A stretch of DNA of 64,000 bases from Alphaproteobacteria bacterium (GTDB lineage: Bacteria; Pseudomonadota; Alphaproteobacteria; Rs-D84). The notes beneath the pieces are model-generated. The model searched no databases. It was not told where the DNA came from and worked only from the letters and a program-made list of their open reading frames with translations. The translations under genes and the position numbers were made by a program. Of this stretch, positions 1 to 64,000 are shown in pieces; positions within the stretch are counted from its first letter, which is position 1, and every line of letters begins with the position of its first letter. The stretch is taken from the NCBI GenBank assembly GCA_017471445.1, contig JAFUTJ010000008.1, positions 48,382-112,381 of the forward strand, written 5' to 3'.

Positions 1-555
1 CGTTGCCACCGCACGATGCAGACGCGTACGCCGCGAATCCATTACCGCGTCAGAAAAAGAAAAATACGCATCATATTTACGGGCAATTGCACGAACAATT
101 TCTGGCGTTGCGACAAATGCATGCATGACGACACGCGGCATATGTGTTCCCATTTCGGCAAACACATTTTGCAATATATCCCACGCACCGACACAGTGAA
201 TGTGTGCCACGCGATTATTTTCCGCGGCAATTTCCATTTGACGGGTAAAGATTTCCAATTGACGCGAAAAATCGGGATGTGTTTTATCAATACCAATTTC
301 GCCAACCATTAGTGCCGGATTTTCACGCAGCATTTTATTCATTTGCGCATCCCATCCGGCCGTGGCCGTATTTACATACCATGGGTGAATACCAATGCAC
401 GCACGTACCGCCGGTTTTTCGGCGGCAAATTTTACAACCGCGTCCCAATTGGACATTTGTGTTGAATTGCACACCGCACCAACAATACCATCTGTACCGA
501 AAACAAAATTTCGGCACCCATCAATATGACAATGTGCATTTATATACCTTACCAT
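1..555 (-). CDS. TatD-family metal-dependent hydrolase (partial; C-terminus runs off the left edge)
   Basis: Absent from the ORF track because there is no stop in the window. My translation of the minus strand from the ATG at 555-553 gives MVRYINAHCHIDG...IGIHPWY...VGEIGIDKTH...HIHCVGAWD, which matches TatD/YcfH-type motifs. The frame stays open to position 1. Confidence 0.75.
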   Translation of the reverse strand, partial: MVRYINAHCHIDGCRNFVFGTDGIVGAVCNSTQMSNWDAVVKFAAEKPAVRACIGIHPWYVNTATAGWDAQMNKMLRENPALMVGEIGIDKTHPDFSRQLEIFTRQMEIAAENNRVAHIHCVGAWDILQNVFAEMGTHMPRVVMHAFVATPEIVRAIARKYDAYFSFSDAVMDSRRTRLHRAVAT

Positions 556-631
556 GCGCATATAGTGCGTTTTTTGCATCGCATTTGCAAGTTATAAAAA
601 AATCGCCATCCGCAATACGATGGCGATATAT

Positions 632-1888
632 TTATCGGGTCTTGGCCTGGTTTGCAAACGAATAATTCATTTTTAAATGATCTGCATTATACGTTCCATT
701 GATAATGCCGATTGTATCTTCGACGATAACCAATTCTTCGTTTGTTGAAATCATCATAACCGGAATACGGCTGTCATCGGTGCTGATAATCGCTTCGTCT
801 ACGCCCTTGCGTGCCAATGCCGCAGCGTTTTTCGCCGGGTCAATTTTAATGCCCAATTCCGATAGCCCCGCGCAATATTGCCCGCGCAGATAATCATCAT
901 TTTCACCAACACCCGCGGTAAAGACCAGCCCATCAACATGGCCCAATTCCGCCATAAACGCACCAATGTATTTTTTTACATTGTGTACTTCCATCTCTAA
1001 CGCCAATTTGCAATCTGGGTTCGTTTCGCGGTGTTCTTCGACATCACGGCGGTCGGCAAAGCATTTTGTTATGCCCATCAACCCCGAATCCTTGTTCATG
1101 TGTTTGGTCATTTGTTCAATAGATAACCCCAATTTACCCATTACATAGAACAAAGCGCCCGCATCAACATCGCCCGGTCGTGTTCCCATAACCAGACCCG
1201 CCGTCGGTGTCATACCCAATGTTGTATCAACCGCCCGACCATTTTTAATTGCAACGCCCGACGCACCCGAACCGATGTGCATGGTTATTAAATTACATTC
1301 TTCTGCGGGTTTGCCCAACATTGCCGCCGCACGTTTAGACACATACAGGTGTGATGTCCCATGAAATCCATACTTGCGCACCCCCAGTTCACGATACCAC
1401 GCATCCGGAATTGCATAGCGATATGCATATTCTGGCATTGTTTGCAAAAACGCTGTATCAAAAACCGCGACCTGTTTTGCATTTGGCATAATTTGGCGTG
1501 CACTTTCAATCCCCATTAATGCCGCCGGAATATGCAATGGCATTAAATCAGACCATTCGCGAACCGCACGCATAACTTCATCTGTAATTTCAACCGATGA
1601 TGCGAATTTTGCACCACCCATAACAACGCGATGACCAACACCCGCAATTTGATTTGTGTCAATAGATGCCTCGCGCAGCATGAACATAACCACATTCAGT
1701 GCTTCATTATGATTCTGCATGCTGGCTTCTTTTTTCTGTTTGGTGCCGTCGGGGTATTTCTGGGTCAAGAAAGAATCCGGCGATCCAATTTTTTCAACGT
1801 TACCACCAATAATCGCACGACGTGTTGCCGCATCATAAACCTGGTATTTCAGGGAAGACGAACCACAATTCAACGCAAGTATATACAT
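632..1888 (-). CDS. ackA: acetate kinase
   Basis: 418-aa ORF. The N-terminus MYILALNCGSSSLKYQVYD and the HRVVMGG and GFHGTSH motifs are classic acetate/propionate kinase signatures. Confidence 0.95.
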   Translation of the reverse strand: MYILALNCGSSSLKYQVYDAATRRAIIGGNVEKIGSPDSFLTQKYPDGTKQKKEASMQNHNEALNVVMFMLREASIDTNQIAGVGHRVVMGGAKFASSVEITDEVMRAVREWSDLMPLHIPAALMGIESARQIMPNAKQVAVFDTAFLQTMPEYAYRYAIPDAWYRELGVRKYGFHGTSHLYVSKRAAAMLGKPAEECNLITMHIGSGASGVAIKNGRAVDTTLGMTPTAGLVMGTRPGDVDAGALFYVMGKLGLSIEQMTKHMNKDSGLMGITKCFADRRDVEEHRETNPDCKLALEMEVHNVKKYIGAFMAELGHVDGLVFTAGVGENDDYLRGQYCAGLSELGIKIDPAKNAAALARKGVDEAIISTDDSRIPVMMISTNEELVIVEDTIGIINGTYNADHLKMNYSFANQAKTR

Positions 1889-1986
1889 TTTTCATCCTTT
1901 TATTTCAACGCCCAGTACCATAGCAAAACGAATCATACGTTTCAACAGTAAATACGCGTTTTTATACACCAAAATAGATATTGCCA

Positions 1987-2019
1987 AAATAAAAAGGCCG
2001 TCGCAGCAAAACGACGGCC
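1987..2019 (-). terminator. rho-independent terminator downstream of the 813-aa gene
   Basis: Stem ggccgtcg / cgacggcc (1996-2003 / 2012-2019) with an 8-nt loop, followed on the minus strand by TTTTTATTTT. Confidence 0.7.
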
Positions 2020-2046
2020 AATAACATCAATAACTTACACATCCCA

Positions 2047-4488
2047 CTATGCCACATACTGATACCTGTTCAGGTATGCCCCGAAAAGCGCGTCTTTCTT
2101 GGCATCAAACCGCTTTTGCGCGCGCTTGGCCGTTTGTGGCACCCACGAATACATCCGACCGGTATGACTGTCACGCCCAGATTCCAAGAAATCCCAATAC
2201 GCCATCAACTCTTGATATTTATCTTTGTGATTATCGTCCCATTTTGCAATTTCTTCATCACGCGCATTAATGTGGTTCTGTAATTCATTAATACGGTCAT
2301 GCGCCGTTTTCCATTCGTTCAGGCGACTTTCGGTCCGATTATTACGCGCGACAACATTGTTATATGTGCGCTCGGCACGGTCATATTGGGCGACTTCGTT
2401 TTGCCATATATTATTCAACCAATTGGGATTATTTATAATGTTATCGTAATCCCGTTGGGTCTGCATATTTTGTGCCGTATTTTCTGTCAAGGCGCGTTCT
2501 ATTTCCGCCTGTTGTTGAACCAACGGCATCAGGCGTGCCTGTTTTTCAACATCAGGCATTGTCGTATCGGCCAGAATTGCCGTCTGGGCCGCCTTGATAT
2601 TATTAAGACTATCATTCAAATCTGTGGCAGATTGCCCCAACTGCGCCAATTCATCTCTTAATGCCTGTTCTCTATCAACATTTTCCTTTGCAATCTGATA
2701 TTGCGGACTGTTTCTTTTTCGCTCTAGCCTGTCGTGGCGACGTTTCTGCGATGCGCGGGCCGCTTCTAAATTTGCCATGTGCGAATCATAATTTGTTTCG
2801 TTGATTTGGTTATGTGGCGCAAACCTGCGATTCAAGTTATCAATCGTCCGGCGGTCATCATCAATAACAGCTTGGTCGGCGGTATTCGCCATATCCCTGC
2901 GCATGGTGGCCGCGGCCAAATCTGCCGCGTTTTGTGTTTCCCACGCCTGCTGTGCGGTTTTAATATCGTATTTTTTCCCGGAACGATTACCGTGGAATCT
3001 GCTGCCTGCTTTGCGAATGGCGTTCCCGGCAAATGCAACGCCATAACCAATACCACGAAATGCGGCCTTGATACTTTTATCCAATGCACGCGTTACAAAT
3101 TGAACACCCTCGTTTTTATTCCAGGATAATTTACTATCAGAAAACAGTGAAAAATCCTTGAATTCTTTATCAAACGCGTCCATAACTTTGCTGGTTAAAT
3201 TACCGTATTTTATGACCGATAAAACTTCCATTGCGGCCTTGGCCTCTTTATCTTTACCTTCGGCCACCGCAGATTTAATCAATTCTGCAACAACCGCCCG
3301 CATTTGCCGACCGTGTGACATTGCCTTGTCAAATGCCTTGGGCATTGTATCTTTCAGTTCTGTCATTTTCTTAACGAACCAATCAAAATGGTCGGTGGCG
3401 GTTGGCGATTTATACTGCAATTTTTCTTTTATCTTGGACGCATTTTCTAACACAGCCCCCAATCCATCGGTCGGTTTAATCTTGGCACTGGACAATGCCT
3501 TGACTATATTTTTTGCACTATCAGAAAAATACAGACGGTCACCTTTGAACCGGGTGTATTTCGCAAACACTTCGTCATACGTCTTACCGACCCATTCTTG
3601 AACGCGCTGGGATAAAGTCAAACTATCTTCGCGTTTTGGCGGCACATAGTCTTTACTGTTCTTGTCATCATACGCGATATTTTCTTTGGATTTATCAAAA
3701 TATTTGGTGATTTTACCACGATCATACTGCGAAAACACATCCCGTACCTTGGCAACAGAATGCAATTTGCGCATCAAGTGTTGTATTTCACCACGGAACA
3801 GCCCCATACGCGTGTCATCAATTGTGGTATCGTCAAAATTATTTACAATATCATACAGATTCACATGTCCCAGATGTTGAAACTGGGGGTCATATGTTGT
3901 CAAACCCGATATAACATTCGCAACAGCTTTCAAGTTTTCTGCGAACGTTGGGTCTGTGTTATATTTTTTCTTTCCCGGCTCAATACCCTTTTTCAAGTCC
4001 GAAAAAGAGAAACCTTCTTTCCAAACCCCATAACCTTGTAATGCGGTTTCTAATTCTGGGTGCGCATCCAACAACGTACGCAACGTGGCAATTTGTGCTT
4101 CGGCGGGGGCACTGGCATGGGCATTATCAAACATCCGCCCCACACCAAAATATTCATCCAAGAATCCGTTTGCCTTGTCGTTTTTCTTAAAGTCATCACG
4201 ACTGGCCGCCATGGCACGAAACGCATCTTGAAAGGCTTTAAATAACTTTTCCGCTTCGTCTTTGGGCAAAACGGTTTCGTCGCTGGCATCTGGTAAATCG
4301 TTCTGAACATATTTACCGTTCGCATCTTGGTGCATTAATTCATCACGCCAACTTTTCATATTGCCGCGAAAATCGCCCTTGTTACCGTTTGCCTTGACGT
4401 ATGCATCATACTGGGCACGAACTTCGGCCGGAACATCATTGAACCGCAATTGCTTGAAATATAATTCTAAAAATTCTTTCATGTTCAT
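2047..4488 (-). CDS. large hypothetical protein (about 813 aa), charged, predicted coiled-coil-rich C-terminal half
   Basis: Long uninterrupted ORF. The preferred start is MNMKEF at 4488, preceded by AAGGAGG. I recognise no family motif. Confidence 0.7.
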   Translation of the reverse strand: MNMKEFLELYFKQLRFNDVPAEVRAQYDAYVKANGNKGDFRGNMKSWRDELMHQDANGKYVQNDLPDASDETVLPKDEAEKLFKAFQDAFRAMAASRDDFKKNDKANGFLDEYFGVGRMFDNAHASAPAEAQIATLRTLLDAHPELETALQGYGVWKEGFSFSDLKKGIEPGKKKYNTDPTFAENLKAVANVISGLTTYDPQFQHLGHVNLYDIVNNFDDTTIDDTRMGLFRGEIQHLMRKLHSVAKVRDVFSQYDRGKITKYFDKSKENIAYDDKNSKDYVPPKREDSLTLSQRVQEWVGKTYDEVFAKYTRFKGDRLYFSDSAKNIVKALSSAKIKPTDGLGAVLENASKIKEKLQYKSPTATDHFDWFVKKMTELKDTMPKAFDKAMSHGRQMRAVVAELIKSAVAEGKDKEAKAAMEVLSVIKYGNLTSKVMDAFDKEFKDFSLFSDSKLSWNKNEGVQFVTRALDKSIKAAFRGIGYGVAFAGNAIRKAGSRFHGNRSGKKYDIKTAQQAWETQNAADLAAATMRRDMANTADQAVIDDDRRTIDNLNRRFAPHNQINETNYDSHMANLEAARASQKRRHDRLERKRNSPQYQIAKENVDREQALRDELAQLGQSATDLNDSLNNIKAAQTAILADTTMPDVEKQARLMPLVQQQAEIERALTENTAQNMQTQRDYDNIINNPNWLNNIWQNEVAQYDRAERTYNNVVARNNRTESRLNEWKTAHDRINELQNHINARDEEIAKWDDNHKDKYQELMAYWDFLESGRDSHTGRMYSWVPQTAKRAQKRFDAKKDALFGAYLNRYQYVA

Positions 4489-4580
4489 GCGAACCTCCTT
4501 TGACTGACCTGCCACCTATTAGATTATAGTGATTTTTGACAAATTTTCAATATTTTGTGTACAAAATTTTGATTTTTTTA

Positions 4581-4589
4581 TGGTATAAT
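4581..4589 (+). promoter_or_regulatory. extended -10 element (TGgTATAAT) 7 nt upstream of the MFS start codon
   Basis: tggtataat at 4581-4589 and ATG at 4597, with no Shine-Dalgarno sequence between them. This suggests a leaderless or near-leaderless mRNA. Confidence 0.4.
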
Positions 4590-4596
4590 ATCGCGC

Positions 4597-5814
4597 ATGA
4601 AAACCGACACAGACAAATTTTTAGCAAACATTTATGGATATGCGTTTTTCAATTCGCTGACCCTGTTATCACCGGTGTATGCCGTTTTTATGTCTGAACA
4701 TGGAATGTCAGACTTTATGGTTTCGTCGCTTTTAATGCTGTGGCCGGTGGGTGTTTTGTTGACACAAATACCACTGTCGTCGGTTGCAAATCGGATTGGT
4801 GCACGGCGGACACTGGTACTGGGGCAAATATTAAAGATTGCGGCGTTTATACTGTGGATTTTATGGCCATGTTATTTGGGGTTTGCGATTGGCATGCTGA
4901 TGTGGGGCGCACATGGTGCAATATATAACGTTATTGGCGAAGATGTATTGTATTCACATATGAACACGCATACAAACACCGCCGCATACACGCGCGCACT
5001 GGGGCGGCGCAAGAATTACCATACATTTGGTGCGATATTGTCATCATTTGGGTCATTATTATTGTTCTTTGGATACGGTTGGATAACCGCGGCATCAATT
5101 TTGGCACTGGCGATTTCAATTACATTTATCATTCGCATGAAATTTGATGATACACAAAAAATAAAAAACACAAACTTTATCGCGTCAATGCGCACCGGTT
5201 TTCGCGTTGTTATACAAACGCCTGCAATATTTGCAATGATGACAATTTGCGTTATGGCGACAAATTTTTCATATCTGAACGATTATTTGGGATTAATTGG
5301 TATTGGGGTCGGATTGCCACGGGAATTTATTGGGGCGTTACCACTGGCTATGATGATGTGCCAAATGCTGGGCCAGGGTATCGCCCATCGATTTACCAAA
5401 ATGAATGGTATGTGGCTGTATATTGCATTGGGTGGTGCCGGTATGTTATTCATGCTGTTTGCATTGTTTTATAATATTTGGGCATTAATTGCAATCGGTG
5501 TGGCATACATAATATGTGCCGTGGTCAAGGTTATTCTGTATTCCCGATTCCAAGACCGTGTACCGGCGAAATTTCGTCTGGAAATATTGTCAATATATAA
5601 CCTGGCCGACCAATTTATGTACATGATTGTGTGCATAATAATTGGTATGGGGGGTATCATGGGCGGGTGGCAAAACGGTATAATGATACTGGGGACATTA
5701 TTACTGGGTTGTGGATTGACGGCGGCGTTGTTTGTGCGCCATGGCGGAATACAACGTCTAAACAAATACATTGCCCGCACAACCATTCGCCCAGACGGTG
5801 CCCCGCGTTTTTAA
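4597..5814 (+). CDS. MFS-type transporter
   Basis: 405-aa ORF made of about 12 hydrophobic segments, with an MFS-like loop GxxANRIGARR after TM2. Confidence 0.75.
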   Translation: MKTDTDKFLANIYGYAFFNSLTLLSPVYAVFMSEHGMSDFMVSSLLMLWPVGVLLTQIPLSSVANRIGARRTLVLGQILKIAAFILWILWPCYLGFAIGMLMWGAHGAIYNVIGEDVLYSHMNTHTNTAAYTRALGRRKNYHTFGAILSSFGSLLLFFGYGWITAASILALAISITFIIRMKFDDTQKIKNTNFIASMRTGFRVVIQTPAIFAMMTICVMATNFSYLNDYLGLIGIGVGLPREFIGALPLAMMMCQMLGQGIAHRFTKMNGMWLYIALGGAGMLFMLFALFYNIWALIAIGVAYIICAVVKVILYSRFQDRVPAKFRLEILSIYNLADQFMYMIVCIIIGMGGIMGGWQNGIMILGTLLLGCGLTAALFVRHGGIQRLNKYIARTTIRPDGAPRF

Positions 5815-5924
5815 GACAACACAAACTTTTCGTATTTTTTCTTGATTTTTGTTTTACATTATGTCAAAATTTGCGGCGAACCACGGAAACAGATATAAAC
5901 ATCTTGTTTTCCGGGTCCGGTTTC

Positions 5925-6000
5925 GGGACTATAGCTCAGTTGGTAGAGCAAGTGACTTTTAATCACTGGGTCCAGGGTTCGAGTCCCTGTGGTCCCACCA
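5925..6000 (+). tRNA. tRNA-Lys (anticodon UUU)
   Basis: Hand-folded cloverleaf: GGGACTA/TGGTCCC acceptor stem, anticodon loop CTTTTAA, T-loop TTCGAGT, encoded CCA. Confidence 0.9.
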
Positions 6001-6005
6001 AGATT

Positions 6006-6028
6006 ACGGCGGATTTCCGCCGTTTTTT
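6006..6028 (+). terminator. rho-independent terminator after tRNA-Lys
   Basis: acggcgg-attt-ccgccgt hairpin followed by TTTTTT. Confidence 0.75.
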
Positions 6029-6066
6029 ATTAATGCTATTAAATTGTATGCACAATATTACGTATC

Positions 6067-6276
6067 TTATATTATATGTACTTCGCGCATTTTGGCGGCA
6101 ATAACAAACATTTCATCAATCCTGTTACGCACCGCATCAAATGTTTCTGCAACCCGTGTAACACCGTTTTGCGGATTCATTTTTTCTGCAATATATAACT
6201 GCTCTCCTTTCGTGTCTGCAATTCGGTAGATATCAAATGTGCGATACGTTGTAACAAAATGTTTGTGAATTGGCAT
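6067..6276 (-). CDS. small hypothetical protein (69 aa)
   Basis: ORF preceded by AAGGAG 8 nt upstream of the ATG, directly downstream of the M48 protease gene. No recognisable family. Confidence 0.5.
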   Translation of the reverse strand: MPIHKHFVTTYRTFDIYRIADTKGEQLYIAEKMNPQNGVTRVAETFDAVRNRIDEMFVIAAKMREVHII

Positions 6277-6297
6277 ATTTTTTACTCCTTTCCATAA

Positions 6298-7593
6298 CTA
6301 TTTCACCAAATCGCCAGATTTTTTATATTCGGGTGTGTCGGGCGATAGTTTTTCACGGGCACGTCGTGCATATTTTTTTGCATTCTTGGAATCCCCGTTC
6401 ATATTATAGTATTCGGCCATTGCCCAATCGGCGCGGCCGTCCGATGCATCAAATGTACGCGCCAATGTCCAATACGTTATTGGCATTTGTTCAACCAATA
6501 ATGCGCGGCGGCATAAATCGGCCGCACGCGCCGTATCACCCGCCCCACCCCGTTCAATCAGTACCAATGCCAACGCCGTTTCAATTTGCGGCGCGTTTGT
6601 TATTATGCGCAAACTGTGTTCATATGCCGCAACCGCCGCGTCATAATCGCCCAATTGATATTCCAGGTCGCCAACCAATTCATAAAAGTACGGATTATTC
6701 GGGTTACGGGCACTTAAATTACGTGCCGATTTTACCGCCATGTCCATTTTTCCTGTGCGCATGTTGGCAATTGCACGCGCGTATTGCGCCGCATCTGATT
6801 TATCAGATTCTGGGTACAGTGTATTAACACGCATTGCCACATCCAGATAGCCAATTAATTTTGCACGCACCAATTCATATTGCGCAACGCGTTTTGCAGG
6901 TATTTTTTTATTACGTGCGGAATCATGCAATTCGGCAATACGTGCCCGAATATTTGCCAAACGTTCCGATGTTAATGGATGATTAATATGTGTTGGGTTT
7001 ATTTGCGCTTCAATTGCCGAATGCATGTCTGACATTTGTTGAAATACGGTTATAAACCCGTCCGGTGGTAATCCGGCACGCACCAGTAATTTCAACCCCA
7101 GTTCATCTGCAATGCGTTCTTCGTCGCGCGAAAACGCTAATAACGATTGCCGGGCAACACCGCTGCCCCCGGCCAAGACACCGGCACCGAGTGCCGGATT
7201 TCCGCCCGCGAACATTAAACCGATGCCCAGTGCCTGAATCACCATGGCACGTTTCATTTCCATTTCCATGCGCGACGACATTTGCGCCATGTGCCCGCCG
7301 ATTGTGTGCCCCAATTCATGCGCCACCACCGCGGCCAGCGCATCTGGCGAACGAATTTCGCGCAACAAGCCGGTATAGATATAAATATCTTCGCCGCCCA
7401 TAACAAATGCATTAAAATCGTCGCCATTTATAATGTGTATTTTCATGCGCGCTGGGTCAATATCGGCGGCACGCGCAATTGGTGTAATTAATTCATACAA
7501 TACGCGTTCAGTTTCTGTATCGTTTATTATCGTTGCGGCATTTGCGCAAAATGCGCAAACGGTGCAAAATAATATAACGATAAATTTACGCAC
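6298..7593 (-). CDS. M48-family zinc metalloprotease with C-terminal TPR-like repeats (BepA-like)
   Basis: HELGHTIGGH zinc motif. Signal-peptide-like N-terminus if the start is the GTG at 7593 (MRKFIVILFCTVCAFCANA). TPR-like C-terminal half. Confidence 0.85.
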   Translation of the reverse strand: MRKFIVILFCTVCAFCANAATIINDTETERVLYELITPIARAADIDPARMKIHIINGDDFNAFVMGGEDIYIYTGLLREIRSPDALAAVVAHELGHTIGGHMAQMSSRMEMEMKRAMVIQALGIGLMFAGGNPALGAGVLAGGSGVARQSLLAFSRDEERIADELGLKLLVRAGLPPDGFITVFQQMSDMHSAIEAQINPTHINHPLTSERLANIRARIAELHDSARNKKIPAKRVAQYELVRAKLIGYLDVAMRVNTLYPESDKSDAAQYARAIANMRTGKMDMAVKSARNLSARNPNNPYFYELVGDLEYQLGDYDAAVAAYEHSLRIITNAPQIETALALVLIERGGAGDTARAADLCRRALLVEQMPITYWTLARTFDASDGRADWAMAEYYNMNGDSKNAKKYARRAREKLSPDTPEYKKSGDLVK

Positions 7594-9640
7594 TGATACC
7601 CCCCCCTTGGTCAAAGATAAACATTAAATCGCGTGTCCAATCATCCGGCACATTGTCACGCGCCGCCCCCGCCGCCAGACGAAATAAATCACGATGTTCA
7701 CGCCAATCAACAAAATGATATTGAATCCACCCTGATTGTCGCGTACCCAACAATTCACCAACGCCCCGCATCATTAAATCTTGTTCCGCAATGGCAAAAC
7801 CGTCGTCTGTTTCACACAAAACATCTAATCGTTTTAATCCATCCGGCGATATATTATTACCAAAGATTAGCACACAATACGACTGTGTATTGCCGCGTCC
7901 GACACGTCCCCGCAATTGGTGCAGTGCGGCCAATCCAAACCGTTCGGCATTTTCAATTACGATAATTGACGCGCGTGGAACATCAATTCCAACCTCTATA
8001 ACTGTGGTTGCGACCAATAACGGCATATCAGAATTATCGGCGGCAAATTTTGCCATTACCGCATCGCGTTCGCGTTTATCCATTTGGCCATGTACCAACC
8101 CCGCCCCCGGGAAATATGTGCATAAATATTTATATCGTTCGGTTACGGCCGTCATATCAGATTCATCTGATTCTGAAACCAGCGGACATACCCAGTATAC
8201 CTTGGCACCCAAATTAATTTGTGTCGCGATATGTGAAACCAATTCTGCAACGCGCGACATTGGTAACTTGGTCGTCTTAATGGGTAAACGCCCCGCCGGT
8301 TTTTCATTTATAATTGATACGTCCATATCGCCATATATTGTCATGGACAGCGTTCGCGGAATTGGCGTGGCCGACAACGCCAACAAATCAGGATTATTGC
8401 CCTTGGCGCGCAGTGATTCACGCTGGGACACACCGAAACGATGCTGTTCATCCACAATAACCAGCCCCAGGTCGCGATATTCCACATCTTCGGAAAACAG
8501 TGCATGCGTTCCAATTACAATGCGCGTACGCCCAGAACGCAGTGATATTAATTTTTCCCGGCGCAGTGCGCCCTTGTCACGGCCCGTTAAAATATCACAA
8601 ACAATCCCCATTTTTTCACACATGGGGCCTAATTTTGCAAAATGCTGCTGGGCCAAGGTATCTGTTGGTGCCAAGAATGCCGTTTGCGCACCCTTTTCTG
8701 ACATTTTTATTGCCGCCGCCAACGCAACGATAGTCTTGCCACTGCCCACATCGCCCTGGACCAGGCGCATCATCGGGAACGCGGCATCCATATCGGCAAA
8801 TATTTCATCCAATGTGCGTTTTTGGGCACCTGTCATCTGAAATGGAATATTTTCCCAAAACCGCGGCATTAAATCATACTTTTGCGGCCGCGGCACACGC
8901 CGATTGCGCGCATCGGTACGTAATTTGCGATTAATAGCAATTGCCGATTGCTGTGCCAATAATTCACAGTACGCCAATTTTGCCCGATATGTTGCATTTG
9001 GCGCCAAATCATTGTCACTTTGTGCAAAATGCACATGATGCAATGCATCAAAGAATTCAAGGCAACGCATATCATATGTATCATCTAGCAACGCCCCCAA
9101 ACGCTCAAATACCTGGGCACGAATATTGGCAAATACCTTTTGTGTCAGCCCTTCGCCAGATGGATAAATCGCCTGGTTCATTGGGATTTTAGAGGCATTT
9201 TCTATATCTTCGATAAAATCAGGGTGATTTATCGTTGGACGCGCGGTGTTTTCCAATTTTCCACTGATTACCCGCCATGCACCAACCGGCATTTTTTTCA
9301 ACCAGTAATCCAAATAATTCGCATTAAAAAACTGCACAGTTAGTGTTTTACCCATTTTATCGGCACAAATCACCTGGGTCGGGCGACGATGTCCGCGACC
9401 AAACGCACCACCGAGACGGTGTGATTTTATTAAAACAGGTATCGTTATAACATCACCTGGTGTTGCATCTGAAACACAGTCTGTCATTTCGCGACACCGC
9501 ACATAAGATGGACAATGCAGCAAAAAATCCAATACGCGCCGCCCACCCAAAACATCTGACAATCGCGCCGCCAACACCGGGCCTACGCCACGTATAAACT
9601 GTAAATCAGTCCCCAAGAAATCAAATAATTCTTTCTTCAT
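7586..9640 (-). CDS. recG: ATP-dependent DNA helicase RecG
   Basis: 684-aa ORF with GDVGSGKT (Walker A), VIVDEQHRFG (DEQH box), TATPIPRT-like SATPIPRT and QLRGRVGRG motifs. Confidence 0.95.
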   Translation of the reverse strand: MKKELFDFLGTDLQFIRGVGPVLAARLSDVLGGRRVLDFLLHCPSYVRCREMTDCVSDATPGDVITIPVLIKSHRLGGAFGRGHRRPTQVICADKMGKTLTVQFFNANYLDYWLKKMPVGAWRVISGKLENTARPTINHPDFIEDIENASKIPMNQAIYPSGEGLTQKVFANIRAQVFERLGALLDDTYDMRCLEFFDALHHVHFAQSDNDLAPNATYRAKLAYCELLAQQSAIAINRKLRTDARNRRVPRPQKYDLMPRFWENIPFQMTGAQKRTLDEIFADMDAAFPMMRLVQGDVGSGKTIVALAAAIKMSEKGAQTAFLAPTDTLAQQHFAKLGPMCEKMGIVCDILTGRDKGALRREKLISLRSGRTRIVIGTHALFSEDVEYRDLGLVIVDEQHRFGVSQRESLRAKGNNPDLLALSATPIPRTLSMTIYGDMDVSIINEKPAGRLPIKTTKLPMSRVAELVSHIATQINLGAKVYWVCPLVSESDESDMTAVTERYKYLCTYFPGAGLVHGQMDKRERDAVMAKFAADNSDMPLLVATTVIEVGIDVPRASIIVIENAERFGLAALHQLRGRVGRGNTQSYCVLIFGNNISPDGLKRLDVLCETDDGFAIAEQDLMMRGVGELLGTRQSGWIQYHFVDWREHRDLFRLAAGAARDNVPDDWTRDLMFIFDQGGGISA

Positions 9641-9770
9641 ACCACTTGCCGATTAATGTAGTCAAAAAATCTGGCGCATTCAATAACAAAAAAATCATAT
9701 AATCTGAAACCTTGCTTTTTCCGATGTATACTGGTATGCTGTACCCCACGAAAGGATTCTTGTAACAATT

Positions 9771-10808
9771 ATGTCAAATAACGCAAAACGTTTTGTTAAG
9801 AAATTAATCAGTTATTCCGGTGTGTTCTTTTTCGTGATTGCGGTGGGCATGCTGTATTGGCAAATGCGCAATTACAGTTTGATGGATGTTGCGCGTGCAT
9901 TAATAAATATTCCGATGGTAAATCTGGTGGCGGCATGCTGTGCGTGCTTGGCGGGGTATTTTGCATTATCATTGTATGATTTACTGGCCCTGAATTACGT
10001 TGGGGCGGGCGGACGTGTTACATGGTGGAAATGGATGTTGGCCGGCATGCTGGGCTTTGCCGTCAGCAATAATGCCGGACATGCCGTGGTCAGTGGCGGC
10101 GCAATACGATACCGGTTATATACACGTTGGCGAATAAGTGGCGGCGATATTGTCAAGATGCTGACCATATCTGGATTTACATACTTTTTGGGTTGCGCTG
10201 CAATTGTTATTATTGGATATTTCTTGGTACCACATAATGTATTTGAAAACTCATTGGGCGCATCATTTGGTCTGAACACATTGTTTATATTCTGCGCGGC
10301 GGCCATTTGCGCATACTTTGCAATGACGATTTTCTTTCACAGCAAGAGCATAAATATTGGCAAATTACGTTTTCAGGTTCCAACGACGCGAATGGCATTT
10401 CTGCAAATGGGATTGGGCATAACAGACAGTGTTCTGGCCGGATTGGTGCTGTATTTTTGTTTAAGACCATTTGTTGAAATTCCATTTGGCACATATATTG
10501 GCCTGTTCGTAATCGCCCAAACCACAGGCGTATTCAGCCAGGTTCCCGGCGGAATTGGTGTATTCGAAAGTATATTCTTGTTAGCACTGCCGGATACGAT
10601 TGATCGGGCCAGTGTGTTTGGTGCATTATTGGCATTCCGTATTATTTATTATGTGTTACCACTGATTGGCGTTGGCGGATTGTTCTTTGTATATGAACGT
10701 TGGTTGCGTGCGCGTATGCGGCAATGGGCCGCCGATGTTGCGGCACGCGCCGAACATGTGAAACAGAAATTACCACACATGAAACGCGAACACAACCCCC
10801 GGGGCTAG
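9771..10808 (+). CDS. UPF0104 / lysylphosphatidylglycerol-synthase-like transmembrane-domain protein (flippase-like)
   Basis: Polytopic membrane ORF with a PGGIGVFES motif typical of this family. Confidence 0.7.
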   Translation: MSNNAKRFVKKLISYSGVFFFVIAVGMLYWQMRNYSLMDVARALINIPMVNLVAACCACLAGYFALSLYDLLALNYVGAGGRVTWWKWMLAGMLGFAVSNNAGHAVVSGGAIRYRLYTRWRISGGDIVKMLTISGFTYFLGCAAIVIIGYFLVPHNVFENSLGASFGLNTLFIFCAAAICAYFAMTIFFHSKSINIGKLRFQVPTTRMAFLQMGLGITDSVLAGLVLYFCLRPFVEIPFGTYIGLFVIAQTTGVFSQVPGGIGVFESIFLLALPDTIDRASVFGALLAFRIIYYVLPLIGVGGLFFVYERWLRARMRQWAADVAARAEHVKQKLPHMKREHNPRG

Positions 10809-11146
10809 GTGTGTTTTGGTCTGTTATTTTCGCCCCACGTGCACAGGTCAAATAATATCTTGATAATTGAACGTCCCTTGTCAGACAAACTATATTCAAC
10901 CTTTGGTGGCATTTGTGGATATACTTTGCGGATTATTAAGCCATCGGCCTCTAATTCTTTTAATGTTGAACTTAACATCTTGAAAGAGATTGTCCCGATT
11001 AAACGATGTAATGCGTTATGTCGCAATACGCCGTATTCGCCCAGCCAATATAAAATTATCATTTTATATTTTCCGCCAATTATCGATATTGTGTATCCAA
11101 ATCCTGTGTCTTCCAATTTGGTGTTCGCATTGATGCATTGCTTCAT
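10805..11146 (-). CDS. HxlR-family winged-helix transcriptional regulator
   Basis: 113-aa ORF. IIGGKYKMIILYWL...LKELEADGLIIRKVYPQMPPKVEYSLSDKG is a canonical HxlR signature. Confidence 0.9.
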   Translation of the reverse strand: MKQCINANTKLEDTGFGYTISIIGGKYKMIILYWLGEYGVLRHNALHRLIGTISFKMLSSTLKELEADGLIIRKVYPQMPPKVEYSLSDKGRSIIKILFDLCTWGENNRPKHT

Positions 11147-11254
11147 TTTACACTTTCCCTGTGGTTAGTATTAAACAAATTTGTAAGTATTACATTATCA
11201 GAATATATATGCTACATTTACACATGTTAACACATTTTTAAAGGAGAAAAAATC

Positions 11255-11620
11255 ATGGAAAGAACAAAAATATCAGATTACAATGAAATCATCGAAACTG
11301 TTGAAAAGTATGTTAAAGGTTGCAAATCCGGTAAAAGCGCAGATATGAAACCCGCATTCACAGAAAATGCATTGATGTATGGATACTTGAACGGAACATA
11401 TTACAATGGTTCTATTGATGCGTTGTATGGTGCGGTTGATTCATTCGGTGCGGCAAACGATGCAAATGCACATATTGATGTTTTAAGTGTCGAAGGAACC
11501 GCGGCGGTGGTTCGTGTGACACTGGAAAACTGGCATGGTTTAACATTTACAGATTTTCACAGTTTGATTAAACAAGACGGTCAATGGAAAATCTTGGCCA
11601 AAGTATTTCATCAATATTGA
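11255..11620 (+). CDS. NTF2-like (putative lumazine-binding / SnoaL-like) protein
   Basis: 121-aa ORF with a good RBS (AAAGGAG). Its size and pattern (YVKGCKSG..., ...GQWKILAKVFH) are typical of the NTF2-fold family. Divergent from the HxlR gene. Confidence 0.65.
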   Translation: MERTKISDYNEIIETVEKYVKGCKSGKSADMKPAFTENALMYGYLNGTYYNGSIDALYGAVDSFGAANDANAHIDVLSVEGTAAVVRVTLENWHGLTFTDFHSLIKQDGQWKILAKVFHQY

Positions 11621-11642
11621 TACCATGTGGGGGACTAATAAA

Positions 11643-12209
11643 ATGAAAAAGAATCTAGGCAACGATTTAATTATGACACCAATGCCGGTGTTGATTATTG
11701 GAACGTACGATGAAAACGGTGTTCCAAATGCAATGAATGCGGCGTGGGGCACGCAGTGTGATATGGATTCAATCACAATCTTTTTGTCTAAACACAAAAC
11801 TACAGATAACTTGCAAATTAAACGTGCATTTACTGTGGCCTTTGCAACCAAAGACACATTAAAAGAATCTGATTACTTTGGTGTGGAAACCGGTCGCAAT
11901 ATAAACAAGATTGAACGTGCCGGATTCCATGCGGTCAAGTCCCAACATGTGGATGCCCCAGTTATAACCGAATACCCGGTCACATTGGAATGCGAAATGG
12001 TTGAATTGGCCGATGACGGCGGCGAACATCGCCTGATTGGGCGGGTCGTAAATGTAATTGCCGACGAATCTGTTTTAACCGAAAACGGTAAAATAGATTT
12101 AGGTAAAATGGGGGCAATTTCTTATGATTCTGCATTACATGCATACCGTGTTATCGGCGATGTCGTGGGAACGGCATTTCACGATGGCCTGGTCATAAAA
12201 AACAACTAA
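11643..12209 (+). CDS. flavin reductase-like (FMN-binding split-barrel) protein
   Basis: MPVLIIGTYDENGVPNAMNAAWG is typical of flavin reductase family proteins. The start may instead be at 11625. Confidence 0.8.
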   Translation: MKKNLGNDLIMTPMPVLIIGTYDENGVPNAMNAAWGTQCDMDSITIFLSKHKTTDNLQIKRAFTVAFATKDTLKESDYFGVETGRNINKIERAGFHAVKSQHVDAPVITEYPVTLECEMVELADDGGEHRLIGRVVNVIADESVLTENGKIDLGKMGAISYDSALHAYRVIGDVVGTAFHDGLVIKNN

Positions 12210-12219
12210 AAAAAATAAT

Positions 12220-12254
12220 AAATGTTTGGTATAAAAACCAAACATTTATTTTTA
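12220..12254 (+). terminator. rho-independent terminator
   Basis: aaatgtttggt-ataaaa-accaaacattt hairpin followed by ATTTTTAA. Confidence 0.75.
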
Positions 12255-12523
12255 ATTCAGATGTTAAAAACAATCCGTATTAATTGGTGAAAATGTATTT
12301 AATTATTGAACAATATTAAAAATGATTCATATCAATTTCATGGCTATAATAGACGCCGATGATTTAGAACAAATAAACACATTAAATGATATTGTGATAA
12401 AAAGTCGTGGCAAAGTTTTTATTCCACAAAAAAACATAGAAAGAGATAAAAAAAGTTCGTAAATGTGCAAAACGGTGGTGTTTTTTACCACATAACTCAC
12501 GAACTCGTGAAATGCCTGAAAAT

Positions 12524-12554
12524 CCAACAAAAAACACCGCGCAACGCGGTGTTT
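12524..12554 (-). terminator. terminator downstream of tRNA-Glu
   Basis: aaacaccgcg-caa-cgcggtgttt hairpin with a T-run on the minus strand. Confidence 0.7.
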
Positions 12555-12562
12555 TTGATTTT

Positions 12563-12638
12563 TGGCAGCCCCAACCAGATTCGAACTGGTGTTCTCGCCT
12601 TGAAAGGGCGGTGTCCTGGGCCTCTAGACGATGGGGCC
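12563..12638 (-). tRNA. tRNA-Glu (anticodon UUC)
   Basis: The reverse complement GGCCCCATCGTCTAGAGGCCCAGGACACCGCCCTTTCAAGGCG...TTCGAATCTGGTTGGGGCTGCCA closely parallels the bacterial tRNA-Glu layout. Anticodon loop CTTTCAA. Confidence 0.9.
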
Positions 12639-12715
12639 AAAACCATCAAAACTGCCTTAAAATGCCGACGAATTATATTTTACAACATTCACAATGTCAA
12701 GAAAATATTACCCGA

Positions 12716-13651
12716 TTAACGCGTATGTCGAAAAAGGCTAAAAACACCGCGTGAACGTAATTGTGCGTTTTCTGTGGTTAATTCGCGCACTTGACGTTCC
12801 AATTCTGCAATTCGCGCATCCGCGTTACTGTCAAATACACGTTCTAACAATGCGTTATCCGCGGCAATTTTGTTCGCACGGGCCGTTGCGGCATTTAATT
12901 GCATGCGTAATTCTGCGTTTTCACGGGTTAAATCATAAATATCATTCATTACACGTAATGTTGCATTTTCATTTTGTGTGTGCTTGGCACGCCGTGTTGC
13001 AATACGTACACCATTTTTATGATATTCTTGGGCATCCTTTAATTTTACGATATTGGCGGCCAAACTGCGAATATTTATATAAATATCACCGACATGCATT
13101 TTATTTGCAATTTTACCGGCATCGACCGGTGTTACCGCCCCGTTTAATAATTCCAGATTTGACCCCATTGTTGTTTTTACCGCATCCAAGAATGCCTTGA
13201 TTTCATTCAATTTACCACGACTTTCACGTGTGGCCCGGGCACTGCGAATAAATTGCCCATATTCATAATTTAATTTATCAAATGCCAATATTGTGGCAAA
13301 TGCAAAATCATATCGCATCGCCCCTAATTTGGCCTTGGTTTCATTAAAGAACATTTCATATTCGTCCATTAATGATTTCAGTTTGTTTCCATACGATGCA
13401 TGCGACCGTATCAGTGCCAGACCTGTTATCAATTTGTTTAATTGCACCAATAAACTGATTGAATTGTAATTATTTAATATACGGTTTAATGCGCGTCGTT
13501 CTGTACGATCGGAAATATATGGAATAATTACTTCTTGTAAACTGACAATTGTTTTATTATAAACCGCGACCAAGTTATCCAATTCATACACACTGAACGC
13601 CCGGTCAGATTCACCATTACCAGAAAACCGAACCTTAAAATCCAAATCCAT
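12716..13651 (-). CDS. hypothetical protein with C-terminal coiled coil
   Basis: Long ORF. The likely start is MDLDFKV at 13651. No family motif recognised. Confidence 0.6.
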   Translation of the reverse strand: MDLDFKVRFSGNGESDRAFSVYELDNLVAVYNKTIVSLQEVIIPYISDRTERRALNRILNNYNSISLLVQLNKLITGLALIRSHASYGNKLKSLMDEYEMFFNETKAKLGAMRYDFAFATILAFDKLNYEYGQFIRSARATRESRGKLNEIKAFLDAVKTTMGSNLELLNGAVTPVDAGKIANKMHVGDIYINIRSLAANIVKLKDAQEYHKNGVRIATRRAKHTQNENATLRVMNDIYDLTRENAELRMQLNAATARANKIAADNALLERVFDSNADARIAELERQVRELTTENAQLRSRGVFSLFRHTR

Positions 13652-13714
13652 GATACATAACCTTTTATTACAACACAGAATAATACACAAAATATTTGTT
13701 TTGTCAACAATATC

Positions 13715-13741
13715 AAAATAAAAAAATACCGCCGTGGCGGT
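13715..13741 (-). terminator. terminator downstream of tRNA-Asp
   Basis: taccgc-cgtg-gcggta hairpin followed by a long T-run on the minus strand. Confidence 0.65.
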
Positions 13742-13750
13742 AAAAATTCG

Positions 13751-13827
13751 TGGCGGGATTGAAGGGGCTCGAACCCTCGACCTTCTGCGTGACAGGCAGA
13801 CGCTCTAACCAGCTGAGCTACAACCCC
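13751..13827 (-). tRNA. tRNA-Asp (anticodon GUC)
   Basis: The reverse complement GGGGTTGTAGCTCAGCTGGTTAGAGCGTCTGCCTGTCACGCAGAAGGTCGAGGGTTCGAGCCCCTTCAATCCCGCCA folds as a cloverleaf with anticodon loop CTGTCAC. Confidence 0.9.
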
Positions 13828-13959
13828 GTAAAGCGTTTTTTATATTATAATGTATAAAACACAAAATCAAGTATTTTTTTGGGAATGCAGCAAAAAATTT
13901 ACGCGCCGTGTGGCGCGCACAAAAATGTATAAAAAACGCATAATTTGCGGCACGGGCTT

Positions 13960-14382
13960 TTATTTTTGCCGCTGCATTTGTTCACTGAACGCCTCTAGTT
14001 GTTCCATTGCGCGCATCCGTTGGTATGCCGCGGCGGCCTGTTGTTCGGCAATTTTTGGTTCTATGATATTAAAAATCTTATGCCAAACTGGACTGTTCTG
14101 CTTTATAAAAAATTGTTCTTTGCCAAAATACACCACGTAATTACCAACCACGGTAAAGCAAACCTTGATATCATGTGGCATATGGTCTGATTTGATTATA
14201 TACTGATTCGTGCCATACCAATTTTCATATTTAACATCATGCGGTATATTTTTTAATTTTTCCATAATAACACCAACCAGATTCTCTAAATCTTGGTCGG
14301 TTACGGCTGGCGCGAGCGCATTCGGCGCCGAATTTTCTATCGACACCGATTTACAACCAAATATTTTGCGCAATGCGTTCAT
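13960..14382 (-). CDS. hypothetical protein (140 aa)
   Basis: ORF starting one nucleotide after the fabI stop, so operon-like. No family recognised. Confidence 0.55.
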   Translation of the reverse strand: MNALRKIFGCKSVSIENSAPNALAPAVTDQDLENLVGVIMEKLKNIPHDVKYENWYGTNQYIIKSDHMPHDIKVCFTVVGNYVVYFGKEQFFIKQNSPVWHKIFNIIEPKIAEQQAAAAYQRMRAMEQLEAFSEQMQRQK

Positions 14383-15201
14383 TTATTGTTCCCCTTCGTC
14401 CAGGCCACGCAATAAAACCTCTTTCAATTCATTTGGCATCATACCCGTTGTGGAATAACCACAGTCAACATGGTGCACTTCGCCCGTTACCGCCGACGAC
14501 AGGTTACTAAACAAATACAGTGCGGCCCCCGATACATCGTCCAATGTCATATTCCGACGCAGTGGCGTTTGTTCGGCATTCAACCGCAACAGTGACTTCA
14601 TGCCCCCTACCCCGCTGGATGCCAATGTCATAATTGGCCCAGCAGAAATCGCGTTCACGCGAATTTTATCGCGCCCCAAATCCGATGCCAGATAACGCAC
14701 CGAACTGTCCAGTGCAGACTTTGCCACACCCATAACATTATAATTCGGTACTGACTTTTCCCCGCCATAGTATGTCAGGGCAACAATTGAACCACCATCG
14801 TGCATCAATGGCGCGGCGCGGCGTGTTAAATCGACCAAAGAATAAACCGATATATCCATCGTATTCTTGAAATTTTCACGCGTTGTGTCGGCATATCGGC
14901 CGGTTAATTCGTTTTTGTCCGAAAACGCAATCGCATGCAGTACGCCATCCAAATGTCCCCATTCGCGTTCAATGGCACCAAACAGCGCATCCATCTGCGC
15001 ATCGTTTTGCACATTGCATTCGGTGACAAACTTTGCACCAATTTTTTCCGCCAACGGACGTACACGCTTTTCCAGGTTTGGCATTGCATACGGCATTGCA
15101 ATTTCTGCCCCGTTTTCGGCACACCGCTGGGCAATTGCCCACGCCATAGACCAATCGTTCGCAACACCGGTAATTAAAATCTTTTTCCCTTGTAATAACA
15201 T
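14383..15201 (-). CDS. fabI: enoyl-[acyl-carrier-protein] reductase (NADH), FabI
   Basis: 272 aa. MLLQGKKILITGVANDWSMAW (Rossmann fold), then YYGGEKSVPNYNVMGVAKSALD, which holds the Y-x6-K catalytic arrangement typical of FabI. Confidence 0.93.
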   Translation of the reverse strand: MLLQGKKILITGVANDWSMAWAIAQRCAENGAEIAMPYAMPNLEKRVRPLAEKIGAKFVTECNVQNDAQMDALFGAIEREWGHLDGVLHAIAFSDKNELTGRYADTTRENFKNTMDISVYSLVDLTRRAAPLMHDGGSIVALTYYGGEKSVPNYNVMGVAKSALDSSVRYLASDLGRDKIRVNAISAGPIMTLASSGVGGMKSLLRLNAEQTPLRRNMTLDDVSGAALYLFSNLSSAVTGEVHHVDCGYSTTGMMPNELKEVLLRGLDEGEQ

Positions 15202-15326
15202 TTATGAATCCTTTTTATGTTTTGTATACAAATCACTATACCCCAGAAAAACAATGGATTCAATAAATAAAAATTGGTTTACAGTCCGCACATTACATGT
15301 TATAAAATCCTTAAAAGGATTACAAT

Positions 15327-15803
15327 ATGACCAAAACAAACAAGCCAGACCAGAAAATCGACAAAATTATGTTATGCGCCATTCTGTGTGTGACCATTCT
15401 GATATTCGTTGCCGGCGCGACACAAAACAGTTCGTACGATGGTAAATTACAAAAACTGGCCCCGGAAATGGGTTCCGACGCACGCAACGCGGTACTGAAC
15501 ATGGGCGATTCAATCCTGAATGCACGCATTAAACAATATAACGCAATGCTGGGCGACTATAACATGGCAAAATCAGAATTACGTACCACGGCCGGCCTGT
15601 TAGGATATAAAACGGCCGATTTTGACATGAACTATGTTTACCCAGAATTTGCAGAAAAGATTGGTGCAACAAACCTGAAAGAATATAAAAAATATTTGCA
15701 CGCATACGAACACGACAGTTTAGAAACCCGCATGCGCGAAATATACACCAAAAACATCCGCCCACAAATAATCCGCGATAATGTAAACAATCGTGGCAAA
15801 TAG
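15327..15803 (+). CDS. hypothetical membrane-anchored protein (158 aa)
   Basis: ORF with one N-terminal hydrophobic helix. No family recognised. Confidence 0.5.
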   Translation: MTKTNKPDQKIDKIMLCAILCVTILIFVAGATQNSSYDGKLQKLAPEMGSDARNAVLNMGDSILNARIKQYNAMLGDYNMAKSELRTTAGLLGYKTADFDMNYVYPEFAEKIGATNLKEYKKYLHAYEHDSLETRMREIYTKNIRPQIIRDNVNNRGK

Positions 15804-16642
15804 ACGCTAACAAACGAAAATCAAAAAAATGCGTGCGTGGTGTTATGCGATTTGCAATATGGCCAAATATGTAAATTTGCTTAACACAACGACTAATCGA
15901 TTAATTCGTATGTCTTTTGATTTTTTATACATTGACACATTTCCCCCGTATAATCGCGGGTAAATTCACAATGCTTAAGTGTAAATAATGTATCTTTCTG
16001 AAATAACAAAAGACAAAAACCTGAATTACAGGGTTTATATGTTATTTGTTTTAGTCATTTTTGTTTTCTAAATTGAAAATGACTTAATAATTGTTGATTT
16101 GCGTTTTTTCTTGTTGCTGTGCATCTTGCTTTGTACAATTTGCACACAAATCTTCACGTATTATACCAGATTCAAAGTTATGAATACATCTGATGGCGTT
16201 GTTTTCCGTGCATTCAATACGTTCTTTCTCAGCAAAATCTGAAACAACCACTGTTTGCAGGTTCTAATAAATCGGCGGCAGCCGCATAGCAAAAACAACA
16301 CGGCAAATGCACTGTCAAATACCCGGGCCGCACGTGATTTTCCAACACATGCATAAGGCGCGTCATCAAAACATATTGTTTCATCGGTTCAGTCGTGGTT
16401 GCTCTGCGCACCGGAAAAAGACGCGGCAATATTTTGTATACGATTTTTTACCGCCCCACCCCACAACACCCATAACAAATAACCCAAATGTTATACACGT
16501 GTTACATATTTGCAGTTATACATTTGTTATATACGTGAAAAACAAGAAAAAACCATGAAATGTAAAATTTATTTTTCAACAAAATCCCAAAAGCGGAACA
16601 TTTGAACCGCATTGTCTTTTTTCTTGCTTGTTGCAATATATC

Positions 16643-16671
16643 TTGATTTTTTACCTGTTTTATGATATAAT
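16643..16671 (+). promoter_or_regulatory. sigma70-like promoter with extended -10 upstream of the toxin gene
   Basis: TTGATT (16643-16648), a 17-nt spacer ending in TGa, then TATAAT (16666-16671). Confidence 0.5.
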
Positions 16672-16795
16672 ATCTCTCAATTAGAGGCGCGTTATCGCGC
16701 TATTTTTTATTGTTATCGCCCGCATAATAGCCATAAAATTTTATAATTTTCGGCTCCAGATGTGTGGGCTTTTTTATTTAACAAAGGAGTTTTAT

Positions 16796-17854
16796 ATGGA
16801 TACAAATTGGAACGGTGCATATTGGGACGAAAACGGGGTTTTACATATTGATGTTTATGCAAATCCACCGAAAATCAAACCAGAAATAACAACTGATGAA
16901 ATTGATGAAGATTGGGAAGATGATTTTGATGAAGAATATGATGAAGATGAAGTAGAACACACTTATGCTACCATAGATTGCGGTGGTGATTGCGGTGGCT
17001 GTGTGGCTTTGATTGTTGACGACGAAGTCGTGTCTGGGCCACCGTTTCACCCCAACTGTCGTTGTGTGTTAAGTATGGAAGATATAGAAAATGCACACTA
17101 TAACGATTCTCATTTGCATCAAGATGTTGCAAGCGATAGAAGTGTGGATACTCGCGATATCAAATGGTTAAAAAGGGCTTTGGTCAAACTTGGCTACTAT
17201 ACCCCTGATTCCAGAGCGGGCGAATCCGATAAAAAATTAAACCAATACCCAAATCAAAAATTATTTGACGCAATAGAAAATTTTAGAATAGAAAATAAAA
17301 TTAAAGAAAATGGTGCTGTAAAACCCGGTCATTGGACAGAAGTAAAAATAAATGAAAAATTAAAACAACAACAAGAACCTTATAGATATAAAGGCAATAC
17401 TTTTGATGCGAAAATAGATGTAAAAGATGGTCAATACGCTGTATTTGATGGGCAAAAATTAACCGTTTATGATGGTGATAATACAATTTTATTTTGGAAT
17501 GCTGTATCTGGGAAAGACGGATTCCAAACACCAGAATATCAAGATCAAAAAAACAAAGGTCCTATTCCAAAAGGCACATACGTTGCCCGACAAAGTGAAT
17601 TACAACATCGTTCTGATTATAATATTATAAAACGATACACATCTTGGCCAGGCGGCGAATCTAGTTGGGGTAATTCGCGAGTATGGTTAGAACCTTCCAA
17701 AGAAACAAATACTTTTGGAAGAGATGGTTTTTCTATTCATGGCGGCACGACACCTGGCTCTGCTGGGTGCATAGATTTAACATCTGGTATGGACGGTTTT
17801 GCCGATTGGTTCAAAAATAATGGACATGATTTAATTATCAATGTAGAATATTAA
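16796..17854 (+). CDS. polymorphic-toxin-like protein: MuF-type C-x2-C...PPFHPNCRC motif + peptidoglycan-binding-like repeat + C-terminal Tlde1/DUF2778 (L,D-transpeptidase-fold) toxin domain
   Basis: RBS AAGGAG before the ATG at 16796. Acidic N-terminus, then DCGGDCGGC...SGPPFHPNCRCV (phage MuF/SPP1 gp7 signature). IKWLKRALVKLGYYTPD is PG_binding_1-like. KNKGPIPKGTY...GRDGFSIHGGTTPGSAGCIDL matches the DUF2778/Tlde1 pattern. Confidence 0.7.
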   Translation: MDTNWNGAYWDENGVLHIDVYANPPKIKPEITTDEIDEDWEDDFDEEYDEDEVEHTYATIDCGGDCGGCVALIVDDEVVSGPPFHPNCRCVLSMEDIENAHYNDSHLHQDVASDRSVDTRDIKWLKRALVKLGYYTPDSRAGESDKKLNQYPNQKLFDAIENFRIENKIKENGAVKPGHWTEVKINEKLKQQQEPYRYKGNTFDAKIDVKDGQYAVFDGQKLTVYDGDNTILFWNAVSGKDGFQTPEYQDQKNKGPIPKGTYVARQSELQHRSDYNIIKRYTSWPGGESSWGNSRVWLEPSKETNTFGRDGFSIHGGTTPGSAGCIDLTSGMDGFADWFKNNGHDLIINVEY

Positions 17855-17856
17855 AC

Positions 17857-18198
17857 ATGAGACAAAAAATGTATCTTTTTATGTATATAATTGCCGGATT
17901 TTTATTCGGCACTTTATATACTTTTCTGTGTGATTTAGCTTACTTTAATAGAATAGCAAAATATGAAAGCATTTGGGCAAACATATATCCCCACATGAAC
18001 GGAAATCAACAACAGGTTTGGATGGCAAATAATGATATTTTTTGCATATTTATAATTCTAGGATTTTTAATGTGGATTGGTTATGTTCTTGTACCAATTT
18101 ATAGAAAAAAAGTATTTTTTATTCCATTATTGGGCGTGCCAATATTTTTTATAATACAATTTATGTTGTGTTCGGTTTTAAGAATAATTTGCTTGTAG
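17857..18198 (+). CDS. small 3-TM membrane protein (candidate immunity protein for the upstream toxin)
   Basis: 113-aa ORF starting 2 nt after the toxin stop, with three hydrophobic segments. The function is inferred only from position. Confidence 0.5.
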   Translation: MRQKMYLFMYIIAGFLFGTLYTFLCDLAYFNRIAKYESIWANIYPHMNGNQQQVWMANNDIFCIFIILGFLMWIGYVLVPIYRKKVFFIPLLGVPIFFIIQFMLCSVLRIICL

Positions 18199-18270
18199 CA
18201 TAGCAGTCCTATTATTTCCATAACGAAGTTATACGGATATGACATATTTGCTGATTTAACCAATATGAAT

Positions 18271-19300
18271 CTATAAAACTTCCCAATGACCGCCACAATC
18301 TGGACCGACACGACGGATTTTTCCGGACTCTTTCAATTTATTCAGGTTCCATTTAACCCCGTCAGTGGTAAGCCCTGTTACACTTGCCAAGTCATCGCGG
18401 GTGGCATTTGGTTTCTTTGCCAAAATATCCAAAATTTTCTGGGTAGTTTTCTGGGTAGTTTTTGTACCGGTTTTCTTCACTTGCATTTCGCGATTATCCA
18501 GACGATTATTCTCGCCCAGCAATAAATTACCAAAGAACTTATTCAAATATTCCATCGTATATGGGATGTTTTTATCCAGGTTCTGATAGTTCGCCCGAAC
18601 CAGCGCATTTCTGAAATATTTCGCGTGTTTTTCAAACATATCGTTATTGGTATGCAGTCCCAATGTTTCCAGATATTTAATTATAAATACACCCGTAGCG
18701 CGAGTATTGCCCTCCGCAAAGGGATGTATCTGCCATATCCCAGACATAAACTTTTCAATATGTTCTATGGCGTTGACGTTTGGTTAAATTTTTATAATCA
18801 AACTTTTTCTCTTGCTCAAAATCATATTCCAACGTTTCAGCAATACTATCAGCACGACCATAGATAATGGTGTCACCGTTCAAGATATATTCTTTCTTGG
18901 TAATGTTATATGTGCGGAATTTACCCGCAATTTTTTTATCTAAAATACCGTCAAACAGTGCCCCATGAATTGATTTATATTCCGCTGGACTAAATTTAAA
19001 TGTCTTTTCACTTAATAATTTGGCAATACGCGCAGATACCTTATCTGCCTCTTGTTCATCTTGTTCTTTTTGGGTGGATGCAACATTTTCATGATAATAG
19101 CGATTTATTTCGCGTTCCGCATCATAGACCGAGATTTTCCCTTCTATGTTTTCTTTGGCAATATTTATCAGATATTTAGATGGCGTTAGATTATCAACCA
19201 TCTGCAGACCAATGGCCACACCCCAATTTTCTGCGCGGATACGTTTATCTGGTTCACCTTGTTTTTTATATTCGCTAAAATACTGTTTTTGCCCTGCCAT
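18271..19300 (-). pseudogene. Fic-family protein (AMPylase type) with C-terminal wHTH, split by a frameshift
   Basis: Two adjacent ORFs in different frames (18755-19300 is the N-terminal part; 18271-18747 carries HPFAEGNTRA). The frame-shifted reading ...AIEHIEKFMSGIWQIHPF bridges them. Confidence 0.8.
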
Positions 19301-19531
19301 TTCTTTGTTTTATCGTAATCAAAAATTCGCCTTTTTTCAACCAAGAAATTAAAGCGTCCAAATCACACGCCCATCCGCCCACGCCAGTTTTTACCATACT
19401 TTTTCGCCATTATTTTCTTCCGTTGTTTGATTGATTTTGCTTTTGTCATATTTACCTCTTTGTTAAGCAAATACAACCATAACAACCGGAAACATCCAGT
19501 ATAAATAAAAGGAACATAAAAAGGTGCTTAT

Positions 19532-20096
19532 TTATTGTTTTGTTATTTTCTTTAAGCTTTTTGCATTGCGACCAGTTATAACCGGTTTGCCTGTTTTGGA
19601 TTCAATTTTCTTTCGGGCATCACCGGCAACGCTTGCCCCCCTCGCGTGCAACACGAATGTTCGCAGATAATCCCTGCGGTTTTTCTTTCTTCGCAATTTC
19701 TGTGGTCGTTACCTCTGCCAGCATATTCAATACCAGTTCCAGGTTGCTCATATTGTCGCGCAGATTTTCTTTGTGTAAACCTTTCAACTTTTTATATTCG
19801 CGACTGTTCATGCCGGCCCAACCTTTATAAATCTCGTCCGTCAAAATAGCATATTCCAGACCTTTCTTGATGCCGCCTTTATCCCATTCGTCAGTCATCA
19901 GTTTGCGGACTTCGATTGTTTTCAACCGTTGATTTATCCAATCCAGCGAATACCCCTTGCGTGCATAGGTTTCCAGCGCACGATTGATAGCCAATTCTGG
20001 GTCTGCGATTTCATCCAATCTTTCAGAACCAACACGTGCCAACCATAACTTAAAAGGTTCTGCTTTCTTGCTGGGGATTGATTGAATAAGGCGCAA
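19532..20096 (-). pseudogene. BRO/antirepressor-like protein fragment (N-terminal domain missing, frameshift at a C6 tract)
   Basis: RLIQSIPSKKAEPFKLWLARVGSERLDEI...NLRDNMSNLELVL resembles the C-terminal region of BRO-N-containing phage proteins. After the C6 run at 19636-19641 the conserved continuation GASVAGDARKKIESKTGKPVIT lies in another frame. Confidence 0.55.
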
Positions 20097-20246
20097 TAAT
20101 TGTTAGGCAGTGGCCACATCTGTTTCGCGCATTTTTCCCGTCTGGCACGACCATTTTCAACTGGTTACAATTTGTGACCGTTTCATTTTTCCTATAGTCA
20201 CAAACACCTAAAATAGCCAGTAAAAAGAAACAACTGGACAAGCAGA

Positions 20247-21116
20247 TTAAATATCACATTTGCCACATCTTGAACAACCATTACAAAGCATTTTATATGC
20301 ACATTGTTCACAATTTTTACCAAAATATGGCTTATACCATTTGGGTTCAAACAATTCTAATGGCGCGGTCAAATTCCATTTAATTTCACGCCCCATAAAT
20401 TGCAGACCAGATTTATATGCCTGTTCGCTTTGCAGACGTTTTGACGGTATATTGTATTCTTTGCCATCTTTGATAAATTTATTACCTGTTTCAATAAAGC
20501 AAAAAGTTGTGTTTGTTGCAACGCAAGAATCATACAGTGATTTTACCCAATCATAATTTAATGGGCGTGCACCATCATAATTTTCGCCACCCGCCAGTAC
20601 TTGTTCTATTTTACCGGTATATAAATATTTTGTAATATAAACCGGCCCAATAAAAGGTGCAACCATTACCCCCATATGCTTAAAAGGCATATTTAGCAAA
20701 ATAGGTATTCGTTCATCCGCCATTTCTTGGTTTTCAGCTGTCACAGATAGCATAACATTTTCATACCCATCACCCCAATCAGATGGCAAATGTTCCGAAA
20801 CTCTTTCAGGTCGTTTAGTCAGTAATTGAAATTTTACATCGGGCCGTTGTTTAATAATGCGCCAGGCCTCATCACGCCATGCATCCGCCGCATCCAGGAA
20901 AAAATCCGATGTCAAACACACCCGCAAAGTTTCGCCACTTTGGATTTTATATGTTCCATCTGCATTTTTATGCAACGGGTAATCAAAGTTATTTTTAACA
21001 CGATAGACTGCCGCACCATCGTGCCCACGTTGTTTATCCAAGAAATACATATAGCAATGCTCACACCCAGGTGATTTCTTGGTGCAACCATGCCAAGGAT
21101 TCCATATATCGTGCAT
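20247..21116 (-). CDS. DUF5131 (phage Gp37/Gp68 family) protein with Cys-rich C-terminal tail
   Basis: MHDIWNPWHGCTKKSPGCEHCYMY is the characteristic Gp37/Gp68 N-terminus. The ATG overlaps the cupin stop (TAATG). C-terminal motif CEQCAYKMLCNGCSRCGKC. Confidence 0.75.
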   Translation of the reverse strand: MHDIWNPWHGCTKKSPGCEHCYMYFLDKQRGHDGAAVYRVKNNFDYPLHKNADGTYKIQSGETLRVCLTSDFFLDAADAWRDEAWRIIKQRPDVKFQLLTKRPERVSEHLPSDWGDGYENVMLSVTAENQEMADERIPILLNMPFKHMGVMVAPFIGPVYITKYLYTGKIEQVLAGGENYDGARPLNYDWVKSLYDSCVATNTTFCFIETGNKFIKDGKEYNIPSKRLQSEQAYKSGLQFMGREIKWNLTAPLELFEPKWYKPYFGKNCEQCAYKMLCNGCSRCGKCDI

Positions 21117-21493
21117 TAACAAACCTCTGCATCGCCAAAGGCAAATTGTGTTAATGAATTTTCTTTTGCCTGGACACAAATATATTGCATTTCGGTTGCA
21201 CCAGTGTTTTCCATTGCGCGTTTTGCACCGGTTGCAACACGAATAGCCGTCCCAGGTTTAATTTCAATCGTTTCATTATCAATTGTAAATGTACCATTAC
21301 CACTTAAAAAGATATAGATTTCTTCGTTTTGTTTGTGCACATGATTAAATGGCGATTTTGCCCCAGATGGCATAACACTAATTGATATTTCTGCCGATGT
21401 TAACCCAAGTGCATCGTGTAAAAACGCTTTGCCGTATTCTGTTTTTGCTATATCAGCCCAAGTTCCAAATTGTGTTGTTGAATATTTTGACAT
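21116..21493 (-). CDS. cupin-domain protein
   Basis: 125 aa. HVHKQNEEIYIFLSGNGTF...IRVATGAKRAMEN matches the two cupin motifs. Confidence 0.75.
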   Translation of the reverse strand: MSKYSTTQFGTWADIAKTEYGKAFLHDALGLTSAEISISVMPSGAKSPFNHVHKQNEEIYIFLSGNGTFTIDNETIEIKPGTAIRVATGAKRAMENTGATEMQYICVQAKENSLTQFAFGDAEVC

Positions 21494-21616
21494 AACATTC
21501 TCCTTTATTTTTATGCATGTTTATTTTATACTGTTATAAACAATTTGTAAAGTAGGCACAATTTTATAACATAGTATTATAAAAGATACCATTGGCAGAA
21601 ATAAAGGGGAAAACAC

Positions 21617-21937
21617 ATGAAAAAAAATGAATTACCGGAATGCCCTGTGGCAACTTTGTTGATGTTAATTGGCACAAAATGGAAAGTTTTAATTGTTCGT
21701 GATTTATTAACTGGCACAAAAAGGTTCGGTGAATTACAACGCAGTGTTGGGTGTAGTCAAAAGGTTCTAACCGATAATTTGCGCGAATTAGAAACCAATG
21801 GATTGATATCCAGAAAAGTTTATGCAGAGATTCCGCCACGTGTTGAATACAGCATGACAAAGTTGGGCACTACATTAGAACCCGTGTTGGACGCTATGGC
21901 AACATGGGGCAATAATTATAAGAAAAATCTTAAATAG
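21617..21937 (+). CDS. HxlR-family transcriptional regulator
   Basis: CPVATLLMLIGTKWKVLIVRDL...LRELETNGLISRKVYAEIPPRVEYSMTKLG. Confidence 0.9.
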   Translation: MKKNELPECPVATLLMLIGTKWKVLIVRDLLTGTKRFGELQRSVGCSQKVLTDNLRELETNGLISRKVYAEIPPRVEYSMTKLGTTLEPVLDAMATWGNNYKKNLK

Positions 21938-21951
21938 TGCCGATTTTTTCC

Positions 21952-22130
21952 CGAACAAATAACTGGACTTTTTACAAAAATTCAAGACAAATACAACAAC
22001 CCCAAAAGTATTGTCCATGAAATACACTCATTTTGACGATATTTACCCCAACCATCGAACAGATTTTGTGATGCTGTACTTTAGCCTCCAGGCGATTTTT
22101 ACAAGGACCACTGGCCGCATCAATTGTGGT
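21952..22130 (+). repeat. truncated diverged copy (A) of the 5' region + upstream leader of the gene at 51040
   Basis: Alignable by eye with 50975-51161: cgaaNaaataactggactttt...atgaaataNacNcattttgacgatatttNccccaacc... It encodes MKYTHFDDIYPNHRTDFVMLYF and ends at the G14 tract. Confidence 0.75.
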
Positions 22131-22144
22131 GGGGGGGGGGGGGG
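22131..22144. repeat. G14 homopolymer tract
   Basis: Counted directly: 14 consecutive G between ...caattgtggt and ctgccgg. It sits at the junction of two gene fragments. Confidence 0.95.
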
Positions 22145-22501
22145 CTGCCGGATGTGGCAAATGGGATTATCGTTTTTCCACTAAAATCATATGATTCCAG
22201 AAATGTATCAACAATTGATGGTTCGCGCCCCCACCAAATTGGAAACCCGACAAACACCATATTGTATTTATCCATATTTTCCACATGCGATGCAATTTCT
22301 GGCCGCGACGATAAATCTTTCATTTCAACAGATGCACGACTGGTATCGTCACGCCAATTTAAATCGTCAGCAGAATACGCAACCGTTGGCTAAACTTCAA
22401 ATATATCCGCCCCCAATTGCATTGGCCAGGTTATGTGCCACCCCATGGTATTGCCGGTTGCACTAAAATACGTCACCAAGATATTGGTGTTTTTTGCCTC
22501 A
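22145..22501 (-). pseudogene. flavodoxin-like protein, degraded (in-frame stop, frameshifts, 3' truncation at the poly-G/C tract)
   Basis: Minus-strand pieces read ILVTYFSATGNT, ...LGADIFEV*PTVAYSADDLNWRDDTSR..., ...YNMVFVGFPIWWGREPSIVDTFLESYDFSGKTIIPFATSGS, then run into poly-C. The flavodoxin motifs are spread over several frames. Confidence 0.65.
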
Positions 22502-22524
22502 TATTTTCCACTTTTTGTTTTGTG

Positions 22525-23547
22525 TTAATGCAGATATATTTTAAAGAATTGTTCCAATTTATCAAATGGTATTACGGCCATATTGTCATATAAATCAACA
22601 TGACTTGCGCCTGGGATAATCATCAATTCTTTATTGTCACCGGTCAGTTTGGCAAATGCACCTTCGCTAAAATAACGACTATGTGCTTTTTCGCCATGTA
22701 TCAGCAACACAGGACTGCGAATTTCGCTGGCATACTGTAAAATCGGCATGTTGATAAATGATAAAGAACTGGTTTTATTCCAACCGTTATTTGAATTCAA
22801 CGACCGTCTGTGATACCCACGTGGCGTTTTGTAATACGCATAATAATCTTTGATAAATTGCGGCGCGTCGGCCGGCAGTGGGTCAACAACCCCACCGGCC
22901 AATTCGTATTTGCCGTTTTTATAATCAATTGTTCTTTGATTATTTAGCGCCACTTTGGTCGCATATCTGGCATATGCATTGTTGTCAACATCGTTATATC
23001 CATTTGCAGAAACACGCGTCATATCATACATTGTTGAGGCAACCGTAGCCTTGATTCTAGTATCCATCGCGGCAACGTTTATTGCCATTCCACCCAAGCC
23101 ACAAATTCCAATTATTCCTATTTTTTCTGCATCAACATCTTTGCGATTTGATAGATAATCAACAGCGGCAGAAAAATCCTCTGTATTTATATCCGGCGAG
23201 GCAACATAGCGTACATTACCGCCACTTTCACCCGTAAAGGACGGATCAAAAGCCAATGTAATAAAACCACGCGATGCCATTTCTTGAGCGTACAGTCCGG
23301 ACGATTGTTCTTTGACGGCGCCAAATGGCCCAGACACCGCGATTGCCGGCATGCTATCTGACGGTTTGTATTTTGGCATATACAAATCGCCAACCAATTC
23401 AATTCCATAACGATTTTTAAAATGAACTTTCTGGGTTAAAACATCGGGATTTTTTGGAAAAACCTTGTCCCACCTGTTACATGGTACCAGGATATAGCCC
23501 AATATACCACAAATTACAAGCAACAATATCACGATTATTAATCTCAT
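22525..23547 (-). CDS. alpha/beta-fold hydrolase with N-terminal membrane anchor
   Basis: 340 aa. The nucleophile-elbow-like GICGLGG and the overall pattern are typical of alpha/beta hydrolases. Confidence 0.7.
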   Translation of the reverse strand: MRLIIVILLLVICGILGYILVPCNRWDKVFPKNPDVLTQKVHFKNRYGIELVGDLYMPKYKPSDSMPAIAVSGPFGAVKEQSSGLYAQEMASRGFITLAFDPSFTGESGGNVRYVASPDINTEDFSAAVDYLSNRKDVDAEKIGIIGICGLGGMAINVAAMDTRIKATVASTMYDMTRVSANGYNDVDNNAYARYATKVALNNQRTIDYKNGKYELAGGVVDPLPADAPQFIKDYYAYYKTPRGYHRRSLNSNNGWNKTSSLSFINMPILQYASEIRSPVLLIHGEKAHSRYFSEGAFAKLTGDNKELMIIPGASHVDLYDNMAVIPFDKLEQFFKIYLH

Positions 23548-23726
23548 ATTTTTCTCCTTGCGCTGACTATTATAATGGACAACATAACAGCTTGTACTTT
23601 AATGTGCAAGGGGTTTTCATTTTTAGGAATAACAGCATAAGAAATCCTTCTTATTACAAGGCGTTGGGTATTTTGTCATTATCATTCAGGTGCACAACTA
23701 AATTAAGGAGAGAGAAAATATTAACT

Positions 23727-24020
23727 GTGTACAATACCACAATGTAGAACACTATCAATAACATAGCGGCAGAAAATAATATATCTAAATCAAATTTGGC
23801 CAAAATATGCGGCCTGGACGCAACTTGTTTTACCCCCCCCCCAGCAAGCAACAAATATGGTCAAGCACATTGGTTATCAATGGGCACAATTGCAAAAATA
23901 TCTATCATAACCGGCATCAGCCCAATAGAGTTTGCACACATATTTACCGCATCTTTGAATCAAGAACTGAAGAAACATAATTTGACACCTGGGGCCGTAA
24001 TGGCCAACGATAGGAAATAA
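23727..24020 (+). pseudogene. phage-repressor-type HTH protein remnant (in-frame TAG at 23745; contains a C10 tract)
   Basis: The reading ...NISKSNLAKICGLDATCFT-PPP-...HWLSMGTIAKISIITGISPIEFAHIF resembles the N-terminal HTH of S24-repressor-like regulators. ATG-TAG lies at 23742-23747 in the same frame, and the S24 part is absent. Confidence 0.45.
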
Positions 24021-24316
24021 ACCACTGCGGTCAAAGATATTTTATTTGTCCTATAAGCTTTAAGCTTACCTATGGGACAGTTCGGCTGATTATGTTGTTC
24101 TGATTGGTCCCATGTCGGACCAACCATGCATGGCCACTCCGCCGTATACAGCATAAAATATCACAAATGGCAGCTTTGTGGAAAAATTATAGCAATTAAC
24201 AGACAACTCTTATTTAGACCTTTATCTATATCCTTTCGTGCTTGTACTAAACCTTGAATTTTTTCATATTTGTGCTAGTATTCATCAAGATGTAAAACTC
24301 GCCAAGGAGCACCAAT

Positions 24317-26335
24317 ATGGAATTAAAGTTAAACAGTCTTTATAACTATGCTTTGTTATCTGCATTAAAGGGTCTTTCTGAAGGAAATTTCACTAAAATA
24401 TTCACTCTGTTTGCACGCCCAATTATTGCCGACATGGGAAAAGGAGAAGTATTTAATTCTCATAAATTTCTTGAGCAGATGAAGTTAAAATATGGTATAG
24501 ACTGGAACGACAATATAATAGCAAGTATCATGCCATATTTGGACCGTTCTGACCTTATACACCAACACCAAATAAACAAAAAAGAGATTTATCTCTGTAA
24601 TGCGGAACCTATTGATAATAACAATAATGAAATAAATCTCAAAATCCAGGAACTGTTAAATAATTTTAAAGCCTTTTTGACACAACACCCCTCTCTTACA
24701 TTCTCATATAAAACGGATGAGGACTTATTAAATATCTTAACTGATTATTTGTCCAAAACAAATTGGATTTCTCCGGAAAGCGCCAACCACCCCACCAAAA
24801 TGGAAGGCTTGTATCATTCAGATGAGGATTATGTGTGTGCAAGATTTATATTTTCCATTGCAAAATCAGAATCCATAACTTTTTTATCGGAATTATCCAG
24901 TAATATCAAACTTGGTGCTTTATTGCAGGACTTTTCTATACCCCAAGGGGAAAAGAAGAGATTTGATAACCAAAGAATTTTTCTAGATAACACCCTATTA
25001 TTATCTTATCTTGGATTGTGTGGCTTAATAGAAGAAAAGAACGCAAAATCGTTAATTGATTTACTGAAAGATAACGACGCACAAATCTGTGTTTATTCCC
25101 ACACCTGTGATGAAGCTGTTAACGCATTAAAAAGCTTAGCATCACATAAAGAAACAGAACGATTTGGACTAACATGGAACGCCATAAACAACGGTGAGGT
25201 TACAGAAGATTTTATTGATTATGTAATACGTAATTTTGAAACAATATTAGATAAAAACAATATAACCATTATTGAAACAGAAAGCAAAGCATCAACCCCC
25301 AATTTTGGCTCAATTTTTAGTGAGCTATCTTTTCTAGAAAACAAACCACTAGCACGCGAACGCGATACTCTGTCAGTTTTATATATGATTCACGAACAAA
25401 AACTAGAACGAAAAAGCGATGTATTAAATTTAAAAAACATTTTTATTACAACAAACCCGAAGTTAGTGTCTGCAGTTAAGAGATACATGGAAGAAGGTGA
25501 TAGTACGGGATACAATACGGAAATTTACGCAAACCCATTCATTGTATCTAGCAAAATGGAATTTCTATTGTGGTTAATTTATGGTAACAATGACAAAGAA
25601 GCTGCACATATACCAATGATGCAATTGATTTGTAGCGCGGATAAGGTTCGTCGTTTAAAACCAGAAATCTTTCAAATGGTACAAACAAAAATTGGTTTAC
25701 TTGCAAATCAGGACTCTTCAAAATTAAAAGCTATGCTTGAGGAACCACGTTATAAACAGGCTTTAGCCGACATGACAATGAATAATACAAATATTGCCAA
25801 TAAAATGACCACCAAAGAAATTATTGATGCGCTAGAAAAAGAAAACAAGAAAGAAATCATAGCATTAAAAGCAAAACAAGCTAAGGAAATGAAATGCAAA
25901 GATAAAGAAATATCAACCCTTAAGCAGATTTTGTTGAACCAAGAAATTGAAAAAGAGGCAAGAATCAACAGAATAATGACTAACACGTCTGAAAGGAAAC
26001 AACGACACTTTAAAAAATTTGTTTCTTGGACACTTATTGTATTAACCATCGTGTCTATCGTTCTATCCGTATGGCCGAGCATTCTGTCTATTTGGCCAAT
26101 AGCAACATGGTGTTCTTCTGTAGTTTTATTTGTATTGTATATAATAACACAGTTTTCCCCAAAAGACTGGTTAATAAAAAAGTTTGGTAAGTACGGTATA
26201 AAAAGGGCTATTATTAAAAAAATCAATAAAGAAAACTTGAGTGATATATTAAATCAGCTTGAAAAACAACAACGGGTTGATTGGGATAATTATAGAATAC
26301 GAGATAAAGAGTCTTTGCTTACTGTTAATTCATAA
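24317..26335 (+). CDS. large hypothetical protein (672 aa) with C-terminal coiled coil and two TM helices
   Basis: RBS AAGGAG before the ATG. Very AT-rich. C-terminal FVSWTLIVLTIVSIVLSVW...IATWCSSVVLFVLYIITQF. Weak PIN-like strand motifs (RIFLDNTLLL, NIFITTNPKL). No confident family. Confidence 0.65.
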   Translation: MELKLNSLYNYALLSALKGLSEGNFTKIFTLFARPIIADMGKGEVFNSHKFLEQMKLKYGIDWNDNIIASIMPYLDRSDLIHQHQINKKEIYLCNAEPIDNNNNEINLKIQELLNNFKAFLTQHPSLTFSYKTDEDLLNILTDYLSKTNWISPESANHPTKMEGLYHSDEDYVCARFIFSIAKSESITFLSELSSNIKLGALLQDFSIPQGEKKRFDNQRIFLDNTLLLSYLGLCGLIEEKNAKSLIDLLKDNDAQICVYSHTCDEAVNALKSLASHKETERFGLTWNAINNGEVTEDFIDYVIRNFETILDKNNITIIETESKASTPNFGSIFSELSFLENKPLARERDTLSVLYMIHEQKLERKSDVLNLKNIFITTNPKLVSAVKRYMEEGDSTGYNTEIYANPFIVSSKMEFLLWLIYGNNDKEAAHIPMMQLICSADKVRRLKPEIFQMVQTKIGLLANQDSSKLKAMLEEPRYKQALADMTMNNTNIANKMTTKEIIDALEKENKKEIIALKAKQAKEMKCKDKEISTLKQILLNQEIEKEARINRIMTNTSERKQRHFKKFVSWTLIVLTIVSIVLSVWPSILSIWPIATWCSSVVLFVLYIITQFSPKDWLIKKFGKYGIKRAIIKKINKENLSDILNQLEKQQRVDWDNYRIRDKESLLTVNS

Positions 26336-26497
26336 TATTTTTTCAAATTTATAACTAAATTTTATAATCCATAAAATTCTGTAATTTTATTATATTGATG
26401 TAAATAATGCCACTTTGTTCATAGAATAAAGTGGTGTTATTTACTTGAATAACACGAAATATACGGCATATAGAACAACGAACCAAAGGAGTTTATT

Positions 26498-27118
26498 GTG
26501 ATATATGGTTATATTCGAGTTTCCCCCGACAAACAGGACTGTGAAAATCAAAAATTGGGTATTGAATCCAAAGCCAGCGCATTGGGCCTTAGTATTGATA
26601 AATACATTGAAGATGCGTGCATATCCGGCACCAAAGAACCAGAACAACGTGCCCTGGATGGCATGTTACGCAAATTAAACCCGGGAGATGTTATAATTTG
26701 TAGCGAACTTTCCCGTCTGGGGCGAAAAATGTTCATGATTATGCGAATACTGGAACATTGTATGAAAATCGGTGCACGGCTTTATACGGTCAAAGATGGC
26801 TATGAGTTGGACGACACGATACAATCCAAAGTTTTGGCAATTGCATTTGGTCTGTCCGCCGAGATTGAACGCAACCTTATTGCACAGCGCACCAAAGAAG
26901 CAATGGCGAAATTGCGTATTCAAGGCATTAAATTGGGACGACCTTGTGGTCAAAAAAACACGTGCCATATCATTGATGGACATGAAAGTTTGATTTTAGA
27001 TATGTATTCAGCGGGGGGGCTAAACGTAAAATTGCCAGAACTATTAGGGTCAGTCCGCCCACAATTTCGCGATTTCTTGAATCACAAAAAGGAACCCTTT
27101 ATTGTTCCAAAATTGTAA
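26498..27118 (+). CDS. small serine recombinase (resolvase/invertase family); C-terminal HTH out of frame after a G7 tract
   Basis: MIYGYIRVSPDKQ (catalytic Ser), SRLGR, and AEIERNLIAQRTKEAMA. After G7 (27013-27019) the alternative frame reads AKRKIARTIRVSPPTISRFLES, a typical resolvase HTH. Confidence 0.85.
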   Translation: MIYGYIRVSPDKQDCENQKLGIESKASALGLSIDKYIEDACISGTKEPEQRALDGMLRKLNPGDVIICSELSRLGRKMFMIMRILEHCMKIGARLYTVKDGYELDDTIQSKVLAIAFGLSAEIERNLIAQRTKEAMAKLRIQGIKLGRPCGQKNTCHIIDGHESLILDMYSAGGLNVKLPELLGSVRPQFRDFLNHKKEPFIVPKL

Positions 27119-27186
27119 AATAAAAAAGCCCCAAAATCAACTGTTTTCAAAAGACAAATTTCTATAACAGCAATCCCTTCCTATAA

Positions 27187-27870
27187 ATGTTTCATTCTGG
27201 CAAAAAGGATTGCAATTCAACCAAACAGACTGTTTCCAAACAACGTGTAGCAGATCACGGCGAGGTTTTTACCGCCCCGCGCGAGGTTAATGCCATGCTT
27301 GACCTGGTCAAACAGGAAACCCAGCGCATAGACAGCCGTTTTTTGGAGCCCGCTTGTGGTAAGGGTGCTTTCCTGACCGAAATACTACATCGTAAACTGG
27401 CAATTGTCAGTGAACGTTACCATCGCAGTTCCGCCGAATATGAACGTTATGCGATATTGGCAGTTGCCAGCATTTATGGAATCGACCTGTTGCCAGATAA
27501 TGTTGCCGATTGTCGTGCTTTATTGCTGGGGATTTGCATTGAAAATTACGCCGGTGCATGTAAATGCAAATGCGATTGTATCTCAACAGACTTCGTTGAA
27601 ACCATACGTTTTATTTTAAGTAAAAACATTGTTCTGGGTAATGCATTAACCCTTAAATATGCAGAAGGTACTGATAAACCAATCGTTTTTTCAGAATGGT
27701 CAATGGTCTTGGGTAAATTTAAACGCCGTGACTATTATTTTGACCATTTAGTTAACCCTGAATTTAACGGGATTTTTGATAGTTCAGACACAGGCGAAGG
27801 TAACTGGTCGCCTGTTTCTGTACGCGAATTTCCACCAACTGATTACAAAAGGTTGAAAGATGCAGAATAA
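27187..27870 (+). CDS. DNA methyltransferase-like protein (N-terminal SAM-binding region only)
   Basis: HGEVFTAPREVNAMLDLV and FLEPACGKGAFL (motif X/I of N6-adenine MTases). No NPPY-type motif seen. Overlaps the next ORF by 11 nt. Confidence 0.55.
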   Translation: MFHSGKKDCNSTKQTVSKQRVADHGEVFTAPREVNAMLDLVKQETQRIDSRFLEPACGKGAFLTEILHRKLAIVSERYHRSSAEYERYAILAVASIYGIDLLPDNVADCRALLLGICIENYAGACKCKCDCISTDFVETIRFILSKNIVLGNALTLKYAEGTDKPIVFSEWSMVLGKFKRRDYYFDHLVNPEFNGIFDSSDTGEGNWSPVSVREFPPTDYKRLKDAE

Positions 27871-29407
27871 ATATAATCCTGATGTATTAAGTTGTTTGGC
27901 CAACCTTAGCAATGATGAAGTCTTTACTCCACCAACCATTGCCAACCAAATGCTGGATATGTTGCCAGCAGATTTATGGTCAAACCCAGATGCAAAGTTC
28001 CTTGATCCGTGTTGCAAAAGCGGTGTCTTTTTGCGTGAGATTGCAAAACGACTGATTGACGGATTGGCAAAAAAGATTCCGAATTTACAAGAACGACTGA
28101 ATCACATTTATTCAAAACAATTATATGGTATCGCAATTACCGAACTGACATCCATGTTGTCACGTCGCTCTGTGTACTGCTCTAAACTTGCAAATGGTAA
28201 GTATTCAATCTGTGACGAATTTAAAAACGAAAGTGGAAATATCGTTTTTAATCGCACAGAACACACATGGGAAAACGGGAAATGTAAATTCTGTGGTGCA
28301 TCCCAAGCAGAATATGACCGCGATGAAGCTCTGGAAACCCACGCATATCAATTTATACATGTAGACGAGGTATTTAAAATGAAGTTCGACGTAATTATTG
28401 GGAACCAATCTTATCAAATGAGTGTTGGAAATGATGGTGGAAATAGTTCAAAGGCAAAATCCATTTATCATTTGTTTGTGGGACAAGCATTAAACCTTCA
28501 ACCGCGTTATCTGACCATGATTATCCCATCAAGATGGACGACCAGGACGACAGAAGTTATTCCAGATGAATGGATAGACAGAATCTTAGCTTCTAATCAA
28601 TTTAGAATATTGCATGATTTTGAAGCATCAGAAGATTGTTTCCCTGGTGTAAGTATAATGGGAGGCGTAAATTATTTCTTGTGGGACAGAGGTTACAACG
28701 GAGATTGTGAATATGTTTATCACTATCTTGACAATCCGACACCAATTACACGTTCCGGAATATTGGATCCAAATCATTTAGGTTTTATTATAAGGGATCC
28801 AAAATCTCACGCAATAATTCATAAAATTGAAAAAATTGAAGGAGATTATTCAGCGGACGATTCTACCAACTTTTCTGGTTTAGTAAGTCCTAAAGATTTT
28901 TTCACCAACAAGCAAAGCTTAACATCTAGCTGGGACAAGTTTAGTGACACCAGAGATAAAAACTTCAATATAAAATATTATCTTAACAAGCAAATTCATA
29001 AAAAAGAATTTGGCTGGGTTGCTAAAGACCAAATTCCAAAGAATCATCAAACGATTCCTTTACACAAAGTTATTATTCCAACAGCAAATGGTTCAATGGA
29101 CATGGTTTTAGGCAAACCATTTTATGGTGAACCAAATAGTGTTTGCTCACAGACATATTTAGTGATAGGTTACGACCTCGAAAAACACAACTTTAATGAA
29201 ACGCAATGTAAAAATATAATTTCTTACATAAGAACACGTTTTTTTCGTTATTTAGTAAGTATCAAAAAGAAAACCCAAAATGGTCCGCGTGGTGTTTATC
29301 AGTTCGTTCCAATGCAAGATTTCAATGAAGAATGGACTGATGAAAAATTATACAAGAAATACAAACTTACCAAAGATGAAATTGCGTTTATTGAATCTAT
29401 GGTTTGA
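27860..29407 (+). CDS. Eco57I-type N6-adenine DNA methyltransferase-domain protein with degenerate catalytic motif (NQSY instead of NPPY)
   Basis: DEVFTPPTIANQMLDML, FLDPCCKSGVFL, FDVIIGNQSYQM, then PSRW...FPGVSIMGGVNYFLWDR, which is typical of this family. Confidence 0.7.
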   Translation: MQNKYNPDVLSCLANLSNDEVFTPPTIANQMLDMLPADLWSNPDAKFLDPCCKSGVFLREIAKRLIDGLAKKIPNLQERLNHIYSKQLYGIAITELTSMLSRRSVYCSKLANGKYSICDEFKNESGNIVFNRTEHTWENGKCKFCGASQAEYDRDEALETHAYQFIHVDEVFKMKFDVIIGNQSYQMSVGNDGGNSSKAKSIYHLFVGQALNLQPRYLTMIIPSRWTTRTTEVIPDEWIDRILASNQFRILHDFEASEDCFPGVSIMGGVNYFLWDRGYNGDCEYVYHYLDNPTPITRSGILDPNHLGFIIRDPKSHAIIHKIEKIEGDYSADDSTNFSGLVSPKDFFTNKQSLTSSWDKFSDTRDKNFNIKYYLNKQIHKKEFGWVAKDQIPKNHQTIPLHKVIIPTANGSMDMVLGKPFYGEPNSVCSQTYLVIGYDLEKHNFNETQCKNIISYIRTRFFRYLVSIKKKTQNGPRGVYQFVPMQDFNEEWTDEKLYKKYKLTKDEIAFIESMV

Positions 29408-29422
29408 CCAATGGGGTAAGTC

Positions 29423-31862
29423 ATGGCAAAGAAAGTATTATTTCCGGCACGGCCGAATTTGAATCCAACTATCTATGCTTATTGCGACACCAATCCGCAA
29501 TATGCGGGTATGTTAAAGGTTGGTTACACCACAAAAAACGCAGTTGATCGTGTTGCCAAACAGTACCCTATATTGAAACCTGGGGAAAAGCCATACAAGA
29601 TTGTAATTGATGAACCGGCCATTCGTGAAGATGGGTCTGTGTTTACCGACAAAGACGTCCATCGTTTGTTACGCAATCATGGCTTTATTCAGTTGCATGA
29701 CAAAGACAATAAATTGACCGAATGGTTTAAATGTTCCGAAGCTGATGTTATGGCGGCAATCGTTGCTTTGCGACATGGCGATTCTTTGGAAGTCCAGCGC
29801 ACCGAAGATTTTGGTATGCGACCAGAACAACAGGAAGCTGTTGATTAAACCATCGCTTATTTCAAGGCATATGCGAAAGAAAATCCGGGTAAAACATCTC
29901 ACTTTTTGTGGAACGCCAAAATGCGTTTTGGAAAAACTTTCACTGCATATCAATTGGTCAAACGCATGGGATGGGGCAAGATTTTAGTTTTGACTTTCAA
30001 ACCGGCTGTTAGCAGGCGTGGGAATCTGACCTGAATACCCACAAGGATTTTGAGGGCTGGCAATTTGTTTCCAAGAAAGAAAATCGACCGAACAATTTAT
30101 GGAATCTGTAAAACATTTGGATTTAAATAGTCCTATCGTTTGTTTCGGTTCTTTCCAAGATTATCTGGGCAAAAACGAAGCCGGCGGTATTAAAGCACAA
30201 AACGAGTGGGTTCATGGAACAAATTGGGATTGCGTAATCTTTGATGAATATCATTATGGCGCATGGCGTGAAAATGCAAAGGACCTGTTTGAAAATGAAT
30301 CAAAGGCAGAACAGAAAGCCATAAATAGCGAAGCAATTGATTATTTTGATGAATCTAATATGCCAATCACCACATCGCATTATTTGTACTTGTCTGGAAC
30401 ACCTTTCCGTGCAATAAACAGTGGTGAATTCATTGAAGAACAGATTTACAACTGGACATATTCCGATGAACAACGCGCCAAGGAAGAGTGGCCCGATCCA
30501 GAAACAAACCCTTATGCTGCGTTACCCCGTATGGTAATGATGACATATCAATTGCCAGAATCTATCCGTAATGTTGCATTGGGTGGTGAATTCGATGAAT
30601 TTGACCTGAATACCTTCTTTGAAGCCGAAGGTGAAGGTAAAAACGCCAAATTCAAATATGAAAATGAAGTACAAAAATGGTTGGACCTTATCCGTGGCAA
30701 TTTGATGGAAACGACAGTTGATAATTTGAAAATGGGTGCCAAGAAGCCGCCTATGCCCTTTGCCGACACCCGTTTATTGGGCATATTGTCACACACATTC
30801 TGGTTCTTGCCGTCTGTTGCCGCATGTCACGCTATGGCAAACTTGCTGAAACGCCGTCAAAATGTGTTCTATCATGACTATAAGATAATTATTGCCGCCG
30901 GAACCGAAGCCGGCATCGGCGAAAAAGCATTATTGCCAGTATTTGAAACGATGGACAATCCATTGGAAACAAAAACAATCACTTTATCATGTGGAAAATT
31001 GACCACGGGCGTGTCTGTAAAACCTTGGTCTGGTATCTTTATGTTAAGAAATCTTAAGACACCGGGAACGTATTTTCAGGCCGCTTTTCGCGTGCAAACA
31101 CCATGGGTTATCAAAAACCCAGATGGCGCACATCCAAATACCACGCAAATAATGAAGGAAGAATGCTATATTTTCGACTTTGCCCCGGATCGTGCGTTGC
31201 GACAAATAACGGACTACAGTTGCCGTTTGAACGTTGAAGAAAGCGATCCTGAAAAGAAAGTTGCCGAATTTATCAACTTCTTACCAGTACTGGCCTATGA
31301 CGGCAGTGCTATGCGTCAAGTAAATGCTGGTGAAATACTGGATATGGCAATGAGTGGTACCAGCGCAACATTGTTGGCACGCCGTTGGGAAAGTGCTTTG
31401 TTGGTCAATGTGGATAATGCCACCCTGATGCGTTTGATATCTAATGAAAAGGCAATGAAAGCCCTGATGAGTATCGAAGGTTTCCGCAGTTTGAATCAGG
31501 ATTTTGAAACCATTATCAACAAATCCAACGCAATCAAAGAAAAGAAACAAAAGGCCAATGAACGCGAACTGACCAAACAAGAAAAGAAAGAATTGTCCGA
31601 TTATCGGGAACGTACATTAAAAGACGTTATCACGCAATTGGAACCGGGACTATTCAAAAAGGTTACCGGTCTGGATGTGAAAGATTTTGAATTGTTGGTA
31701 AGCATCGGGGTATTTAACGATGCGTTGATGAATGATGCCGTATATAAATTCAAACGTTATGAAGATGCAAGTTTGGAATACTCCGGTATCAATAAACACA
31801 AAGGTGGTCCTGTCCCACGAAGATTACGAGATGATGTAAGGATTAAAAATCTAATGGATTGA
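29423..31862 (+). pseudogene. GIY-YIG/T5orf172-like nuclease fused to DEAH-helicase restriction subunit, disrupted (one in-frame TAA, two frameshifts)
   Basis: N-terminus IYAYCDTNPQYAGMLKVGYTT. TAA at 29846-29848 sits inside EQQEAVD*TIAYF...WNAKMRFGKTFTAYQL (P-loop). Frame changes occur near 30015 and 30090. Then FDEYHYGAW and YLSGTPFRAI in the 587-aa ORF. Confidence 0.75.
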
Positions 31863-34344
31863 ACTCTGTGCCTTTGGCCGTTTGTTGGGGCTTTCTAACA
31901 GTTTCTGTTTTCTCTGTTGCTGTTAACATAGCCTGCACGTTCGCCATATTAAAACCATCTACAATGTTCATAATATGTAATGCCATTGATGCGATTTTCT
32001 TCAAATCCTGTTCTGAAATGTGAAAATTTTCAGATATCTGCTGAGGATTCCCATGCGAATGCGGGTCAGTAACTTTAACAATATAAGCTAACTTATATTT
32101 TAAATCTTGTTTCGTCTTTTCATCGAGCCCATCCAATTTGTCTATCTTATCGACAAACGTATTTAGACCAGGACTATTATTTGGTCTACCATTATCCGCA
32201 ATAATAGCAAATTTAAAAGACAAAAACGTTTCCAAGACCCTCCTTATGTAATTTGGTAAATATCTTTTGGCTGATATGTAATCGTTATTTACACCTTCTG
32301 CGTATTCAATGATCGATTTTAGCATATAAAAATAAGGGGTCTCAAAATTTCTTAACTCTGGTGGCAACTCGATAAGTTTATTATTGTCCAAAAATAAACA
32401 GTTAGCATTTCCAGCGTAAAATGAATTAAAAAATTTCAAGAATAAAAAGTTATGACTTAATACTATCAACTGTTTTATATCTTTAAATGTTTCCCTTATT
32501 AAATAGGCTGTACTATAAAGTCTATTTTCGTCTAAACTAGAAATAGGATCATCTATAATTACAATTGCTTCTGCAGCTTTATTAGAAGATTTTATTTCAT
32601 TCTCATATTTACTCAGAAAATAAGAGAACGCAAGTGCTGTTTTTTCACCTTCACTTAAAGTATTTTTTAATTTGTTTTTTGTAACCATTTCAGGAATATA
32701 ACTTATAACAATATTTTCGTCCGGAGCGTCTTCGTTTATATCTACACTGAAGTGTTCTATCCCCATTAACCCCAAAAACTTGCCTATTCCCTTAGATTCT
32801 GATTTTATCTGTTTCAGTTTTTCTGTTAATGCTTTTTTATAAAACGATAGTGTTTTATCGTCATTATCATCAGCCTTTGATATTTCGTTTAAAATTTTCA
32901 TATTTTTGCTAAATTTCTTAATTCCGCCATCTTTTATGCTCTGATCAAAATCCACTAAAATTAAGTCATTATAAATAGCTCGCATTTCTTTTTCTATGGC
33001 ATTCGTGTTCAATTTTTGCGATTGAAGACTTGATAATAACGCAGATTTTATTTTATCTAAATTGTCAATATAATTTTCGTAACAAACAGAGTCAAATTTA
33101 TATTTCGGCATAAAGCTAACTTGAACGTACACGTTTGACAATTTGGCATCAATGCTCGCTGACAACTCAGTAAAAAAATTTTCGATTTCTTCAAAATCTA
33201 TGTTTGGTATAGAGTATTCTATTTGGATATGACTATACTTTTGTTTTTGTTTCTCCAATATTATAAAATTATTTTTGTTGATTTTGATATCATTGACAAA
33301 ACTCTCTACTTGGTTCTTTGTTGTTTTTAGTTCTTCAATAAAAATTTCATATTCCATATCAAAATATCTATCAAAATCTTGCAGTATAGATTCAATAGAA
33401 TCTGATATATCATTGTTGCAAATTGGGCAATATATTTTTTGATAGTTTTTTTTGACTCGTTTTAGTATATTTTTACCAAATCTAAACCACGGTTCTGCTT
33501 TATTTTTATCGGACTCATCTACTAACACATTTTTTATTTCATAAATTCTATTTTGCAATACCTGTTTTGATATTTGTTGAATTGTTTTATTTAATAGTGA
33601 CTTTATGTGCTCAATATTTATATTCGTCCTTTCGAACCCCAATTTTGCAAGTTCTTCACAATCATCTGCCATATCTGCCTGTCGCTTGCTTAACTCATAT
33701 TTTATTTTTAAAGAATTTATCTCGTTTTCTAATTCTTCGTATGTTTTTGTTGGGACCGTATACACTTGTTCCAATTTGGGAACAGATAACCGTTTATTTG
33801 CATCTGTGAGATTTTTACCAAACTTTCCGCTATATTTGTTAGTTATATTTTTTATATTTTCTTGTAATGAAATATTTTCTTTTTTTAATTCATCACTTTC
33901 TCGTTCGAGTGCATTTATTTTTTCTGTAATTTTTACGATATCATCATTCTTAATATTAGCGTTACCTGTTTTGGCAAATTTTTTAAGATTTCCTTTTGTT
34001 CCATCAAATACATGAGAAAATACAAAATTTTGGTTAAAAACAAAAAGATTTTTATCATGAACTCGATTTGCTGGATATTTTAAGATTCCATCTTGAGTAT
34101 TGATTTCAACATAAGCCGTGTCATCTATCTTTATATCGTTAAAAATTTCTTTCTTTTCATCTTCGCTTATAAATAAATTACTAGAAAACAACGATAAAAT
34201 ATTTGATAAAGTGGTTTTTCCAGAACCATTTGCTCCTAATATAATATTACAATTTTGATTAGGAACACTATATACAAAATCTTTCTCTTGCTGAAAATCT
34301 GTAAATTTACCAAATTTCGCACATTTATGGATGTTTTTTATCAT
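31843..34344 (-). CDS. AAA_13-type ATPase resembling RloC/PrrC anticodon nucleases (Walker A, long coiled-coil insert with CxxC, Walker B, C-terminal R-x3-E...H region)
   Basis: ILGANGSGKTT; CPICNND about 300 aa in; VIIDDPISSLDENR; LSHNFLF; C-terminal YIRRVLETF...DPHSHGN. Confidence 0.7.
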   Translation of the reverse strand: MIKNIHKCAKFGKFTDFQQEKDFVYSVPNQNCNIILGANGSGKTTLSNILSLFSSNLFISEDEKKEIFNDIKIDDTAYVEINTQDGILKYPANRVHDKNLFVFNQNFVFSHVFDGTKGNLKKFAKTGNANIKNDDIVKITEKINALERESDELKKENISLQENIKNITNKYSGKFGKNLTDANKRLSVPKLEQVYTVPTKTYEELENEINSLKIKYELSKRQADMADDCEELAKLGFERTNINIEHIKSLLNKTIQQISKQVLQNRIYEIKNVLVDESDKNKAEPWFRFGKNILKRVKKNYQKIYCPICNNDISDSIESILQDFDRYFDMEYEIFIEELKTTKNQVESFVNDIKINKNNFIILEKQKQKYSHIQIEYSIPNIDFEEIENFFTELSASIDAKLSNVYVQVSFMPKYKFDSVCYENYIDNLDKIKSALLSSLQSQKLNTNAIEKEMRAIYNDLILVDFDQSIKDGGIKKFSKNMKILNEISKADDNDDKTLSFYKKALTEKLKQIKSESKGIGKFLGLMGIEHFSVDINEDAPDENIVISYIPEMVTKNKLKNTLSEGEKTALAFSYFLSKYENEIKSSNKAAEAIVIIDDPISSLDENRLYSTAYLIRETFKDIKQLIVLSHNFLFLKFFNSFYAGNANCLFLDNNKLIELPPELRNFETPYFYMLKSIIEYAEGVNNDYISAKRYLPNYIRRVLETFLSFKFAIIADNGRPNNSPGLNTFVDKIDKLDGLDEKTKQDLKYKLAYIVKVTDPHSHGNPQQISENFHISEQDLKKIASMALHIMNIVDGFNMANVQAMLTATEKTETVRKPQQTAKGTEFNPLDF

Positions 34345-34383
34345 TGTTTTTAGCCTGTATAATAAATTTAATCAGCACATTCA

Positions 34384-35142
34384 CTAAGACAATGCCGTAT
34401 TTATTTTATTTGGATCAATAGGTATACCCGCTGCTTGCATATGTTTTATGATAGAATTACCTGCTTCTTTTATAACAGAATCCTTGAAAGGCACATACAA
34501 CAAACCACTTACATCAGATGGATCTTCTATATCACCTTTGCGTAATATCGCTACTTTATGGCGTCCTATAGAACCAATTAAAATACCCATTTCTAAAATT
34601 ACATTTTGCCGTGCTCGTGACCGCAAGTTGCAATTATTTTGTTCATAATCTTTTTTGCTACACCCAACATCATCTGGGGTCATTAAAACAATTCCAAACG
34701 CTGAATCATAGACAATTCTTTGTTCCAAAGCTTCTATTATAGTCTTTCCTCCCTCAACATTATTTTTCAATATATACGGTTCAAGCCCCAATCGCATAAT
34801 AAACAACTCTAACTCTCGCAAGGATGTATCATCGTGTCCGTGAACAATAAAAATTTTCTTACTTGCAATTGATGGAACAAAATTTGATTGGGGAGCCTGC
34901 ATAACATTGCCACAAATATTATTTAATGCATTAAAGAAAGCTTCTTCAAACTTGTGTTTGTTTTCTCCGTCTGGACCTTGAATATTTATTGTTTTACTTG
35001 AATCCCACCAATTTAAACATATTCCCGTTTCGGTTCTAAATTGTTTTTGTCCGCTAGATAATTCTTTCCATTCTCCCTTAAAGCCGGTATGATTAACCTT
35101 GTCTTGTAATTCTTGATATGTCCCTGTAAATTTATTTGCCAT
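34384..35142 (-). CDS. TIR-like nucleotide-binding protein (COG4271 / Cap12-PycTIR-type TIR-like domain) with unknown ~95-aa N-terminal domain
   Basis: KIFIVHGHDDTSLRELELFI...FGIVLMTPDDVG...RSRARQNVILEMGILIGSIGRHKVAIL...DPSDVSGLLYVPF matches the bacterial TIR-like family pattern. Confidence 0.7.
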   Translation of the reverse strand: MANKFTGTYQELQDKVNHTGFKGEWKELSSGQKQFRTETGICLNWWDSSKTINIQGPDGENKHKFEEAFFNALNNICGNVMQAPQSNFVPSIASKKIFIVHGHDDTSLRELELFIMRLGLEPYILKNNVEGGKTIIEALEQRIVYDSAFGIVLMTPDDVGCSKKDYEQNNCNLRSRARQNVILEMGILIGSIGRHKVAILRKGDIEDPSDVSGLLYVPFKDSVIKEAGNSIIKHMQAAGIPIDPNKINTALS

Positions 35143-35522
35143 TTAATCACCTTTATTTTGCTTTTATATTAGCAAATTCATTATGAATTTTTCCATATAA
35201 AAATCGTTAGCAACAAATTATTGCTATTGTCGCTGAAAGCATAAACTGATATGGTTTTGTGAGGGGGATTTTTGGGGCTCTGGTTTCAAACAGATTTCAG
35301 GTTGAATACTGTATGATTACCGATTGATTTCTATACGGCTAGGCGTTCGCACTTGTACCGCACATAACGCTTTGTTTTTACGCAGTAAAACATCAAGGCG
35401 CGAACCGCGAACACATTTTTGAATTCTGACGCTAGCAGGGTGGGATGCTCGCCGTTACCCTCGATGAAAAAGTCCGTCACAGTACCTTTTTATTTTTTAC
35501 CGATACAAAAATCAAACAGAAA

Positions 35523-35948
35523 TCAGTCTGATTCTTGGTTCTTGTTTGGCATCGCATTTAACCTTTCGGTCAGCCGATCCAGCGCAGTTTCGTATCGCGC
35601 AATAATGTTTTGTCGTGACAACCCCAAACATTTTGCGATTTTTGGAAAACTCATCTGGCAGGCACGCATCCAAATTATGCGTTTATTCGTGGTGCCGTCT
35701 ATCGTTTTAAAACATTGCCGGGTCACGAGCCCCCAGATATCTATTTGTTCGCTTGTGGGGTTTCTTTTGCTTTTAAAGTCGTCAAAATGGTCGTCCCATG
35801 ACAAATCATACCATTTCTTGATAATACCCCATTCACCCCAACCGTCCGGGCGCGGATATCGCGACATCAGTGCCCTGTCCGTCAGCACGGCGATACCGAA
35901 CCAGTATTTTACTTTGTCTTTGCTCCACTTTTCTTCTTCGCCGTTCAT
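35523..35948 (-). CDS. island protein with C-terminal sigma-70 region-4-like HTH
   Basis: 141 aa, with ...MSFPKIAKCLGLSRQNIIARYETALDRL at the C-terminus. Confidence 0.5.
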   Translation of the reverse strand: MNGEEEKWSKDKVKYWFGIAVLTDRALMSRYPRPDGWGEWGIIKKWYDLSWDDHFDDFKSKRNPTSEQIDIWGLVTRQCFKTIDGTTNKRIIWMRACQMSFPKIAKCLGLSRQNIIARYETALDRLTERLNAMPNKNQESD

Positions 35949-35950
35949 CT

Positions 35951-36337
35951 CTACTCCCTTAGGTTATTTTGATAGAATGTATTTTCCTGTTCTATCCACA
36001 TGGCAATCTGTTTCATAGACAACTGCCGACCTTTACGTTTTTGTCGTAAAGTTCGTTCTGCCCTATCAATAACTTCCGGTGGAAAAAAGTCTGTATATTT
36101 TCTGAATTCTGGGTACACATTCCCCAAGATTTCAAAACTGAAATAATCATTGATGCGAAAGATATCAACATCTGAATCAATGTTTTCAACAAGGTTTTCA
36201 ACAATATTTTCGGCATTACTACTTACTGTATCTTTTGCAATAACATTATGTTTTTCATTATGATTATCAATACTACTTTCTATTACCGTTGATTTCTGTT
36301 CTGATTTCAGACCTGATTTCAGAGACCGCGGTCGCAT
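35951..36337 (-). CDS. hypothetical island protein (128 aa)
   Basis: ORF in the same operon-like string downstream of the integrase. No family recognised. Confidence 0.45.
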   Translation of the reverse strand: MRPRSLKSGLKSEQKSTVIESSIDNHNEKHNVIAKDTVSSNAENIVENLVENIDSDVDIFRINDYFSFEILGNVYPEFRKYTDFFPPEVIDRAERTLRQKRKGRQLSMKQIAMWIEQENTFYQNNLRE

Positions 36338-36510
36338 TTTTCGCGGTATTTTTGTGCATCACGGTCTATCTGGTTCTTCATGTATTTCCACACAATCAAA
36401 TTGCTGTCCCGATTTGGATGTTCGAATATACAGTGCAACAGTTTGGCACATTCAGATTCTGGCATATCTTTAATAAGAATCGCCATGGTTGGATCGATTA
36501 GTATTTTCAT
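36319..36510 (-). CDS. hypothetical island protein (about 63 aa)
   Basis: Start MKILID preceded by AAAGGTGG. First gene after the GTGGC repeat cluster. Confidence 0.45.
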   Translation of the reverse strand: MKILIDPTMAILIKDMPESECAKLLHCIFEHPNRDSNLIVWKYMKNQIDRDAQKYREKCDRGL

Positions 36511-36570
36511 ATTTGCCACCTTTAATATCAAAATAACTGCTTATTTACAGCCTCAGACGGGTCTATGCGG

Positions 36571-36630
36571 GTGGCAGATGGGGTGGCGCGGTGTGGCAGG
36601 TGAACGAAGCATGTGGCCTTTTGGTGTGGC
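36571..36630. repeat. cluster of five direct GTGGC(R) repeats (candidate protein-binding sites)
   Basis: GTGGC at 36571, 36583, 36593, 36613 and 36626, with spacings of 12/10/20/13 nt. A local GC-rich patch between the integrase stop and the next operon start. Confidence 0.6.
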
Positions 36631-36660
36631 GTTTTTGACCGAACTGTACCACATCTACTG

Positions 36661-37881
36661 CTACGCACATATTGCATCGGCTATATGATTGACCGCTTGG
36701 AATGTGTTTTTGTTGGCAATATGTGTGTACATTTCCATCGTAGTCAATTTGGTATGTCCGGCGGCATCCTTCATTGCGTTCATATTTTCGCCCAAGTTCG
36801 CCCCCATAGTGATGAAAGAGTGTCGTAAATCATGTATCCGCATGTGCGGCAGCCCCGCCTGACGCAACGCCCAAAGAAACGGTTTCGTGACGTTAGATAT
36901 CGGTTTATCTTTGTCATGTACACCTGGAAATACGTAAATACTGTCAATATCTGCAGGTTCCGCCAACGCCAATCGCAATTCTGCCACCGCAACATCGGAC
37001 AGTTTTACGTCCCTGGCCCCTGTTTTACTGTCTTTCAAGTGAATCATTTTTTCGTCCAGCGCAACCTCTGTTCTTTCCAAATCGGTTATTTCTGAACATC
37101 GGCATCCAGTCAATGCCAGTATCTTTAATGCCCGGAACATACGCGGTGTCATATCAGGTCGGTCTAGCCCCATATCCAGCGCAGCAAACAGTTTTTTATA
37201 CCCGTCTAAATCCAGGACTACTGCTTTGAATTTTTCATTTGAACCTTTCTTGACGTATTTGCACAGATTACTGCCCCGTGGAACATATTTATATGTTTCA
37301 CACCAATCCCACATACTAGAAAACAATGACAATGTTTTATTAACGGTTGAAAACGATGTTGCTTTTGCCCAGGCCGTATATGCATCTACAAGATCTTTTT
37401 CCTCGATGTCTTTCATATACATATCGCCAAATCTTGGTTGGATGTATGATCTGTATTCCTTGCCATCTGAATATTGGGTACTCGGTTTCTTATACACGCG
37501 CGAATACTTTTCCATATATTCTGCAAAGACCTGTTCCACCGTCACGCGGCTTTCTTGTTCACGTTGTTGTTCTTTGCGTTTTTGTTCGCGTAAATCTATT
37601 GTGGCTTGCCCAGATGCTATGGTTTTACGGATTTCCAACGCACGTTCTTTGATTTCGGACAACTTAAAATCCCCGTAACGCCCCACCAACATTTGTCGTT
37701 GTTTACGAGTCACCCCGCTTCTGTAAGACAGATAAAAACTTATATTTCCTGTTTTCGTATAATATCGCAGATACAGCCCCGGTATGGTACTGTCGCTGAT
37801 TTGCATGTTGCACGGACCGGTCAAGGTTTTTATCCAGTTGTCGCGGAATACCCTGGTCGCGCATTGCCATTTTAGTCGCAT
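36661..37881 (-). CDS. int: tyrosine site-specific integrase (P4-like, with DUF4102-type N-terminal arm-binding domain)
   Basis: 406 aa with ...IPGLYLRYY... near the N-terminus. The catalytic region has LTGCRCSE, HDLRHSF and AGHTKLTTMEMYTH. Confidence 0.9.
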   Translation of the reverse strand: MRLKWQCATRVFRDNWIKTLTGPCNMQISDSTIPGLYLRYYTKTGNISFYLSYRSGVTRKQRQMLVGRYGDFKLSEIKERALEIRKTIASGQATIDLREQKRKEQQREQESRVTVEQVFAEYMEKYSRVYKKPSTQYSDGKEYRSYIQPRFGDMYMKDIEEKDLVDAYTAWAKATSFSTVNKTLSLFSSMWDWCETYKYVPRGSNLCKYVKKGSNEKFKAVVLDLDGYKKLFAALDMGLDRPDMTPRMFRALKILALTGCRCSEITDLERTEVALDEKMIHLKDSKTGARDVKLSDVAVAELRLALAEPADIDSIYVFPGVHDKDKPISNVTKPFLWALRQAGLPHMRIHDLRHSFITMGANLGENMNAMKDAAGHTKLTTMEMYTHIANKNTFQAVNHIADAICA

Positions 37882-37953
37882 AATTACCCCCTTTGGTTAT
37901 ACATTTGTTACACAACACATACCGTATAAACGGCACAAGTCCAGTCAAAAGAA

Positions 37954-38139
37954 CTACTTCTGTTGTTTTAGTTTTCGGGATTCCACCCATGCATCTACAT
38001 CTGATTGTTTATACCGGACCAAATGCCCCAGTTTGGCGTATATCGGTCCCTTGTTATTCATTCGGTATTCAATAATAGTTGAAACAGCGATACCCAGATA
38101 TTCACTAAGTTCTTTGGTGCTTAATAGTTTTTCTTGCAT
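37954..38139 (-). CDS. AlpA/excisionase-family HTH protein
   Basis: 61 aa. LLSTKELSEYLGIAVSTIIEYRMNNKGPIYAKLGHLVRYKQSDVDAWV is the typical AlpA/Xis (MerR-like HTH_17) pattern. Confidence 0.85.
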   Translation of the reverse strand: MQEKLLSTKELSEYLGIAVSTIIEYRMNNKGPIYAKLGHLVRYKQSDVDAWVESRKLKQQK

Positions 38140-38375
38140 TGTTTGCTCCTTTGGTTATACGTTTTTACGTTTACAAACAATGTGCGAAAGTCATGTCAGA
38201 AATATCATGTTTTATCAATAATTGTAAATAATTCTTTACAGATCGACAGAAAAAATCATATGTATTTTTACCGGATTTTTATTGTGTTATACAGACGTTA
38301 TATATAATAAAAACCGCCCCAAAATGCAGATTTCTGGGGCAGATGCATTTTCTTTACAAAATGTTTAGAAAGTCC

Positions 38376-38404
38376 TTGACTTGTGCGGAGTTTAGAGTTA
38401 TTAT
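38376..38404 (+). promoter_or_regulatory. sigma70-like promoter of tRNA-Asn
   Basis: TTGACT (38376-38381), 17-nt spacer, TATTAT (38399-38404), 12 nt before the tRNA 5' end. Confidence 0.6.
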
Positions 38405-38416
38405 AACACGCGTTAT

Positions 38417-38492
38417 TCGGGCATAGTTCAGTCGGTAGAACAACGGACTGTTAATCCGTATGTCACTGGTTCGAGTCCAGTTGCCCGAGCCA
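38417..38492 (+). tRNA. tRNA-Asn (anticodon GUU)
   Basis: TCGGGCA/TGCCCGA acceptor stem, anticodon loop CTGTTAA, TTCGAGT T-loop, encoded CCA. Near-identical core to the E. coli tRNA-Asn layout. Confidence 0.9.
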
Positions 38493-38496
38493 CATC

Positions 38497-40026
38497 TTAC
38501 AACCCTTCGCAAAAAGCAATTTGTCGAAGGTTTTTTTCAAGTAAAAACCAAGCACTTGTTTCTTTCAACTCACCGTTCGATAATATAGTTTTTAAAAATT
38601 CACGTTTTTTAGCATTTATCGAACAGTTCATAATATCTACTGCATGCCCTGCTATGTCGATTATATGGTTTAAGGTCTCTGCAGCTCCTTTATCTGCTTC
38701 TGGTGTCCCTTCGAGTATATCTTGCAGTTTTTGTATCTCTTCTTTAAATTCTGCTGTCTTTGTGTTGTATAAAGCTTCGGAACACTTACCGTCTAAAAAT
38801 GTATCTAACAACTTCGATTCTTTACCCTTTATTGCTTGTATCTGTGCCATGATTGATTGTTTAGATGGACGTGTTACCTTATTCTCTTGTGCAAGACGTT
38901 CTCTTACACCAGTTTTAACGGCATCTAAGAAACTTTCATCTATTTGTATATTAGAGAATATTTAATCTTGTAGTTGTTGTAATATATCTTCTTCTTTAAC
39001 TAAACACTGTGGACAATTAGACTTACTTTTACCATGGTTATTACATTTAAGATAGTTATGTCTGTTACCGCTTTTTGATATGTGATATTCGCCACCACAA
39101 TAACCACATTTTAAAAGACCACGAAACACAAAATCCTTATCTGGTCCACCCATAGTAAAATTCTGCTTCTTTTTACTCTCAATCACATCTTGAACAATAT
39201 CAAACAAGGTTTTATCTATTATTGGTTCATATTGATGTCGAACAAAAGTATTACCGGATTTCATCATTCCATAATAAAACTTATTCCGCAATATATCTTG
39301 TATGTGTTGTTTACATATTGTTTTTCCGCTTTTATTTTGTCTACTTCTTAAATTCATTTCTTCTGCCATCTTAGCCAAACTACCGAAAGTTTCTGTACCT
39401 TTGGCGTATTCTTCAAAGAGTTTTCTGACCAATGGCGCCCTTTCTTCATCTATTTTGAGAGTTGATTTACCATTCTCATCCTTACAATTTATATAGCCAA
39501 TAGGCGCAAAATTTTGAAATTTTCCCTGTGACCTGTTATATTTTTGGCTACGTTTTACATTGTCAGTCATACTTACAACATATGCATTTGCCATTAATAC
39601 AGCCATGTTCCAGAAAATAATTTCCATACCTGTACTATCTTTTGTTAATATTAGATTTTCTTTTAAGAAATGTACTTCTATCTTGCCTTCTTTTCTCATT
39701 TCATCCAGCGCAGGCGTATCATTATAACTTCTCTGTAATCTATCAACACAATTAACAACGATAGCTATTTTATCTTTATAGTTTTGAACAAAATTCAACA
39801 TTTCGTGATACTGCTTTCTGTCACCACGAGTGGAAGATTCTGCCAAAATATATTCTTTAATTGATTCAAGACCGTTTTCTTTACAATAATTACGAATGCT
39901 TTCCAACTGTGCATCTATGGATGACCCTTCGTCTTGTTGATGTTGAGTTGATACGCGTGCGAAAATAACCGCTTTTTCACATTTTGCATATGGATCAAAC
40001 TTTTTTACTGCCATTTTATACTCCAT
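38497..40026 (-). pseudogene. large serine recombinase interrupted by a single in-frame TAA (38962-38964)
   Basis: AVIFARVSTQHQ (catalytic Ser), a recombinase domain and a zinc ribbon (LLKCGYCGG...LKCNNH). The ORFs 38962-40026 and 38497-38850 are in the same frame, and the read-through text ...QLQD*IFSNIQIDESF... is continuous. Confidence 0.8.
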
Positions 40027-40128
40027 TTTTATATTTATATATTAATATTATTACATGTAACTTACGAAAAAGATGCGGAAAACTGCGACAAATTGGAAAT
40101 TTAATCTGTCGCAACTTCCGACTGTACC

Positions 40129-40308
40129 TTATGGGACATCTGTCCCATTCTGTAATGATTTTTTATGTTTTTGTTTGTTATATTCAGTAACCAAAAGTGT
40201 GAATAAATTGATTACATCTCGTTCCATTTTAGCCAGTTCTTCTTCAGAAAATTGCTCTTCTGGATATGATTCTTGGATCTTTTGTCTTAACACTTGCCAA
40301 TATTCCAT
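40129..40308 (-). CDS. small hypothetical protein (59 aa) upstream of the large serine recombinase
   Basis: My translation gives MEYWQVLRQKIQESYPEEQFSEEELAKMERDVINLFTLLVTEYNKQKHKKSLQNGTDVP. It falls below the ORF-track size cut-off and I recognise no family. Confidence 0.3.
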   Translation of the reverse strand: MEYWQVLRQKIQESYPEEQFSEEELAKMERDVINLFTLLVTEYNKQKHKKSLQNGTDVP

Positions 40309-40432
40309 TTCTAATACCTATATCTTCAACAACATCCTTATCATGTTATTGATATGTATTAGAACGTCGGATAAGATTAGGATTTTTTGAGAAAATTTCT
40401 AATTCTAAACAACTATTTTTATGCGCTGTGTC

Positions 40433-40461
40433 TTGATTTTATTGGACTTTTCGGGTATAAT
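40433..40461 (+). promoter_or_regulatory. near-consensus sigma70 promoter of the Type I R-M operon
   Basis: TTGATT, 17-nt spacer, TATAAT (40456-40461), 25 nt upstream of the hsdR ATG. Confidence 0.6.
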
Positions 40462-40486
40462 ATTCCTATAAAACAAAGGCATTACA

Positions 40487-42979
40487 ATGACATTTGATAA
40501 ATTACGGGATGATAACGAAGCGTACGCACGCTTGAAAATTAATCAGAAGTTGATTGACGCTGGTTGGTTTTTGACCGATACACCGGAACACAAACGCAAT
40601 GTGAATGTTGAACAAAAGGTTGATTCTGGGTTCGCTGACTATGAAATGCTGGATTCGAACGGCTTTCCTTTGTGTGTTATTGAAGCAAAAAAGCCATCAA
40701 TCAACCCATTAAGTGCCAAAGAACAAGCGCACAGGTATGCAACCGAACACAATATCCGGTTTGTTATTTTATCAAATGGTGAAATTTATTATTTATGGGA
40801 CATAAAATCAGGTAATCCACAAATCATAACCCAAATACCAACCCAGGAATCTTTGGAAATGCGTTTCGGGTTTAATCCGCAAACCAAAGATATAATGAAA
40901 GAAAACATTATTCCTGAATATGTCGCATTACAGAAGAATTCGCGTTTGTTGGATACACCCGAATATCAAGACCCAAAGACGCGCGGTGCGTATTGTTGGA
41001 ATAATGGATTGCGTATATTGCGTGATTATCAACTTGGTGCTATTCGTGCAGTGCAACAAGCAATCGCCGATGGTAAAGACAGATTTTTGATTGAAATGGC
41101 GACTGGATTGGGTAAAACATTGACAGCGGGTGCAATAATTCAAATGTTATTACGCACCGGACACGCGCATAGAGTTTTATTCCTTGTTGACCGTATTGAA
41201 TTGGAACAGCAAGCGTGGAAAAACTTTAATGATTATCTGTGCGATTTCATAACGGTTATTTATAAAGAAAATACAAAGGATTGGCACAAAGCGGATATTA
41301 TTGTTTCAACCATCCAAACATTGATGGCGAGTGATAAATATAAACATTTTTCACCAACTGATTTTGATTTTATAATATCAGACGAAGCACACCGTTCAAT
41401 CGGTGGTAACAGCCGCGCAGTATTTGAATATTTTATCGGTTATAAATTGGGATTAACCGCAACACCACGCGATTATATTAAAAATGTGGATGTTGATAAA
41501 ATCAAAGTCAATGACCCAAAAGCGCTTGAACGCAGATTATTATTGGATACATATAAAACATTTGGTTGTGAAAGCGGTGAACCAACATACAAATACACAA
41601 TGATTGATGGTATTAAAAACGGTTATTTAGTTGCCCCGATGGCTATTGACGCACGCACAGATATAACCACAGAGATGTTATCCGAAAAAGGTTATCATGC
41701 GATTGGTGTTGACGACAATGGTGAGGATGCCGAAGCCGATGTTGTTGTAAAAGATTTTGAAAAACGCTTTTTCAATGAAAATATAAACGCGGTATTTTGC
41801 AAAGCATTCCTGGAAAATGCAGAACGCGACCCAATCAGTGGCGAAATTGGTAAAACATTGGTATTTTGCGTCAGTCAATCACACGCTGCAAAGATTACCC
41901 AGATGTTGAACGAATTGGCTATGCAGGCATTCCCAGGTAAATACAACAGTGATTTTGCTGTCCAGGTTACCAGCACGGTCCAAAACGCACAGCAAATGAC
42001 AAATCAGTTTATGACTGATAATAATAATCTGGGTGGTAAATCAACATTTTTAGAAGGATATGATACATCAAAAACGCGCGTATGTGTAACCGTTGGAATG
42101 ATGACGACGGGTTATGATTGCAGCGATTTATTAAACATCGTATTTATGCGACCTGTGTTTTCACCGACTGATTTTGTGCAAATGAAGGGACGCGGAACCC
42201 GTAAATATACATTCAAATATGTTGACCAAGACAAGAACGAAATCAAGAAAGACAAAGAACGGTTTAAGATGTTTGATTTCTTTGGTAACTGTGAATATTT
42301 TGAAGAAAAATTTGATTACGGACAACAATTAAAATTACCGCCATTGTCCAAAGGAGTTGACGTTGGAACGCGGTGTGGCGAATCACGAACATTTACAACA
42401 TTGACATCCGAAGAGATAACCAAACTGATTCAAATGGAAACGCTTAACATACCAGACAATGGTATGCGTATTGACCGCGAATTCTGGGGCAATTTCCAAA
42501 AGACAATCTGTGCGGATATTGATATTAAAAATGCGGTTAAAAACAGTGATTGGGATTATGCGGTTGCTTTGGTTAAAGATAAATACGAAAACAAACCTGA
42601 ATTGTATCCCAACCTTGAAAAAATTAAAAAAGCGACAAAATTGGACCGCCGTTTATCTTGGCGCGAAATATTGGAACACATATTCGGTCTGCTGCCCCGG
42701 TTTAAGACACGCGATGAAATGTTAGAGGATGAATGTGATAAATACATATCCATTGTTAAACCTGACGCTGAAATTGTGCCGTCCATTAAAAATTTTATAA
42801 AATTATATGTTACGGATAATACATTTCGTGATATAATAGAAAAACAGGAATATCCGCGACTTAACGCTGAAATTCCTGGATTCAGTATGATGGATTTAAA
42901 GTTGATGGGTAAAGACATCCGCGAAAATTTACCGGAATACATCAAAGAAAACATTGTTTTGAATAAATATATGGGGTAG
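40487..42979 (+). CDS. hsdR: Type I restriction enzyme R subunit (HsdR-like, PD-(D/E)xK N-domain + DEAH helicase)
   Basis: FADYEMLD...CVIEAKK nuclease-like N-terminus, then MATGLGKT, IISDEAHRS, TATPR and MKGRGTR motifs. Confidence 0.85.
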   Translation: MTFDKLRDDNEAYARLKINQKLIDAGWFLTDTPEHKRNVNVEQKVDSGFADYEMLDSNGFPLCVIEAKKPSINPLSAKEQAHRYATEHNIRFVILSNGEIYYLWDIKSGNPQIITQIPTQESLEMRFGFNPQTKDIMKENIIPEYVALQKNSRLLDTPEYQDPKTRGAYCWNNGLRILRDYQLGAIRAVQQAIADGKDRFLIEMATGLGKTLTAGAIIQMLLRTGHAHRVLFLVDRIELEQQAWKNFNDYLCDFITVIYKENTKDWHKADIIVSTIQTLMASDKYKHFSPTDFDFIISDEAHRSIGGNSRAVFEYFIGYKLGLTATPRDYIKNVDVDKIKVNDPKALERRLLLDTYKTFGCESGEPTYKYTMIDGIKNGYLVAPMAIDARTDITTEMLSEKGYHAIGVDDNGEDAEADVVVKDFEKRFFNENINAVFCKAFLENAERDPISGEIGKTLVFCVSQSHAAKITQMLNELAMQAFPGKYNSDFAVQVTSTVQNAQQMTNQFMTDNNNLGGKSTFLEGYDTSKTRVCVTVGMMTTGYDCSDLLNIVFMRPVFSPTDFVQMKGRGTRKYTFKYVDQDKNEIKKDKERFKMFDFFGNCEYFEEKFDYGQQLKLPPLSKGVDVGTRCGESRTFTTLTSEEITKLIQMETLNIPDNGMRIDREFWGNFQKTICADIDIKNAVKNSDWDYAVALVKDKYENKPELYPNLEKIKKATKLDRRLSWREILEHIFGLLPRFKTRDEMLEDECDKYISIVKPDAEIVPSIKNFIKLYVTDNTFRDIIEKQEYPRLNAEIPGFSMMDLKLMGKDIRENLPEYIKENIVLNKYMG

Positions 42980-42983
42980 CGAA

Positions 42984-44888
42984 ATGTTGGATTCCAGAAC
43001 AAAACAAACCATTGATAATGCCTGCGATACATTGGTGGGCAAAGTGCCAAGTCCACAGACACAGGTTGATATTATTACAACCGCGCTGATTTATAAATTC
43101 ATGGATGATATGGATTTGGATGGTTTGGAATTATCGGACAAGCGGACATTCTTTGTTGGTGATTTGGAACCATACGCATTTTCAACCATTGTTAACACCA
43201 AGGGTAACCAAGAACGGATGAACCTGTATTTAACTGGGCTTGAAAAGGTGCAGACCGCAAAATCGGTGCCTGAATTATTCCGTCGTATTTTCAAAGAAGC
43301 GATGATACCTTTTCGCGACCCGACAACATTTGCGTTATTTTTAAAGGAAATCAATGAATTAAAATATGACGATTCCGAAACATTGGGGGATGCATTTGAA
43401 TATTTATTGAATAAAATGGCAACCGCAAAGAATGCCGGACAATTCCGCACACCGCGCAATATAATTGATTTTATTGTTGATGTTGTTAAACCAACCAAAG
43501 ACGATACCATTTTGGACCCTGCGTGTGGGACGGCTGGATTTTTGATTTCCGCATATAAACACATCACATCGGGTGGTAAATTAACACCAGACGAATTAAA
43601 ACGGGTTACAAACAGCATTGTTGGATTAGATATTGACCCAACAATGGTAAAATTAAGTTTGGTTAACCTGTATCTGCATAAATTTGAACAACCAAACATT
43701 TATGAATATGATACATTGTCCAATGATACGCGTTGGGGTGACCGGTATGATGTTATTTTGGCGAACCCACCATTCATGACCCCAAAGGGTGGAATTACAC
43801 CACACAAACGCTTTGCAATCAATGCAAATCGCAGTGAAGTTTTGTTTGCAGATTATTTTATGGAACATTTGACTATCAATGGACGCGCGGGTTTTGTTGT
43901 TCCCGAAGGTATTATATTCCAAACCGCCAATGCATATAAGGAATTGCGTAAAATGATGCTGGATGGTTTTTTGTATGCGGTTGTATCATTACCATCTGGG
44001 GTGTTTAATCCATATGCCGGTGTAAAAACATCAATATTATTCTTTGACCGCGCATTTGCAAAAACCAATGACAATATATTATTTGTGCGTGTTGACAATG
44101 ATGGTTTTTCATTGGGTGCACAACGCACACCAATCAAACAAAATGATTTACCCGAAGCGTTAAAGATTATTAATGAATACCGCGACGGTAAAGATGTATC
44201 GGGTTATGAACGTGCAATGGTTGTATCCAAAGAACGTATTGCCGAAAATAATTATGATTTAACCGCTGCGAAATACATCGAAAAAGAAACCCGAGAATGT
44301 AAATATGAAATGGTTAAACTTGAAGATGTCACAGAAATTATAACGAAAGGAACAACCCCAACAACACTCGGATACCAATTTGTTGATGATGGGGTTAATT
44401 TTATAAAAATTGAATCTATAAATGATTCTGGGGTTTTTATTCCTAGTAAATTTCAGCACATAACCAACGATTGCAACAATAAATTGAAGCGTTCACAATT
44501 ACAAGAAAATGATATTTTATTTTCTATCGCAGGTGCTTTTGGGCGCGTTGGTGTTGTAAATAAAGACATTTTACCAGCCAACACAAACCAAGCATTAGCA
44601 ATAATACGATTAAAAAATCAAATTGTTTTGCCAAAGTATATCGCAACAGTATTAAAATCGTCTTTCATTTTGGATAAAATTTCAGCATTAAAGGTTGGTG
44701 TTGCACAATTCAATATATCTTTGACACAAGTTGCGAATCTTGAAATCCCACTTCCACCGTTGGATGTGCAGCAACAGATTGTGGATGAAATTGAAAATAA
44801 ACAATCCGCAATCAACCATGCGCGTGAAATCATTAAAAATCTAGAGAGAGAGAGAGACAATATTTTGCCTGCCTTCTTGACGGCATAG
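42984..44888 (+). CDS. hsdM: Type I R-M methyltransferase fused to one HsdS target-recognition domain (HsdM-halfS)
   Basis: FRTPRNII, DPACGTAGFL and ANPPFMTP (NPPF motif), then the end of the M part (NNYDLTAAKYI). This is followed by an HsdS-like TRD (VKLEDVTEIITKGTTP...) and a conserved helix (LPPLDVQQQIVDEIE). Confidence 0.85.
   Translation: MLDSRTKQTIDNACDTLVGKVPSPQTQVDIITTALIYKFMDDMDLDGLELSDKRTFFVGDLEPYAFSTIVNTKGNQERMNLYLTGLEKVQTAKSVPELFRRIFKEAMIPFRDPTTFALFLKEINELKYDDSETLGDAFEYLLNKMATAKNAGQFRTPRNIIDFIVDVVKPTKDDTILDPACGTAGFLISAYKHITSGGKLTPDELKRVTNSIVGLDIDPTMVKLSLVNLYLHKFEQPNIYEYDTLSNDTRWGDRYDVILANPPFMTPKGGITPHKRFAINANRSEVLFADYFMEHLTINGRAGFVVPEGIIFQTANAYKELRKMMLDGFLYAVVSLPSGVFNPYAGVKTSILFFDRAFAKTNDNILFVRVDNDGFSLGAQRTPIKQNDLPEALKIINEYRDGKDVSGYERAMVVSKERIAENNYDLTAAKYIEKETRECKYEMVKLEDVTEIITKGTTPTTLGYQFVDDGVNFIKIESINDSGVFIPSKFQHITNDCNNKLKRSQLQENDILFSIAGAFGRVGVVNKDILPANTNQALAIIRLKNQIVLPKYIATVLKSSFILDKISALKVGVAQFNISLTQVANLEIPLPPLDVQQQIVDEIENKQSAINHAREIIKNLERERDNILPAFLTA
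44842..44856 (+). repeat. (AG)7 dinucleotide repeat at the junction between HsdS TRD1/central helix and TRD2
   Basis: Read directly: t-agagagagagagaga-c at 44842-44856, encoding ..LERERD... Confidence 0.95.
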
Positions 44889-44905
44889 ATTACAACGAAG
44901 TTAAA

Positions 44906-45478
44906 TTGGGGGATGAAAAATATTTTAATATTGAATCTGGTGGCACCCCATTAACCACAAATGATGATTTTTGGAATGGTGGCATAAATTGGATAAGTTT
45001 GATGGATGTTCCCAACGATGTTGATGTTAATATAATCAACAGCACAACAAAGACAATATCGGAACAAGGTCTAAAACATTCATCAGCAAAATTATTACCA
45101 GTTGATACAATTGTGGTGTCAAGCAGAGCCACTATCGGCAGGGTTGGACTTGCAAAAATCCCACTAACCACAAATCAGGGTTTTAAGAATATAATCATAT
45201 TAGATAATAATGCTATTGAACCGAAATTTGTCGCTTTTGCAATGTTGCAGAAAAAGCAAGAAATGGAACAAAACGCATCTGGTGGAACATTCAAAGAAAT
45301 ATCAAAAACAAATTTTGCTAAACTATCTATTCCTTTACCATCCATTGACGACCAAAGACGCATTGTTGCAAAATTGGAAGCGGAACAGGAAATTATTGAC
45401 GCAAACAAACGCTTGATTGATTTAATGCAAGATAAAATCAACCAGGTTATTAACCGTATTTATAAATGTGATTTATAG
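44906..45478 (+). CDS. hsdS: HsdS second half (TRD2 + distal conserved helix), out of frame with the upstream M-S ORF
   Basis: LGDEKYFNIESGGTP...TTNQGFKNII...LSIPLPSIDDQRRIVAKLE are typical HsdS motifs. Only a TTG start and no obvious RBS. The frame stays open upstream through DGIDYNEVK. Confidence 0.75.
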   Translation: MGDEKYFNIESGGTPLTTNDDFWNGGINWISLMDVPNDVDVNIINSTTKTISEQGLKHSSAKLLPVDTIVVSSRATIGRVGLAKIPLTTNQGFKNIIILDNNAIEPKFVAFAMLQKKQEMEQNASGGTFKEISKTNFAKLSIPLPSIDDQRRIVAKLEAEQEIIDANKRLIDLMQDKINQVINRIYKCDL

Positions 45479-45480
45479 TT

Positions 45481-46173
45481 ATGGTAGAATATTCTGACGA
45501 TAATCCGGTTTATTTGTTAGCGGATTTTCTGCCGCCACTTGATGAAACTGTTGCATATTTATATAAATACAAAGATGATTTTGCATATCATTATGAACGT
45601 GAATTTTACAATCTGGCACTGTTTTCATATCATCAATTGTACATGGCTATATTGCATATGTACCTGTTAAAGTTTCACAGAATGGATATAAAAATCGCTG
45701 GGGCCTGCAGGCAGAATCATCCACATTTAAGCACATTATCACCATCTTTTTATTCTGATATCAAAGATGAAAAAGACCGTATAGATCTTTTCAGCAAGAG
45801 ATTAACACCAGAAACAAAAGAAAAACACAAGGATTTAGTTAAACAAAGGGATAGAATTGCACATTTTACTGGTGATGTATTAACCAAAGAACAAATCGAT
45901 AAATATATAACAAAATCCATAGAAGTATTGAAATCTATTCAATCTGTCGCTTTTTATGAATTGCTTTTGCGTTCTGAAGATAGATTTGGAAATCGTATAA
46001 CTGAAATACGACAAGAACAGAACAAAACAGAAAAATTTTCTAAAATATCATATTTGATTCAAGATTTTTATTTATCTAAAAATGATATAGATTTTTTAAA
46101 ACCTAAATCTGATTTTATGTTTTTTGATGAATATATATCAGAAAATGGCTATGAACCAATTGAATATTTCTAG
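45481..46173 (+). CDS. hypothetical protein with HEPN-like R-x4-H motif, translationally coupled to hsdS
   Basis: The ATG lies 2 nt after the hsdS stop. The protein looks helical and contains LVKQRDRIAHFTGD (R-D-R-I-A-H). Confidence 0.5.
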   Translation: MVEYSDDNPVYLLADFLPPLDETVAYLYKYKDDFAYHYEREFYNLALFSYHQLYMAILHMYLLKFHRMDIKIAGACRQNHPHLSTLSPSFYSDIKDEKDRIDLFSKRLTPETKEKHKDLVKQRDRIAHFTGDVLTKEQIDKYITKSIEVLKSIQSVAFYELLLRSEDRFGNRITEIRQEQNKTEKFSKISYLIQDFYLSKNDIDFLKPKSDFMFFDEYISENGYEPIEYF

Positions 46174-46695
46174 TTTAGCCGGGCAAATAATCATTAGTTT
46201 TGTCATCCACGACTTGATTTTGGCTTGTTTATGGATGTTTTATGATGTAGTGTGTACCTTATGGTGCTTTCGATGTAGCATAAGGGGACAAAACACGTCT
46301 TTTCCTATACCGATTTAATAGTTTTTGATTGCGTATTAGCTATTCGGTGCAAATAGTAAAAAAATCGCGGTTTTCTGCACTTTTTAGCGTACAAACACAT
46401 TTAAACGGTTTATAATGTTAGTAAGGTTATAAGCAAAAAGCATAACCATAACTAACAACAAAAGGATAAAACATGTTAAACTTACAAAATTATAAATCTT
46501 GGCTTATTTCTAATGGCTATTCCAAAACAACTTGCGTGAATTATGTGACTTCTATAAAGCGTATCTGCAAATGGGAAAACAAAACACCGCAGACATTAGC
46601 AGAATCAATATCTGATATATTACCACAGTATTTAGCCGGTGGGGATTTAGCAGCAAGATGTTTTTAACCAATATGTTATCGGTTTAAAAATGATT

Positions 46696-47751
46696 TTATT
46701 TTGTTGTGTAGAAAGTTGTGCGTCCGTTACCATGTTTAACCAAGCGGCCACTTTCTGTCAAATTACGCAAAATATTCTTTACTGTGCTAAGTTTTATGTT
46801 CAGATATCCTGATAATTCCCCAGACGACCATTCTGGACGTGCTTCAAATGCACTTAAAATATTTAATGCATTACGGGATAATGAAGTATCTCCACCACTA
46901 ACCCTTTCCAGTTTGGATTCCAAATGACGTTTTTGTTTCTGCAATGATGTGATAAAGAAATCCAACCATGGTACATAATCAACAACATCTGTCCATATTG
47001 TCTTTTGGGTTTCATGCAACGAACGATAATACATTCCCTTGCTTGCTTCGATTATCGATTCCATTGATGAATATGGCACATATGAATACCCATTTTGCAA
47101 CATCAACATTGTTGTTAACGCACGCGACATACGACCATTACCATCTTTGAACGGATGGATTGACAAGAAATGCACAATAAATACACCAATAACAACAATC
47201 GGATGCAAATATTTTTCTTTCAGGTGTAAATTAGTCCAATCTAACAATTCGCCTATCAATCTTGGTGTATCAAACGGTGTAGCAGTTTCAAATATTGAAC
47301 CTATTTCATTACCATTTACATCAAAAGCCGCAACACGATTAGATGTTTTTTTGTATTCACCACGATGTTCAATATCCTTGGTTGAATGTCCCATCAAGAT
47401 TTTATGCAACTGTTTGATATAATTTTCGTTCAAAGGGATAACCGAATAATCATTGAAAATACGTTCAATCAAATCTGCATATCCGGCGACTTCTTCTTCG
47501 TCACGACTTTTAAAAGATGTCTGTTTGATGTTTTTGAACAGATTTTCAATTTCAGCATCAGACATCTTGTTGCCTTCAATACGATTTGAAGAACCGACAG
47601 ATTCAATCGTTGCTACCATTTTCATTGCACGCAAAACCTCTGGTCGAACTTTGATGGCCCCACTGTCCCAATTTGCCTTGAACATATCCAATTCTGCGAT
47701 TTTATTCAGCATTTCTGGTGTAATTTTGATATTATTTATGTTCGGCATCAT
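46696..47751 (-). CDS. Fic-family protein (intact) with C-terminal winged-helix domain
   Basis: Canonical HPFKDGNGRMSRAL motif. 351 aa. C-terminal ...LSTVKNILRNLTESGRLVKHGNGRTTFY. Confidence 0.9.
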   Translation of the reverse strand: MMPNINNIKITPEMLNKIAELDMFKANWDSGAIKVRPEVLRAMKMVATIESVGSSNRIEGNKMSDAEIENLFKNIKQTSFKSRDEEEVAGYADLIERIFNDYSVIPLNENYIKQLHKILMGHSTKDIEHRGEYKKTSNRVAAFDVNGNEIGSIFETATPFDTPRLIGELLDWTNLHLKEKYLHPIVVIGVFIVHFLSIHPFKDGNGRMSRALTTMLMLQNGYSYVPYSSMESIIEASKGMYYRSLHETQKTIWTDVVDYVPWLDFFITSLQKQKRHLESKLERVSGGDTSLSRNALNILSAFEARPEWSSGELSGYLNIKLSTVKNILRNLTESGRLVKHGNGRTTFYTTK

Positions 47752-47998
47752 TTTATATCTTTTTATTCGTTTTTATACGATTTTATACTATTTTGCACGA
47801 AAATCAACTATTTTTTTATAAATCTTCCCATATTATACCCCGGTTTTTCCCAGAAGTACACGTTTTGATTGTTTTACGAATTGTAAAATACGCATACCGG
47901 AAACGCTATTTCAAAAAAAAAGCACCATACACCGCAAAACCATTGAATTTTCCGCTTTTATACCTATATAACTACCAACATAATGAAAGGAACATGTT

Positions 47999-49455
47999 TT
48001 GAAAGCAATAAACCTGATATCTTTATCAAATGCGTTTATGTCTGAAGTTTCGGACGAATATATTAATTATGTTGATATAACCCCAAAAGATACAGAAAAA
48101 ACTCTTTTATTAAATTGTGCCAAAAATTACTTTCTTTACAAATTCCAGTTTTTAAATTAAGCGATTTTTTCTTCGGCTATAATATTCCGCAAATCGGGAA
48201 AGAATTTGATTTGCTTAAAATTGGCAATAATTACAATTTAAATATAGAATTAAACAGTTCATCAAATGAAGCAAAAATCATTAAACAGTTACAATTAAAT
48301 GAATGGTATTTATCCAGTTTAAATTTACCAATATATTTATATTGTTATGTTTCGGACACAGATACATTTTATACATTGGATACAGAACATAATTTGACAA
48401 TTATTGATCCAGAAGACATTAAACAATCCATTATGGAACAAGAAGTTCGATATTTAGATAACTTAGATATTTTATTTGACCCATCGCATTACTTGGTATC
48501 CCCCTTCAACGCAACGGATGATTTTATTGCAGACCGTTATTTTTTAAGCCCGCAACAAGATAATGTTGAAAGAGACCTGGATTCTGTTTTTACAAATTCT
48601 ACCAGTAATATCGTTTCTATAGAAGGTGATGCTGGAACTGGGAAGTCTTTGTTATTATACGATTACGCAAAAAAATTAATTTCCAAGAACGAACAACCGT
48701 TAATTGTTCACGTTGCGAAGCTGAACCAAGGACATAAAGATTTAATGCAAGAACACCATTTTTCAATTTGTGAAATCAAAGATTTTATGAAAATTTTAGA
48801 AAATTTAAATAATTTCGATATTATTTTGATTGACGAAGCTTAACGATTAAAAACTGGTCAACTTAATAAAATTATAGATTATGTTTTTTCCCACAAAATC
48901 AATTGTGTATTTGGATATGACGAAAAACAAAAACTCTCTCAAAAAGAATATAAAAATGGAGCCGTTGAAATAATCAATTCAAATTCTATAAAAAAGTATA
49001 CATTAACACATAAAATTCGAACAAATAAACATCTAGATAAATTCATAAAATCTATGTTTAATATAAAAAACGGTAAAGTTGGCAGTTTAAACAATGTTTC
49101 ATTGGTATATTTTAATAGTCAACAAGCAGATGTTTTTAATTACATCACAAACAAAGAAAATTATAAATTTATCCGTTATACACCATCAATTTTTTCAAAT
49201 ATCGATAATCGATTTCTTATTTTTGAAACACCACACGAAGTAATTGGTCAAGAATTTGATAATGTAGTAGCATACATGGGACCTAGATTTTATTATGATG
49301 ATGAAGGTTTGTTAAAAGCCAGAAACACAGATGGAAATCCTTATGATTTTTTAGGTATGTTTTATCAAACTGTAACACGAGCAAGAAAACGTTTAGAGAT
49401 TGTTATAATAGATAATCCCACAGTGTTTAAAACACTGTCAAATATACTAAAATAA
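47999..49455 (+). pseudogene. DUF2075-type helicase/nuclease-like protein, disrupted (DEAQ -> DEA-stop, plus an N-terminal frameshift)
   Basis: FGYNIPQIGKEFDLLKIG...NIELNSS (DUF2075-like N-terminus), GDAGTGKS, then IILIDEA-TAA-RLKTGQL (48841-48843), where DEAQRL is expected. The C-terminal ORF 49054-49455 continues the same frame. Confidence 0.65.
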
Positions 49456-49592
49456 ACACACGCTGATACTTTCTTTTTATTATGATATAAACTTCCAATC
49501 TTTTAGAAATATTTCACAAATTCTACTCAAGATTGAAAATTCTATCGAATTTTCAACTCGATACGAATAAGCTGATTCGAGCCAAGATTTCC

Positions 49593-49624
49593 GCCGTAAA
49601 CCCCGCAGGTTTGCGGCATTTTTC
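49593..49624 (+). terminator. orphan rho-independent terminator-like hairpin
   Basis: 10-bp stem gccgtaaacc/ggtttgcggc (one G-U pair), 5-nt loop, then ATTTTT. No intact gene lies immediately upstream. Confidence 0.45.
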
Positions 49625-49928
49625 TTTACTTAACACTTCTATATTTACGCATACCACGATACACCAAAATACGCCATAAAACACCCTGCTGGCCACACAA
49701 TAGCTACACAGAATCCGCACCCCATCCGTCGTCTTATGAATAACTTATGCTTTTTCAACCCGTAAAAATATCTACATATTTGGAACATATTCCAAAATCG
49801 GCATTTTTGCCCCTATTGACTCAAAATTTTCTGGGTAATTTTCTGGGCGTTTTTTGTATCTTATAAACCTGTTTGATTTTTAAGGAATAAATGGATACCA
49901 TTTAGTTAGATGTACAAAAGATTATGAT

Positions 49929-50210
49929 ATGGAAGCTATTATTGTCATATTATTTATAGGTCTTGCGATATGGTGGAATAATTTCAAACGCAAAATGCGC
50001 AGAGATTATTACCGTAATGATTATTTACAATCGGAAGCATGGCAGCGCAAACGATATCTTGTATTAAAGCGTGATAATTGGCGTTGTGTTTATTGCGGGA
50101 AACGAGCCACCCAAGTACATCATTTGAAATATGCTAAGAACATTGGGCGCGAGCCTATTGATTGGCTGGTTTCTATTTGTGATGAGTGTCATAAAGCAAG
50201 GCATAAATAA
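49929..50210 (+). CDS. small HNH-endonuclease-like protein with N-terminal hydrophobic helix
   Basis: LKRDNWRCVYCGKRATQVHHLKY...LVSICDECHKARH is an HNH C-x2-C...HH...C-x2-CH pattern. Confidence 0.7.
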   Translation: MEAIIVILFIGLAIWWNNFKRKMRRDYYRNDYLQSEAWQRKRYLVLKRDNWRCVYCGKRATQVHHLKYAKNIGREPIDWLVSICDECHKARHK

Positions 50211-50222
50211 TTTGGCATACGA

Positions 50223-50897
50223 TCAATATGCTTTGGCCGCATTCGGATATTTTTTACTGCAATTTTCTAAACCGGTCGCATAATCAAGAGCAAACGCAAC
50301 ATTCACAAGGTCCTTATCCAGCGCATCTGTTTTGTCTGTATCTGAACTACTTTCTAATAATTTAGTGGCCAAATCATCCAAACACATGCAAAACTTTTCA
50401 CCCTCTGCTTTTAACGATTTAGACATTTTTTTATCACCAAATATAAAATGATCTTTACAATCAGCATACATATTTACCGCACGTTCATAAAATCTGCTTC
50501 TAAATTCATCTGATGATTCTGGGGTATAAGAATATCCAAATTCTACCATAGGAACAGTTTTTACAGAACCGCCTTTGGTTTCATACTTATAAGTGCTAAG
50601 TGGTATAAAACATTTGTTTTCTGGTATTTTTATAACCTTATCATCGTACAATTCTGTGGTTATGCTATGTGATTTTGGTACATATACCGTCATACCGGTA
50701 CAATACTTGGTGTCCCAGCCGTCACAAGCCAAAGCCAGCGCACCTTCATCAAGTGTCTGAAACACTTTAACGGCCTTAATATCCATACATTCGGTATTTT
50801 TCTTTGCTTTCCATATATCCGTATCACTTGTTTCTGTTCTAAATAAACTACACGCCGATAACAAGGCTATCATGGAAAATAATGCGATACGTTTCAT
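50223..50897 (-). CDS. lipoprotein, function unknown
   Basis: Start MKRIALFSMIALLSAC (lipobox LSAC) preceded by AAAGGAG. Confidence 0.7.
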   Translation of the reverse strand: MKRIALFSMIALLSACSLFRTETSDTDIWKAKKNTECMDIKAVKVFQTLDEGALALACDGWDTKYCTGMTVYVPKSHSITTELYDDKVIKIPENKCFIPLSTYKYETKGGSVKTVPMVEFGYSYTPESSDEFRSRFYERAVNMYADCKDHFIFGDKKMSKSLKAEGEKFCMCLDDLATKLLESSSDTDKTDALDKDLVNVAFALDYATGLENCSKKYPNAAKAY

Positions 50898-50974
50898 GAA
50901 AAACTCCTTTTTCAATATAAGTATATAGGCATTATGTCAAAAAATCAAAAACTTTGTTCGAATAACCAAATATT

Positions 50975-51161
50975 CGAATAAATAACTGGACTTTTGGCAG
51001 AAAGTACGGACAAATACGACAACCTTAAAAGGATTGTTTATGAAATATACGCATTTTGACGATATTTGCCCCAACCGTCGCACAGATTTTGTTATGCTGT
51101 ATTTTGCCGCATGTCGATTTTTACGCGAATTACAAGCCGCAATTCGCCGAACAAACGGTGG
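50975..51161 (+). repeat. copy B of the repeat shared with 21952-22130 (here part of a full-length ORF)
   Basis: See copy A. It covers about 65 nt of leader plus the first ~40 codons of the 51040 ORF. Confidence 0.75.
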
Positions 51162-51390
51162 CAATTTAACCTGTCGCCAGGCTTGGCTACTCCGCTGTAT
51201 CCAAAACAAGTTTGTGCAAATGGTCGCCCGCCTTAAAGCCACCCAGCGCAATGAGATACTGAATATACCCAACGCAAAGTATCCAACAGGCACCGTTATT
51301 TACCTAAAAAGTTCCCAAGGGAACGTTTTCTACCTTATGGGGCTAGCTAATCGACTTATGCGGGAACTACGAAGAAATTGCCGAATATAA
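51040..51390 (+). CDS. hypothetical protein (MKYTHFDDICPNRRTDF...), paralogous to the fragment at 22017
   Basis: 116-aa ORF with no recognisable family. An antisense ORF of similar size exists, so coding status is uncertain. Confidence 0.4.
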   Translation: MKYTHFDDICPNRRTDFVMLYFAACRFLRELQAAIRRTNGGNLTCRQAWLLRCIQNKFVQMVARLKATQRNEILNIPNAKYPTGTVIYLKSSQGNVFYLMGLANRLMRELRRNCRI

Positions 51391-51491
51391 GCGAGAACAG
51401 GCCAGAGCAACAACATACCAAGCACACTTAGCCCTTTTACGCAAATGGTTCGGAATTGTGTTTATTTGAGATGACAATGTGTAAAATTGCA

Positions 51492-51998
51492 TCAATCAAA
51501 TAACTCTTTGTTTTCATCATACACTGCTAAATAACGTTTCCCTAGTTTATTATCCCAGAATTCTTCAATTGCTTTTAATATTGTTGATAGTTCTGTTTCT
51601 TTCTCGTCTTTTATTACTATTAGTTTCCTTGGCACGTTAGTTCCAGATTTTCTGCCGGTTCTATATGGTTTGTCCAGGTTAAAATGTTTGGTACCATTTG
51701 CTATATTTTCTAAGGCATCATTGTACGGAATTTCTTTACAAAGTTCCTTCTTTTCTTGCTTTGTCTTACAAAACCAATCCAAAACATGATATAAAGTTAT
51801 GCGGGCATTTATGGCCTTTCGCTCATCTCCCTCATCAGCATAGAACTCCTTCAAATTTTGTTTTACAATCCGGTGATAAAAATACTTGGGCTCATGATAT
51901 ATAAAAGACGGTCCTGGTTTTTCAACAGTAATACGAATATCCGGAAAAATTTCCAAACCAAGTTCTGAGATAAATACCTTTTTAACAAAATGTTCCAT
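51492..51998 (-). CDS. hypothetical protein (168 aa)
   Basis: Likely start MEHFVKK at 51998, 10 nt after the upstream ORF stop. No confident family; it contains an ...ENIANGTKHF... motif. Confidence 0.5.
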   Translation of the reverse strand: MEHFVKKVFISELGLEIFPDIRITVEKPGPSFIYHEPKYFYHRIVKQNLKEFYADEGDERKAINARITLYHVLDWFCKTKQEKKELCKEIPYNDALENIANGTKHFNLDKPYRTGRKSGTNVPRKLIVIKDEKETELSTILKAIEEFWDNKLGKRYLAVYDENKELFD

Positions 51999-52008
51999 GT
52001 TGTCCCCG

Positions 52009-52308
52009 TTAATCAATAAAATGCAAAACAATGCTAACCAACATTGCCGTAATAGCAATTACCATTGTCCACAATGATAACCTTTTGCTTGTGTTAGCAA
52101 CACTCAACCCATTTTGTGCTATTTCTTTGCTTTCTTTCGCGATTTCGTTACCAGTCTTGGCAACATCCAGCGCATTTTTAGCAATAGCTCTCATTTCTTC
52201 TGCATATTGCTTTTGCTCTTTCTGTATTTTTATTCTTTCTTCTACTTCTTGCTTTTTAGCTATTTCTGCTAATTCTAAAGCACTGGTAGGCATGTGTTGT
52301 CCCCACAT
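52009..52308 (-). CDS. small coiled-coil protein with C-terminal TM helix (99 aa)
   Basis: Repetitive K/E/A-rich helix, then LSLWTMVIAITAMLVSIVLHFI. Confidence 0.5.
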   Translation of the reverse strand: MWGQHMPTSALELAEIAKKQEVEERIKIQKEQKQYAEEMRAIAKNALDVAKTGNEIAKESKEIAQNGLSVANTSKRLSLWTMVIAITAMLVSIVLHFID

Positions 52309-52372
52309 ATAAAACTCCTTTTCTTATATGGTTCATATATAGGTAAAAAGTCCGTTTTTTCAAGCGAATAAC

Positions 52373-52958
52373 TCATGACCCCTGACTATTTATGAAATTT
52401 GTTAGCGTTTCTCTGTTAACGCACAATTTTTTGGCGATTTGCGTTTTTGAATATTCTTTATTCAACATATTGCATATAAAATTCTCTCGGCCAGATAGTT
52501 TCAGATAACTGCTTTTACTACCGTAAGGGCGCCCCAACACCATACCTGCGGCTCGACGTGCCGCCAAGGCTTCTTTTGTTCGTTGAGGGATGAGATTTCT
52601 TTCTAGTTCTGCTGTTAAGCCAAATGCAAATGCTAATATTTTACCTTGTATTCCCGCATCTAGTCGATAATTGTCTTTTATTGTCCATATATCTGCCCCT
52701 ATATTCATAAATTCCCATTATCTGCAATAAATCTCGCCCAAAACGAGATATTTCGCTTGAGATTAAAACATCACCTTTCTGTATTTGTTTTATCAAAAGG
52801 CCTAATTTTCGTTTAGACAATTCTTGTCTGGAGCTAATAGTCTCCTCTATCCACTTATCTATTCTTATTCCCTGTTTTTTTGCGAATTGTTCTATTTCAA
52901 ATTTCTGGTTATCGGTTGTCTGTGTATTCGTACTAACCCTTGTATATCCATAAATCAT
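52373..52958 (-). pseudogene. small serine recombinase (resolvase/invertase family), frameshifted; paralogue of 26498-27118 in inverted orientation
   Basis: MIYGYTRVSTNTQ...SRFGRDLLQIMGI in one frame, and EFMNIGADIWTIKDNYRLD...AELERNLIPQRTKEAL...HTH (KTQIAKKLCVNRETLTNFI) in another. The break is near 52700. Confidence 0.8.
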
Positions 52959-53182
52959 ACCATACCTCTTTTTATGTAAATCATAGACCAGCACATATAC
53001 TTCCTGACGAAAATAAACTAAGGTTTAATTTGATACGGCGGTTTAGATTTTATAATAATCGGCAAATGCCTATTTTATGCAGCTTTGCGCAGACAAAAAT
53101 TCCTAAAAAACAGTTGATTTTTTTGTTTGGTTTTATTACTATCTATTTTGTCAAAGTAAATGAGTATGAAAAGTATTAGAAA

Positions 53183-53812
53183 ATGCTAAAAATGAACAGA
53201 TATTTTCCAGATTGGGTGAACGAACGAAAAAAATTACAAGAAATTCATGATTATAGATATCTAATAAAAAGATTCCCAGACATAGATAAAACGAATATAA
53301 ATTTGCCTGATGAATTAGACCCACGTAGAAAAAATAGAAGTTATGCCACGATATGTAATAGCTATTTTCGCAATAGTGTTTTGGCAATGCATGATAATAG
53401 TTTGTTAGAGCAACATTATAACTTACTGGTAGAATATAAAAAATTATACAAAAATACGCAATTGGACACTTTTGATGACGTCAAAAAAGTTTTGAAAGAT
53501 ATTCTGAAAATTATGCCTATAAATAGTCCTCATTTAGCAAGCCAAATATTACATATGTTGAATAATAATCTGCCAATATGTTCCAGACCTATTTTGACGG
53601 GATTACATATCAGTCCTAATAATATAGAACTGTGCAGTCTATATGAAGATTTAAACATAAAAATCAACGAATTTTTAACATCGGATAAAGGACAAGACAT
53701 TATAAAAGATTTTAAAGATTCCTTTAATAATGACAGGCATATATTAGATTATATTAGTGATACAAAAATCATAGATTTTTACTTTTGGTTGCCAACATTA
53801 GACGCAGAATAA
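53183..53812 (+). CDS. hypothetical protein (209 aa)
   Basis: AT-rich ORF. No family recognised. Confidence 0.45.
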   Translation: MLKMNRYFPDWVNERKKLQEIHDYRYLIKRFPDIDKTNINLPDELDPRRKNRSYATICNSYFRNSVLAMHDNSLLEQHYNLLVEYKKLYKNTQLDTFDDVKKVLKDILKIMPINSPHLASQILHMLNNNLPICSRPILTGLHISPNNIELCSLYEDLNIKINEFLTSDKGQDIIKDFKDSFNNDRHILDYISDTKIIDFYFWLPTLDAE

Positions 53813-53817
53813 TAAAA

Positions 53818-54012
53818 ATGGGCTGGAAAACTTTAAGATTTGAACAATGTATGACGCCATCAGGTCAACAAATCCTTGAATGTTGGTTAGACGAAGACGG
53901 CCGTCCAAAACACTTATTAGAAGTTGTGCAACTTCGGAATGATGGTATGGGGGGGGCGCATGCGATAGTTGAATGCAGAAATCGTTATGAACATTTAACC
54001 TGGAAACACTAA
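53818..54012 (+). CDS. small hypothetical protein (64 aa) containing a G8 tract
   Basis: Start MGWKTLRF. G8 at 53949-53956 encodes GMGGA. Confidence 0.35.
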   Translation: MGWKTLRFEQCMTPSGQQILECWLDEDGRPKHLLEVVQLRNDGMGGAHAIVECRNRYEHLTWKH

Positions 54013-54033
54013 AAAATATTGGGGGAACAATAA

Positions 54034-54666
54034 ATGAAAAAGCCGAATTACTTTTTACATCTTGAATACGCAACTAAGATGTTTTTTGATGATATTGTAA
54101 GTGATGGTATTAAAATTATTGTTCCCGTTGAGGGAATAGATTTCAGGTTTTATATATTGAATACAGAAAAAGAATTTGTTTTTCACGAAACAAAACCAGA
54201 AATCGGACAAAAAATCATAAAAAAACAATATAAAAATTATGAAATCTTTTATATGAATGAAAATTTTGAATTAAATACTAAACCAGATATGGATTCTGGT
54301 GTTGTTGCATATGTATGTGTGCCTAAAAATGATAAAGAATATAAAAAATCTAAACAAGACCGTTTAACGTTTATTGAAGTTGTGTTAACTAATTATTACT
54401 ATCAAGAAAATAATTGGTTGTTATATGTTGTAGACAGATTTAATCAAATAAATATCGCTGATGATTATTCTTTGTTTCACGATAAAAATTCATTTACCCA
54501 AGAAGATGAAAAATGGTTCAATAAATGCAAAACTAAATATGGCATACCACAAAAAGAAATAAATATAGCAAAATCAATTATAAAAGCACACGACTATAAA
54601 CATAGTGACGATGTATTCATTGTTAAAAATAAAAATACCAAAAATCAAGATATATGGAAATTTTAA
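54034..54666 (+). CDS. hypothetical protein (210 aa)
   Basis: ORF with a GGGGGA RBS-like sequence upstream. No family recognised. Confidence 0.5.
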   Translation: MKKPNYFLHLEYATKMFFDDIVSDGIKIIVPVEGIDFRFYILNTEKEFVFHETKPEIGQKIIKKQYKNYEIFYMNENFELNTKPDMDSGVVAYVCVPKNDKEYKKSKQDRLTFIEVVLTNYYYQENNWLLYVVDRFNQINIADDYSLFHDKNSFTQEDEKWFNKCKTKYGIPQKEINIAKSIIKAHDYKHSDDVFIVKNKNTKNQDIWKF

Positions 54667-54857
54667 TAAAAAACAAAGGGGGTAAAAAACGGCTTTTGGA
54701 ACAGCAGTTCAAGTTGGAAATCAAATAATTGTCACAAGTCAAATGGCGGTGTGACACGCGTTTTTGACGGTCGTTTGATTAGTTATATCAACGGATATAT
54801 TAACATATATACCAACAAATGCCAGTAAAACCGAAACTTATATTGGAATATAAATAA

Positions 54858-55285
54858 AATGAAAGAACGAAAATATTTTTTAGTGGTTCAAAATATGCCC
54901 AAGTTTGGCTTCAAACACATCAACAAAAATGTTGGTGTGAAAGTGTTTTTGCCGTCTTATATTATGTCAGACAGGTTTAAAAAATAAGCACAGAATCTGA
55001 AATTATTCGTGGCGAAACCCCAGAATTATGTATGGGCATATTAAAAAACAAATATAAAGATTTCAATGTGTTCTATCTTAATGTTTCAGAATTTTCAGGT
55101 AGGGAATATTATAAACATACAAATTTTGTTCTGTCTCAACAACCCGATATCGCGGTTGCTTTTGTTTGTGTGCAAAAAAAATGAACCAGATTACAAAAAA
55201 AGACAAGGCCAATACATATTTGACCTGAATACGACGTTGGAATCAAGACATCGAGTATTAAAAATTCAGACAAGGAAACGATAAC
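54858..55285 (+). pseudogene. degraded tandem paralogue of the 54034-54666 gene
   Basis: Multi-frame reading ...ILKNKYKDFNVFYLNVSEF...PDIAVAFVCVQKK/NEPDYKKRQGQ parallels IIKKQYKNYEIFYMNENFE...SGVVAYVCVPKNDKEYKKSKQD in the intact gene. Confidence 0.45.
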
Positions 55286-55457
55286 AACAGCCATTTTTGC
55301 AACATTTCCCATAGAAAACCCAGAATATTCAATGTTGGTTATCTTGGACAATCCACACGGAACTGAAAATACGAATGGTTAGGAAACGGCTTCTGTGAAC
55401 GTTGTACCATTATGTGGCCGAATCCTATACAAAATAATGCCAATTTTGGAAAAATAA
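55284..55457 (+). pseudogene. C-terminal fragment of a penicillin-binding protein transpeptidase (FtsI/PBP-like) with in-frame TAG
   Basis: TTAIFATFPIENPEYSMLVILDNPHGTENTNG*ETASVNVVPLCGRILYKIMPILEK resembles the end of class B PBPs (..FP...P.y...v.ld.P......G...AAPv...i...). Confidence 0.45.
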
Positions 55458-55981
55458 AAAAACATTGTGTAGTTCATTTTTAACTGCGATAATCTAGTGC
55501 GGGCGGTATATTTTCCAAAATATGCCACCAAAATAACAAAAAATACCGGTTTTCATCATAAAATCGGTATTTTTCATTTTTTGGATGGCATTCAACACAT
55601 TTTTATCTGATAAATACATTTGGATATTAAATAAAAACATTCTAAAAACCACAGAAAAGCAACATTTTTACAAAAATGGGTCGAGTAAGTATATAATTAC
55701 CGAAAACATATTGTGCTGTTTTTGGTTATTTTGGAACTAAGGTCAAACCATAAAACACTTTAGATTTCTGCAGGACACGGGAGGTCATGTTTACACTGAA
55801 ACACGTCTAAATAAATCTCCATTGAGCAATTACTATTAAGTATATTGTTATGTGATGATAGAATCAGACAAATATCGCCATCATCTGGAAAAATTAAAGG
55901 CTATGCCGTTTCAGATGAAATACGAATTGCCGGAACCGTATTGGGCCCAGTAGAACACCCGGGGTTATCGGGCATATATTG

Positions 55982-56710
55982 TTAACTGTTAATTATACGA
56001 CGCTTCTCTAATTCCCCATAATACACATCAAATAGCCATCTGAATATTTCATCAATAAGCACAAGTATTGTAAAAAACAAAAAATAATTATTGTATTTAT
56101 TATTCGCGTCGTTCAAAGATATAAAAGTCGGAAGATTTGGCTGATAAGATTTTGTATTATGTGCACAACGATTTCTATGCTTCCACAATTGCTCATATGC
56201 ACATTTCAATTTTGTTCCAAACAGTTGACCTTTCAGCCAATCATCACCAAACTCTGATTTAAATAGCCCTAGTTGTTGAAATTGACGAGGGTTCCAATCA
56301 GATATGGTAGAGTTTGCAAAAACTTTGACAACAGATTCACATGCTTGCAATAGCAATTCTTGTTTTTTATGTTTTACCATATCGTCAGACACATCCTTGA
56401 ATGGTTTTATATGTTTCAACATTGCATCATATATACCATCTTTATCATTATAAGATGAATATTCCGAATTAAGTCCAGATTTATTTTGGTATCTATATTC
56501 AAAATCTATAGTTGCAATAGTCCAAAAAATACATTTACATTTTTGCTCTAGCATCCCGGTCAGCTGTAAGAATATAGATGATAGTATAGTTTCATTTAAC
56601 GGATATGCGCTATGAATAAACCGCAGCGCGGCAGTCGAACTGGCAAAATTTTCTAACAAATTTATTGCAGGTTTACGAATAAATGGCACATGTATCATAT
56701 CAATTTCCAT
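55982..56710 (-). CDS. HEPN-like protein (R-x4-H; resembles the MAE_28990/MAE_18760-type HEPN nucleases)
   Basis: EQLWKHRNRCAHNTKSY (R-N-R-C-A-H). The start ATG at 56710 overlaps the stop of the upstream DUF262 gene (ATGGAAATTGA). Confidence 0.55.
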   Translation of the reverse strand: MEIDMIHVPFIRKPAINLLENFASSTAALRFIHSAYPLNETILSSIFLQLTGMLEQKCKCIFWTIATIDFEYRYQNKSGLNSEYSSYNDKDGIYDAMLKHIKPFKDVSDDMVKHKKQELLLQACESVVKVFANSTISDWNPRQFQQLGLFKSEFGDDWLKGQLFGTKLKCAYEQLWKHRNRCAHNTKSYQPNLPTFISLNDANNKYNNYFLFFTILVLIDEIFRWLFDVYYGELEKRRIINS

Positions 56711-57908
56711 TTTTACATTCATCATATATTCTGATAGAATCAGCAATTCTTTGTCGTAAGTACTTCAATCGTGCCGGATTACGCATGTGACTACTGTACA
56801 TAACGCCTTGACTATCAGGAGTATCTGGCTGTTGATATTCTTTTAATTTGTCACTCAATTTTTGTATCAATGTATTTGCATTAAAATCCTTTGCTTCAAG
56901 ATTAGAGAAGAGAACATTATATATTAAACCAAACATATATAAATCCATACTTACAATCGAGCTATACACCGTCTCTAGCCCAAGGGCTCGCACGCTTTCA
57001 TTTAATTTGTCTAATTTTGATTCATATTTGCCATCTGGAAATATGACGTCAAAACCGATGAATGTATCAGAATCATCTTGTTCGGTGACGGATATAATAT
57101 ATCTTTCGTAATAATCTTCGATAGAATAACTATATCCAGATGCAATATTATCTGCACTTTTTGATTTCGCATACTCAGACAACAATGCCATATAACGTAC
57201 AAAGTCTAAATAATTTGATGTGTTCTTAGATGTATTCTTCAGAATTATAAGATTGCTTATCTCTGGTTCAAAGAAATGCGTTAAGTTCTCATTAAGGAAG
57301 TATAGAGAGGTTCGTTTTTCTTGATCGGTTAAAGTAACACCATTCATATTTATATTTCTAAACACAGAAGAATAAAATTTCTGCTGGGCTTGTCTATCAT
57401 TAGTGTTAGGAACAACATATGAAAACCCCAGGTACGTAGATTCCCAAAAATCATCTGGGATATCTATATCTAACTGTTTATATGTCTCTTTGGGAATTCT
57501 ATCCAATATTTGTTGTTTGGTATTTCCTTTTTCAGTTAACATATTAAACCGCCATTCCAGCACATTGTCTAATACAGGTCTTTCTTCGTCGTTTTCATTA
57601 GCATATTGCTTGATAATACTGTTATAAGCCTTTTTGTCAGGGAACAATCCCAAATACATCAAAAATACAGAACTAAGCCTTTGTTGCCCATCAATTATGT
57701 AATTATGTGTAACACCATCAATATTAAAAGAACCGATTATAACAGGCGGAACGAAGTGCTTACTAGACAAACTAGCATACAACTTACCAACCCTTTCCTG
57801 ATTCCAAACATAATACCGCTGATATTCTGGTAATTCAATACTATGTGACAAAATCAAATCTATCCAATGGCGCAAAGAATATTCACCATAGTATACTTTG
57901 TTATCCAT
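56700..57908 (-). CDS. DUF262 (ParB-like nuclease/NTPase domain) protein lacking a DUF1524 domain
   Basis: IELPEYQRYYVWNQERVGKL and IIDGQQRLSS are the DUF262 signature (GmrSD N-terminal module). Start MDNKVYY preceded by AAGGAAG. Confidence 0.75.
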   Translation of the reverse strand: MDNKVYYGEYSLRHWIDLILSHSIELPEYQRYYVWNQERVGKLYASLSSKHFVPPVIIGSFNIDGVTHNYIIDGQQRLSSVFLMYLGLFPDKKAYNSIIKQYANENDEERPVLDNVLEWRFNMLTEKGNTKQQILDRIPKETYKQLDIDIPDDFWESTYLGFSYVVPNTNDRQAQQKFYSSVFRNINMNGVTLTDQEKRTSLYFLNENLTHFFEPEISNLIILKNTSKNTSNYLDFVRYMALLSEYAKSKSADNIASGYSYSIEDYYERYIISVTEQDDSDTFIGFDVIFPDGKYESKLDKLNESVRALGLETVYSSIVSMDLYMFGLIYNVLFSNLEAKDFNANTLIQKLSDKLKEYQQPDTPDSQGVMYSSHMRNPARLKYLRQRIADSIRIYDECKNGN

Positions 57909-58277
57909 AATTACTTCCTTGCATTTATTCACATTTTGCACAAAAGCATATAAAAGTTCAAGAATATTTATCAATTCAACAAGATGTTTTTCTTACAAAT
58001 GGCAAAAAACAACTATTTTTCCACATATAACATAATGGAATTGACCGTCCGCCACATCCATGAAAAAGTCAGATGTCAAACATACACGTAATGTTTCACC
58101 ACACTTAACCTTATATTTTTATGCCACGAATTCTATATATCCATGCATTTAGTGCCACATCATCGGCAAATTTATACCGTTATAAAATATTCGTAAATCA
58201 GGTATAATCTGACAATATAATACTATGAATTATTACCAACAATGTGATATAATCCTGTGGTACAAAGAGGAAATAAA

Positions 58278-60131
58278 ATGTCGGAAATAAATACAGATGA
58301 AATGTTTAAGAAAATAAAAAAGCAAAATGGCGAAGGCGTTGCCAAGGTTTTGCGCAGCGAAGTATTATTAGATATTCCAAACCTGGCACATATTTTAGAA
58401 TTTGCAGGTAATGACCCAGCCAAAATCAAGACGTTGGCACCCGTCATCCGAGAAATATATCAAACAAACAATATATCAGAATATCAGACAGATAAAAACC
58501 CATTGGATTTGTTAAGCGAAGCCGGTTATGACGCATTTGTTGTGACAACAGAAGAAGAAAAAAACTCAATCAAAAAGTATTACAGACCTGGCGAGGAAAT
58601 ATGTACTTTTCGTGACCCACACCGTCATGAAAACTTTTATATGATTCATGCCGTCAAGCGTGGGGCTGATAAAATTGAGCCATCCGACCACCCCGAACGC
58701 GATGATGAATATGGTACATCTGTTATATCAATTCAGATTGCAAAAAGCGGTGGGTTTATTTCAATCAAAAATCGTTATAATCATACTGTAAACAATCCGG
58801 ATGCGACATTTAATAATAACCCGGACAACATTATATATGGGTTATCAGACTCATTAAAAAAACATTTTAATGTGGAATTTAACACAACCAAAAACATTTT
58901 GCCAGACCATTATAGAATGGTAAATGATCAAATCGTATATTTTAACTATGAAATAGACAACGTATATTTCGGTCCAGATTACTATTTTTCGGGCAGCACG
59001 ATTACTAAATTAAACAAAGATTATGAACTTATGCTGGATTATTTTATATTAAACACCAAAAATGGCGAATTAAAACATCCTACTAATTATATATGGATTG
59101 GAACTACTCGTCATATTCTGCAAAATATGATACAAAACAAAAAGATTACTGTTCGTGTCAATAAAGATAACAAGCAAGAGCATATGATTTTTGCGGATGA
59201 TGTTCATGTATTAAGTGTTGAAAATGGCACAATAACAGAAATGAATTTACCGGATTTACAATCGATTGGCGACCATTTCTTGGAGTTCAATCAAAATCTA
59301 AAAAAACTTTATGCGCCGAATCTGAAAACCGTTGACGAGAATTTTTTGGCGAGCAACCAAGCATTAACAGAATTAGATTTGCCATCATTGGAATCTGCTG
59401 GTTATAGTTTTGTGCATGATAACAAACAAATATCAAAACTTAATGCACCAAAACTGGAACGTGTTGACCGCAGTTTTTTACAAGATAACCAGGAACTGAC
59501 CGAACTGGATTTGCCATCATTAAAATTTGTCGATAAGAATTTTGTGCGAGAGAACATACAAATATCAAAACTTAATGCACCAAGCTTGGAAAGTGTTGGC
59601 GATAGTTTTTTACAAGGGAACCAGGGACTGACAGAACTGGATTTGCCATCATTGAAATGTATCGATAATTATTTTATGCAAAGAAACCAACAAATATCAA
59701 AACTTAATGCACCAAACCTGGAACGTATTGGCGATGGTTTTTTATCAAAAAACGAGGGACTGACAGAACTGGATTTGCCATCATTAAAATTTATCGGTAA
59801 GTACTTTTTGTCATCTAATGCTTTTTTAGAAGAGTTGCATTTACCACAATTAGAAAAAATTGGCTTGTTCTTTATGCAGCAGAATAAAAAATTAAGAACC
59901 TTTTATGCACCAAAATTACAACAGAATTACGCCAAATATAAGAATTGTTATGGTGATTGCTTTTTACCAGAAAATACTGAATTAACCGATTTTGTTGTGG
60001 CGAATAAATCTGATTGTCTTAACAAACGGTTATATCTGATAATTGCAAAGAATAAAATCAACCAGAAACTAAAAAATGCTTTAAACCATTTAACAAATAC
60101 AGGTGCCGTGGCACATAATACAAGAAATTAA
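58278..60131 (+). CDS. leucine-rich-repeat protein with unknown ~330-aa N-terminal domain
   Basis: The C-terminal half consists of 22-aa LRRs (LTELDLPSLxxxxxxFLxxNQx / ISKLNAPxLExxxxxFL). Start MSEINT after AGAGGAA. Confidence 0.8.
   Translation: MSEINTDEMFKKIKKQNGEGVAKVLRSEVLLDIPNLAHILEFAGNDPAKIKTLAPVIREIYQTNNISEYQTDKNPLDLLSEAGYDAFVVTTEEEKNSIKKYYRPGEEICTFRDPHRHENFYMIHAVKRGADKIEPSDHPERDDEYGTSVISIQIAKSGGFISIKNRYNHTVNNPDATFNNNPDNIIYGLSDSLKKHFNVEFNTTKNILPDHYRMVNDQIVYFNYEIDNVYFGPDYYFSGSTITKLNKDYELMLDYFILNTKNGELKHPTNYIWIGTTRHILQNMIQNKKITVRVNKDNKQEHMIFADDVHVLSVENGTITEMNLPDLQSIGDHFLEFNQNLKKLYAPNLKTVDENFLASNQALTELDLPSLESAGYSFVHDNKQISKLNAPKLERVDRSFLQDNQELTELDLPSLKFVDKNFVRENIQISKLNAPSLESVGDSFLQGNQGLTELDLPSLKCIDNYFMQRNQQISKLNAPNLERIGDGFLSKNEGLTELDLPSLKFIGKYFLSSNAFLEELHLPQLEKIGLFFMQQNKKLRTFYAPKLQQNYAKYKNCYGDCFLPENTELTDFVVANKSDCLNKRLYLIIAKNKINQKLKNALNHLTNTGAVAHNTRN
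59290..59890 (+). repeat. in-frame 132-bp (44-aa, two LRRs) tandem repeats, at least 4 units
   Basis: gatttgccatcatt recurs at 59376, 59508, 59640 and 59772, an exact 132-nt period. Confidence 0.9.
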
Positions 60132-60313
60132 AGATTAATGCATTAAAATACATATCACGGAATTATGTCCACCATATCGCTTGTTGGTGTACGTTTGTTC
60201 TTGTATATGGGTAATTAATTATTTACCGTTTATACAAAATACATTCAGACAATTGTATATCTGCATACACCGATATATTTGACATATACGTTTTATGCAA
60301 TATAATTACCCAC

Positions 60314-60430
60314 ATGAAACGCATGATATTATTTATACTTGTTGCTGTAACATTTGGTCTGGCCGGGTGCGGGGTAAAGGGCGATTTAAGTCGTACGGAT
60401 TCTTATCCGCGGAATTATCCTGTTTATTAA
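60314..60430 (+). CDS. small lipoprotein (38 aa), LptM/YifL-like
   Basis: My translation gives MKRMILFILVAVTFGLAGCGVKGDLSRTDSYPRNYPVY. Lipobox LAGC followed by G-x-KG-x-L, as in small LptM-type lipoproteins. Below the ORF-track cut-off in this frame. Confidence 0.55.
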   Translation: MKRMILFILVAVTFGLAGCGVKGDLSRTDSYPRNYPVY

Positions 60431-60445
60431 AAAAACAAATAAAAA

Positions 60446-60470
60446 AATCCCCAATTTGGGGATTCTTTAT
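60446..60470. terminator. bidirectional terminator hairpin
   Basis: aatcccc-aattt-ggggatt, flanked by an A7 run on the left and T-rich sequence on the right. It lies between convergent genes. Confidence 0.7.
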
Positions 60471-60471
60471 T

Positions 60472-61455
60472 CTAAAACCATTGCCATGGCTGTAATACTT
60501 TTAATATTCCCATTGCTGTGCGTTTATCTGCAAATGTGTGACCACATCGCGGACATACGATAAACGGTGCAACAACCGCCTTGTATTTCTTGCGTATCAT
60601 TAACCATACATACAACCCGGCAATCCACGCCGCAATAACCAATGCCCATGCGACATATCCGAAATATGTATCAACCGTGCGGGTCAAAATCTGCACAACA
60701 CCGACATCCGATTTTTCCAAATCATTATAGATTTTTACCGCAACCGGCCATGACGATGGCCGCCATGGATATACATGTTTAATCCCATAATTGGTCAGCA
60801 GTGTTGTCCCCAAACCGCCCGAATGTTTGTCTAATTCGGCCTTGATAAATTCATCAATCATCTTATCAACCTCGGTCTGGGCGACTTTGGTCAATTCGTT
60901 TTGTACTTTGTCCAGTTTTTCATTTACCAATTTTGCCGTATCATCAACCTTGGTTATTGTTTTATCCGCCTTGTCTATCGTTTTATCAACAGAATCCAGT
61001 GCCTTGTCCACACCACCGGTTTTAATACCAAATGCGTTTGCCAATCCTGTTAATGATTTCACCGACGCGGTCGTACCCCGTGCATCATCGGTTACGGTCT
61101 TGGCCTTGGCCGTGGTATCGGTAACCTTGGTCACTTGGTCTTGGGCCAACTTCACCTTGTCAATGGCAACACCAATCGGTTTTTCCAGGTTTATAGATTT
61201 CTTTACGCCTTGTAACAATTTTTCATATTGTTCCACAATATTACGCTGTAAATCAAAGAACATTGATACAACCATTGATTTTTTAATCGGCCCAGAATAT
61301 GTCTTTTTCACATACAGCGGGAACCACGCAACAAACAGCAACCATATAATTGAAACAATCGCAAAGATGCGCCGTGCGGTTACGATAACCGAATGCTTTT
61401 TCGCGACGGTTTTCGCGCCATCGTTATCAATAACTTCAACTTGTTTTTTTGGCAT
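60472..61455 (-). CDS. membrane protein with coiled-coil periplasmic/cytoplasmic region and C-terminal CPRC zinc-ribbon-like motif
   Basis: Start MPKKQVEV after AAAGGAG. TM helices IFAIVSIIWLLFVAWF and YVAWALVIAAWIAGLYVWLMI. C-terminal FIVCPRCGHTF. Confidence 0.65.
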   Translation of the reverse strand: MPKKQVEVIDNDGAKTVAKKHSVIVTARRIFAIVSIIWLLFVAWFPLYVKKTYSGPIKKSMVVSMFFDLQRNIVEQYEKLLQGVKKSINLEKPIGVAIDKVKLAQDQVTKVTDTTAKAKTVTDDARGTTASVKSLTGLANAFGIKTGGVDKALDSVDKTIDKADKTITKVDDTAKLVNEKLDKVQNELTKVAQTEVDKMIDEFIKAELDKHSGGLGTTLLTNYGIKHVYPWRPSSWPVAVKIYNDLEKSDVGVVQILTRTVDTYFGYVAWALVIAAWIAGLYVWLMIRKKYKAVVAPFIVCPRCGHTFADKRTAMGILKVLQPWQWF

Positions 61456-61513
61456 AATTTTTTCTCCTTTCATGGCAATGTTATTAAATTGCGACACCGT
61501 AATTCAAGAACTT

Positions 61514-61813
61514 TTATTTTGTACGCTCATTAAAACGCTGAATCATATTTTGATTTATTTCAAAGAATATCTCTTTGTTATTATCTGATTTATTGATGGC
61601 AACAATTTGTTTAACCGCATCATAGTACATCTGGGCACGGCGTTTATCATTAAATGCGTGTATTTCATGGGTTGCAATACCATCATAAGACAATGTCGCC
61701 CCCTGGCGCAGGCACGCCAACGTATAAACAAACGCAGTTTTATTGTTGGTGTTTTTGGCCACGGCCAAATATATTTTATCATCCATACTTAATGTTAAAT
61801 CTGGTGTAATCAT
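61514..61813 (-). CDS. hypothetical protein (99 aa) downstream of tgt
   Basis: The ORF start overlaps the tgt stop by one nucleotide. No family recognised. Confidence 0.5.
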   Translation of the reverse strand: MITPDLTLSMDDKIYLAVAKNTNNKTAFVYTLACLRQGATLSYDGIATHEIHAFNDKRRAQMYYDAVKQIVAINKSDNNKEIFFEINQNMIQRFNERTK

Positions 61814-62925
61814 TATTGTCCGCCGGTATAGTTTCTAATAAATTCCGCCTTGAATTGTTGGAAATTCCCCTGCTCTATTGCTATTCTGATATCACGCATC
61901 AAATCCTGATAGAACCACAGGTTGTGTTGTGTCAGCAATGTTGCGCCCAAAATTTCATTACACTTAATCAGGTGATGAATATATGCCCGCGACAATTTAC
62001 ATGCGGGGCACGCGCATTTTTCATCAATTGGTGATGCATCGTCGCGAAAGCGCGCATTTTTCATATTCATCGTACCATGGCGCGTAAATGCCTGGGCGGT
62101 GCGGCCGGCGCGCGTTGGCATTACACAGTCAAACATATCAATTCCGCGTTCAACCGCGCCCAAGATATCTAACGGTGTCCCAACCCCCATTAAATACCGC
62201 GGTTTATCGGTTGGCAACAACGGCGTTGTTGTTGCAATCATATCAAACATTACATTTTGTGGTTCCCCCACGGCCAGGCCCCCAACCGCATACCCATCAA
62301 ACCCAATTTCGGTTAACGCGCGGGCCGACTTTTCACGTAAATCCGGGAAATCTGCACCTTGAACAATACCAAAGATGCCATAGCCGGGCCGGTCAACAAA
62401 TGCGTCGCGCGAACGTTGCGCCCACCGCGTCACCATATCAACATTTTTTTCAACTTTTTTCCGTTCCGCCGGCAAATGCAGGCATTCATCCAACACCATT
62501 GTGATATTAGAATCCAACTGATGTTGAATATGTACGGAATCTTCGGGCCGCAGGAAATGTTTCACACCGCCATCAATGTGTGAAGTAAATTCAACACCAT
62601 CTTCGCGCATCTTAACCAGGTTGGACAGACTCATCACCTGGAACCCGCCACTGTCGGTCAAAATTGGGCCATGCCATCCACCGAATTTGTGCAACCCGCC
62701 CATTTTTTCAACTAAATCGCCCCCGGGGCGCATCATCAAATGATATGTGTTACCCAAAATCACCTGGGTACCAGTCGCCGCAACCTGGTCCATAGTCAAC
62801 GCCTTGACCGTGGCGGCCGTACCAACCGCCATAAAGGCGGGCGTCTGAAAATCGCCATGGGCGGTATGCACGCATCCGCGGCGCGCATTTCCATCAAATG
62901 TAATCAAATCAAATTTTAATGCCAT
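61813..62925 (-). CDS. tgt: queuine tRNA-ribosyltransferase
   Basis: 370 aa. ARRGCVHTAHGDFQTPAFMAVGTAATVKAL, DSGGFQV and the zinc site C-x-C-x2-C (CACPAC)...H. Confidence 0.95.
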   Translation of the reverse strand: MALKFDLITFDGNARRGCVHTAHGDFQTPAFMAVGTAATVKALTMDQVAATGTQVILGNTYHLMMRPGGDLVEKMGGLHKFGGWHGPILTDSGGFQVMSLSNLVKMREDGVEFTSHIDGGVKHFLRPEDSVHIQHQLDSNITMVLDECLHLPAERKKVEKNVDMVTRWAQRSRDAFVDRPGYGIFGIVQGADFPDLREKSARALTEIGFDGYAVGGLAVGEPQNVMFDMIATTTPLLPTDKPRYLMGVGTPLDILGAVERGIDMFDCVMPTRAGRTAQAFTRHGTMNMKNARFRDDASPIDEKCACPACKLSRAYIHHLIKCNEILGATLLTQHNLWFYQDLMRDIRIAIEQGNFQQFKAEFIRNYTGGQ

Positions 62926-64000
62926 TATTCTGAAATCAATTGTTCATCTGATGTATGTTGTTCCATTATATTATCTGGTTCGGACATGGTTTCATCTGAA
63001 TCCGGAACATCGGGTTCCACGTGCGCACCTGTTCTGCGTTGAATTTGGTATGCCCGCCTAAACAACAGACAGCAATCGCCATACGAAAAGAATCTGTACT
63101 GTTCTGAAATGGCATGCGCATATGCATTCTTAATCTGGTCCAGACCCGAAAACGCCGACACCAACATAAACAGCGTTGATTTCGGCAAATGAAAATTGGT
63201 CAACAACACATCAACCGCGCGCATGCGATACCCGGGACGAATAAAGATATTCGTGCGCCGCGAATATGGCACAACGCGCGTACCACTGCGCAGGTGGCGC
63301 GCCATTTGCGCCGCACTTTCCAATAACCGCAACGACGTTGTCCCCACCGCAATAACACGCGCCGCAGAATTTATAATTTCGGCCTGGGCCTGGGTAATTT
63401 CGCCCCATTCGCTGTGCATTTTGTGGTCATTGACATTTTCGGTTTTCACCGGCATCCACGTGCCCGCACCAACGTGCAACGTTACCTTTAATACCTTGGC
63501 CCCACGGTTTTCAATTTCCTGCATCAATTCGTCGGTAAAGTGCAATCCGGCGGTTGGTGCGGCCATGGACCCCAACGGTTCGGCATATACCGTCTGGTAA
63601 CGTTCTTGGTCTGAATCTTCTTGTTCGCGATGCATATATGGTGGCAAAGGCAATTTCCCAACGCGCTGTAATACGCCGAATACATCATCGCAATGGAATT
63701 TTATTTTTACACCACTGTCACGATTGGTTGATAAAACCTCTATCTCTGTCCCGTCATCTAATGTCAATATTTGCCCACGTTCAAATTTCTTGAACTTGCG
63801 ACACAGCCCCCACCACGTATCATTTGCCAACGCGGTGTGCAATGTAATTTCATGCCCAGATGCCATAAACCGTGCCGGAATAACGCGCGAATTGTTAAAG
63901 ACAACCACATCACCCGGCTGTAAATAATCCAAGAAATCACGAATATGCTTATCTGATATATTCCCTTCGGCATCCATAACCAGCATTCGCGACGCGTCGC
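62925..64000 (-). CDS. queA: S-adenosylmethionine:tRNA ribosyltransferase-isomerase (partial; N-terminus beyond the right edge)
   Basis: ...DASRMLVMDAEGN...GDVVVFNNSRVIPARF...PLPPYM...TAGLHFT...VTLHVGAGTW. The frame stays open to 64000 upstream of the tracked ATG. The stop overlaps the tgt start. Confidence 0.93.
   Translation of the reverse strand, partial: DASRMLVMDAEGNISDKHIRDFLDYLQPGDVVVFNNSRVIPARFMASGHEITLHTALANDTWWGLCRKFKKFERGQILTLDDGTEIEVLSTNRDSGVKIKFHCDDVFGVLQRVGKLPLPPYMHREQEDSDQERYQTVYAEPLGSMAAPTAGLHFTDELMQEIENRGAKVLKVTLHVGAGTWMPVKTENVNDHKMHSEWGEITQAQAEIINSAARVIAVGTTSLRLLESAAQMARHLRSGTRVVPYSRRTNIFIRPGYRMRAVDVLLTNFHLPKSTLFMLVSAFSGLDQIKNAYAHAISEQYRFFSYGDCCLLFRRAYQIQRRTGAHVEPDVPDSDETMSEPDNIMEQHTSDEQLISE

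Follow-up and report, generated by a model that had tools for sequence, protein, structure and literature searches.

A candidate toxin-immunity cassette pairing a Tlde1-type peptidoglycan-editing domain with a MuF-like N-terminal module in Candidatus Enterousia

Two adjacent genes in a 64,000-nucleotide stretch of a Candidatus Enterousia genome (the window) probably form a toxin-immunity cassette, a reading to which we assign a probability of about 0.7. Under this reading, they belong to a polymorphic family of peptidoglycan-targeting effectors that would not use a T6SS and would be confined to Candidatus Enterousia and its gut-dwelling alphaproteobacterial relatives with small genomes. The two-gene observation itself is far beyond chance: the C-terminal domain of the larger protein matches PF10908 in a Pfam search (40.1 bits against a curated cut-off of 30.1, E = 5.9e-10, aa 236 to 340) and PF03734 (YkuD; 35.3 bits, E = 2e-8), 407 homologues are found at E <= 1e-3, and both genes are kept across dozens of genomes.

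A two-gene cassette with a Tlde1 domain

The host belongs to the order Rs-D84 of gut Alphaproteobacteria, and its assembly comprises 0.91 Mb at 88% completeness. This uncultured lineage consists of small-genome, obligately partner-dependent gut bacteria.

The toxin gene (16796..17854, plus strand) is read without an internal stop into a 352-aa protein made up of a short N-module, a PG-binding-like linker, and a Tlde1 domain. Its TAA (17852-17854) is followed by AC and then by the ATG at 17857 of the candidate immunity gene (17857..18198, plus strand), leaving 2 nt between the two ORFs. The downstream ORF has the 113 aa and three TM helices that the original prediction described, the latter visible as three hydrophobic segments. 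All of the motifs quoted at that stage lie in the 352-aa translation: CGGDCGGC at aa 62-69, PPFHPNCRC at aa 82-90, LKRALVKLGYYTPD at aa 125-138, GPIPKGTY at aa 255-262, and GRDGFSIHGGTTPGSAGCIDL at aa 308-328. The N terminus is acidic, as had also been proposed, with 16 of the 25 residues at positions 31-55 being acidic. An upstream ATG at 16760 was rejected as the start because homologues all begin at the MDTNW/MSDMW methionine after an AAAGGAG Shine-Dalgarno sequence and because 16761-16779 falls inside a conserved leader hairpin and T-run. The window holds one cassette and no orphan modules.

The Tlde1, or L,D-transpeptidase-fold, domain spans aa 205-352 (17408..17851, plus strand), and the Tlde1 warhead foreseen in the original prediction is borne out by the PF10908 score, the fold, and a strictly conserved His/Cys pair. 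In a six-frame search of the genome, PF10908 scored 43.4 bits. An AF2 model has a pLDDT of 87-95 across most of the domain, and its best Foldseek matches are 7UMA (Tlde1a; E = 7.5e-7, TMt 0.58), 7UO8, and 7UO3, all at E values of about 1e-6 and TMt of 0.57-0.59, followed by Bd1075, YkuD, and LdtMt2. The catalytic residues are His315 (nt 17738-17740) and Cys325 (nt 17768-17770); H315, S322, G324, C325, and I326 are invariant in 40 homologues. The H-x9-C spacing is the same as that between H121 and C131 of Tlde1a, whose residues W93, R99, R115, and S128 also have conserved counterparts. Tlde1a has the catalytic motif HXX14-17-(S/T)HGCh, with H121, H129, and C131, and variants at H129 have changed activity (PMC9638812). 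The protein from the window has Ala323 in place of the second His in (S/T)HGC, turning SHGC into SAGC, and Ser313 at the position of Tlde1a Y119, so catalytic activity may differ from that of Tlde1a. The C terminus is a true Tlde1/L,D-transpeptidase-fold domain, and its chemistry would, by analogy, be that of Tlde1a.

Between this enzyme and the N-module lies a PG_binding_1-like three-helix linker (aa 117-190; 17144..17365, plus strand). Its Pfam matches are below threshold in this protein (PG_binding_1, E = 0.1; PG_binding_2, E = 0.14), and relatives score above the cut-off (28.4 bits against 23 for P0113). The model places helices at 119-131, 154-166, and 180-191 with a pLDDT of 80-90, and the resulting three-helix bundle agrees with the PG-binding-like repeat named in the original prediction.

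The N-terminal module and its relation to MuF

In the short N-module (aa 1-100; 16796..17095, plus strand), a conserved N-terminal strand region (W5, W10, G14, L16, Y21) is joined through a disordered, acidic linker (aa 26-54) to the Cys/His knuckle C62-x3-C66-x2-C69...H85-x2-C88-x-C90 (nt 16979-17065); these residues are invariant in 40 homologues. The original assignment of this region to the phage MuF head-morphogenesis domain stands in part. The window protein falls below threshold with both Pfam Phage_Mu_F (PF04233; 13.1 bits against a cut-off of 29.6, E = 0.16, profile positions 91-111 of 112 only) and TIGR01641 (13.3 bits against 39.65, E = 0.081). As only about the last 20 profile positions match, the MuF domain here is reduced to its terminal Cys/His knuckle. 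Sister proteins do pass the cut-off, such as P0114, in which a Tlde1 module follows a longer N-domain that reaches 31.9 bits with PF04233 (profile positions 57-111); coverage in these long N-domain relatives is confined to positions 57-111. Aligning the short and long N-domains with hhalign gave 86.7% over 32 columns, and with so few columns aligned, a by-eye matching of the entire short module to the C-terminal half of the longer N-domain is not established. The view that the N-module is a truncated MuF head-protein domain, consisting of knuckle and acidic linker and tied to MuF through the sister proteins, is only partly supported.

The genomic context is not the one that defines MuF toxins. 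Classical muf genes lie in prophages directly after the portal gene, and 96% are found in prophages or their remnants (PMC5576092), whereas the gene studied here is outside a prophage and does not follow a portal. An exhaustive HMMER search with aa 1-110 found the N-module limited to 17 clusters among 1.84 billion representatives. The one distant match, P0130, proved to be a Cys-rich repeat protein with no relation to the module, and the search thus gave no link to canonical MuF. N-module profiles had no match among PDB sequences, and no MuF-Tlde1 fusion was present in 50,697 phage records, where the two matches obtained were unannotated faecal contigs, one of which (MT836786.1) holds bacterial content including DnaE.

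Immunity partners and family polymorphism

The 113-aa protein matches no family in Pfam or NCBIfam. It has a predicted periplasmic loop at aa 28-60, has conserved residues D26, K35, and W40, and is 38% identical to the product of the gene that follows a long-MuF Tlde1 toxin. Every one of the 21 members of the 3-TM family sits behind a Tlde1 module, and 3-TM genes also occur in toxin-less immunity islands. The downstream gene thus behaves as the cognate immunity gene that it had been proposed to be, tracking the Tlde1 module regardless of the N terminus and persisting in immunity-only islands. Most likely, to judge from this distribution, the 3-TM protein protects against its cognate toxin. A three-TM immunity protein with a periplasmic loop of only about 33 aa is unusual against a soluble periplasmic enzyme.

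Partner families follow the catalytic class throughout, with no mismatches between C-terminal class and adjacent partner in about 40 loci. Tlde1 toxins are paired with a 3-TM protein, GH24-A toxins with a 312-332-aa lipoprotein, GH24-B toxins with a 113-129-aa lipoprotein, and GH108 and other GH24 types with signal-peptide proteins of 134-158 aa. All partners are exported or membrane proteins and the toxins are without a signal peptide; several of the partners are transcribed towards the toxin gene, whose stop codon they overlap.

These pairings bear on a different function, in which an endolysin-type enzyme and a holin-like 3-TM pore giving it access to the producer's own wall would together form a lysis or secretion cassette for particle release or export. 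In favour of this, many Gram-negative endolysins place a PG-binding domain ahead of a GH24 or GH108 catalytic domain, and class I holins are proteins of about 100 aa that span the membrane three times. However, the 3-TM gene follows the Tlde1 module rather than the whole protein, the partners of GH24 and GH108 toxins are lipoproteins or signal-peptide proteins, 3-TM genes occur in arrays and in the absence of any toxin, and the cassette is accessory whereas the phage-like particle of this order is nearly universal. We regard a lysis function as very improbable.

The family as a whole varies in the manner of polymorphic toxins, with a constant N terminus, exchangeable C-terminal toxin domains, and adjacent immunity ORFs. 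All 80 clusters with the aa 1-110 N-module end in a PG-targeting domain (Tlde1, GH24, or GH108). One N-half (73-87% identity) is joined to GH24 or GH108 lysozymes, and one Tlde1 half (about 60-67% identity) is joined to a longer N-domain that scores above the Pfam MuF cut-off. Relatives also carry the orphan tip/immunity cassettes and stand-alone immunity genes typical of polymorphic toxins. At locus L051, a full toxin is followed by a 3-TM gene, an orphan Tlde1 tip, a second 3-TM gene, another orphan tip, two membrane proteins, and a MuF-tail-GH108 fragment, with the orphan tips beginning at a conserved junction, VSGRPGYQS. Locus L053 has three immunity-type genes in a genome without a Tlde1 domain, and at L052 orphan GH24-B-type and Tlde1-type immunity genes adjoin a GH24-A toxin. 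Across 201 genomes of the order, the N-module is present in 53, Tlde1 in 72, and the 3-TM gene in 47, and the cassette occupies at least six different chromosomal contexts. From PG-only C termini, class-matched partners, orphan arrays, and immunity islands, we infer a polymorphic toxin-immunity system that is found only in Enterousia-like Alphaproteobacteria of the gut. As the immunity genes are located in Enterousia, the target species would be Enterousia as well.

The C-terminal ends of the proteins differ wholly between classes (...DLIINVEY, ...KMFIDAK, ...KRTKAY), and the conserved part is N-terminal.

Secretion and a T7-like particle

No match at E <= 1 to Hcp (PF05638) or TssC (PF05943) was found in the 0.91-Mb, 88%-complete assembly, extending to the genome the absence of a T6SS that was originally noted for the window; the 64 kb are likewise free of phage structural genes, as had been reported. 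A type IV secretion system could take the place of the T6SS, working like the X-T4SS of Xanthomonas, which injects PG hydrolases into competing bacteria; a weak VirB8 match lies 6 kb from a GH108 member of the family. T4SS and T1SS signals are C-terminal, however, and in this family the C-terminal ends are unlike one another and conservation is N-terminal; Pfam also finds no XVIPCD-like domain. That the toxin is a T4SS substrate is therefore quite improbable.

Phage genes do occur elsewhere in the genome. On the same contig, 89 kb from the toxin, lies a cluster for a T7-like particle with a T7-type portal, split terminase, scaffold, capsid, and tail tube A/B, and the cassette itself is not within a prophage. 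The portal of this cluster is the only one in the genome, in which no SPP1-, Mu-, or HK97-type portal was found, and a T7-type portal is present in 186 of the 201 genomes of the order. Weak matches indicate that the cluster already has a SleB-type hydrolase and a gp14-like protein of its own; the large core proteins gp15 and gp16 are missing from it. We know of no MuF proteins from T7-like phages.

Physical linkage of toxin and particle was rejected for want of adjacency. A tblastn search with 15 particle-region proteins against 45 toxin loci returned only two: LipB/p138, at a distance of about 9 kb in L006, and TyrRS, which in L038 is the neighbour of the toxin but has no portal beside it; in the 45 loci, no particle gene was within about 6 kb of a toxin, the closest approach being L006, about 9 kb from the cluster edge. 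Co-occurrence cannot discriminate either: the portal is near-universal (186 of 201 genomes) and the toxin patchy (N-module in 53 of them), so their occurrence together proves nothing.

One alternative needs no capsid. The toxin could be a diffusible bacteriocin of the pesticin or colicin M type, released by lysis or in vesicles, binding a surface receptor of other Enterousia cells, and crossing the outer membrane by way of its N-module. Pesticin, a lysozyme-fold toxin with a periplasmic immunity protein, is a precedent, and the GH24-A relative P0061 has a weak Pfam Pesticin match (PF16754, E = 0.0018, below the cut-off). Convergent immunity genes are known for colicin M and for pore formers, and several partner genes here are convergent and overlap the toxin stop codon; the distance of toxin genes from particle genes would also be expected. 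The host genome, however, has no match to a TonB-dependent receptor (PF00593), the N-terminal residues are modelled, at low confidence, as packed in a small beta domain rather than free as a TonB/Tol box, the cassette lacks a lysis or release gene, and the knuckle is the MuF terminal motif, with the MuF domain of relatives above the Pfam threshold. On this evidence, we consider a bacteriocin unlikely.

Another alternative retains the particle and dispenses with toxicity. In the manner of the lytic transglycosylase domain of T7 gp16, the protein might be an internal protein of the T7-like, GTA-like particle that is ejected to open the recipient murein for DNA entry, and its partners would be exclusion or self-protection factors. 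All of the C termini cleave or edit murein, a PG-binding domain is carried along, and the particle cluster is missing gp15 and gp16. Virions are well known to carry lysozymes and peptidases that aid injection (PMC5512222, section 25), Tlde1-fold proteins of 124-144 aa that stand alone exist among phage models (BFVD), and the Bcep22-like podovirus JC1 has a Tlde1-fold protein, gp41, immediately before its terminase gene (PMC9144972). Yet the particle is found in 186 of 201 genomes, the N-module in 53, and Tlde1 in 72; with the particle near-universal and the toxin accessory, the toxin cannot be an essential part of the particle. A penetration enzyme would also need no inhibitor, and every catalytic class has one, in addition to the immunity-only islands and arrays of orphan tips. 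We hold this role to be improbable.

For the toxin-immunity reading, a domesticated T7-like particle as the delivery vehicle of the MuF-remnant protein is plausible, and it is our preferred though tentative guess. Somewhat more doubtful is the fuller version, in which a T7-like particle, fixed in the chromosome and kept by nearly the whole order, would take as its exchangeable payload scattered MuF-tagged murein warheads that are switched by tandem terminators, with class-specific periplasmic and membrane immunity proteins setting strain compatibility groups. Were the payload reading true, the "MuF phage-capsid-like" toxin delivery predicted in 2012, and never demonstrated, would be at work in Enterousia.

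Proposed mechanism and comparison with known systems

In the mechanism that we propose, the 352-aa toxin, which carries no signal peptide, would be assembled from three exchangeable modules. The truncated MuF domain would act as an N-terminal trafficking module, the PG_binding_1-like three-helix domain would keep the protein on murein, and the Tlde1-type enzyme would work through the His315/Cys325 dyad. In the recipient periplasm, if the biochemistry of Tlde1a is a guide, the enzyme would trim the tetrapeptide stem as an L,D-carboxypeptidase and/or swap D-Ala4, and the wall would be starved of cross-linkable stems. Comparative genomics suggests that a loop of about 33 residues could let the co-transcribed 3-TM protein block toxin arriving on the periplasmic side of the inner membrane. 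As to delivery, a more tentative part of the proposal, the MuF remnant might load the toxin into the T7-like particle, to be released into the recipient envelope on ejection.

The nearest characterized system is the Tlde1a/Tldi1 pair of the Salmonella Typhimurium SPI-6 T6SS (7UMA, PMC9638812), which has PF10908, the H-x9-C spacing, and an immunity gene directly downstream in common with the cassette, and presumably the same target, the periplasmic murein stem peptide. In contrast, no T6SS is found in this genome, sequence identity is only about 23%, the toxin has a 200-aa N-terminal extension (the MuF remnant and the PG-binding domain), SAGC replaces SHGC through Ala323, the Y119 equivalent is Ser, and the soluble periplasmic Tldi1 has a three-TM membrane protein as its counterpart.

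MuF polymorphic toxins of temperate phages (Jamet et al. 2017, PMC5576092), including Apk2 and Bxa (PMC11699363), were anticipated as a "MuF phage-capsid-like system" (Zhang et al. 2012, PMC3482391). The family resembles them in the terminal P-x-HPNC-x-C motif, in joining a constant N terminus to variable C-terminal toxins, in the small adjacent immunity ORF, and in having sister proteins above the Pfam MuF cut-off. It differs in that only about the last 30 MuF residues remain in the window protein, in its location away from prophages and portals, in its alphaproteobacterial host with a genome of about 0.9 Mb, and in warheads directed at periplasmic murein; the toxin domains of Jamet et al. 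are nucleases, peptidases, ARTs, and RelA-like, and peptidoglycan is never mentioned (PMC5576092).

Pesticin/Pim and colicin M/Cmi are alike in the lack of a signal peptide on the toxin, in action from the periplasmic side on murein or its precursor, and in exported immunity; convergent partners and the weak Pesticin-domain match of the GH24-A relative add to the resemblance. Here, however, the genes are chromosomal rather than plasmid-borne, there is neither a TonB-dependent receptor nor a recognisable TonB box, and the knuckle is of the MuF type. The arrays of relatives, in which a full toxin is followed by orphan tips, each with an immunity gene, recall orphan cdiA-CT/cdiI and Rhs-CT arrays, and genomes that retain immunity genes only recall the acquired poly-immunity islands of Bacteroidales, but those involve other protein families and another delivery route, and the window has a single cassette. 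Ejected virion proteins (T7 gp16 with its N-terminal transglycosylase; polyvalent proteins, PMC5512222) also combine a capsid-associated scaffold with a wall-cutting domain, and the sole capsid system here is T7-like; unlike them, the toxin is encoded far from particle genes, is accessory, and has class-specific inhibitor-like partners.

The biological role and delivery of MuF toxins have been called unknown by authors in the field (PMC11699363). On the MuF-derived scaffold described here, all warheads act in the periplasm on murein, their matching immunity proteins are exported or membrane-bound, and toxin-less strains keep immunity-only islands. This comparative evidence suggests that proteins on the scaffold get to the envelope of other cells with no T6SS involved. 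To our knowledge, Tlde1 enzymes have been described only as T6SS effectors and MuF toxins only as prophage genes with cytoplasmic targets. The family adds candidate Tlde1 immunity proteins of a new, membrane-embedded class and at least five unannotated candidate lysozyme-immunity families, and it offers a concrete test bed for a domesticated phage particle used as a toxin gun in partner-dependent gut bacteria.

A conserved leader with two terminator-like hairpins

Upstream of the toxin gene lies a compact control element of a promoter and two terminator-like hairpins, a conserved arrangement found ahead of every family member. The predicted promoter (16643..16671, plus strand), found by a consensus scan (10/12 plus TG), consists of a -35 element TTGATT, a 17-nt spacer, and an extended -10 element, TGATATAAT; the columns TTGA and TGnTAtAAT are invariant or nearly so in 22 leaders from different genomic contexts. 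Hairpin 1 (16686..16711, plus strand), identified by folding and leader alignment, reads GGCGCG-TTAT-CGCGCT and then a T-run and resembles an intrinsic terminator. A hairpin and T-run occupy this position in all 22 aligned leaders, and the stems vary in sequence yet still pair (GGCGCG/CGCGCT, GGCACA/TGTGCC, GACGGCA/TGCCGTC, and GGCGAC/GTCGCC). The Shine-Dalgarno sequence AAAGGAG (16783..16789, plus strand), 6 nt before the ATG, is kept in all leaders.

Transcription from the near-consensus promoter would have to pass both hairpins, so the cassette is probably off by default and turned on via antitermination or read-through, a function suggested by the conservation and covariation of the leader structure. 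The leader matches no Rfam family. A genome-wide scan for an extended -10 promoter, hairpin/T-run, SD, and ORF returned the toxin gene alone, with no match in the particle cluster, and does not support regulation common to the two.

Hairpin 2, which RNAfold places with the following TTTTTTATTT at 16718..16779 (plus strand), has an outer stem in which GCCCGCATA (16718-16726) pairs with TGTGTGGGC (16761-16769). In 20 of 22 relatives it is a plain CCCGC-loop-GCGGG stem with a T-run; the window and L014 carry a 34-nt insert that folds into an inner stem.

A divergent Tlde1 enzyme as a probable toxin

The motifs that the original prediction assigned to a single protein all lie in a 352-amino-acid ORF at 16796-17854 (+): CGGDCGGC at residues 62-69, PPFHPNCRC at 82-90, LKRALVKLGYYTPD at 125-138, GPIPKGTY at 255-262, and GRDGFSIHGGTTPGSAGCIDL at 308-328. 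Acidic residues occupy 16 of the 25 positions from 31 to 55. The expected partner, a 113-amino-acid ORF with three hydrophobic helices (17857-18198, +), begins 2 nt past the toxin's TAA. An alternative toxin start at ATG 16760 was rejected; homologues all start at the MDTNW/MSDMW methionine behind AAAGGAG, and 16761-16779 belongs to a conserved leader hairpin and T-run.

A C-terminal Tlde1 domain, also predicted, was borne out by profile and fold. The toxin scored 40.1 bits (E 5.9e-10) against Pfam Tlde1_dom, where the cut-off is 30.1 bits, and residues 220-340 scored 35.3 bits against YkuD. When an AlphaFold2 model built with 40 homologues as input (mean pLDDT, 77.9; mostly 87-95 in the C-terminal domain) was compared with the PDB, the top matches were three entries for Tlde1a, the Salmonella Typhimurium effector (7UMA; E 7.5e-7, TMt 0.58), followed by Bdellovibrio Bd1075, YkuD, and mycobacterial L,D-transpeptidases. 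His315 and Cys325 are invariant across the 40 homologues and share the H-x9-C spacing of Tlde1a H121 and C131, and counterparts of W93, R99, R115, and S128 are retained. However, Ser313 takes the place of Y119, and in the (S/T)HGC motif Ala323 takes that of the second histidine, H129. Because a Tlde1a H129 variant kept D-amino-acid exchange and lost much of its other activities (PMC9638812), the toxin's chemistry may, by analogy, be a subset of that of Tlde1a. By profile and fold the enzyme belongs, as a divergent member, to the Tlde1 family, but the family's usual context of a T6SS and soluble Tldi1-type immunity is missing here, and the partner is instead a three-transmembrane (3-TM) protein, as had been anticipated.

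A polymorphic family built from exchangeable modules

The toxin has 407 homologues. Its first 55%, at 73-87% identity, recurs ahead of GH24 (PF00959) or GH108 (PF05838) lysozyme domains, and its last 47-53%, at about 60-67% identity, recurs behind a different, longer N-domain (relatives P0070, P0114, and others). Recurrence of each half in other combinations argues that three modules shuffle: judged by sequence, the first is a short or a long MuF-type N-module, the second a peptidoglycan-binding linker that is present or absent, and the third Tlde1, one of several GH24 types, or GH108. Residues 1-110 matched 80 clusters in which every recognizable C terminus was Tlde1, GH24, or GH108, and none was a domain that acts in the cytoplasm, such as a nuclease or ART.

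The predicted MuF N terminus and peptidoglycan-binding region each exceeded the Pfam cut-off in relatives but not in the toxin itself. The toxin's N terminus matched PF04233 (13.1 bits, profile positions 91-111 of 112) and TIGR01641 (13.3 bits) only weakly, whereas the long N-domain of sister proteins reached 31.9 bits, over profile positions 57-111 only, against a Pfam MuF cut-off of 29.6 bits. In a profile-profile comparison the short and long versions aligned around the Cys/His knuckle, over 32 columns (86.7%, E 4e-6). The N-terminal scaffold works as that of a MuF toxin does, but the toxin itself lies under the domain threshold and its gene lacks a prophage or portal context. The toxin's linker was under threshold against PG_binding_1 and PG_binding_2 (E 0.1-0.14), whereas that of relative P0113 scored 28.4 bits against a cut-off of 23, and the toxin model contains the three helices expected of such a linker. 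An exhaustive HMMER search of 1.84 billion representatives placed the short N-module in only 17 clusters, which marks it, at the level of sequence, as private to this lineage.

Two relatives, P0067 (locus L037, 6001-6741; 'peptidoglycan-binding protein' in the public record) and P0085, are internally deleted: their N-module and a portion of the linker run in frame into the last ~90 amino acids of Tlde1. A 3-TM gene still adjoins the 3' end of the P0067 gene; both probably represent toxins in decay that have kept the immunity gene.

Partner genes as probable immunity genes

The gene at each toxin's 3' end was tabulated for 35 loci that the N-module profile retrieved from species genomes, all from Candidatus Enterousia or gut alphaproteobacterial MAGs (sheep, goat, horse, deer, chicken, and human), and for ten more added through exact-protein look-up. 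Tlde1 toxins are followed by co-directional 3-TM proteins of 100-115 amino acids in two subfamilies (17 + 4 members), from a 3-nt overlap to 18 nt past the stop. GH24-A toxins have a convergent 312-332-amino-acid lipoprotein gene overlapping the stop (7/7), GH24-B toxins a co-directional 113-129-amino-acid lipoprotein (4/4), and GH108 and the remaining GH24 types convergent partners of 134-158 amino acids with signal peptides. No partner family stood beside the wrong C-terminal class in these loci. The 3-TM partner adjoins Tlde1 behind the short N-module and also behind the long MuF-type N-domain (P0123, 38% identity), so it tracks the catalytic rather than the trafficking domain. Family toxins carry no signal peptide, and their partners are all exported or membrane embedded. 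The partners' gene order and class specificity suggest that they behave as immunity genes.

Arrays at related loci agree with the candidate immunity role first proposed for the downstream ORF. Locus L051 (G053:C4:60300-65240) encodes, in the direction of transcription, a full long-MuF-Tlde1 toxin, a 3-TM protein, an orphan Tlde1 tip starting at the conserved VSGRPGYQS junction, a 3-TM protein, a second orphan tip, another membrane protein, a 3-TM protein resembling the Tlde1-type partner, and a MuF-tail-GH108 fragment, for a total of one full toxin, two orphan tips, and three 3-TM genes. The other membrane protein (128 amino acids, CxxWGxxxxCPWGSE motif) recurs in L052 and L053 and may be another immunity class. 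L053 (G163:C10:21500-27000) is an immunity-only island, with three different immunity-type membrane genes in tandem after prfB (2659-3857) in a genome with no detectable Tlde1 domain. L052 combines a GH24-A toxin and lipoprotein, an orphan GH24-B-type lipoprotein, two membrane proteins (one resembling the 3-TM partner), and a stand-alone GH24 domain. Of 201 sampled genomes of the order, 72 carry Tlde1 and 47 the 3-TM family; six have the 3-TM family without Tlde1, two of them at contig edges. Polymorphic toxin systems are marked by orphan tips, poly-immunity islands, and a patchy distribution, and these features imply that family toxins arrive from other cells.

Stand-alone GH24 ORFs of 167-197 amino acids (L027, 7515-8108; L041, 7566-8078; L003, 12470-12973; L052, 4045-4623) follow toxin cassettes at distances of between a few hundred bases and about 1.4 kb, or about 3 kb in L052, and may be orphan warhead cassettes on which recombination could draw. 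MT836786.1, listed as 'Bacteriophage sp.' but bacterial in gene content (DnaE, a MEMO-like protein, a HAD phosphatase), encodes a 244-amino-acid Tlde1-like protein without the MuF motif, then two multi-TM ORFs; membrane partners of Tlde1-like toxins may thus occur outside Enterousia.

A conserved leader and candidate routes of delivery

All 22 aligned family members share a 5' leader layout, across chromosomal contexts and C-terminal classes. Here it comprises a near-consensus promoter (TTGA-17-TGnTATAAT; 16643-16671, +), a GC-rich hairpin with a T-run (16686-16711, +), a second hairpin with a T-run (16718-16779, +) carrying a 34-nt insert shared with one relative's locus (L014), and a closing Shine-Dalgarno sequence and ATG. 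Stem sequences vary among relatives while pairing is maintained. We predict default termination with regulated read-through. A scan of this genome found no such leader at any other gene, and the leader had no match in Rfam.

No Hcp or TssC was found in the genome (0.91 Mb, 23 contigs, 88% complete), in keeping with the proposed absence of a T6SS. The accompanying claim that phage structural genes are lacking from the 64-kb window was confirmed. On the toxin's own contig, 89 kb away, lies a T7-like cluster (G000:C19:~154000-166000). It encodes a T7-type portal, a terminase split around dnaB, tail tubes A and B, a major head protein, a T7 scaffold (PF05396, 38 bits), an HC2 histone-like protein, and, by weaker matches, a gp14-like protein and a SleB-type hydrolase; no gp15- or gp16-like core proteins were found in it. 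T7-like phages are not known to use MuF. The cluster's portal is the only type found in this genome and occurs in 186 of 201 genomes of the order, and co-occurrence of toxin and particle is uninformative as a test of a capsid route. Particle genes do not adjoin the toxin loci. Because MuF proteins are head proteins that bind portal (PMC5576092; PMC3482391), the T7-like particle is the obvious candidate carrier. Nor is the Tlde1 fold foreign to virions, given stand-alone phage proteins that share it, both as BFVD matches (TMt 0.70-0.71) and as JC1 gp41, encoded directly ahead of the terminase gene (PMC9144972). We assign delivery by this capsid a probability of roughly 0.3. Diffusible, bacteriocin-like delivery seems unlikely; no TonB-dependent receptor was found in the 0.91-Mb, 88%-complete genome. 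Secretion as a T4SS substrate is very improbable, because the conserved part of these toxins is N-terminal and their C-terminal ends vary by class.

Peptidoglycan-directed MuF toxins are never mentioned by Jamet et al. (PMC5576092), and the MuF-linked toxin domains in the available portions of Zhang et al. include none directed at peptidoglycan (PMC3482391). Among wall-related domains, the only MuF fusion noted by Iyer et al. is to a zeta-toxin-like kinase. We found no paper on toxins of Enterousia, a lineage described as genome-reduced and probably symbiotic or parasitic (PMC12306168). Periplasm-acting warheads paired with exported immunity proteins make the route by which MuF-type toxins get to other cells experimentally approachable.

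Genomic surroundings

Housekeeping genes extend as far as fabI and are followed, from about 18 to 61 kb, by a mobile/defense island (~18200-61500) between the toxin cassette and tgt/queA. It includes DUF5131, a serine resolvase, Eco57I-type methylases, T5orf172, an AAA_13 ATPase beside a CAP12/Pycsar-type TIR protein (31843-35142), a tyrosine integrase, a large serine recombinase, a type I restriction-modification system (40487-45478), and GmrSD (56700-57974); several large island ORFs had no Pfam match. A Fic-family gene (18271-19300, -) is split by a frameshift near 18750, with its N-terminal 181 amino acids (18755-19300) out of frame with 18271-18747, which carries the HPFAEGNTRATG motif and a winged-helix domain; the gene is either a pseudogene or misassembled. 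Another Fic gene (46696-47751, -) is intact.

Follow-up and report, generated by a model that had tools for sequence, protein, structure and literature searches.

A PDC-S35-type TIR protein and an RloC-like ATPase side by side at a restriction-linked hotspot: probably two independent single-gene modules

Introduction

Several described systems resemble one part or another of the locus analysed here. PrrC, the tRNA-Lys anticodon nuclease embedded in EcoprrI, is a protein of about 400 residues (~340-420 aa) that carries no coiled-coil/zinc-hook insert and is always found inside type Ic hsd (hsdMSR) operons, where it follows the logic of a "second line of defence." Lamassu is a conserved operon with a DUF4297-type effector (LmuA), an SMC protein without a nuclease of its own (LmuB), and an optional LmuC. 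Cap12 (TIR-STING) of CBASS and PycTIR of Pycsar are effectors that deplete NAD+; they combine a TIR domain with a fused cyclic-nucleotide sensor (STING or cNMP-binding), in an operon with a cyclase (CD-NTase or PycC). The PDC families of PADLOC are defined by their embedding in R-M operons, and two of them, PDC-S35 and PDC-S06, are single-gene candidates for phage defence. RloC, finally, is a characterised wobble-nucleotide-excising anticodon nuclease of 658-897 aa, whose ATPase domain is split by a coiled-coil insert like that of Rad50, with a CX2C zinc hook at its centre, and whose tRNase activity is controlled by the hook and by the DNA-dependent ATPase; its C-terminal triad reads Arg-X3-Glu-X36-52-His, often with a Ser preceding the His, and the prototype rloC of Geobacillus kaustophilus adjoins an hsdR relic (PMC2610378).

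Here, we compare these systems with two neighbouring genes, A and B, in a stretch of 64,000 nucleotides, the whole of which is called the window. Our conclusion is that A and B are probably two independent single-gene modules of the abortive-infection type that have been gathered at one restriction-linked hotspot.

The Locus and Its Surroundings

The first-pass annotation of the window described two co-directional minus-strand ORFs, 39 bp apart and AT-rich, and both were recovered (252 aa for A and 833 aa for B; Table 1), with a GC content of 0.345 and 0.288, respectively, against 0.38-0.45 in the flanks, and with GC3 values that are alike (0.25 and 0.24). It further placed the pair in an island of R-M genes, recombinases, and an integrase; we find a resolvase, an Eco57I-type methylase, a P4-type integrase, a tRNA-Asn, a large serine recombinase, and a second R-M system around A and B, whose composition is foreign and AT-rich within this mobile island. 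All the motifs that it quoted are present. It had read A as a Cap12/PycTIR-type TIR protein with an unknown N-domain, and B as having the architecture of RloC/PrrC, that is, a zinc hook together with R-x3-E...H; the Pfam searches that it proposed agree with both assignments (PF10137, CAP12-PCTIR_TIR, E 3.7e-33, aa 96-220 of A; PF13166, AAA_13, E 3.6e-53, aa 30-792 of B).

No att repeats of the tRNA-Asn that might bound the island were found in the window, and an Rfam scan returned four tRNAs only. Scans for promoters and terminators gave counts not above those of shuffled controls and placed no site in the A-B spacer. About 80 bp of the region upstream of A that moves with the pair also accompany, by blastn, a solo A orthologue (locus L177). 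A search of E. coli genomes with the 3.3-kb A-B DNA gave no match.

Table 1. Positions of the features discussed, counted from the first nucleotide of the window
Feature	Position	Strand	Basis and remarks
Eco57I-type N6-adenine methyltransferase	27860..29407	+	515 aa, intact; Pfam PF07669 5e-30; PADLOC REase_MTase_IIG, MTase_II
T5orf172-ResIII (type IIG-like) restriction/helicase pseudogene	29423..31862	+	tblastn vs L006 protein; PADLOC REase_MTase_IIG
Gene B	31843..34344 (34344->31843)	-	833 aa; ORF list
B, C-terminal HEPN/anticodon-nuclease motif (putative)	32044..32250	-	R701-x3-E705...S763-H764; RRVLE and HSH
B, second ATPase half	32446..32661	-	LSEGEKTA signature (563-570), Walker B/D-loop VIIDDPISSLD (595-605), H-loop LSHN (H631)
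B, CX2C zinc-hook motif	33412..33435	-	IYCPICNN, aa 304-311; apex of helical insert (aa ~134-526)
B, Walker A / P-loop	34207..34242	-	aa 35-46; ILGANGSGKTTL; includes GANGSGKTT (37-45)
A-B intergenic spacer	34345..34383	-	39 bp; no terminator-like hairpin; kept in lineage relatives
Gene A	34384..35142 (35142->34384)	-	252 aa; ORF list
A, TIR-like domain	34387..34857	-	aa 96-252; Foldseek, HMM alignment
A, predicted NADase active-site pattern	34582-34617	-	R178-x-N180-x3-E184; encodes RARQNVILEMGI
A, N-terminal domain	34858..35142	-	aa 1-95; alpha-beta4-alpha fold (aa 1-75), then disordered linker; model
Upstream region moving along with the A-B block	35143..35309	-	167 bp; blastn boundaries; block edge in relatives

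Gene A

Gene A matches the PADLOC profile of PDC-S35 over its full length (PDLC05003, E 1e-79; aa 4-251 against positions 3-244 of 245) and is an ordinary member of that family, N-domain included, with no real difference in the protein. The family often lies inside type I R-M operons, whereas A lies beside a type IIG-like R-M system and an RloC-like gene. It is widespread, with thousands of homologues, and the NCBI name for A is "nucleotide-binding protein." Some relatives occupy conserved chromosomal sites, for example, beside a TMP-TENI gene in Bartonella.

The TIR-like domain carries the motifs KIFIVHGHD, VLMTPDD, and RARQNVILEMG. An AlphaFold model of the whole protein (pLDDT 81) gave as top Foldseek matches TIR-STING (9lmq and 7un8, E 1e-7) and the SPARTA TIR-APAZ, and the domain, whose fold is superposable on that of Cap12 and PycTIR, aligns by HMM to chains of both, so that E184 pairs with E84 of SfSTING. 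R78, N80, and E84 of SfSTING serve in catalysis or substrate binding (PMC9402430), and their equivalents in A, that is, the R-x-N-x3-E residues with the catalytic Glu, are invariant in our alignment of A relatives (alignment A1). A is a Cap12/PycTIR-type TIR protein whose predicted NADase active site is intact.

In the place of the sensor of Cap12 and PycTIR, A carries an unrelated N-terminal domain of ~75 aa. Its model is confident (pLDDT 88-92 for aa 10-70), and G23, W25, W46, T51, Q55, and G56 are invariant across the family. Neither Pfam (E<=1) nor a sequence search of the PDB (E<=10) returned a match for the N-domain; when weighing its fold, one should keep in mind that Foldseek was run on the whole A protein and that the TIR domain dominated the results. 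This is presumably a sensor or docking domain.

Gene B

The family HMMs of PDC-S06 match B over most of its length (PDLC04894, E 2.4e-46, aa 1-714; PDLC04887, E 1.4e-44, aa 1-767); the PADLOC match to PrrC is partial (8.5e-15, aa 493-710) and that to LmuB weak (2.1e-12). NCBI calls the protein an "AAA family ATPase," and its homologues at 45-48% identity are labelled "wobble nucleotide-excising tRNase" by JGI; beyond its own lineage, B is at most 48% identical to anything. A sequence search of the PDB with B retrieved no RloC or PrrC structure, the sole match being a marginal one to Rad50, and Foldseek matched the model of B to Rad50, SMC, and LmuB.

With 833 aa, B falls within the size range of RloC, and it has all the ABC ATPase motifs as well as the coiled-coil insert with the CX2C zinc hook. 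In our alignment of B relatives (alignment A2), G37, N39, G42, K43, and T45 of Walker A are invariant, as are C306, P307, and C309 of the zinc hook and R701, E705, and H764 of the C-terminal motif, and the ABC ATPase motifs are all invariant or nearly so among the 32 subfamily members. Long helices extend across aa 134-526 of the model, with C306-P-I-C309 in the loop between them. The R-x3-E...S-H motif is also that of RloC, although the Glu-His spacing of B is 58, six residues past the published 36-52.

With PrrC, B shares the design of an ABC ATPase joined to a putative HEPN nuclease, the R-E-H triad, the R-M linkage, and presumably the second-line logic, but its length, its insert, and its type IIG-like methylase and helicase neighbours are not those of PrrC. 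On its sequence, we classify B as a divergent subfamily of RloC and a predicted tRNA-cutting ATPase.

Restriction Linkage and Predicted Modes of Action

The 3' end of B had been reported to overlap a dead R-M helicase gene convergently, and this proved correct: the overlap measures 20 bp (with the part of the pseudogene in ORF 30099..31862), and comparison with the intact 844-aa orthologue of locus L006 confirms a true pseudogene, in which codon 142 is an in-frame stop, the frame shifts twice near 30016-30081, 31 codons are deleted, and the C-terminus is altered. The Eco57I-type methyltransferase is the partner of this decayed restriction gene. As also reported, A and B are intact beside it, and they are so in every variant of the lineage, where the R-M genes carry differing lesions. 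Like the prototype rloC with its hsdR relic, B thus lies beside the relic of a restriction subunit, although its R-M system is split and type IIG-like and not of type I/III.

Such linkage is not peculiar to this window. Type I R-M genes lie within 6 kb in 21 of the 80 A loci sampled (the best 80 of several hundred), mostly in the order hsdM/S-A-hsdR, and relatives of B are placed between hsdS and hsdR, or beside methylases and HsdR. Both families are often embedded in R-M loci, each on its own account.

What the two enzymes do, what sets them off, and how they would act against phages we infer as follows. B has a Rad50-like ABC head that is split by a zinc-hook coiled coil and carries a putative HEPN anticodon nuclease at its C-terminus. 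If B works like the characterised RloC, its ATPase/zinc-hook region would keep the nuclease silent as long as neither DNA damage nor a loss of restriction is sensed, and the freed nuclease would cleave tRNA anticodon loops and halt translation. In A, the N-domain may detect a cue from the phage or related to R-M, whereupon the TIR domains would assemble and degrade NAD+, and the infection would be aborted.

Of the two families, that of A holds the greater interest. It is embedded in type I R-M in about one-quarter of the sampled loci, has a complete predicted NADase site and an uncharacterised N-domain, and is a reasonable candidate for a group of R-M-embedded TIR proteins that would guard restriction as PrrC does. 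Taken further, PDC-S35-type proteins might be NAD-depleting counterparts of PrrC, with an N-domain that docks on or monitors the R-M enzyme and frees the TIR NADase when a phage disables restriction; in this lineage, A and B, perhaps on one transcript, might then cooperate in guarding a single type IIG-like R-M system, strike NAD+ and tRNA jointly, and have outlasted the decay of the restriction gene they guarded. We regard this extended scenario as rather improbable.

Do A and B Belong Together?

The first-pass annotation had proposed that A and B form an undescribed two-gene cassette and had suggested examining whether the pair co-occurs across genomes; the outcome does not support the proposal. 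In each direction, the scan covered the 80 best loci out of several hundred. An adjacent B-like gene was found beside none of the A relatives (0/80 genomic loci), and a match to the A profile near none of the B relatives (0/80 metagenomic loci). Among the 80 A loci, AAA_13-type genes occur only in L021 and L034, at a distance of 1-2 kb and within the same type I R-M loci. The pair itself was seen only in one near-identical lineage (~90-92% nucleotide identity, with B at least 90% identical), and across unrelated genomes no recurrent pairing of a TIR-like with an RloC-like protein emerged from the 80 A and 80 B loci. Because each family normally occurs without the other elsewhere, A and B are better read as two independent modules than as a dedicated two-gene system.

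The close relatives of A lead in the same direction. Six solo A orthologues (84, 84, 76, 72, 69, and 69% identity) differ in what lies downstream, which is, in this order, a Fic/DOC gene, a gene of 124 aa, one of 203 aa, no gene of that strand, HsdS, and a gene of 193 aa. Where these orthologues lie in type I R-M operons, A is there by itself, and the DNA homology between the six loci and the window is limited to the A ORF. A hidden partner family among the small genes 3' of these orthologues was ruled out, since they are mutually unrelated and unrelated to B. Nor were the two paired in plasmid records that contain a TIR-like or an AAA_13-like gene. One locus (L183), in which A is intact and B is split into 361 and 455 aa, was considered as a natural knockout of B and rejected, the split being a scaffold gap of Ns.

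It had also been stated that no named system was known to pair such proteins. This remains true: literature searches on PDC-S35/PDC-S06, on PF10137/COG4271, and on RloC with TIR turned up no description of the A-B pair, and the identifiers PDC-S35 and PDC-S06 are absent from the supplements of the PDC source paper. The genes themselves, however, had each been catalogued separately as a single-gene candidate (PDC-S35 and PDC-S06), and B fits the description of RloC (PMC2610378). Adjacency inside a defence island should not be taken as evidence of a system, and the claim is largely deflated. The locus is instead a well-documented natural stacking of two suicide-type modules at a restriction-linked hotspot, both maintained by purifying selection next to a restriction gene that is decaying in different ways in sister genomes, which may be compared with the prototype rloC.

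It is unlikely that A and B make up a real two-gene system confined to this lineage. In such a system, the RloC-like ATPase would respond to DNA damage or failed restriction and govern the TIR NADase, or the roles would be swapped, and the two would work either as sensor and effector or as coupled effectors that act on both NAD+ and tRNA. This would be consistent with two genes on one strand with a 39-bp gap and no terminator between them, and with the fact that at least 16 contigs of the lineage keep the pair together with its spacer, the block shifting as a whole between two distinct upstream contexts. Both genes are under purifying selection (omega, or dN/dS: A, 0.09; B, 0.17; aa 531-660 of B, 0.055), and other ABC/SMC ATPases, LmuB among them, do partner varied effectors. 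Nevertheless, the co-occurrence scans and the unrelated neighbours of close A orthologues speak against it, and neither gene needs a partner, since a conserved effector domain is already part of B, and a candidate sensor domain part of A. Moreover, the threefold difference in dS between A and most of B points to differing histories. Some cooperation of A and B specific to this lineage is possible, as is their co-transcription, to judge from the spacer.

Alternative Readings

Given its Cap12/PycTIR-type TIR domain and an N-domain that could be a small ligand-binding module, A might be an orphan effector of CBASS or Pycsar, triggered by a cyclic nucleotide from a cyclase elsewhere, its adjacency to B being incidental. 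We consider this very unlikely: the NCBIfam Cap12 models score A at 28-36 bits (35.6 bits) against a cutoff of 450, Pfam finds no STING, SAVED, or cNMP-binding domain in A, and no cyclase was found among the annotated neighbours of A, here or at related loci, where one sees embedding in R-M instead.

Equally improbable is the absence of a defence role for one or both genes, with B as a Rad50-like protein related to DNA repair and A as a nucleotide-binding or nucleoside-processing enzyme. The NCBI names and the fixed chromosomal sites of some A relatives would suit such roles, but the embedding of both families in R-M operons and defence islands is strong and recurrent, catalytic motifs of the toxin type are conserved in A and B, and both genes are foreign to their surroundings in composition.

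Least probable of all is a Lamassu-like arrangement in which B would be the SMC sensor, of LmuB type, and A a TIR effector in place of LmuA: Lamassu effectors are modular, an effector gene is here followed by a Rad50/SMC-like coiled-coil ATPase, and LmuB is the best structural match of B (9hqx_B, E 2.4e-5), but this likeness is superficial, given that A has no PADLOC match to LmuA, that no LmuC-like gene is present, that the co-occurrence data argue against obligate pairing, that B bears a PrrC/RloC-type HEPN motif, and so a putative nuclease of its own, which LmuB lacks, and that B scores far better against PDC-S06 and AAA_13 than against LmuB.

Protein families encoded by genes A and B

The ORF positions of gene A (TIR-type) and gene B (RloC-type ATPase), and every motif quoted for them in the first-pass annotation, are present as stated there, and its assignment of the two products to a Cap12/PycTIR-type TIR-like family and an RloC/PrrC-like AAA_13 family is upheld by the evidence that follows.

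Protein A matches the Pfam family PF10137 ("CAP12/Pycsar effector protein, TIR domain"; E 3.7e-33, aa 96–220) and, over its full length, PDC-S35, one of the PADLOC single-gene phage defence candidate families (E 1e-79). The AlphaFold model (pLDDT 81) comprises two domains joined by a disordered linker, and the top structural matches of the C-terminal domain are bacterial TIR-STING (Cap12) filaments and SPARTA TIR-APAZ; a profile of the A family also picks up Cap12 and PycTIR chains by sequence. In the profile alignment, R-D-N-V-V-F-E of SfSTING, where R78 and N80 coordinate the substrate and E84 is the catalytic residue (PMC9402430), aligns with R178-Q-N180-V-I-L-E184 of A. All three counterparts in A are invariant among 47 members of the family, so A has very probably retained NAD-glycohydrolase chemistry. 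The N-terminal domain has no match in Pfam, nor by sequence in the PDB, and is conserved across the family (G23, W25, W46, T51, Q55, and G56 are invariant); it may be a regulatory or sensor module. A is classed as a typical member of PDC-S35, a candidate family that is catalogued but uncharacterised.

The TIR-like domain of A (aa 93–250, ~44% identity) is also found with differing N-termini in 1147 PLSDB plasmid records, mostly from Klebsiella, E. coli, and Salmonella. In pTK421_1, the TIR-like gene lies in a neighbourhood of VapBC and Abi genes and converges on a P-loop NTPase gene and pifC.

Protein B matches AAA_13 (PF13166; E 3.6e-53, aa 30–792) and PDC-S06, a second PADLOC candidate family (E 2.4e-46). 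Its model shows a bipartite ATPase head, a helical C-terminal domain, and a long helical insert (aa ~134–526) whose apex carries the CPIC loop; in structure searches, the model is matched by Lamassu LmuB, Rad50, and SMC heads. Across 32 aligned members of the subfamily, the Walker A motif, C306-P-x-C309, the H-loop His, R701, E705, and S763-H764 are invariant or nearly so. Davidov and Kaufmann defined RloC as a protein of 658–897 aa with ABC motifs, a coiled-coil/CX2C zinc hook, and a C-terminal triad Arg-X3-Glu-X36-52-His in which Ser precedes His (PMC2610378); PrrC and RloC both have a HEPN domain as their nuclease (PMC3710099). B shares the size, the ABC motifs, the coiled-coil with zinc hook, and R-x3-E...S-H, the sole deviation being a Glu–His spacing of 58. 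Homologues at 45–48% identity are named "wobble nucleotide-excising tRNase" by JGI. We place B in the RloC family as a new and divergent member.

Features of the A–B locus and of compared loci (aa, residues of the protein; other positions in nucleotides)
Feature	Sequence	Position	Strand	Remarks
Gene A	window	35142->34384	-	252-aa ORF
A N-domain	protein A	aa 1–75		alpha-beta4-alpha, confident in model
A linker	protein A	aa 77–93		disordered in model
A C-domain	protein A	aa 96–252		flavodoxin-like in model
Gene B	window	34344->31843	-	833-aa ORF
T5orf172-ResIII restriction/helicase gene	window	29423–31862	+	type IIG-like; adjoins B
Same, orthologue	L006	2819–5353
Same, orthologue	L184	7066–9599
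Same, orthologue	L185	6956–9490
Resolvase	window			island neighbour
Methylase fragment and Eco57I-type methylase	window			island neighbours
ORF, 672 aa	window	24317–26335	+	adjoins resolvase
Start of A–B block	window	35309
Integrase module	window	35310–38308		DUF6362 and DUF6291 small genes, P4-type integrase, HTH_17 gene
tRNA-Asn region	window	38309–38492		beyond integrase module
Large serine recombinase	window			beyond integrase module
Second R-M, type I-like	window	40487–45478	+	HsdR-like gene, M+S fusion, additional S subunit
SoFic homologue	window	46696–47751	-	PADLOC E 4e-40
Nhi/AbiO-like gene	window	48115–48843	+	truncated, 242 aa vs ~470-position profile
AAA_13 gene	L021	1935–4292		canonical, Pfam E 2e-172
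AAA_13 gene	L034	7925–10594		divergent
Partial tRNA-Asn 3'-end copies	L002	5357–5402; 10335–10394
TIR-like gene, plasmid example	NZ_CP045691.1	42703–43602		L180 5554–6453

Occurrence of the A–B pair

It had been proposed that A and B form an undescribed two-gene anti-phage cassette, and this is not supported. On the A side, genomes were scanned with the A-family alignment at one genome per species, and for the best 80 loci of 579 confirmed relatives all ORFs in up to 6 kb of flank on each side were searched with B and a B-subfamily profile; none of these 80 has an adjacent B-like gene. Only two (L021 and L034) contain an AAA_13-type gene, 1–2 kb from the A relative in the same type I R-M locus with other genes between, as would fit a separate insertion of each gene into shared R-M hotspots. 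On the B side, where metagenomes were scanned with the B alignment, the A-family profile matches no ORF in the best 80 loci of 388 relatives; B relatives instead lie between hsdS and hsdR, or adjoin methylases, an AlwI endonuclease, or HsdR, without a TIR gene. Plasmid homologues of A or B likewise reveal no pairing.

The six close orthologues of A are similarly solitary, and the genes that come after them have no relationship to one another or to B: a Fic/DOC gene (P0002, 84% identity to A), a 124-aa gene (P0003, 84%), a 203-aa gene with AccI R-M next (P0007, 76%), and no co-directional gene at all (P0010, 72%), with P0013 (69%) placed within hsdM-A-hsdS-x-hsdR and P0018 (69%) within hsdM-A-x-hsdS. 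At the DNA level, each of the six loci is homologous to the window over the A ORF alone (one for ~80 bp further 5'); therefore, A moves as a single-gene cassette.

The pair, with the same 39-bp spacer, does occur on at least 16 metagenomic contigs. Since all belong to one lineage (uncultured Alphaproteobacterium in NCBI naming) at ~90–92% DNA identity, they are not independent evidence for a system. The pairing has no name, yet it is not a conserved system.

Each family is restriction-linked on its own, which would account for their adjacency. Of the 80 A loci, 21 have type I R-M genes no more than 6 kb away, usually arranged so that A follows hsdM/S and precedes hsdR, and the PDC families, which are untested candidates, were themselves defined via "guilt-by-embedding" in BREX, DISARM, and type I R-M loci (bioRxiv 10.1101/2024.01.29.577857). 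An RloC-like gene stacked with a second toxin-type gene beside R-M has been seen before; in the present case that second gene is TIR-like.

In ten Bartonella genomes (L038, L042, L044, L046, L052, L054, L055, L059, L072, and L075), a relative of A sits outside any R-M operon: it follows a TMP-TENI (thiamine-phosphate synthase-like) gene at a chromosomal site that is conserved, and it appears to be vertically fixed.

Decay of the restriction gene and upkeep of A and B

The first-pass annotation described a dead R-M helicase gene overlapping B, beside which A and B stay intact, and both points are borne out. Compared with the intact 844-aa orthologue in L006, the window helicase gene is a true pseudogene, with a stop at codon 142, two frameshifts, and a 31-codon deletion, and its altered C-terminus produces the 20-bp overlap with B. 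This parallels the prototype rloC of G. kaustophilus, which is flanked by an hsdR relic (PMC2610378). Among the sister genomes, L184 has a helicase gene broken in another way (526 + 304 aa), and L006, L185, L187, and L188 have it intact (844 aa); in L183, L185, and L187 the methylase that partners it is fragmentary, and L006 and L188 keep both genes intact. The decay events are independent, with A and B intact in all lineage variants compared. An apparent split of B in L183 was rejected as a gene break, being a scaffold gap of Ns. At this locus, the defence modules have clearly outlasted the restriction gene next to them.

Against lineage relatives, A has a dN/dS (Nei–Gojobori) of 0.09 and B one of 0.17, which indicates purifying selection on both; inside B, dN/dS is 0.055 in the second ATPase half, 0.09 in the HEPN domain, and 0.25 in the coiled-coil. 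Along window 31843–35142, dS to L185/L188 is uneven (A 0.09, B N-terminal head 0.11, coiled-coil 0.28, HEPN 0.42), and the helicase has a different history (L185 vs L188 dS 0.65, as against 0.015 for B); the block is therefore a mosaic whose segments were shuffled by recombination.

Proposed roles of A and B

We consider it likely that A and B each act alone, co-located as layered, mechanistically distinct back-up for the adjoining R-M. By extension from work on RloC and PrrC (PMC2610378, PMC3710099), the Rad50-like head and zinc hook of B would keep its HEPN nuclease off as long as neither DNA damage nor compromised restriction is sensed; once either is, tRNA anticodon loops would be cleaved and translation arrested. 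A would be a self-contained sensor-effector: a cue on the N-domain may drive TIR–TIR assembly, by which the NADase site would become complete as it does in filaments of TIR-STING (PMC9402430), with NAD+ depletion as the outcome. The A family is of interest because its members may guard R-M systems as PrrC-type proteins do, but by depleting NAD.

A functional coupling specific to this lineage is unlikely, though co-transcription is possible because no terminator was found between A and B. A Lamassu-like reading of the pair is most improbable, A as an orphan CBASS/Pycsar effector hardly more credible, and a non-defence role equally remote.

Composition of the island

Neighbour annotation bears out the earlier placement of the genes in an island of R-M genes, recombinases, and an integrase. 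The SoFic homologue, the truncated Nhi/AbiO-like gene, and the second R-M add to the defence content of this island. GC is 0.345 in A and 0.288 in B, and GC3 is 0.25 and 0.24, respectively, vs 0.39–0.54 in flanking genes. The 672-aa ORF is an unannotated candidate cargo gene, with no Pfam or PADLOC family and only a sub-threshold DUF4231 match at the C-terminus (E 0.0012).

The 3-kb integrase module is missing from L183, L185, L186, and L187. In these relatives the tRNA-Asn region lies ~120 bp from the block start, so the module, lying between tRNA and defence block, appears to be an insertion or deletion in its own right. In the window, the tRNA-Asn has its 5' end, not its 3' end, towards the module. 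In L002, the locus of a 76%-identical A orthologue, the partial tRNA-Asn copies bracket a ~5-kb segment holding A, the 203-aa gene, and the AccI-type R-M, with an integrase just outside; these resemble att repeats, as if the segment were a small integrative islet of defence genes.

Follow-up and report, generated by a model that had tools for sequence, protein, structure and literature searches.

An (AG)7 simple-sequence repeat (SSR) inside a natural hsdM-hsdS fusion gene of an uncultured gut alphaproteobacterium probably works as a frame switch between an M-S and an M-half-S form of the encoded protein, with two (possibly three) reversible specificities inferred from it; the probability that we give to this reading is about 0.8. 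The number of AG units (n) would be changed by slipped-strand mispairing at replication. The gene lies in the 64-kb stretch of DNA analysed here, referred to below as the window, and all the features described are on its + strand.

The gene content of the locus is that of a Type I-like restriction-modification system with two genes, in which a separate HsdR accompanies an HsdM-HsdS fusion ('Type IMS'). The hsdR-like gene (40487..42979) is intact and encodes a restriction subunit of 830 amino acids (aa) with the Pfam domains HSDR_N_2, HSDR_N, ResIII, DEAD and Helicase_C, that is, a nuclease-type N terminus (HSDR_N) together with an SF2 motor (ResIII/DEAD) and Helicase_C; PADLOC matched it as REase_I (2.8e-59). 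Its best NCBIfam match was the R subunit of the EcoAI/FtnUII family, at 220 bits against a cut-off of 550 bits, so that it does not count as an equivalog of any named family. Orthologues of 825 to 839 aa are found directly upstream of the M-S gene in the related loci L001, L007, L089, L095, L099 and L102. Downstream, a conserved ORF of 230 aa (45481..46173) begins 2 nt after TRD2 and is probably the fourth gene of the operon. L007 has a homologue at this place with 70% identity, L001 a truncated one, and the distant L095 one with 38%; in L104 to L107, too, gene calling gives a 230-aa ORF there. Searches of Pfam, NCBIfam and PADLOC gave no match for the ORF of the window. A promoter-like site, TTGATT-17-TATAAT (40433..40461), found by a consensus scan directly upstream of hsdR, is a weak candidate for the operon promoter, and the promoter and terminator scans gave site counts in the region no higher than in shuffles. 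The splits of hsdR seen in some relatives were considered as a second SSR switch and rejected: those in L003 and L006 are single-base indels at non-repeat sites, and that in L098 is a scaffold gap of Ns.

The fusion gene (42984..44888) encodes in the window a protein of 634 aa which consists of an N6-adenine methyltransferase, TRD1, a conserved helix and a 10-aa tail in an alternative frame. The N6_Mtase domain (PF02384) covers aa 131 to 437 (E value of 2.8e-59) and contains the NPPF motif, here as ANPPFM; the PADLOC match was MTase_I (5.6e-101), and PDB chains of HsdM were matched with values of up to 1.6e-44. A single Methylase_S domain follows at aa 440 to 620, TRD1 proper corresponding to aa ~440 to 590. 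The exact 634-aa protein is P0223 (Logan/ENA), and P0007 is MBR1380206.1 ('MAG: Alphaproteobacteria bacterium'), whose NCBI record uses another start codon. M and S form one ORF in the window and in all the relatives fetched, instead of the separate M and S of Type I systems (M2S1, R2M2S1), and no separate hsdM was called in the flanks of the loci examined. The arrangement, with hsdM fused in frame to hsdS and hsdR as an adjacent separate gene, is that for which the name 'Type IMS' was coined in 2012, when it was meant to include M-S fusions with a separate HsdR whether they have two TRDs or only one (Roberts et al., PMC3510504). Relatives of the M-S fusion occur in at least 585 species-representative genomes of many phyla, so that the fusion, described as unusual in an earlier reading made from the letters alone (the sequence-only reading), is indeed non-canonical but not rare.

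The repeat lies at 44843..44856 (AGAGAGAGAGAGAG, followed by an A at 44857), at the junction of TRD1 and TRD2 where the sequence-only reading had placed it, although its coordinates for the repeat, 44842-44856, were one base off. It is a short tract. It is also the sole dinucleotide run with at least 5 units in the 64-kb window, and (AG)7 appeared in 0 of 100 dinucleotide-preserving shuffles. The codons across it are CTA GAG AGA GAG AGA GAC..., and the last turn of the conserved helix is ERER. In the four operon genes the ratio of GAA to GAG among Glu codons is 116:4, AGA accounts for 10/83 of the Arg codons and CTA for 3/161 of the Leu codons; therefore, the probability of E-R-E-R being written as GAGAGAGAGAGA under the operon's own codon usage is ~2e-5. 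On these counts, the tract is maintained against the codon usage of the operon and is not a product of chance.

Three products are encoded, depending on n. At (AG)7 the ORF runs unbroken from the M domain into one TRD and its helix, crosses the repeat and is closed soon afterwards by the TAG at 44886-44888, in agreement with the sequence-only reading. The same frame is reached with n = 4 or n = 10, and would give a 634-aa-type protein with the order M-TRD1-CR1 (short form A), ending in ...DNILPAFLTA*; this is the state of the window. The tail and its stop codon (44856..44888) overlap the linker of the long form, QYFACLLDGID, which is read in another frame. With n = 6 or 9, the frame computed from the window sequence continues without interruption (...NLERERQYFACLLDGIDYNEVKLGDEKYFNIESGGTP...) into a protein of 830 or 832 aa, predicted to have the order M-TRD1-CR1-TRD2-CR2 (long form), and only in this reading does the window contain two Methylase_S domains split by conserved helices. 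The removal of one AG unit had been proposed to give a continuous M-TRD1-TRD2 protein, and (AG)6 yields precisely the 830-aa product with the sequence that had been written down for it; the proposed toggling between M plus one TRD and M plus two TRDs holds equally at the level of the computed frames. For their part, n = 5 and n = 8 lead to a third product ending in ...ETIFCLPS*, which would be a rarer short form B.

The linker, TRD2 and the distal conserved helix CR2 occupy 44858..45478 (206 codons plus the stop; Methylase_S, 4.9e-24); in the window they are out of frame, and n = 6 or 9 joins them to the frame of M-TRD1. Taken as a separate ORF, TRD2 (44906-45478) has a TTG start and 190 aa with a Methylase_S domain. 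Its frame is open upstream through the repeat, back to a TAA at 44834-44836; further in-frame starts are present only at 44999/45002, and there is no ATG near the 5' end. The scan of starts and RBSs upstream of the TTG at 44906 revealed no GGAG-like site and no convincing independent start, which agrees with what had been noticed before: a TRD2 in another frame, with only a TTG start, no obvious RBS and a frame open into the repeat. In every relative, and at all values of n, the TRD2 frame is fully open, and comparison of the window with the in-frame copy in L001 gave a dN/dS of 0.078 at a dS of 0.85. By these measures TRD2 is intact and under purifying selection, with no decay.

An intact TRD2 in n = 7 genomes could also mean that it is translated there. 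At (AG)7, TRD2-CR2 would be made by termination-reinitiation at the TTG at 44906, 17 nt after the stop, and would pair with M-TRD1-CR1 into a complete S; the frameshift would then act more on the subunit architecture and the stoichiometry of M than on specificity, or both TRD1/TRD1 and TRD1/TRD2 enzymes would be present side by side. Translational coupling is usual in this operon, because the operon genes are only 2 to 4 nt apart and lack strong RBSs, and the downstream TRD2 ORF is called by gene callers in every relative. The proposed start itself speaks against this explanation: it has no RBS, it is the only 5' start and its TTG is the Leu codon of a conserved KLGD motif, and no TRD2 start is conserved as such, since that called in relatives is a GTG or lies at another position. 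Moreover, L092 to L094 kept the short form after the loss of TRD2, natural one-TRD systems exist, and reversible switching explains the constraint on TRD2 in n = 7 genomes equally well. We consider reinitiation improbable. Programmed ribosomal or transcriptional slippage on the AG run is another conceivable means by which one cell might produce both forms.

Structure models also favour the frame switch. In the AlphaFold2 model of a natural long form (P0001), a helix at residues 589 to 620 (LDVQQQ...NLERER) is followed by the linker QYFACLLDGID, by TRD2 from residue 632, and by a second helix (CR2) at 783 to 822, after TRD2. The first of them corresponds to the central conserved helix CR1 (LDVQQQIVDEIENKQSAINHAREIIKNLERER, 44760..44855), which in this model ends exactly at the repeat-encoded ERER. 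The 634-aa short form was modelled with a mean pLDDT of 81 and a C-terminal helix at residues 593 to 633, in which the DNILPAFLTA tail is a continuation of the helix. This helix has 41 residues up to the C terminus, resembling the 40-residue helix CR2; the alternative-frame tail of short form A would in this way extend the helix to the length of the terminal conserved helix. As modelled, the frameshift would remove no part of M, TRD1 or the dimerisation helix, and the one-TRD product would retain the latter.

Comparison of the same locus in relatives, the check suggested in the sequence-only reading, revealed that the tract varies in length. At the DNA level and with identical flanks, independent assemblies have n = 4 (L006), 5 (L003 to L005), 6 (L001, L002 and L008), 7 (L007 and L099 to L101) or 8 (L098); n = 9 is implied by one protein tail, and interrupted variants were also found at the protein level; in L104 the repeat is interrupted by a G-to-A change. 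L098 (n = 8) and L099 (n = 7) differ by 2 substitutions and one 2-nt AG gap over 7,673 aligned nt (99.95% identity). The BioSamples of L098 and L101 are adjacent and belong to a single study. Similarly, one cluster at 90% identity contains proteins of 613 aa (n = 7), 611 aa (n = 8) and 807 aa (n = 6). The tract is also conserved at a distance: (AG)7 occupies the same site and codons in the divergent lineages L089 to L097, whose M domains are 54 to 65% identical to that of the window, and in L089 to L091 and L095 to L097 it leaves TRD2 out of frame. (AG)6 is present at the tract site in the Patescibacteria loci L064 and L087 and (AG)4 in Endomicrobia, and the carriers of (AG)6/7 include a Holosporales MAG. 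A scan of JGI metagenomes with the repeat flanks returned one locus only, L008 (n = 6), and a scan of IMG/VR for the locus gave no match, with no sign of a phage-borne origin.

The exact allele of the window has n = 7 in every assembly holding it (one NCBI MAG and 4 Logan/ENA contigs), and its exact n = 4, 5, 6, 8 and 9 versions were absent from a collection of 15 billion proteins. Since L003 to L005 share an identical n = 5 allele in three samples, and one interrupted-repeat allele is shared by at least 12 contigs, switching, as far as these alleles reveal it, does not proceed rapidly compared with the spread of strains. The recurrence of the window's product also bears on whether the real sequence is (AG)6 and the seventh unit an error of the MAG. 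Dinucleotide runs are somewhat error-prone and a MAG consensus can be chimeric, but the same 634-aa product is encoded by those 4 further contigs as well as by the NCBI MAG, many independent assemblies with other alleles also have (AG)7, and 14 nt are well within read length, so that the chance of an assembly or sequencing artefact is negligible.

One-TRD proteins also occur on their own in related loci. L102 and L103 consist of R, M and a single TRD, 65% identical to TRD1 of the window, with no second TRD; L092 to L094 have kept the (AG)7 and the tail and have the body of TRD2 deleted; and dozens of natural one-TRD M-S fusions have 640 to 655 aa. Natural one-TRD fusions and distant short forms were brought up by a protein search with the M domain only, whose candidate list is biased to shorter proteins, does not include P0001 to P0006 and gives no long:short ratio. 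Ten-residue tails of the pattern x-x-I-L-x-x-x-L-x-x end 28 short-form proteins, including some from the lineages 54 to 65% identical in the M domain. Short forms end in the DNILPAFLTA-type frame in 28 cases and in the other frame in 2, a bias which suggests that short form A is selected, the alleles counted being not independent and the bias possibly in part mutational (expansion bias). Conserved Y-F and L-L codons in the long frame may account for part of the conservation of the short-frame tail: the I-L of the tail derives from TAT-TTT and its F/Y-L from CTT-CTT-GA, and this overlapping long-frame constraint is not rigorously separable from selection on the tail. The case for selection on the short-frame tail is suggestive.

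Tentatively, the AG tract may represent an ancient dual-coding switch under selection in natural 'Type IMS' systems and not a lineage-specific accident, with the ~30 nt after the tract kept readable in two frames and the third frame avoided, and with an M-S protein and a self-sufficient (M-half-S)2 both encoded. One frame would be the linker into TRD2, and the other a 10-residue extension of the helix with a stop at a fixed position.

Ordinary decay would attribute the same observations to a neutral or slightly deleterious frameshift that inactivates a defence gene of a mobile island, the AG run being a mutational hotspot without selected switching. The setting lends itself to such an account: defence islands decay, the locus lies in one, and a neighbouring Nhi/AbiO-like gene and a serine recombinase are split in the window. 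Two relatives with n = 5 and n = 4 (L003 and L006) carry non-SSR frameshifts in hsdR, and the allele of the window shows n = 7 wherever it has been seen. Against it stand a tract that runs counter to codon usage and is conserved in lineages only 54 to 65% identical, a TRD2 with a dN/dS of 0.08 that is free of secondary lesions whatever n is, a frameshift that leaves M, TRD1 and the dimerisation helix whole, and the 28:2 choice of frame among short forms. In addition, the window and most of the n = 7 relatives have an intact hsdR. Decay is thus very unlikely. Because hsdR is intact, a role of the switch in defence is at least as likely as one as a phasevarion.

Most catalogued cases of SSR-switched Type I specificity are from cultured pathogens in which hsdS is a gene of its own. 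To our knowledge, its experimental demonstration is essentially limited to NgoAV. In this Type IC system of Neisseria gonorrhoeae, a poly-G tract in hsdS switches between full and truncated HsdS and the specificity changes, according to the account cited in PMC7383803 (cf. PMC9577141). From that account, the likeness lies in an SSR between the TRDs that shifts the frame to give a two-TRD or a truncated one-TRD HsdS, the latter forming dimers. NgoAV has a homopolymer in a free-standing hsdS, whereas the tract described here is a dinucleotide repeat inside an hsdM-hsdS fusion and would exchange M-S for M-half-S. A survey of SSR-containing hsdS genes in REBASE included AG[n] tracts in hsdS of Mycoplasmataceae (Atack et al. 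2019, PMC7383803). Like the tracts of that survey, the present one has at least 5 dinucleotide units, is non-triplet, lies in an ORF between TRDs and varies in length among strains. The survey deals with separate hsdS, hsdM and hsdR genes, and the word 'fusion' appears nowhere in its main text; the carriers here are uncultured gut and termite-gut Alphaproteobacteria, Endomicrobia and Patescibacteria, and not pathogens. SSR switching of hsdS of the NgoAV type is already known, and its setting in a natural HsdM-HsdS fusion is the unusual feature here.

A biochemical parallel is provided by engineered proteins. MSfus of Staphylococcus aureus CC398-1 methylates ACCN5RTGA (Bower et al. 2018, PMC6158711), the M-half-S fusion from the same system methylates the palindromic ACCN5GGT at 99.7% of sites, and with HsdR each of them also restricts (PMC6158711). 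The AG switch would toggle between precisely this pair of architectures, and the two fusions make the analogy with NgoAV and its truncated half-HsdS, drawn already in the sequence-only reading, an apt one. The CC398-1 fusions are laboratory constructs from a canonical three-gene system and contain no switch, whereas the switch here would be natural and heritable. From NgoAV and the engineered MSfus and M-half-S proteins, we infer that the long and truncated forms methylate different motifs. By analogy, the short form would homodimerise through its helix into (M-half-S)2 and recognise a symmetric bipartite site, the half-site of TRD1 twice, and the long form would recognise an asymmetric site composed of TRD1 and TRD2. 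Three encoded forms with TRD1/TRD1 and TRD1+TRD2 as their putative sites would mean that two, or possibly three, methylation/restriction specificities, heritable and reversible, are present in the population.

Other fused systems differ as well. The artificial EcoKI 'Type IMS' enzyme likewise has HsdM fused to HsdS and a separate HsdR, but it needed added free HsdM in vitro (PMC3510504), whereas the natural loci examined here have no separate hsdM; the need of a two-TRD M-S fusion for a second M subunit weighs against the proposed switch. Type IIB/IIG and Type ISP enzymes (BcgI/BsaXI, MmeI, LlaGI) share a gamma-class N6-adenine methyltransferase fused to, or partnered with, Type I-like TRDs, and the M-S protein gave weak sequence matches to BsaXI chains. 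In those enzymes the nuclease, and in Type ISP also the motor, belongs to the M polypeptide, whereas the domains of the M-S protein here are N6_Mtase and Methylase_S alone, and HSDR_N and the SF2 helicase are encoded by a separate gene upstream.

The natural HsdM-HsdS fusion family is widespread but hardly described. Within it, the frameshift does more than truncate a subunit: from the complete M-S architecture it leads to another complete one, M-half-S, which is expected to dimerise. If the ~30 nt after the tract do serve as a dual-coding module, the locus would represent in nature, and in evolvable form, what MSfus and M-half-S are as an engineered pair, and fusion families with one TRD and with two could change into each other in this way. 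In the uncultured gut bacteria that carry the locus, variable methylation/restriction specificity would affect phage defence, gene flow and the methylation-based binning of metagenomes.

The AG run noted by the sequence-only reading at the junction of the two target-recognition domains of HsdS (TRD1 and TRD2), AGAGAGAGAGAGAG, was present in the window, although its coordinates had been placed one base too low; the tract occupies positions 44843 to 44856, and the next base (44857) is an A. No other dinucleotide run in the 64-kb window reached 5 units, and (AG)7 appeared in none of 100 dinucleotide-preserving shuffles of that DNA. The ORF entering the run (42984-44888) encodes a 634-aa protein (MBR1380206.1, 'MAG: Alphaproteobacteria bacterium') with an N6_Mtase domain (aa 131 to 437) and one Methylase_S domain (aa 440 to 620). 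It is read as CTA GAG AGA GAG AGA GAC and ends in the tail DNILPAFLTA, followed by a TAG stop codon (44886-44888). As had been claimed, a second Methylase_S ORF (44906-45478, 190 aa from a TTG start) lies in a frame other than that of M-TRD1, and this frame stays open upstream as far as 44837, repeat included. When the gene was rebuilt in silico with differing numbers of AG units (n), three products were obtained: an uninterrupted M-TRD1-TRD2 protein of 830 or 832 aa with n = 6 or 9, the DNILPAFLTA form (short form A) with n = 4, 7 or 10, and an ...ETIFCLPS form with n = 5 or 8. The removal of one AG unit rendered exactly the junction that had been predicted.

The sequence-only reading had proposed comparing the locus among relatives, and this comparison revealed tracts of 4 to 8 units, with identical flanking DNA on both sides at every locus tabulated. 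Among the related loci from other assemblies (L001 to L107), n was 4 in L006, 5 in L003 to L005, 6 in L001, L002 and L008, 7 in L007 and L099 to L101, as in the window, and 8 in L098, while n = 9 was implied by one protein with LERERERQYF. In an alignment of 7,673 nt, only one AG unit (a single 2-nt gap) and 2 mismatches separated L098 from L099; the BioSamples behind L098 and L101 are adjacent and belong to a single study. Similarly, a single 90%-identity protein cluster contained members of 613 aa (n = 7), 611 aa (n = 8) and 807 aa (n = 6). Such differences in length are heritable and are seen within the family at large as well as among strains that are nearly identical. An assembly error in the AG count is disfavoured by the identical product found in five assemblies and by the recurrence of (AG)7 elsewhere. 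The window's own allele had n = 7 wherever it was found, and its exact n = 4, 5, 6, 8 and 9 versions were absent from a collection of 15 billion proteins. Identical n = 5 alleles occurred in three samples (L003 to L005); thus, compared with the spread of strains, switching is not rapid.

Codon usage in the four operon genes ran against the tract (Glu, 116 GAA to 4 GAG; Arg, AGA in 10 of 83; Leu, CTA in 3 of 161), giving a probability of approximately 2e-5 for ERER being spelt as an AG run. (AG)7 stood at the same codons in lineages whose M domains are only 54 to 65% identical, and TRD2 was out of frame by an identical shift in L089 to L091 and L095 to L097. Loci from Wolfebacteria and Saccharibacteria carried (AG)6 at the corresponding site, and Endomicrobia a shorter version. 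Point-interrupted tracts (LEKER) are known in long and short states alike; one of them, of (AG)7 length with a single G-to-A change, was carried by 12 or more contigs, in which both hsdR and the TRD2 frame remained intact. The TRD2 frame was entirely open in every relative, at any n, and the comparison of TRD2 from the window (out of frame) with that from L001 (in frame) yielded a dS of 0.85 and a dN of 0.067 (dN/dS, 0.078). These comparisons show that both the tract and TRD2 are maintained. Plain decay of the gene by frameshift is disfavoured, since the AG tract runs counter to codon usage, TRD2 is under constraint and, as described below, the helix is precisely spared.

In the AlphaFold2 model of P0001, a natural long-form protein, the central helix (residues 589 to 620, LDVQQQ...NLERER) ends in ERER; the repeat therefore encodes its last turn, and the frameshift spares M, TRD1 and the helix. 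The model of the 634-aa protein showed a 41-residue helix (593 to 633) running through the alternative-frame tail, and was thus about as long as the distal helix in the long form (40 residues). Long and short products both look functional, judging from sequence, models and the engineered enzymes discussed below. A split S, with TRD2 re-initiated at the TTG at 44906, 17 nt past the stop, and a full S rebuilt, would be compatible with a switch of specificity, and tight coupling is relied on in the operon; it seems unlikely, since TRD2 has neither a ribosome-binding site nor a conserved start and some lineages lack TRD2. L092 to L094 have lost the DNA-binding body of TRD2 by deletion but retain, in three or four samples, (AG)7, a DNILLAYLTA tail and an R gene of 737 aa, a snapshot of a two-TRD fusion turning into a one-TRD fusion. 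Part of the distal conserved helix (...IPLPSLANQKRIVASLDEEQKIIEANKRLVEMMKGKIEGV...) also survives there, at about 5330 to 5480, in a third frame beyond the (AG)7 short-form stop.

The 106 motif-bearing proteins comprised 76 long forms, 28 short forms in the DNILPAFLTA-type frame and 2 in the third frame. This 28:2 bias and the recurring x-x-I-L-x-x-x-L-x-x tail are only suggestive of selection on short form A, because conserved Y-F and L-L codons in the overlapping frame account for the hydrophobic residues of the tail, the alleles counted are non-independent and an expansion bias is possible.

The M-S fusion itself, initially regarded as unusual, proved widespread: species-representative genomes spanning many phyla contained no fewer than 585 loci that encode a relative. 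A protein search with the (AG)6 reading gave 8000 matches at E <= 1e-10 (the closest, 78 to 84% identical), and M-TRD1-TRD2 proteins of 780 to 850 aa covered it end to end. One-TRD fusions of 600 to 655 aa were likewise abundant; L102 and L103 combine one, with a TRD 65% identical to the window TRD1, with an 825-aa R gene and no second TRD. The name 'Type IMS' was proposed by Roberts et al. (PMC3510504) for M-S fusions of this kind, in which HsdR is a separate protein and either one TRD or two may be present.

The M-S gene begins 4 nt past the end of hsdR (40487-42979, 830 aa), which encodes an HSDR_N nuclease-type N terminus and a ResIII/DEAD/Helicase_C motor, its closest NCBIfam model being the EcoAI family R subunit (score under the cut-off). 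Single-base hsdR frameshifts at nonrepeat sites were seen in L003 (about 1277; n = 5) and L006 (about 2216; n = 4), which are therefore restriction-minus with the methylase kept; an apparent hsdR split in L098 (1485-1494) was only a scaffold gap of Ns. Two nucleotides past TRD2 starts a conserved 230-aa ORF (45481-46173, + strand) that matched nothing in Pfam, NCBIfam or PADLOC. At this position L007 has a homologue with 70% identity, the distant L095 lineage one with 38%, and L001 one cut down to 128 aa; 230-aa ORFs were also called there in L104 to L107. The ORF may represent a fourth, so far uncharacterised, component of these M-S fusion systems.

The operon lies next to a tRNA-Asn gene (38417-38492) and an apparently split large serine recombinase, with a 117-aa C-terminal ORF (38497-38850) and a 354-aa N-terminal ORF (38962-40026), both on the - strand, and is followed by genes for a SoFic-like Fic protein (46696-47751, -) and an Nhi/AbiO-like protein; these surroundings thus look like a defence island borne by an integrative element. 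The Nhi/AbiO-like gene is probably disrupted, as its two ORFs (48115-48843 and 49054-49455, both +) match profile positions 50 to 272 and 341 to 470 of 470. L001, L006 and L104 have DUF2924 and a recombinase of 527 to 528 aa upstream of hsdR, from which it follows that the restriction system is carried by an integrative element; in the window, this element may be immobilised. Cargo beside the same restriction module varies: L007 (5999-8627), L104 to L107 (about 7235-9893 in L104) and L089 (5943-7904) carry after the operon either a Gabija-like pair of OLD-TOPRIM ATPase and UvrD helicase or a UvrD helicase alone, instead of the SoFic and Nhi/AbiO-like genes. Elsewhere in the window, long G/C homopolymers were observed despite the 38% GC genome: G14 (22131-22144), C10 (23833-23842), C8 (7599-7606) and G8 (53949-53956). 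G14 and C10, mutually complementary and intergenic, flank an alpha/beta-hydrolase-like ORF (22525-23547, -) and may represent additional contingency loci or the boundaries of a segment that was inserted or can invert.

Simple-sequence repeats between hsdS TRDs are a class already described, and the window locus has every sequence-level feature by which that class is defined. Atack et al. found them in 7.8% of REBASE hsdS genes, 'invariably' between TRDs, with AG[n] tracts in Mycoplasmataceae and NgoAV as the single experimental case (PMC7383803). Unlike that class, hsdS is here fused to hsdM, so that the switch would run between two complete architectures; in addition, the short dinucleotide tract is conserved over distant lineages, one short frame is apparently preferred and the hosts are uncultured gut bacteria, the related contigs deriving from gut metagenomes. 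The long and short architectures are exactly those of the pair engineered from Staphylococcus aureus CC398-1 by Bower et al., in which the M-S fusion (MSfus) methylated ACCN5RTGA, the M-half-S fusion methylated the palindromic ACCN5GGT at 99.7% of sites, and both restricted with HsdR (PMC6158711). The proposed toggle between two specificities is supported by the frames, the length variants and the maintenance of tract and TRD2, the specificities themselves being predicted. Slipped-strand mispairing would change n; n = 7, the window state, would give an M-TRD1-helix protein whose homodimer, an (M-half-S)2 enzyme, would recognise a symmetric target; with n = 6, the product would be an M-S enzyme whose TRD1 plus TRD2 target is asymmetric. 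As hsdR is intact, modification and restriction specificity would switch together.
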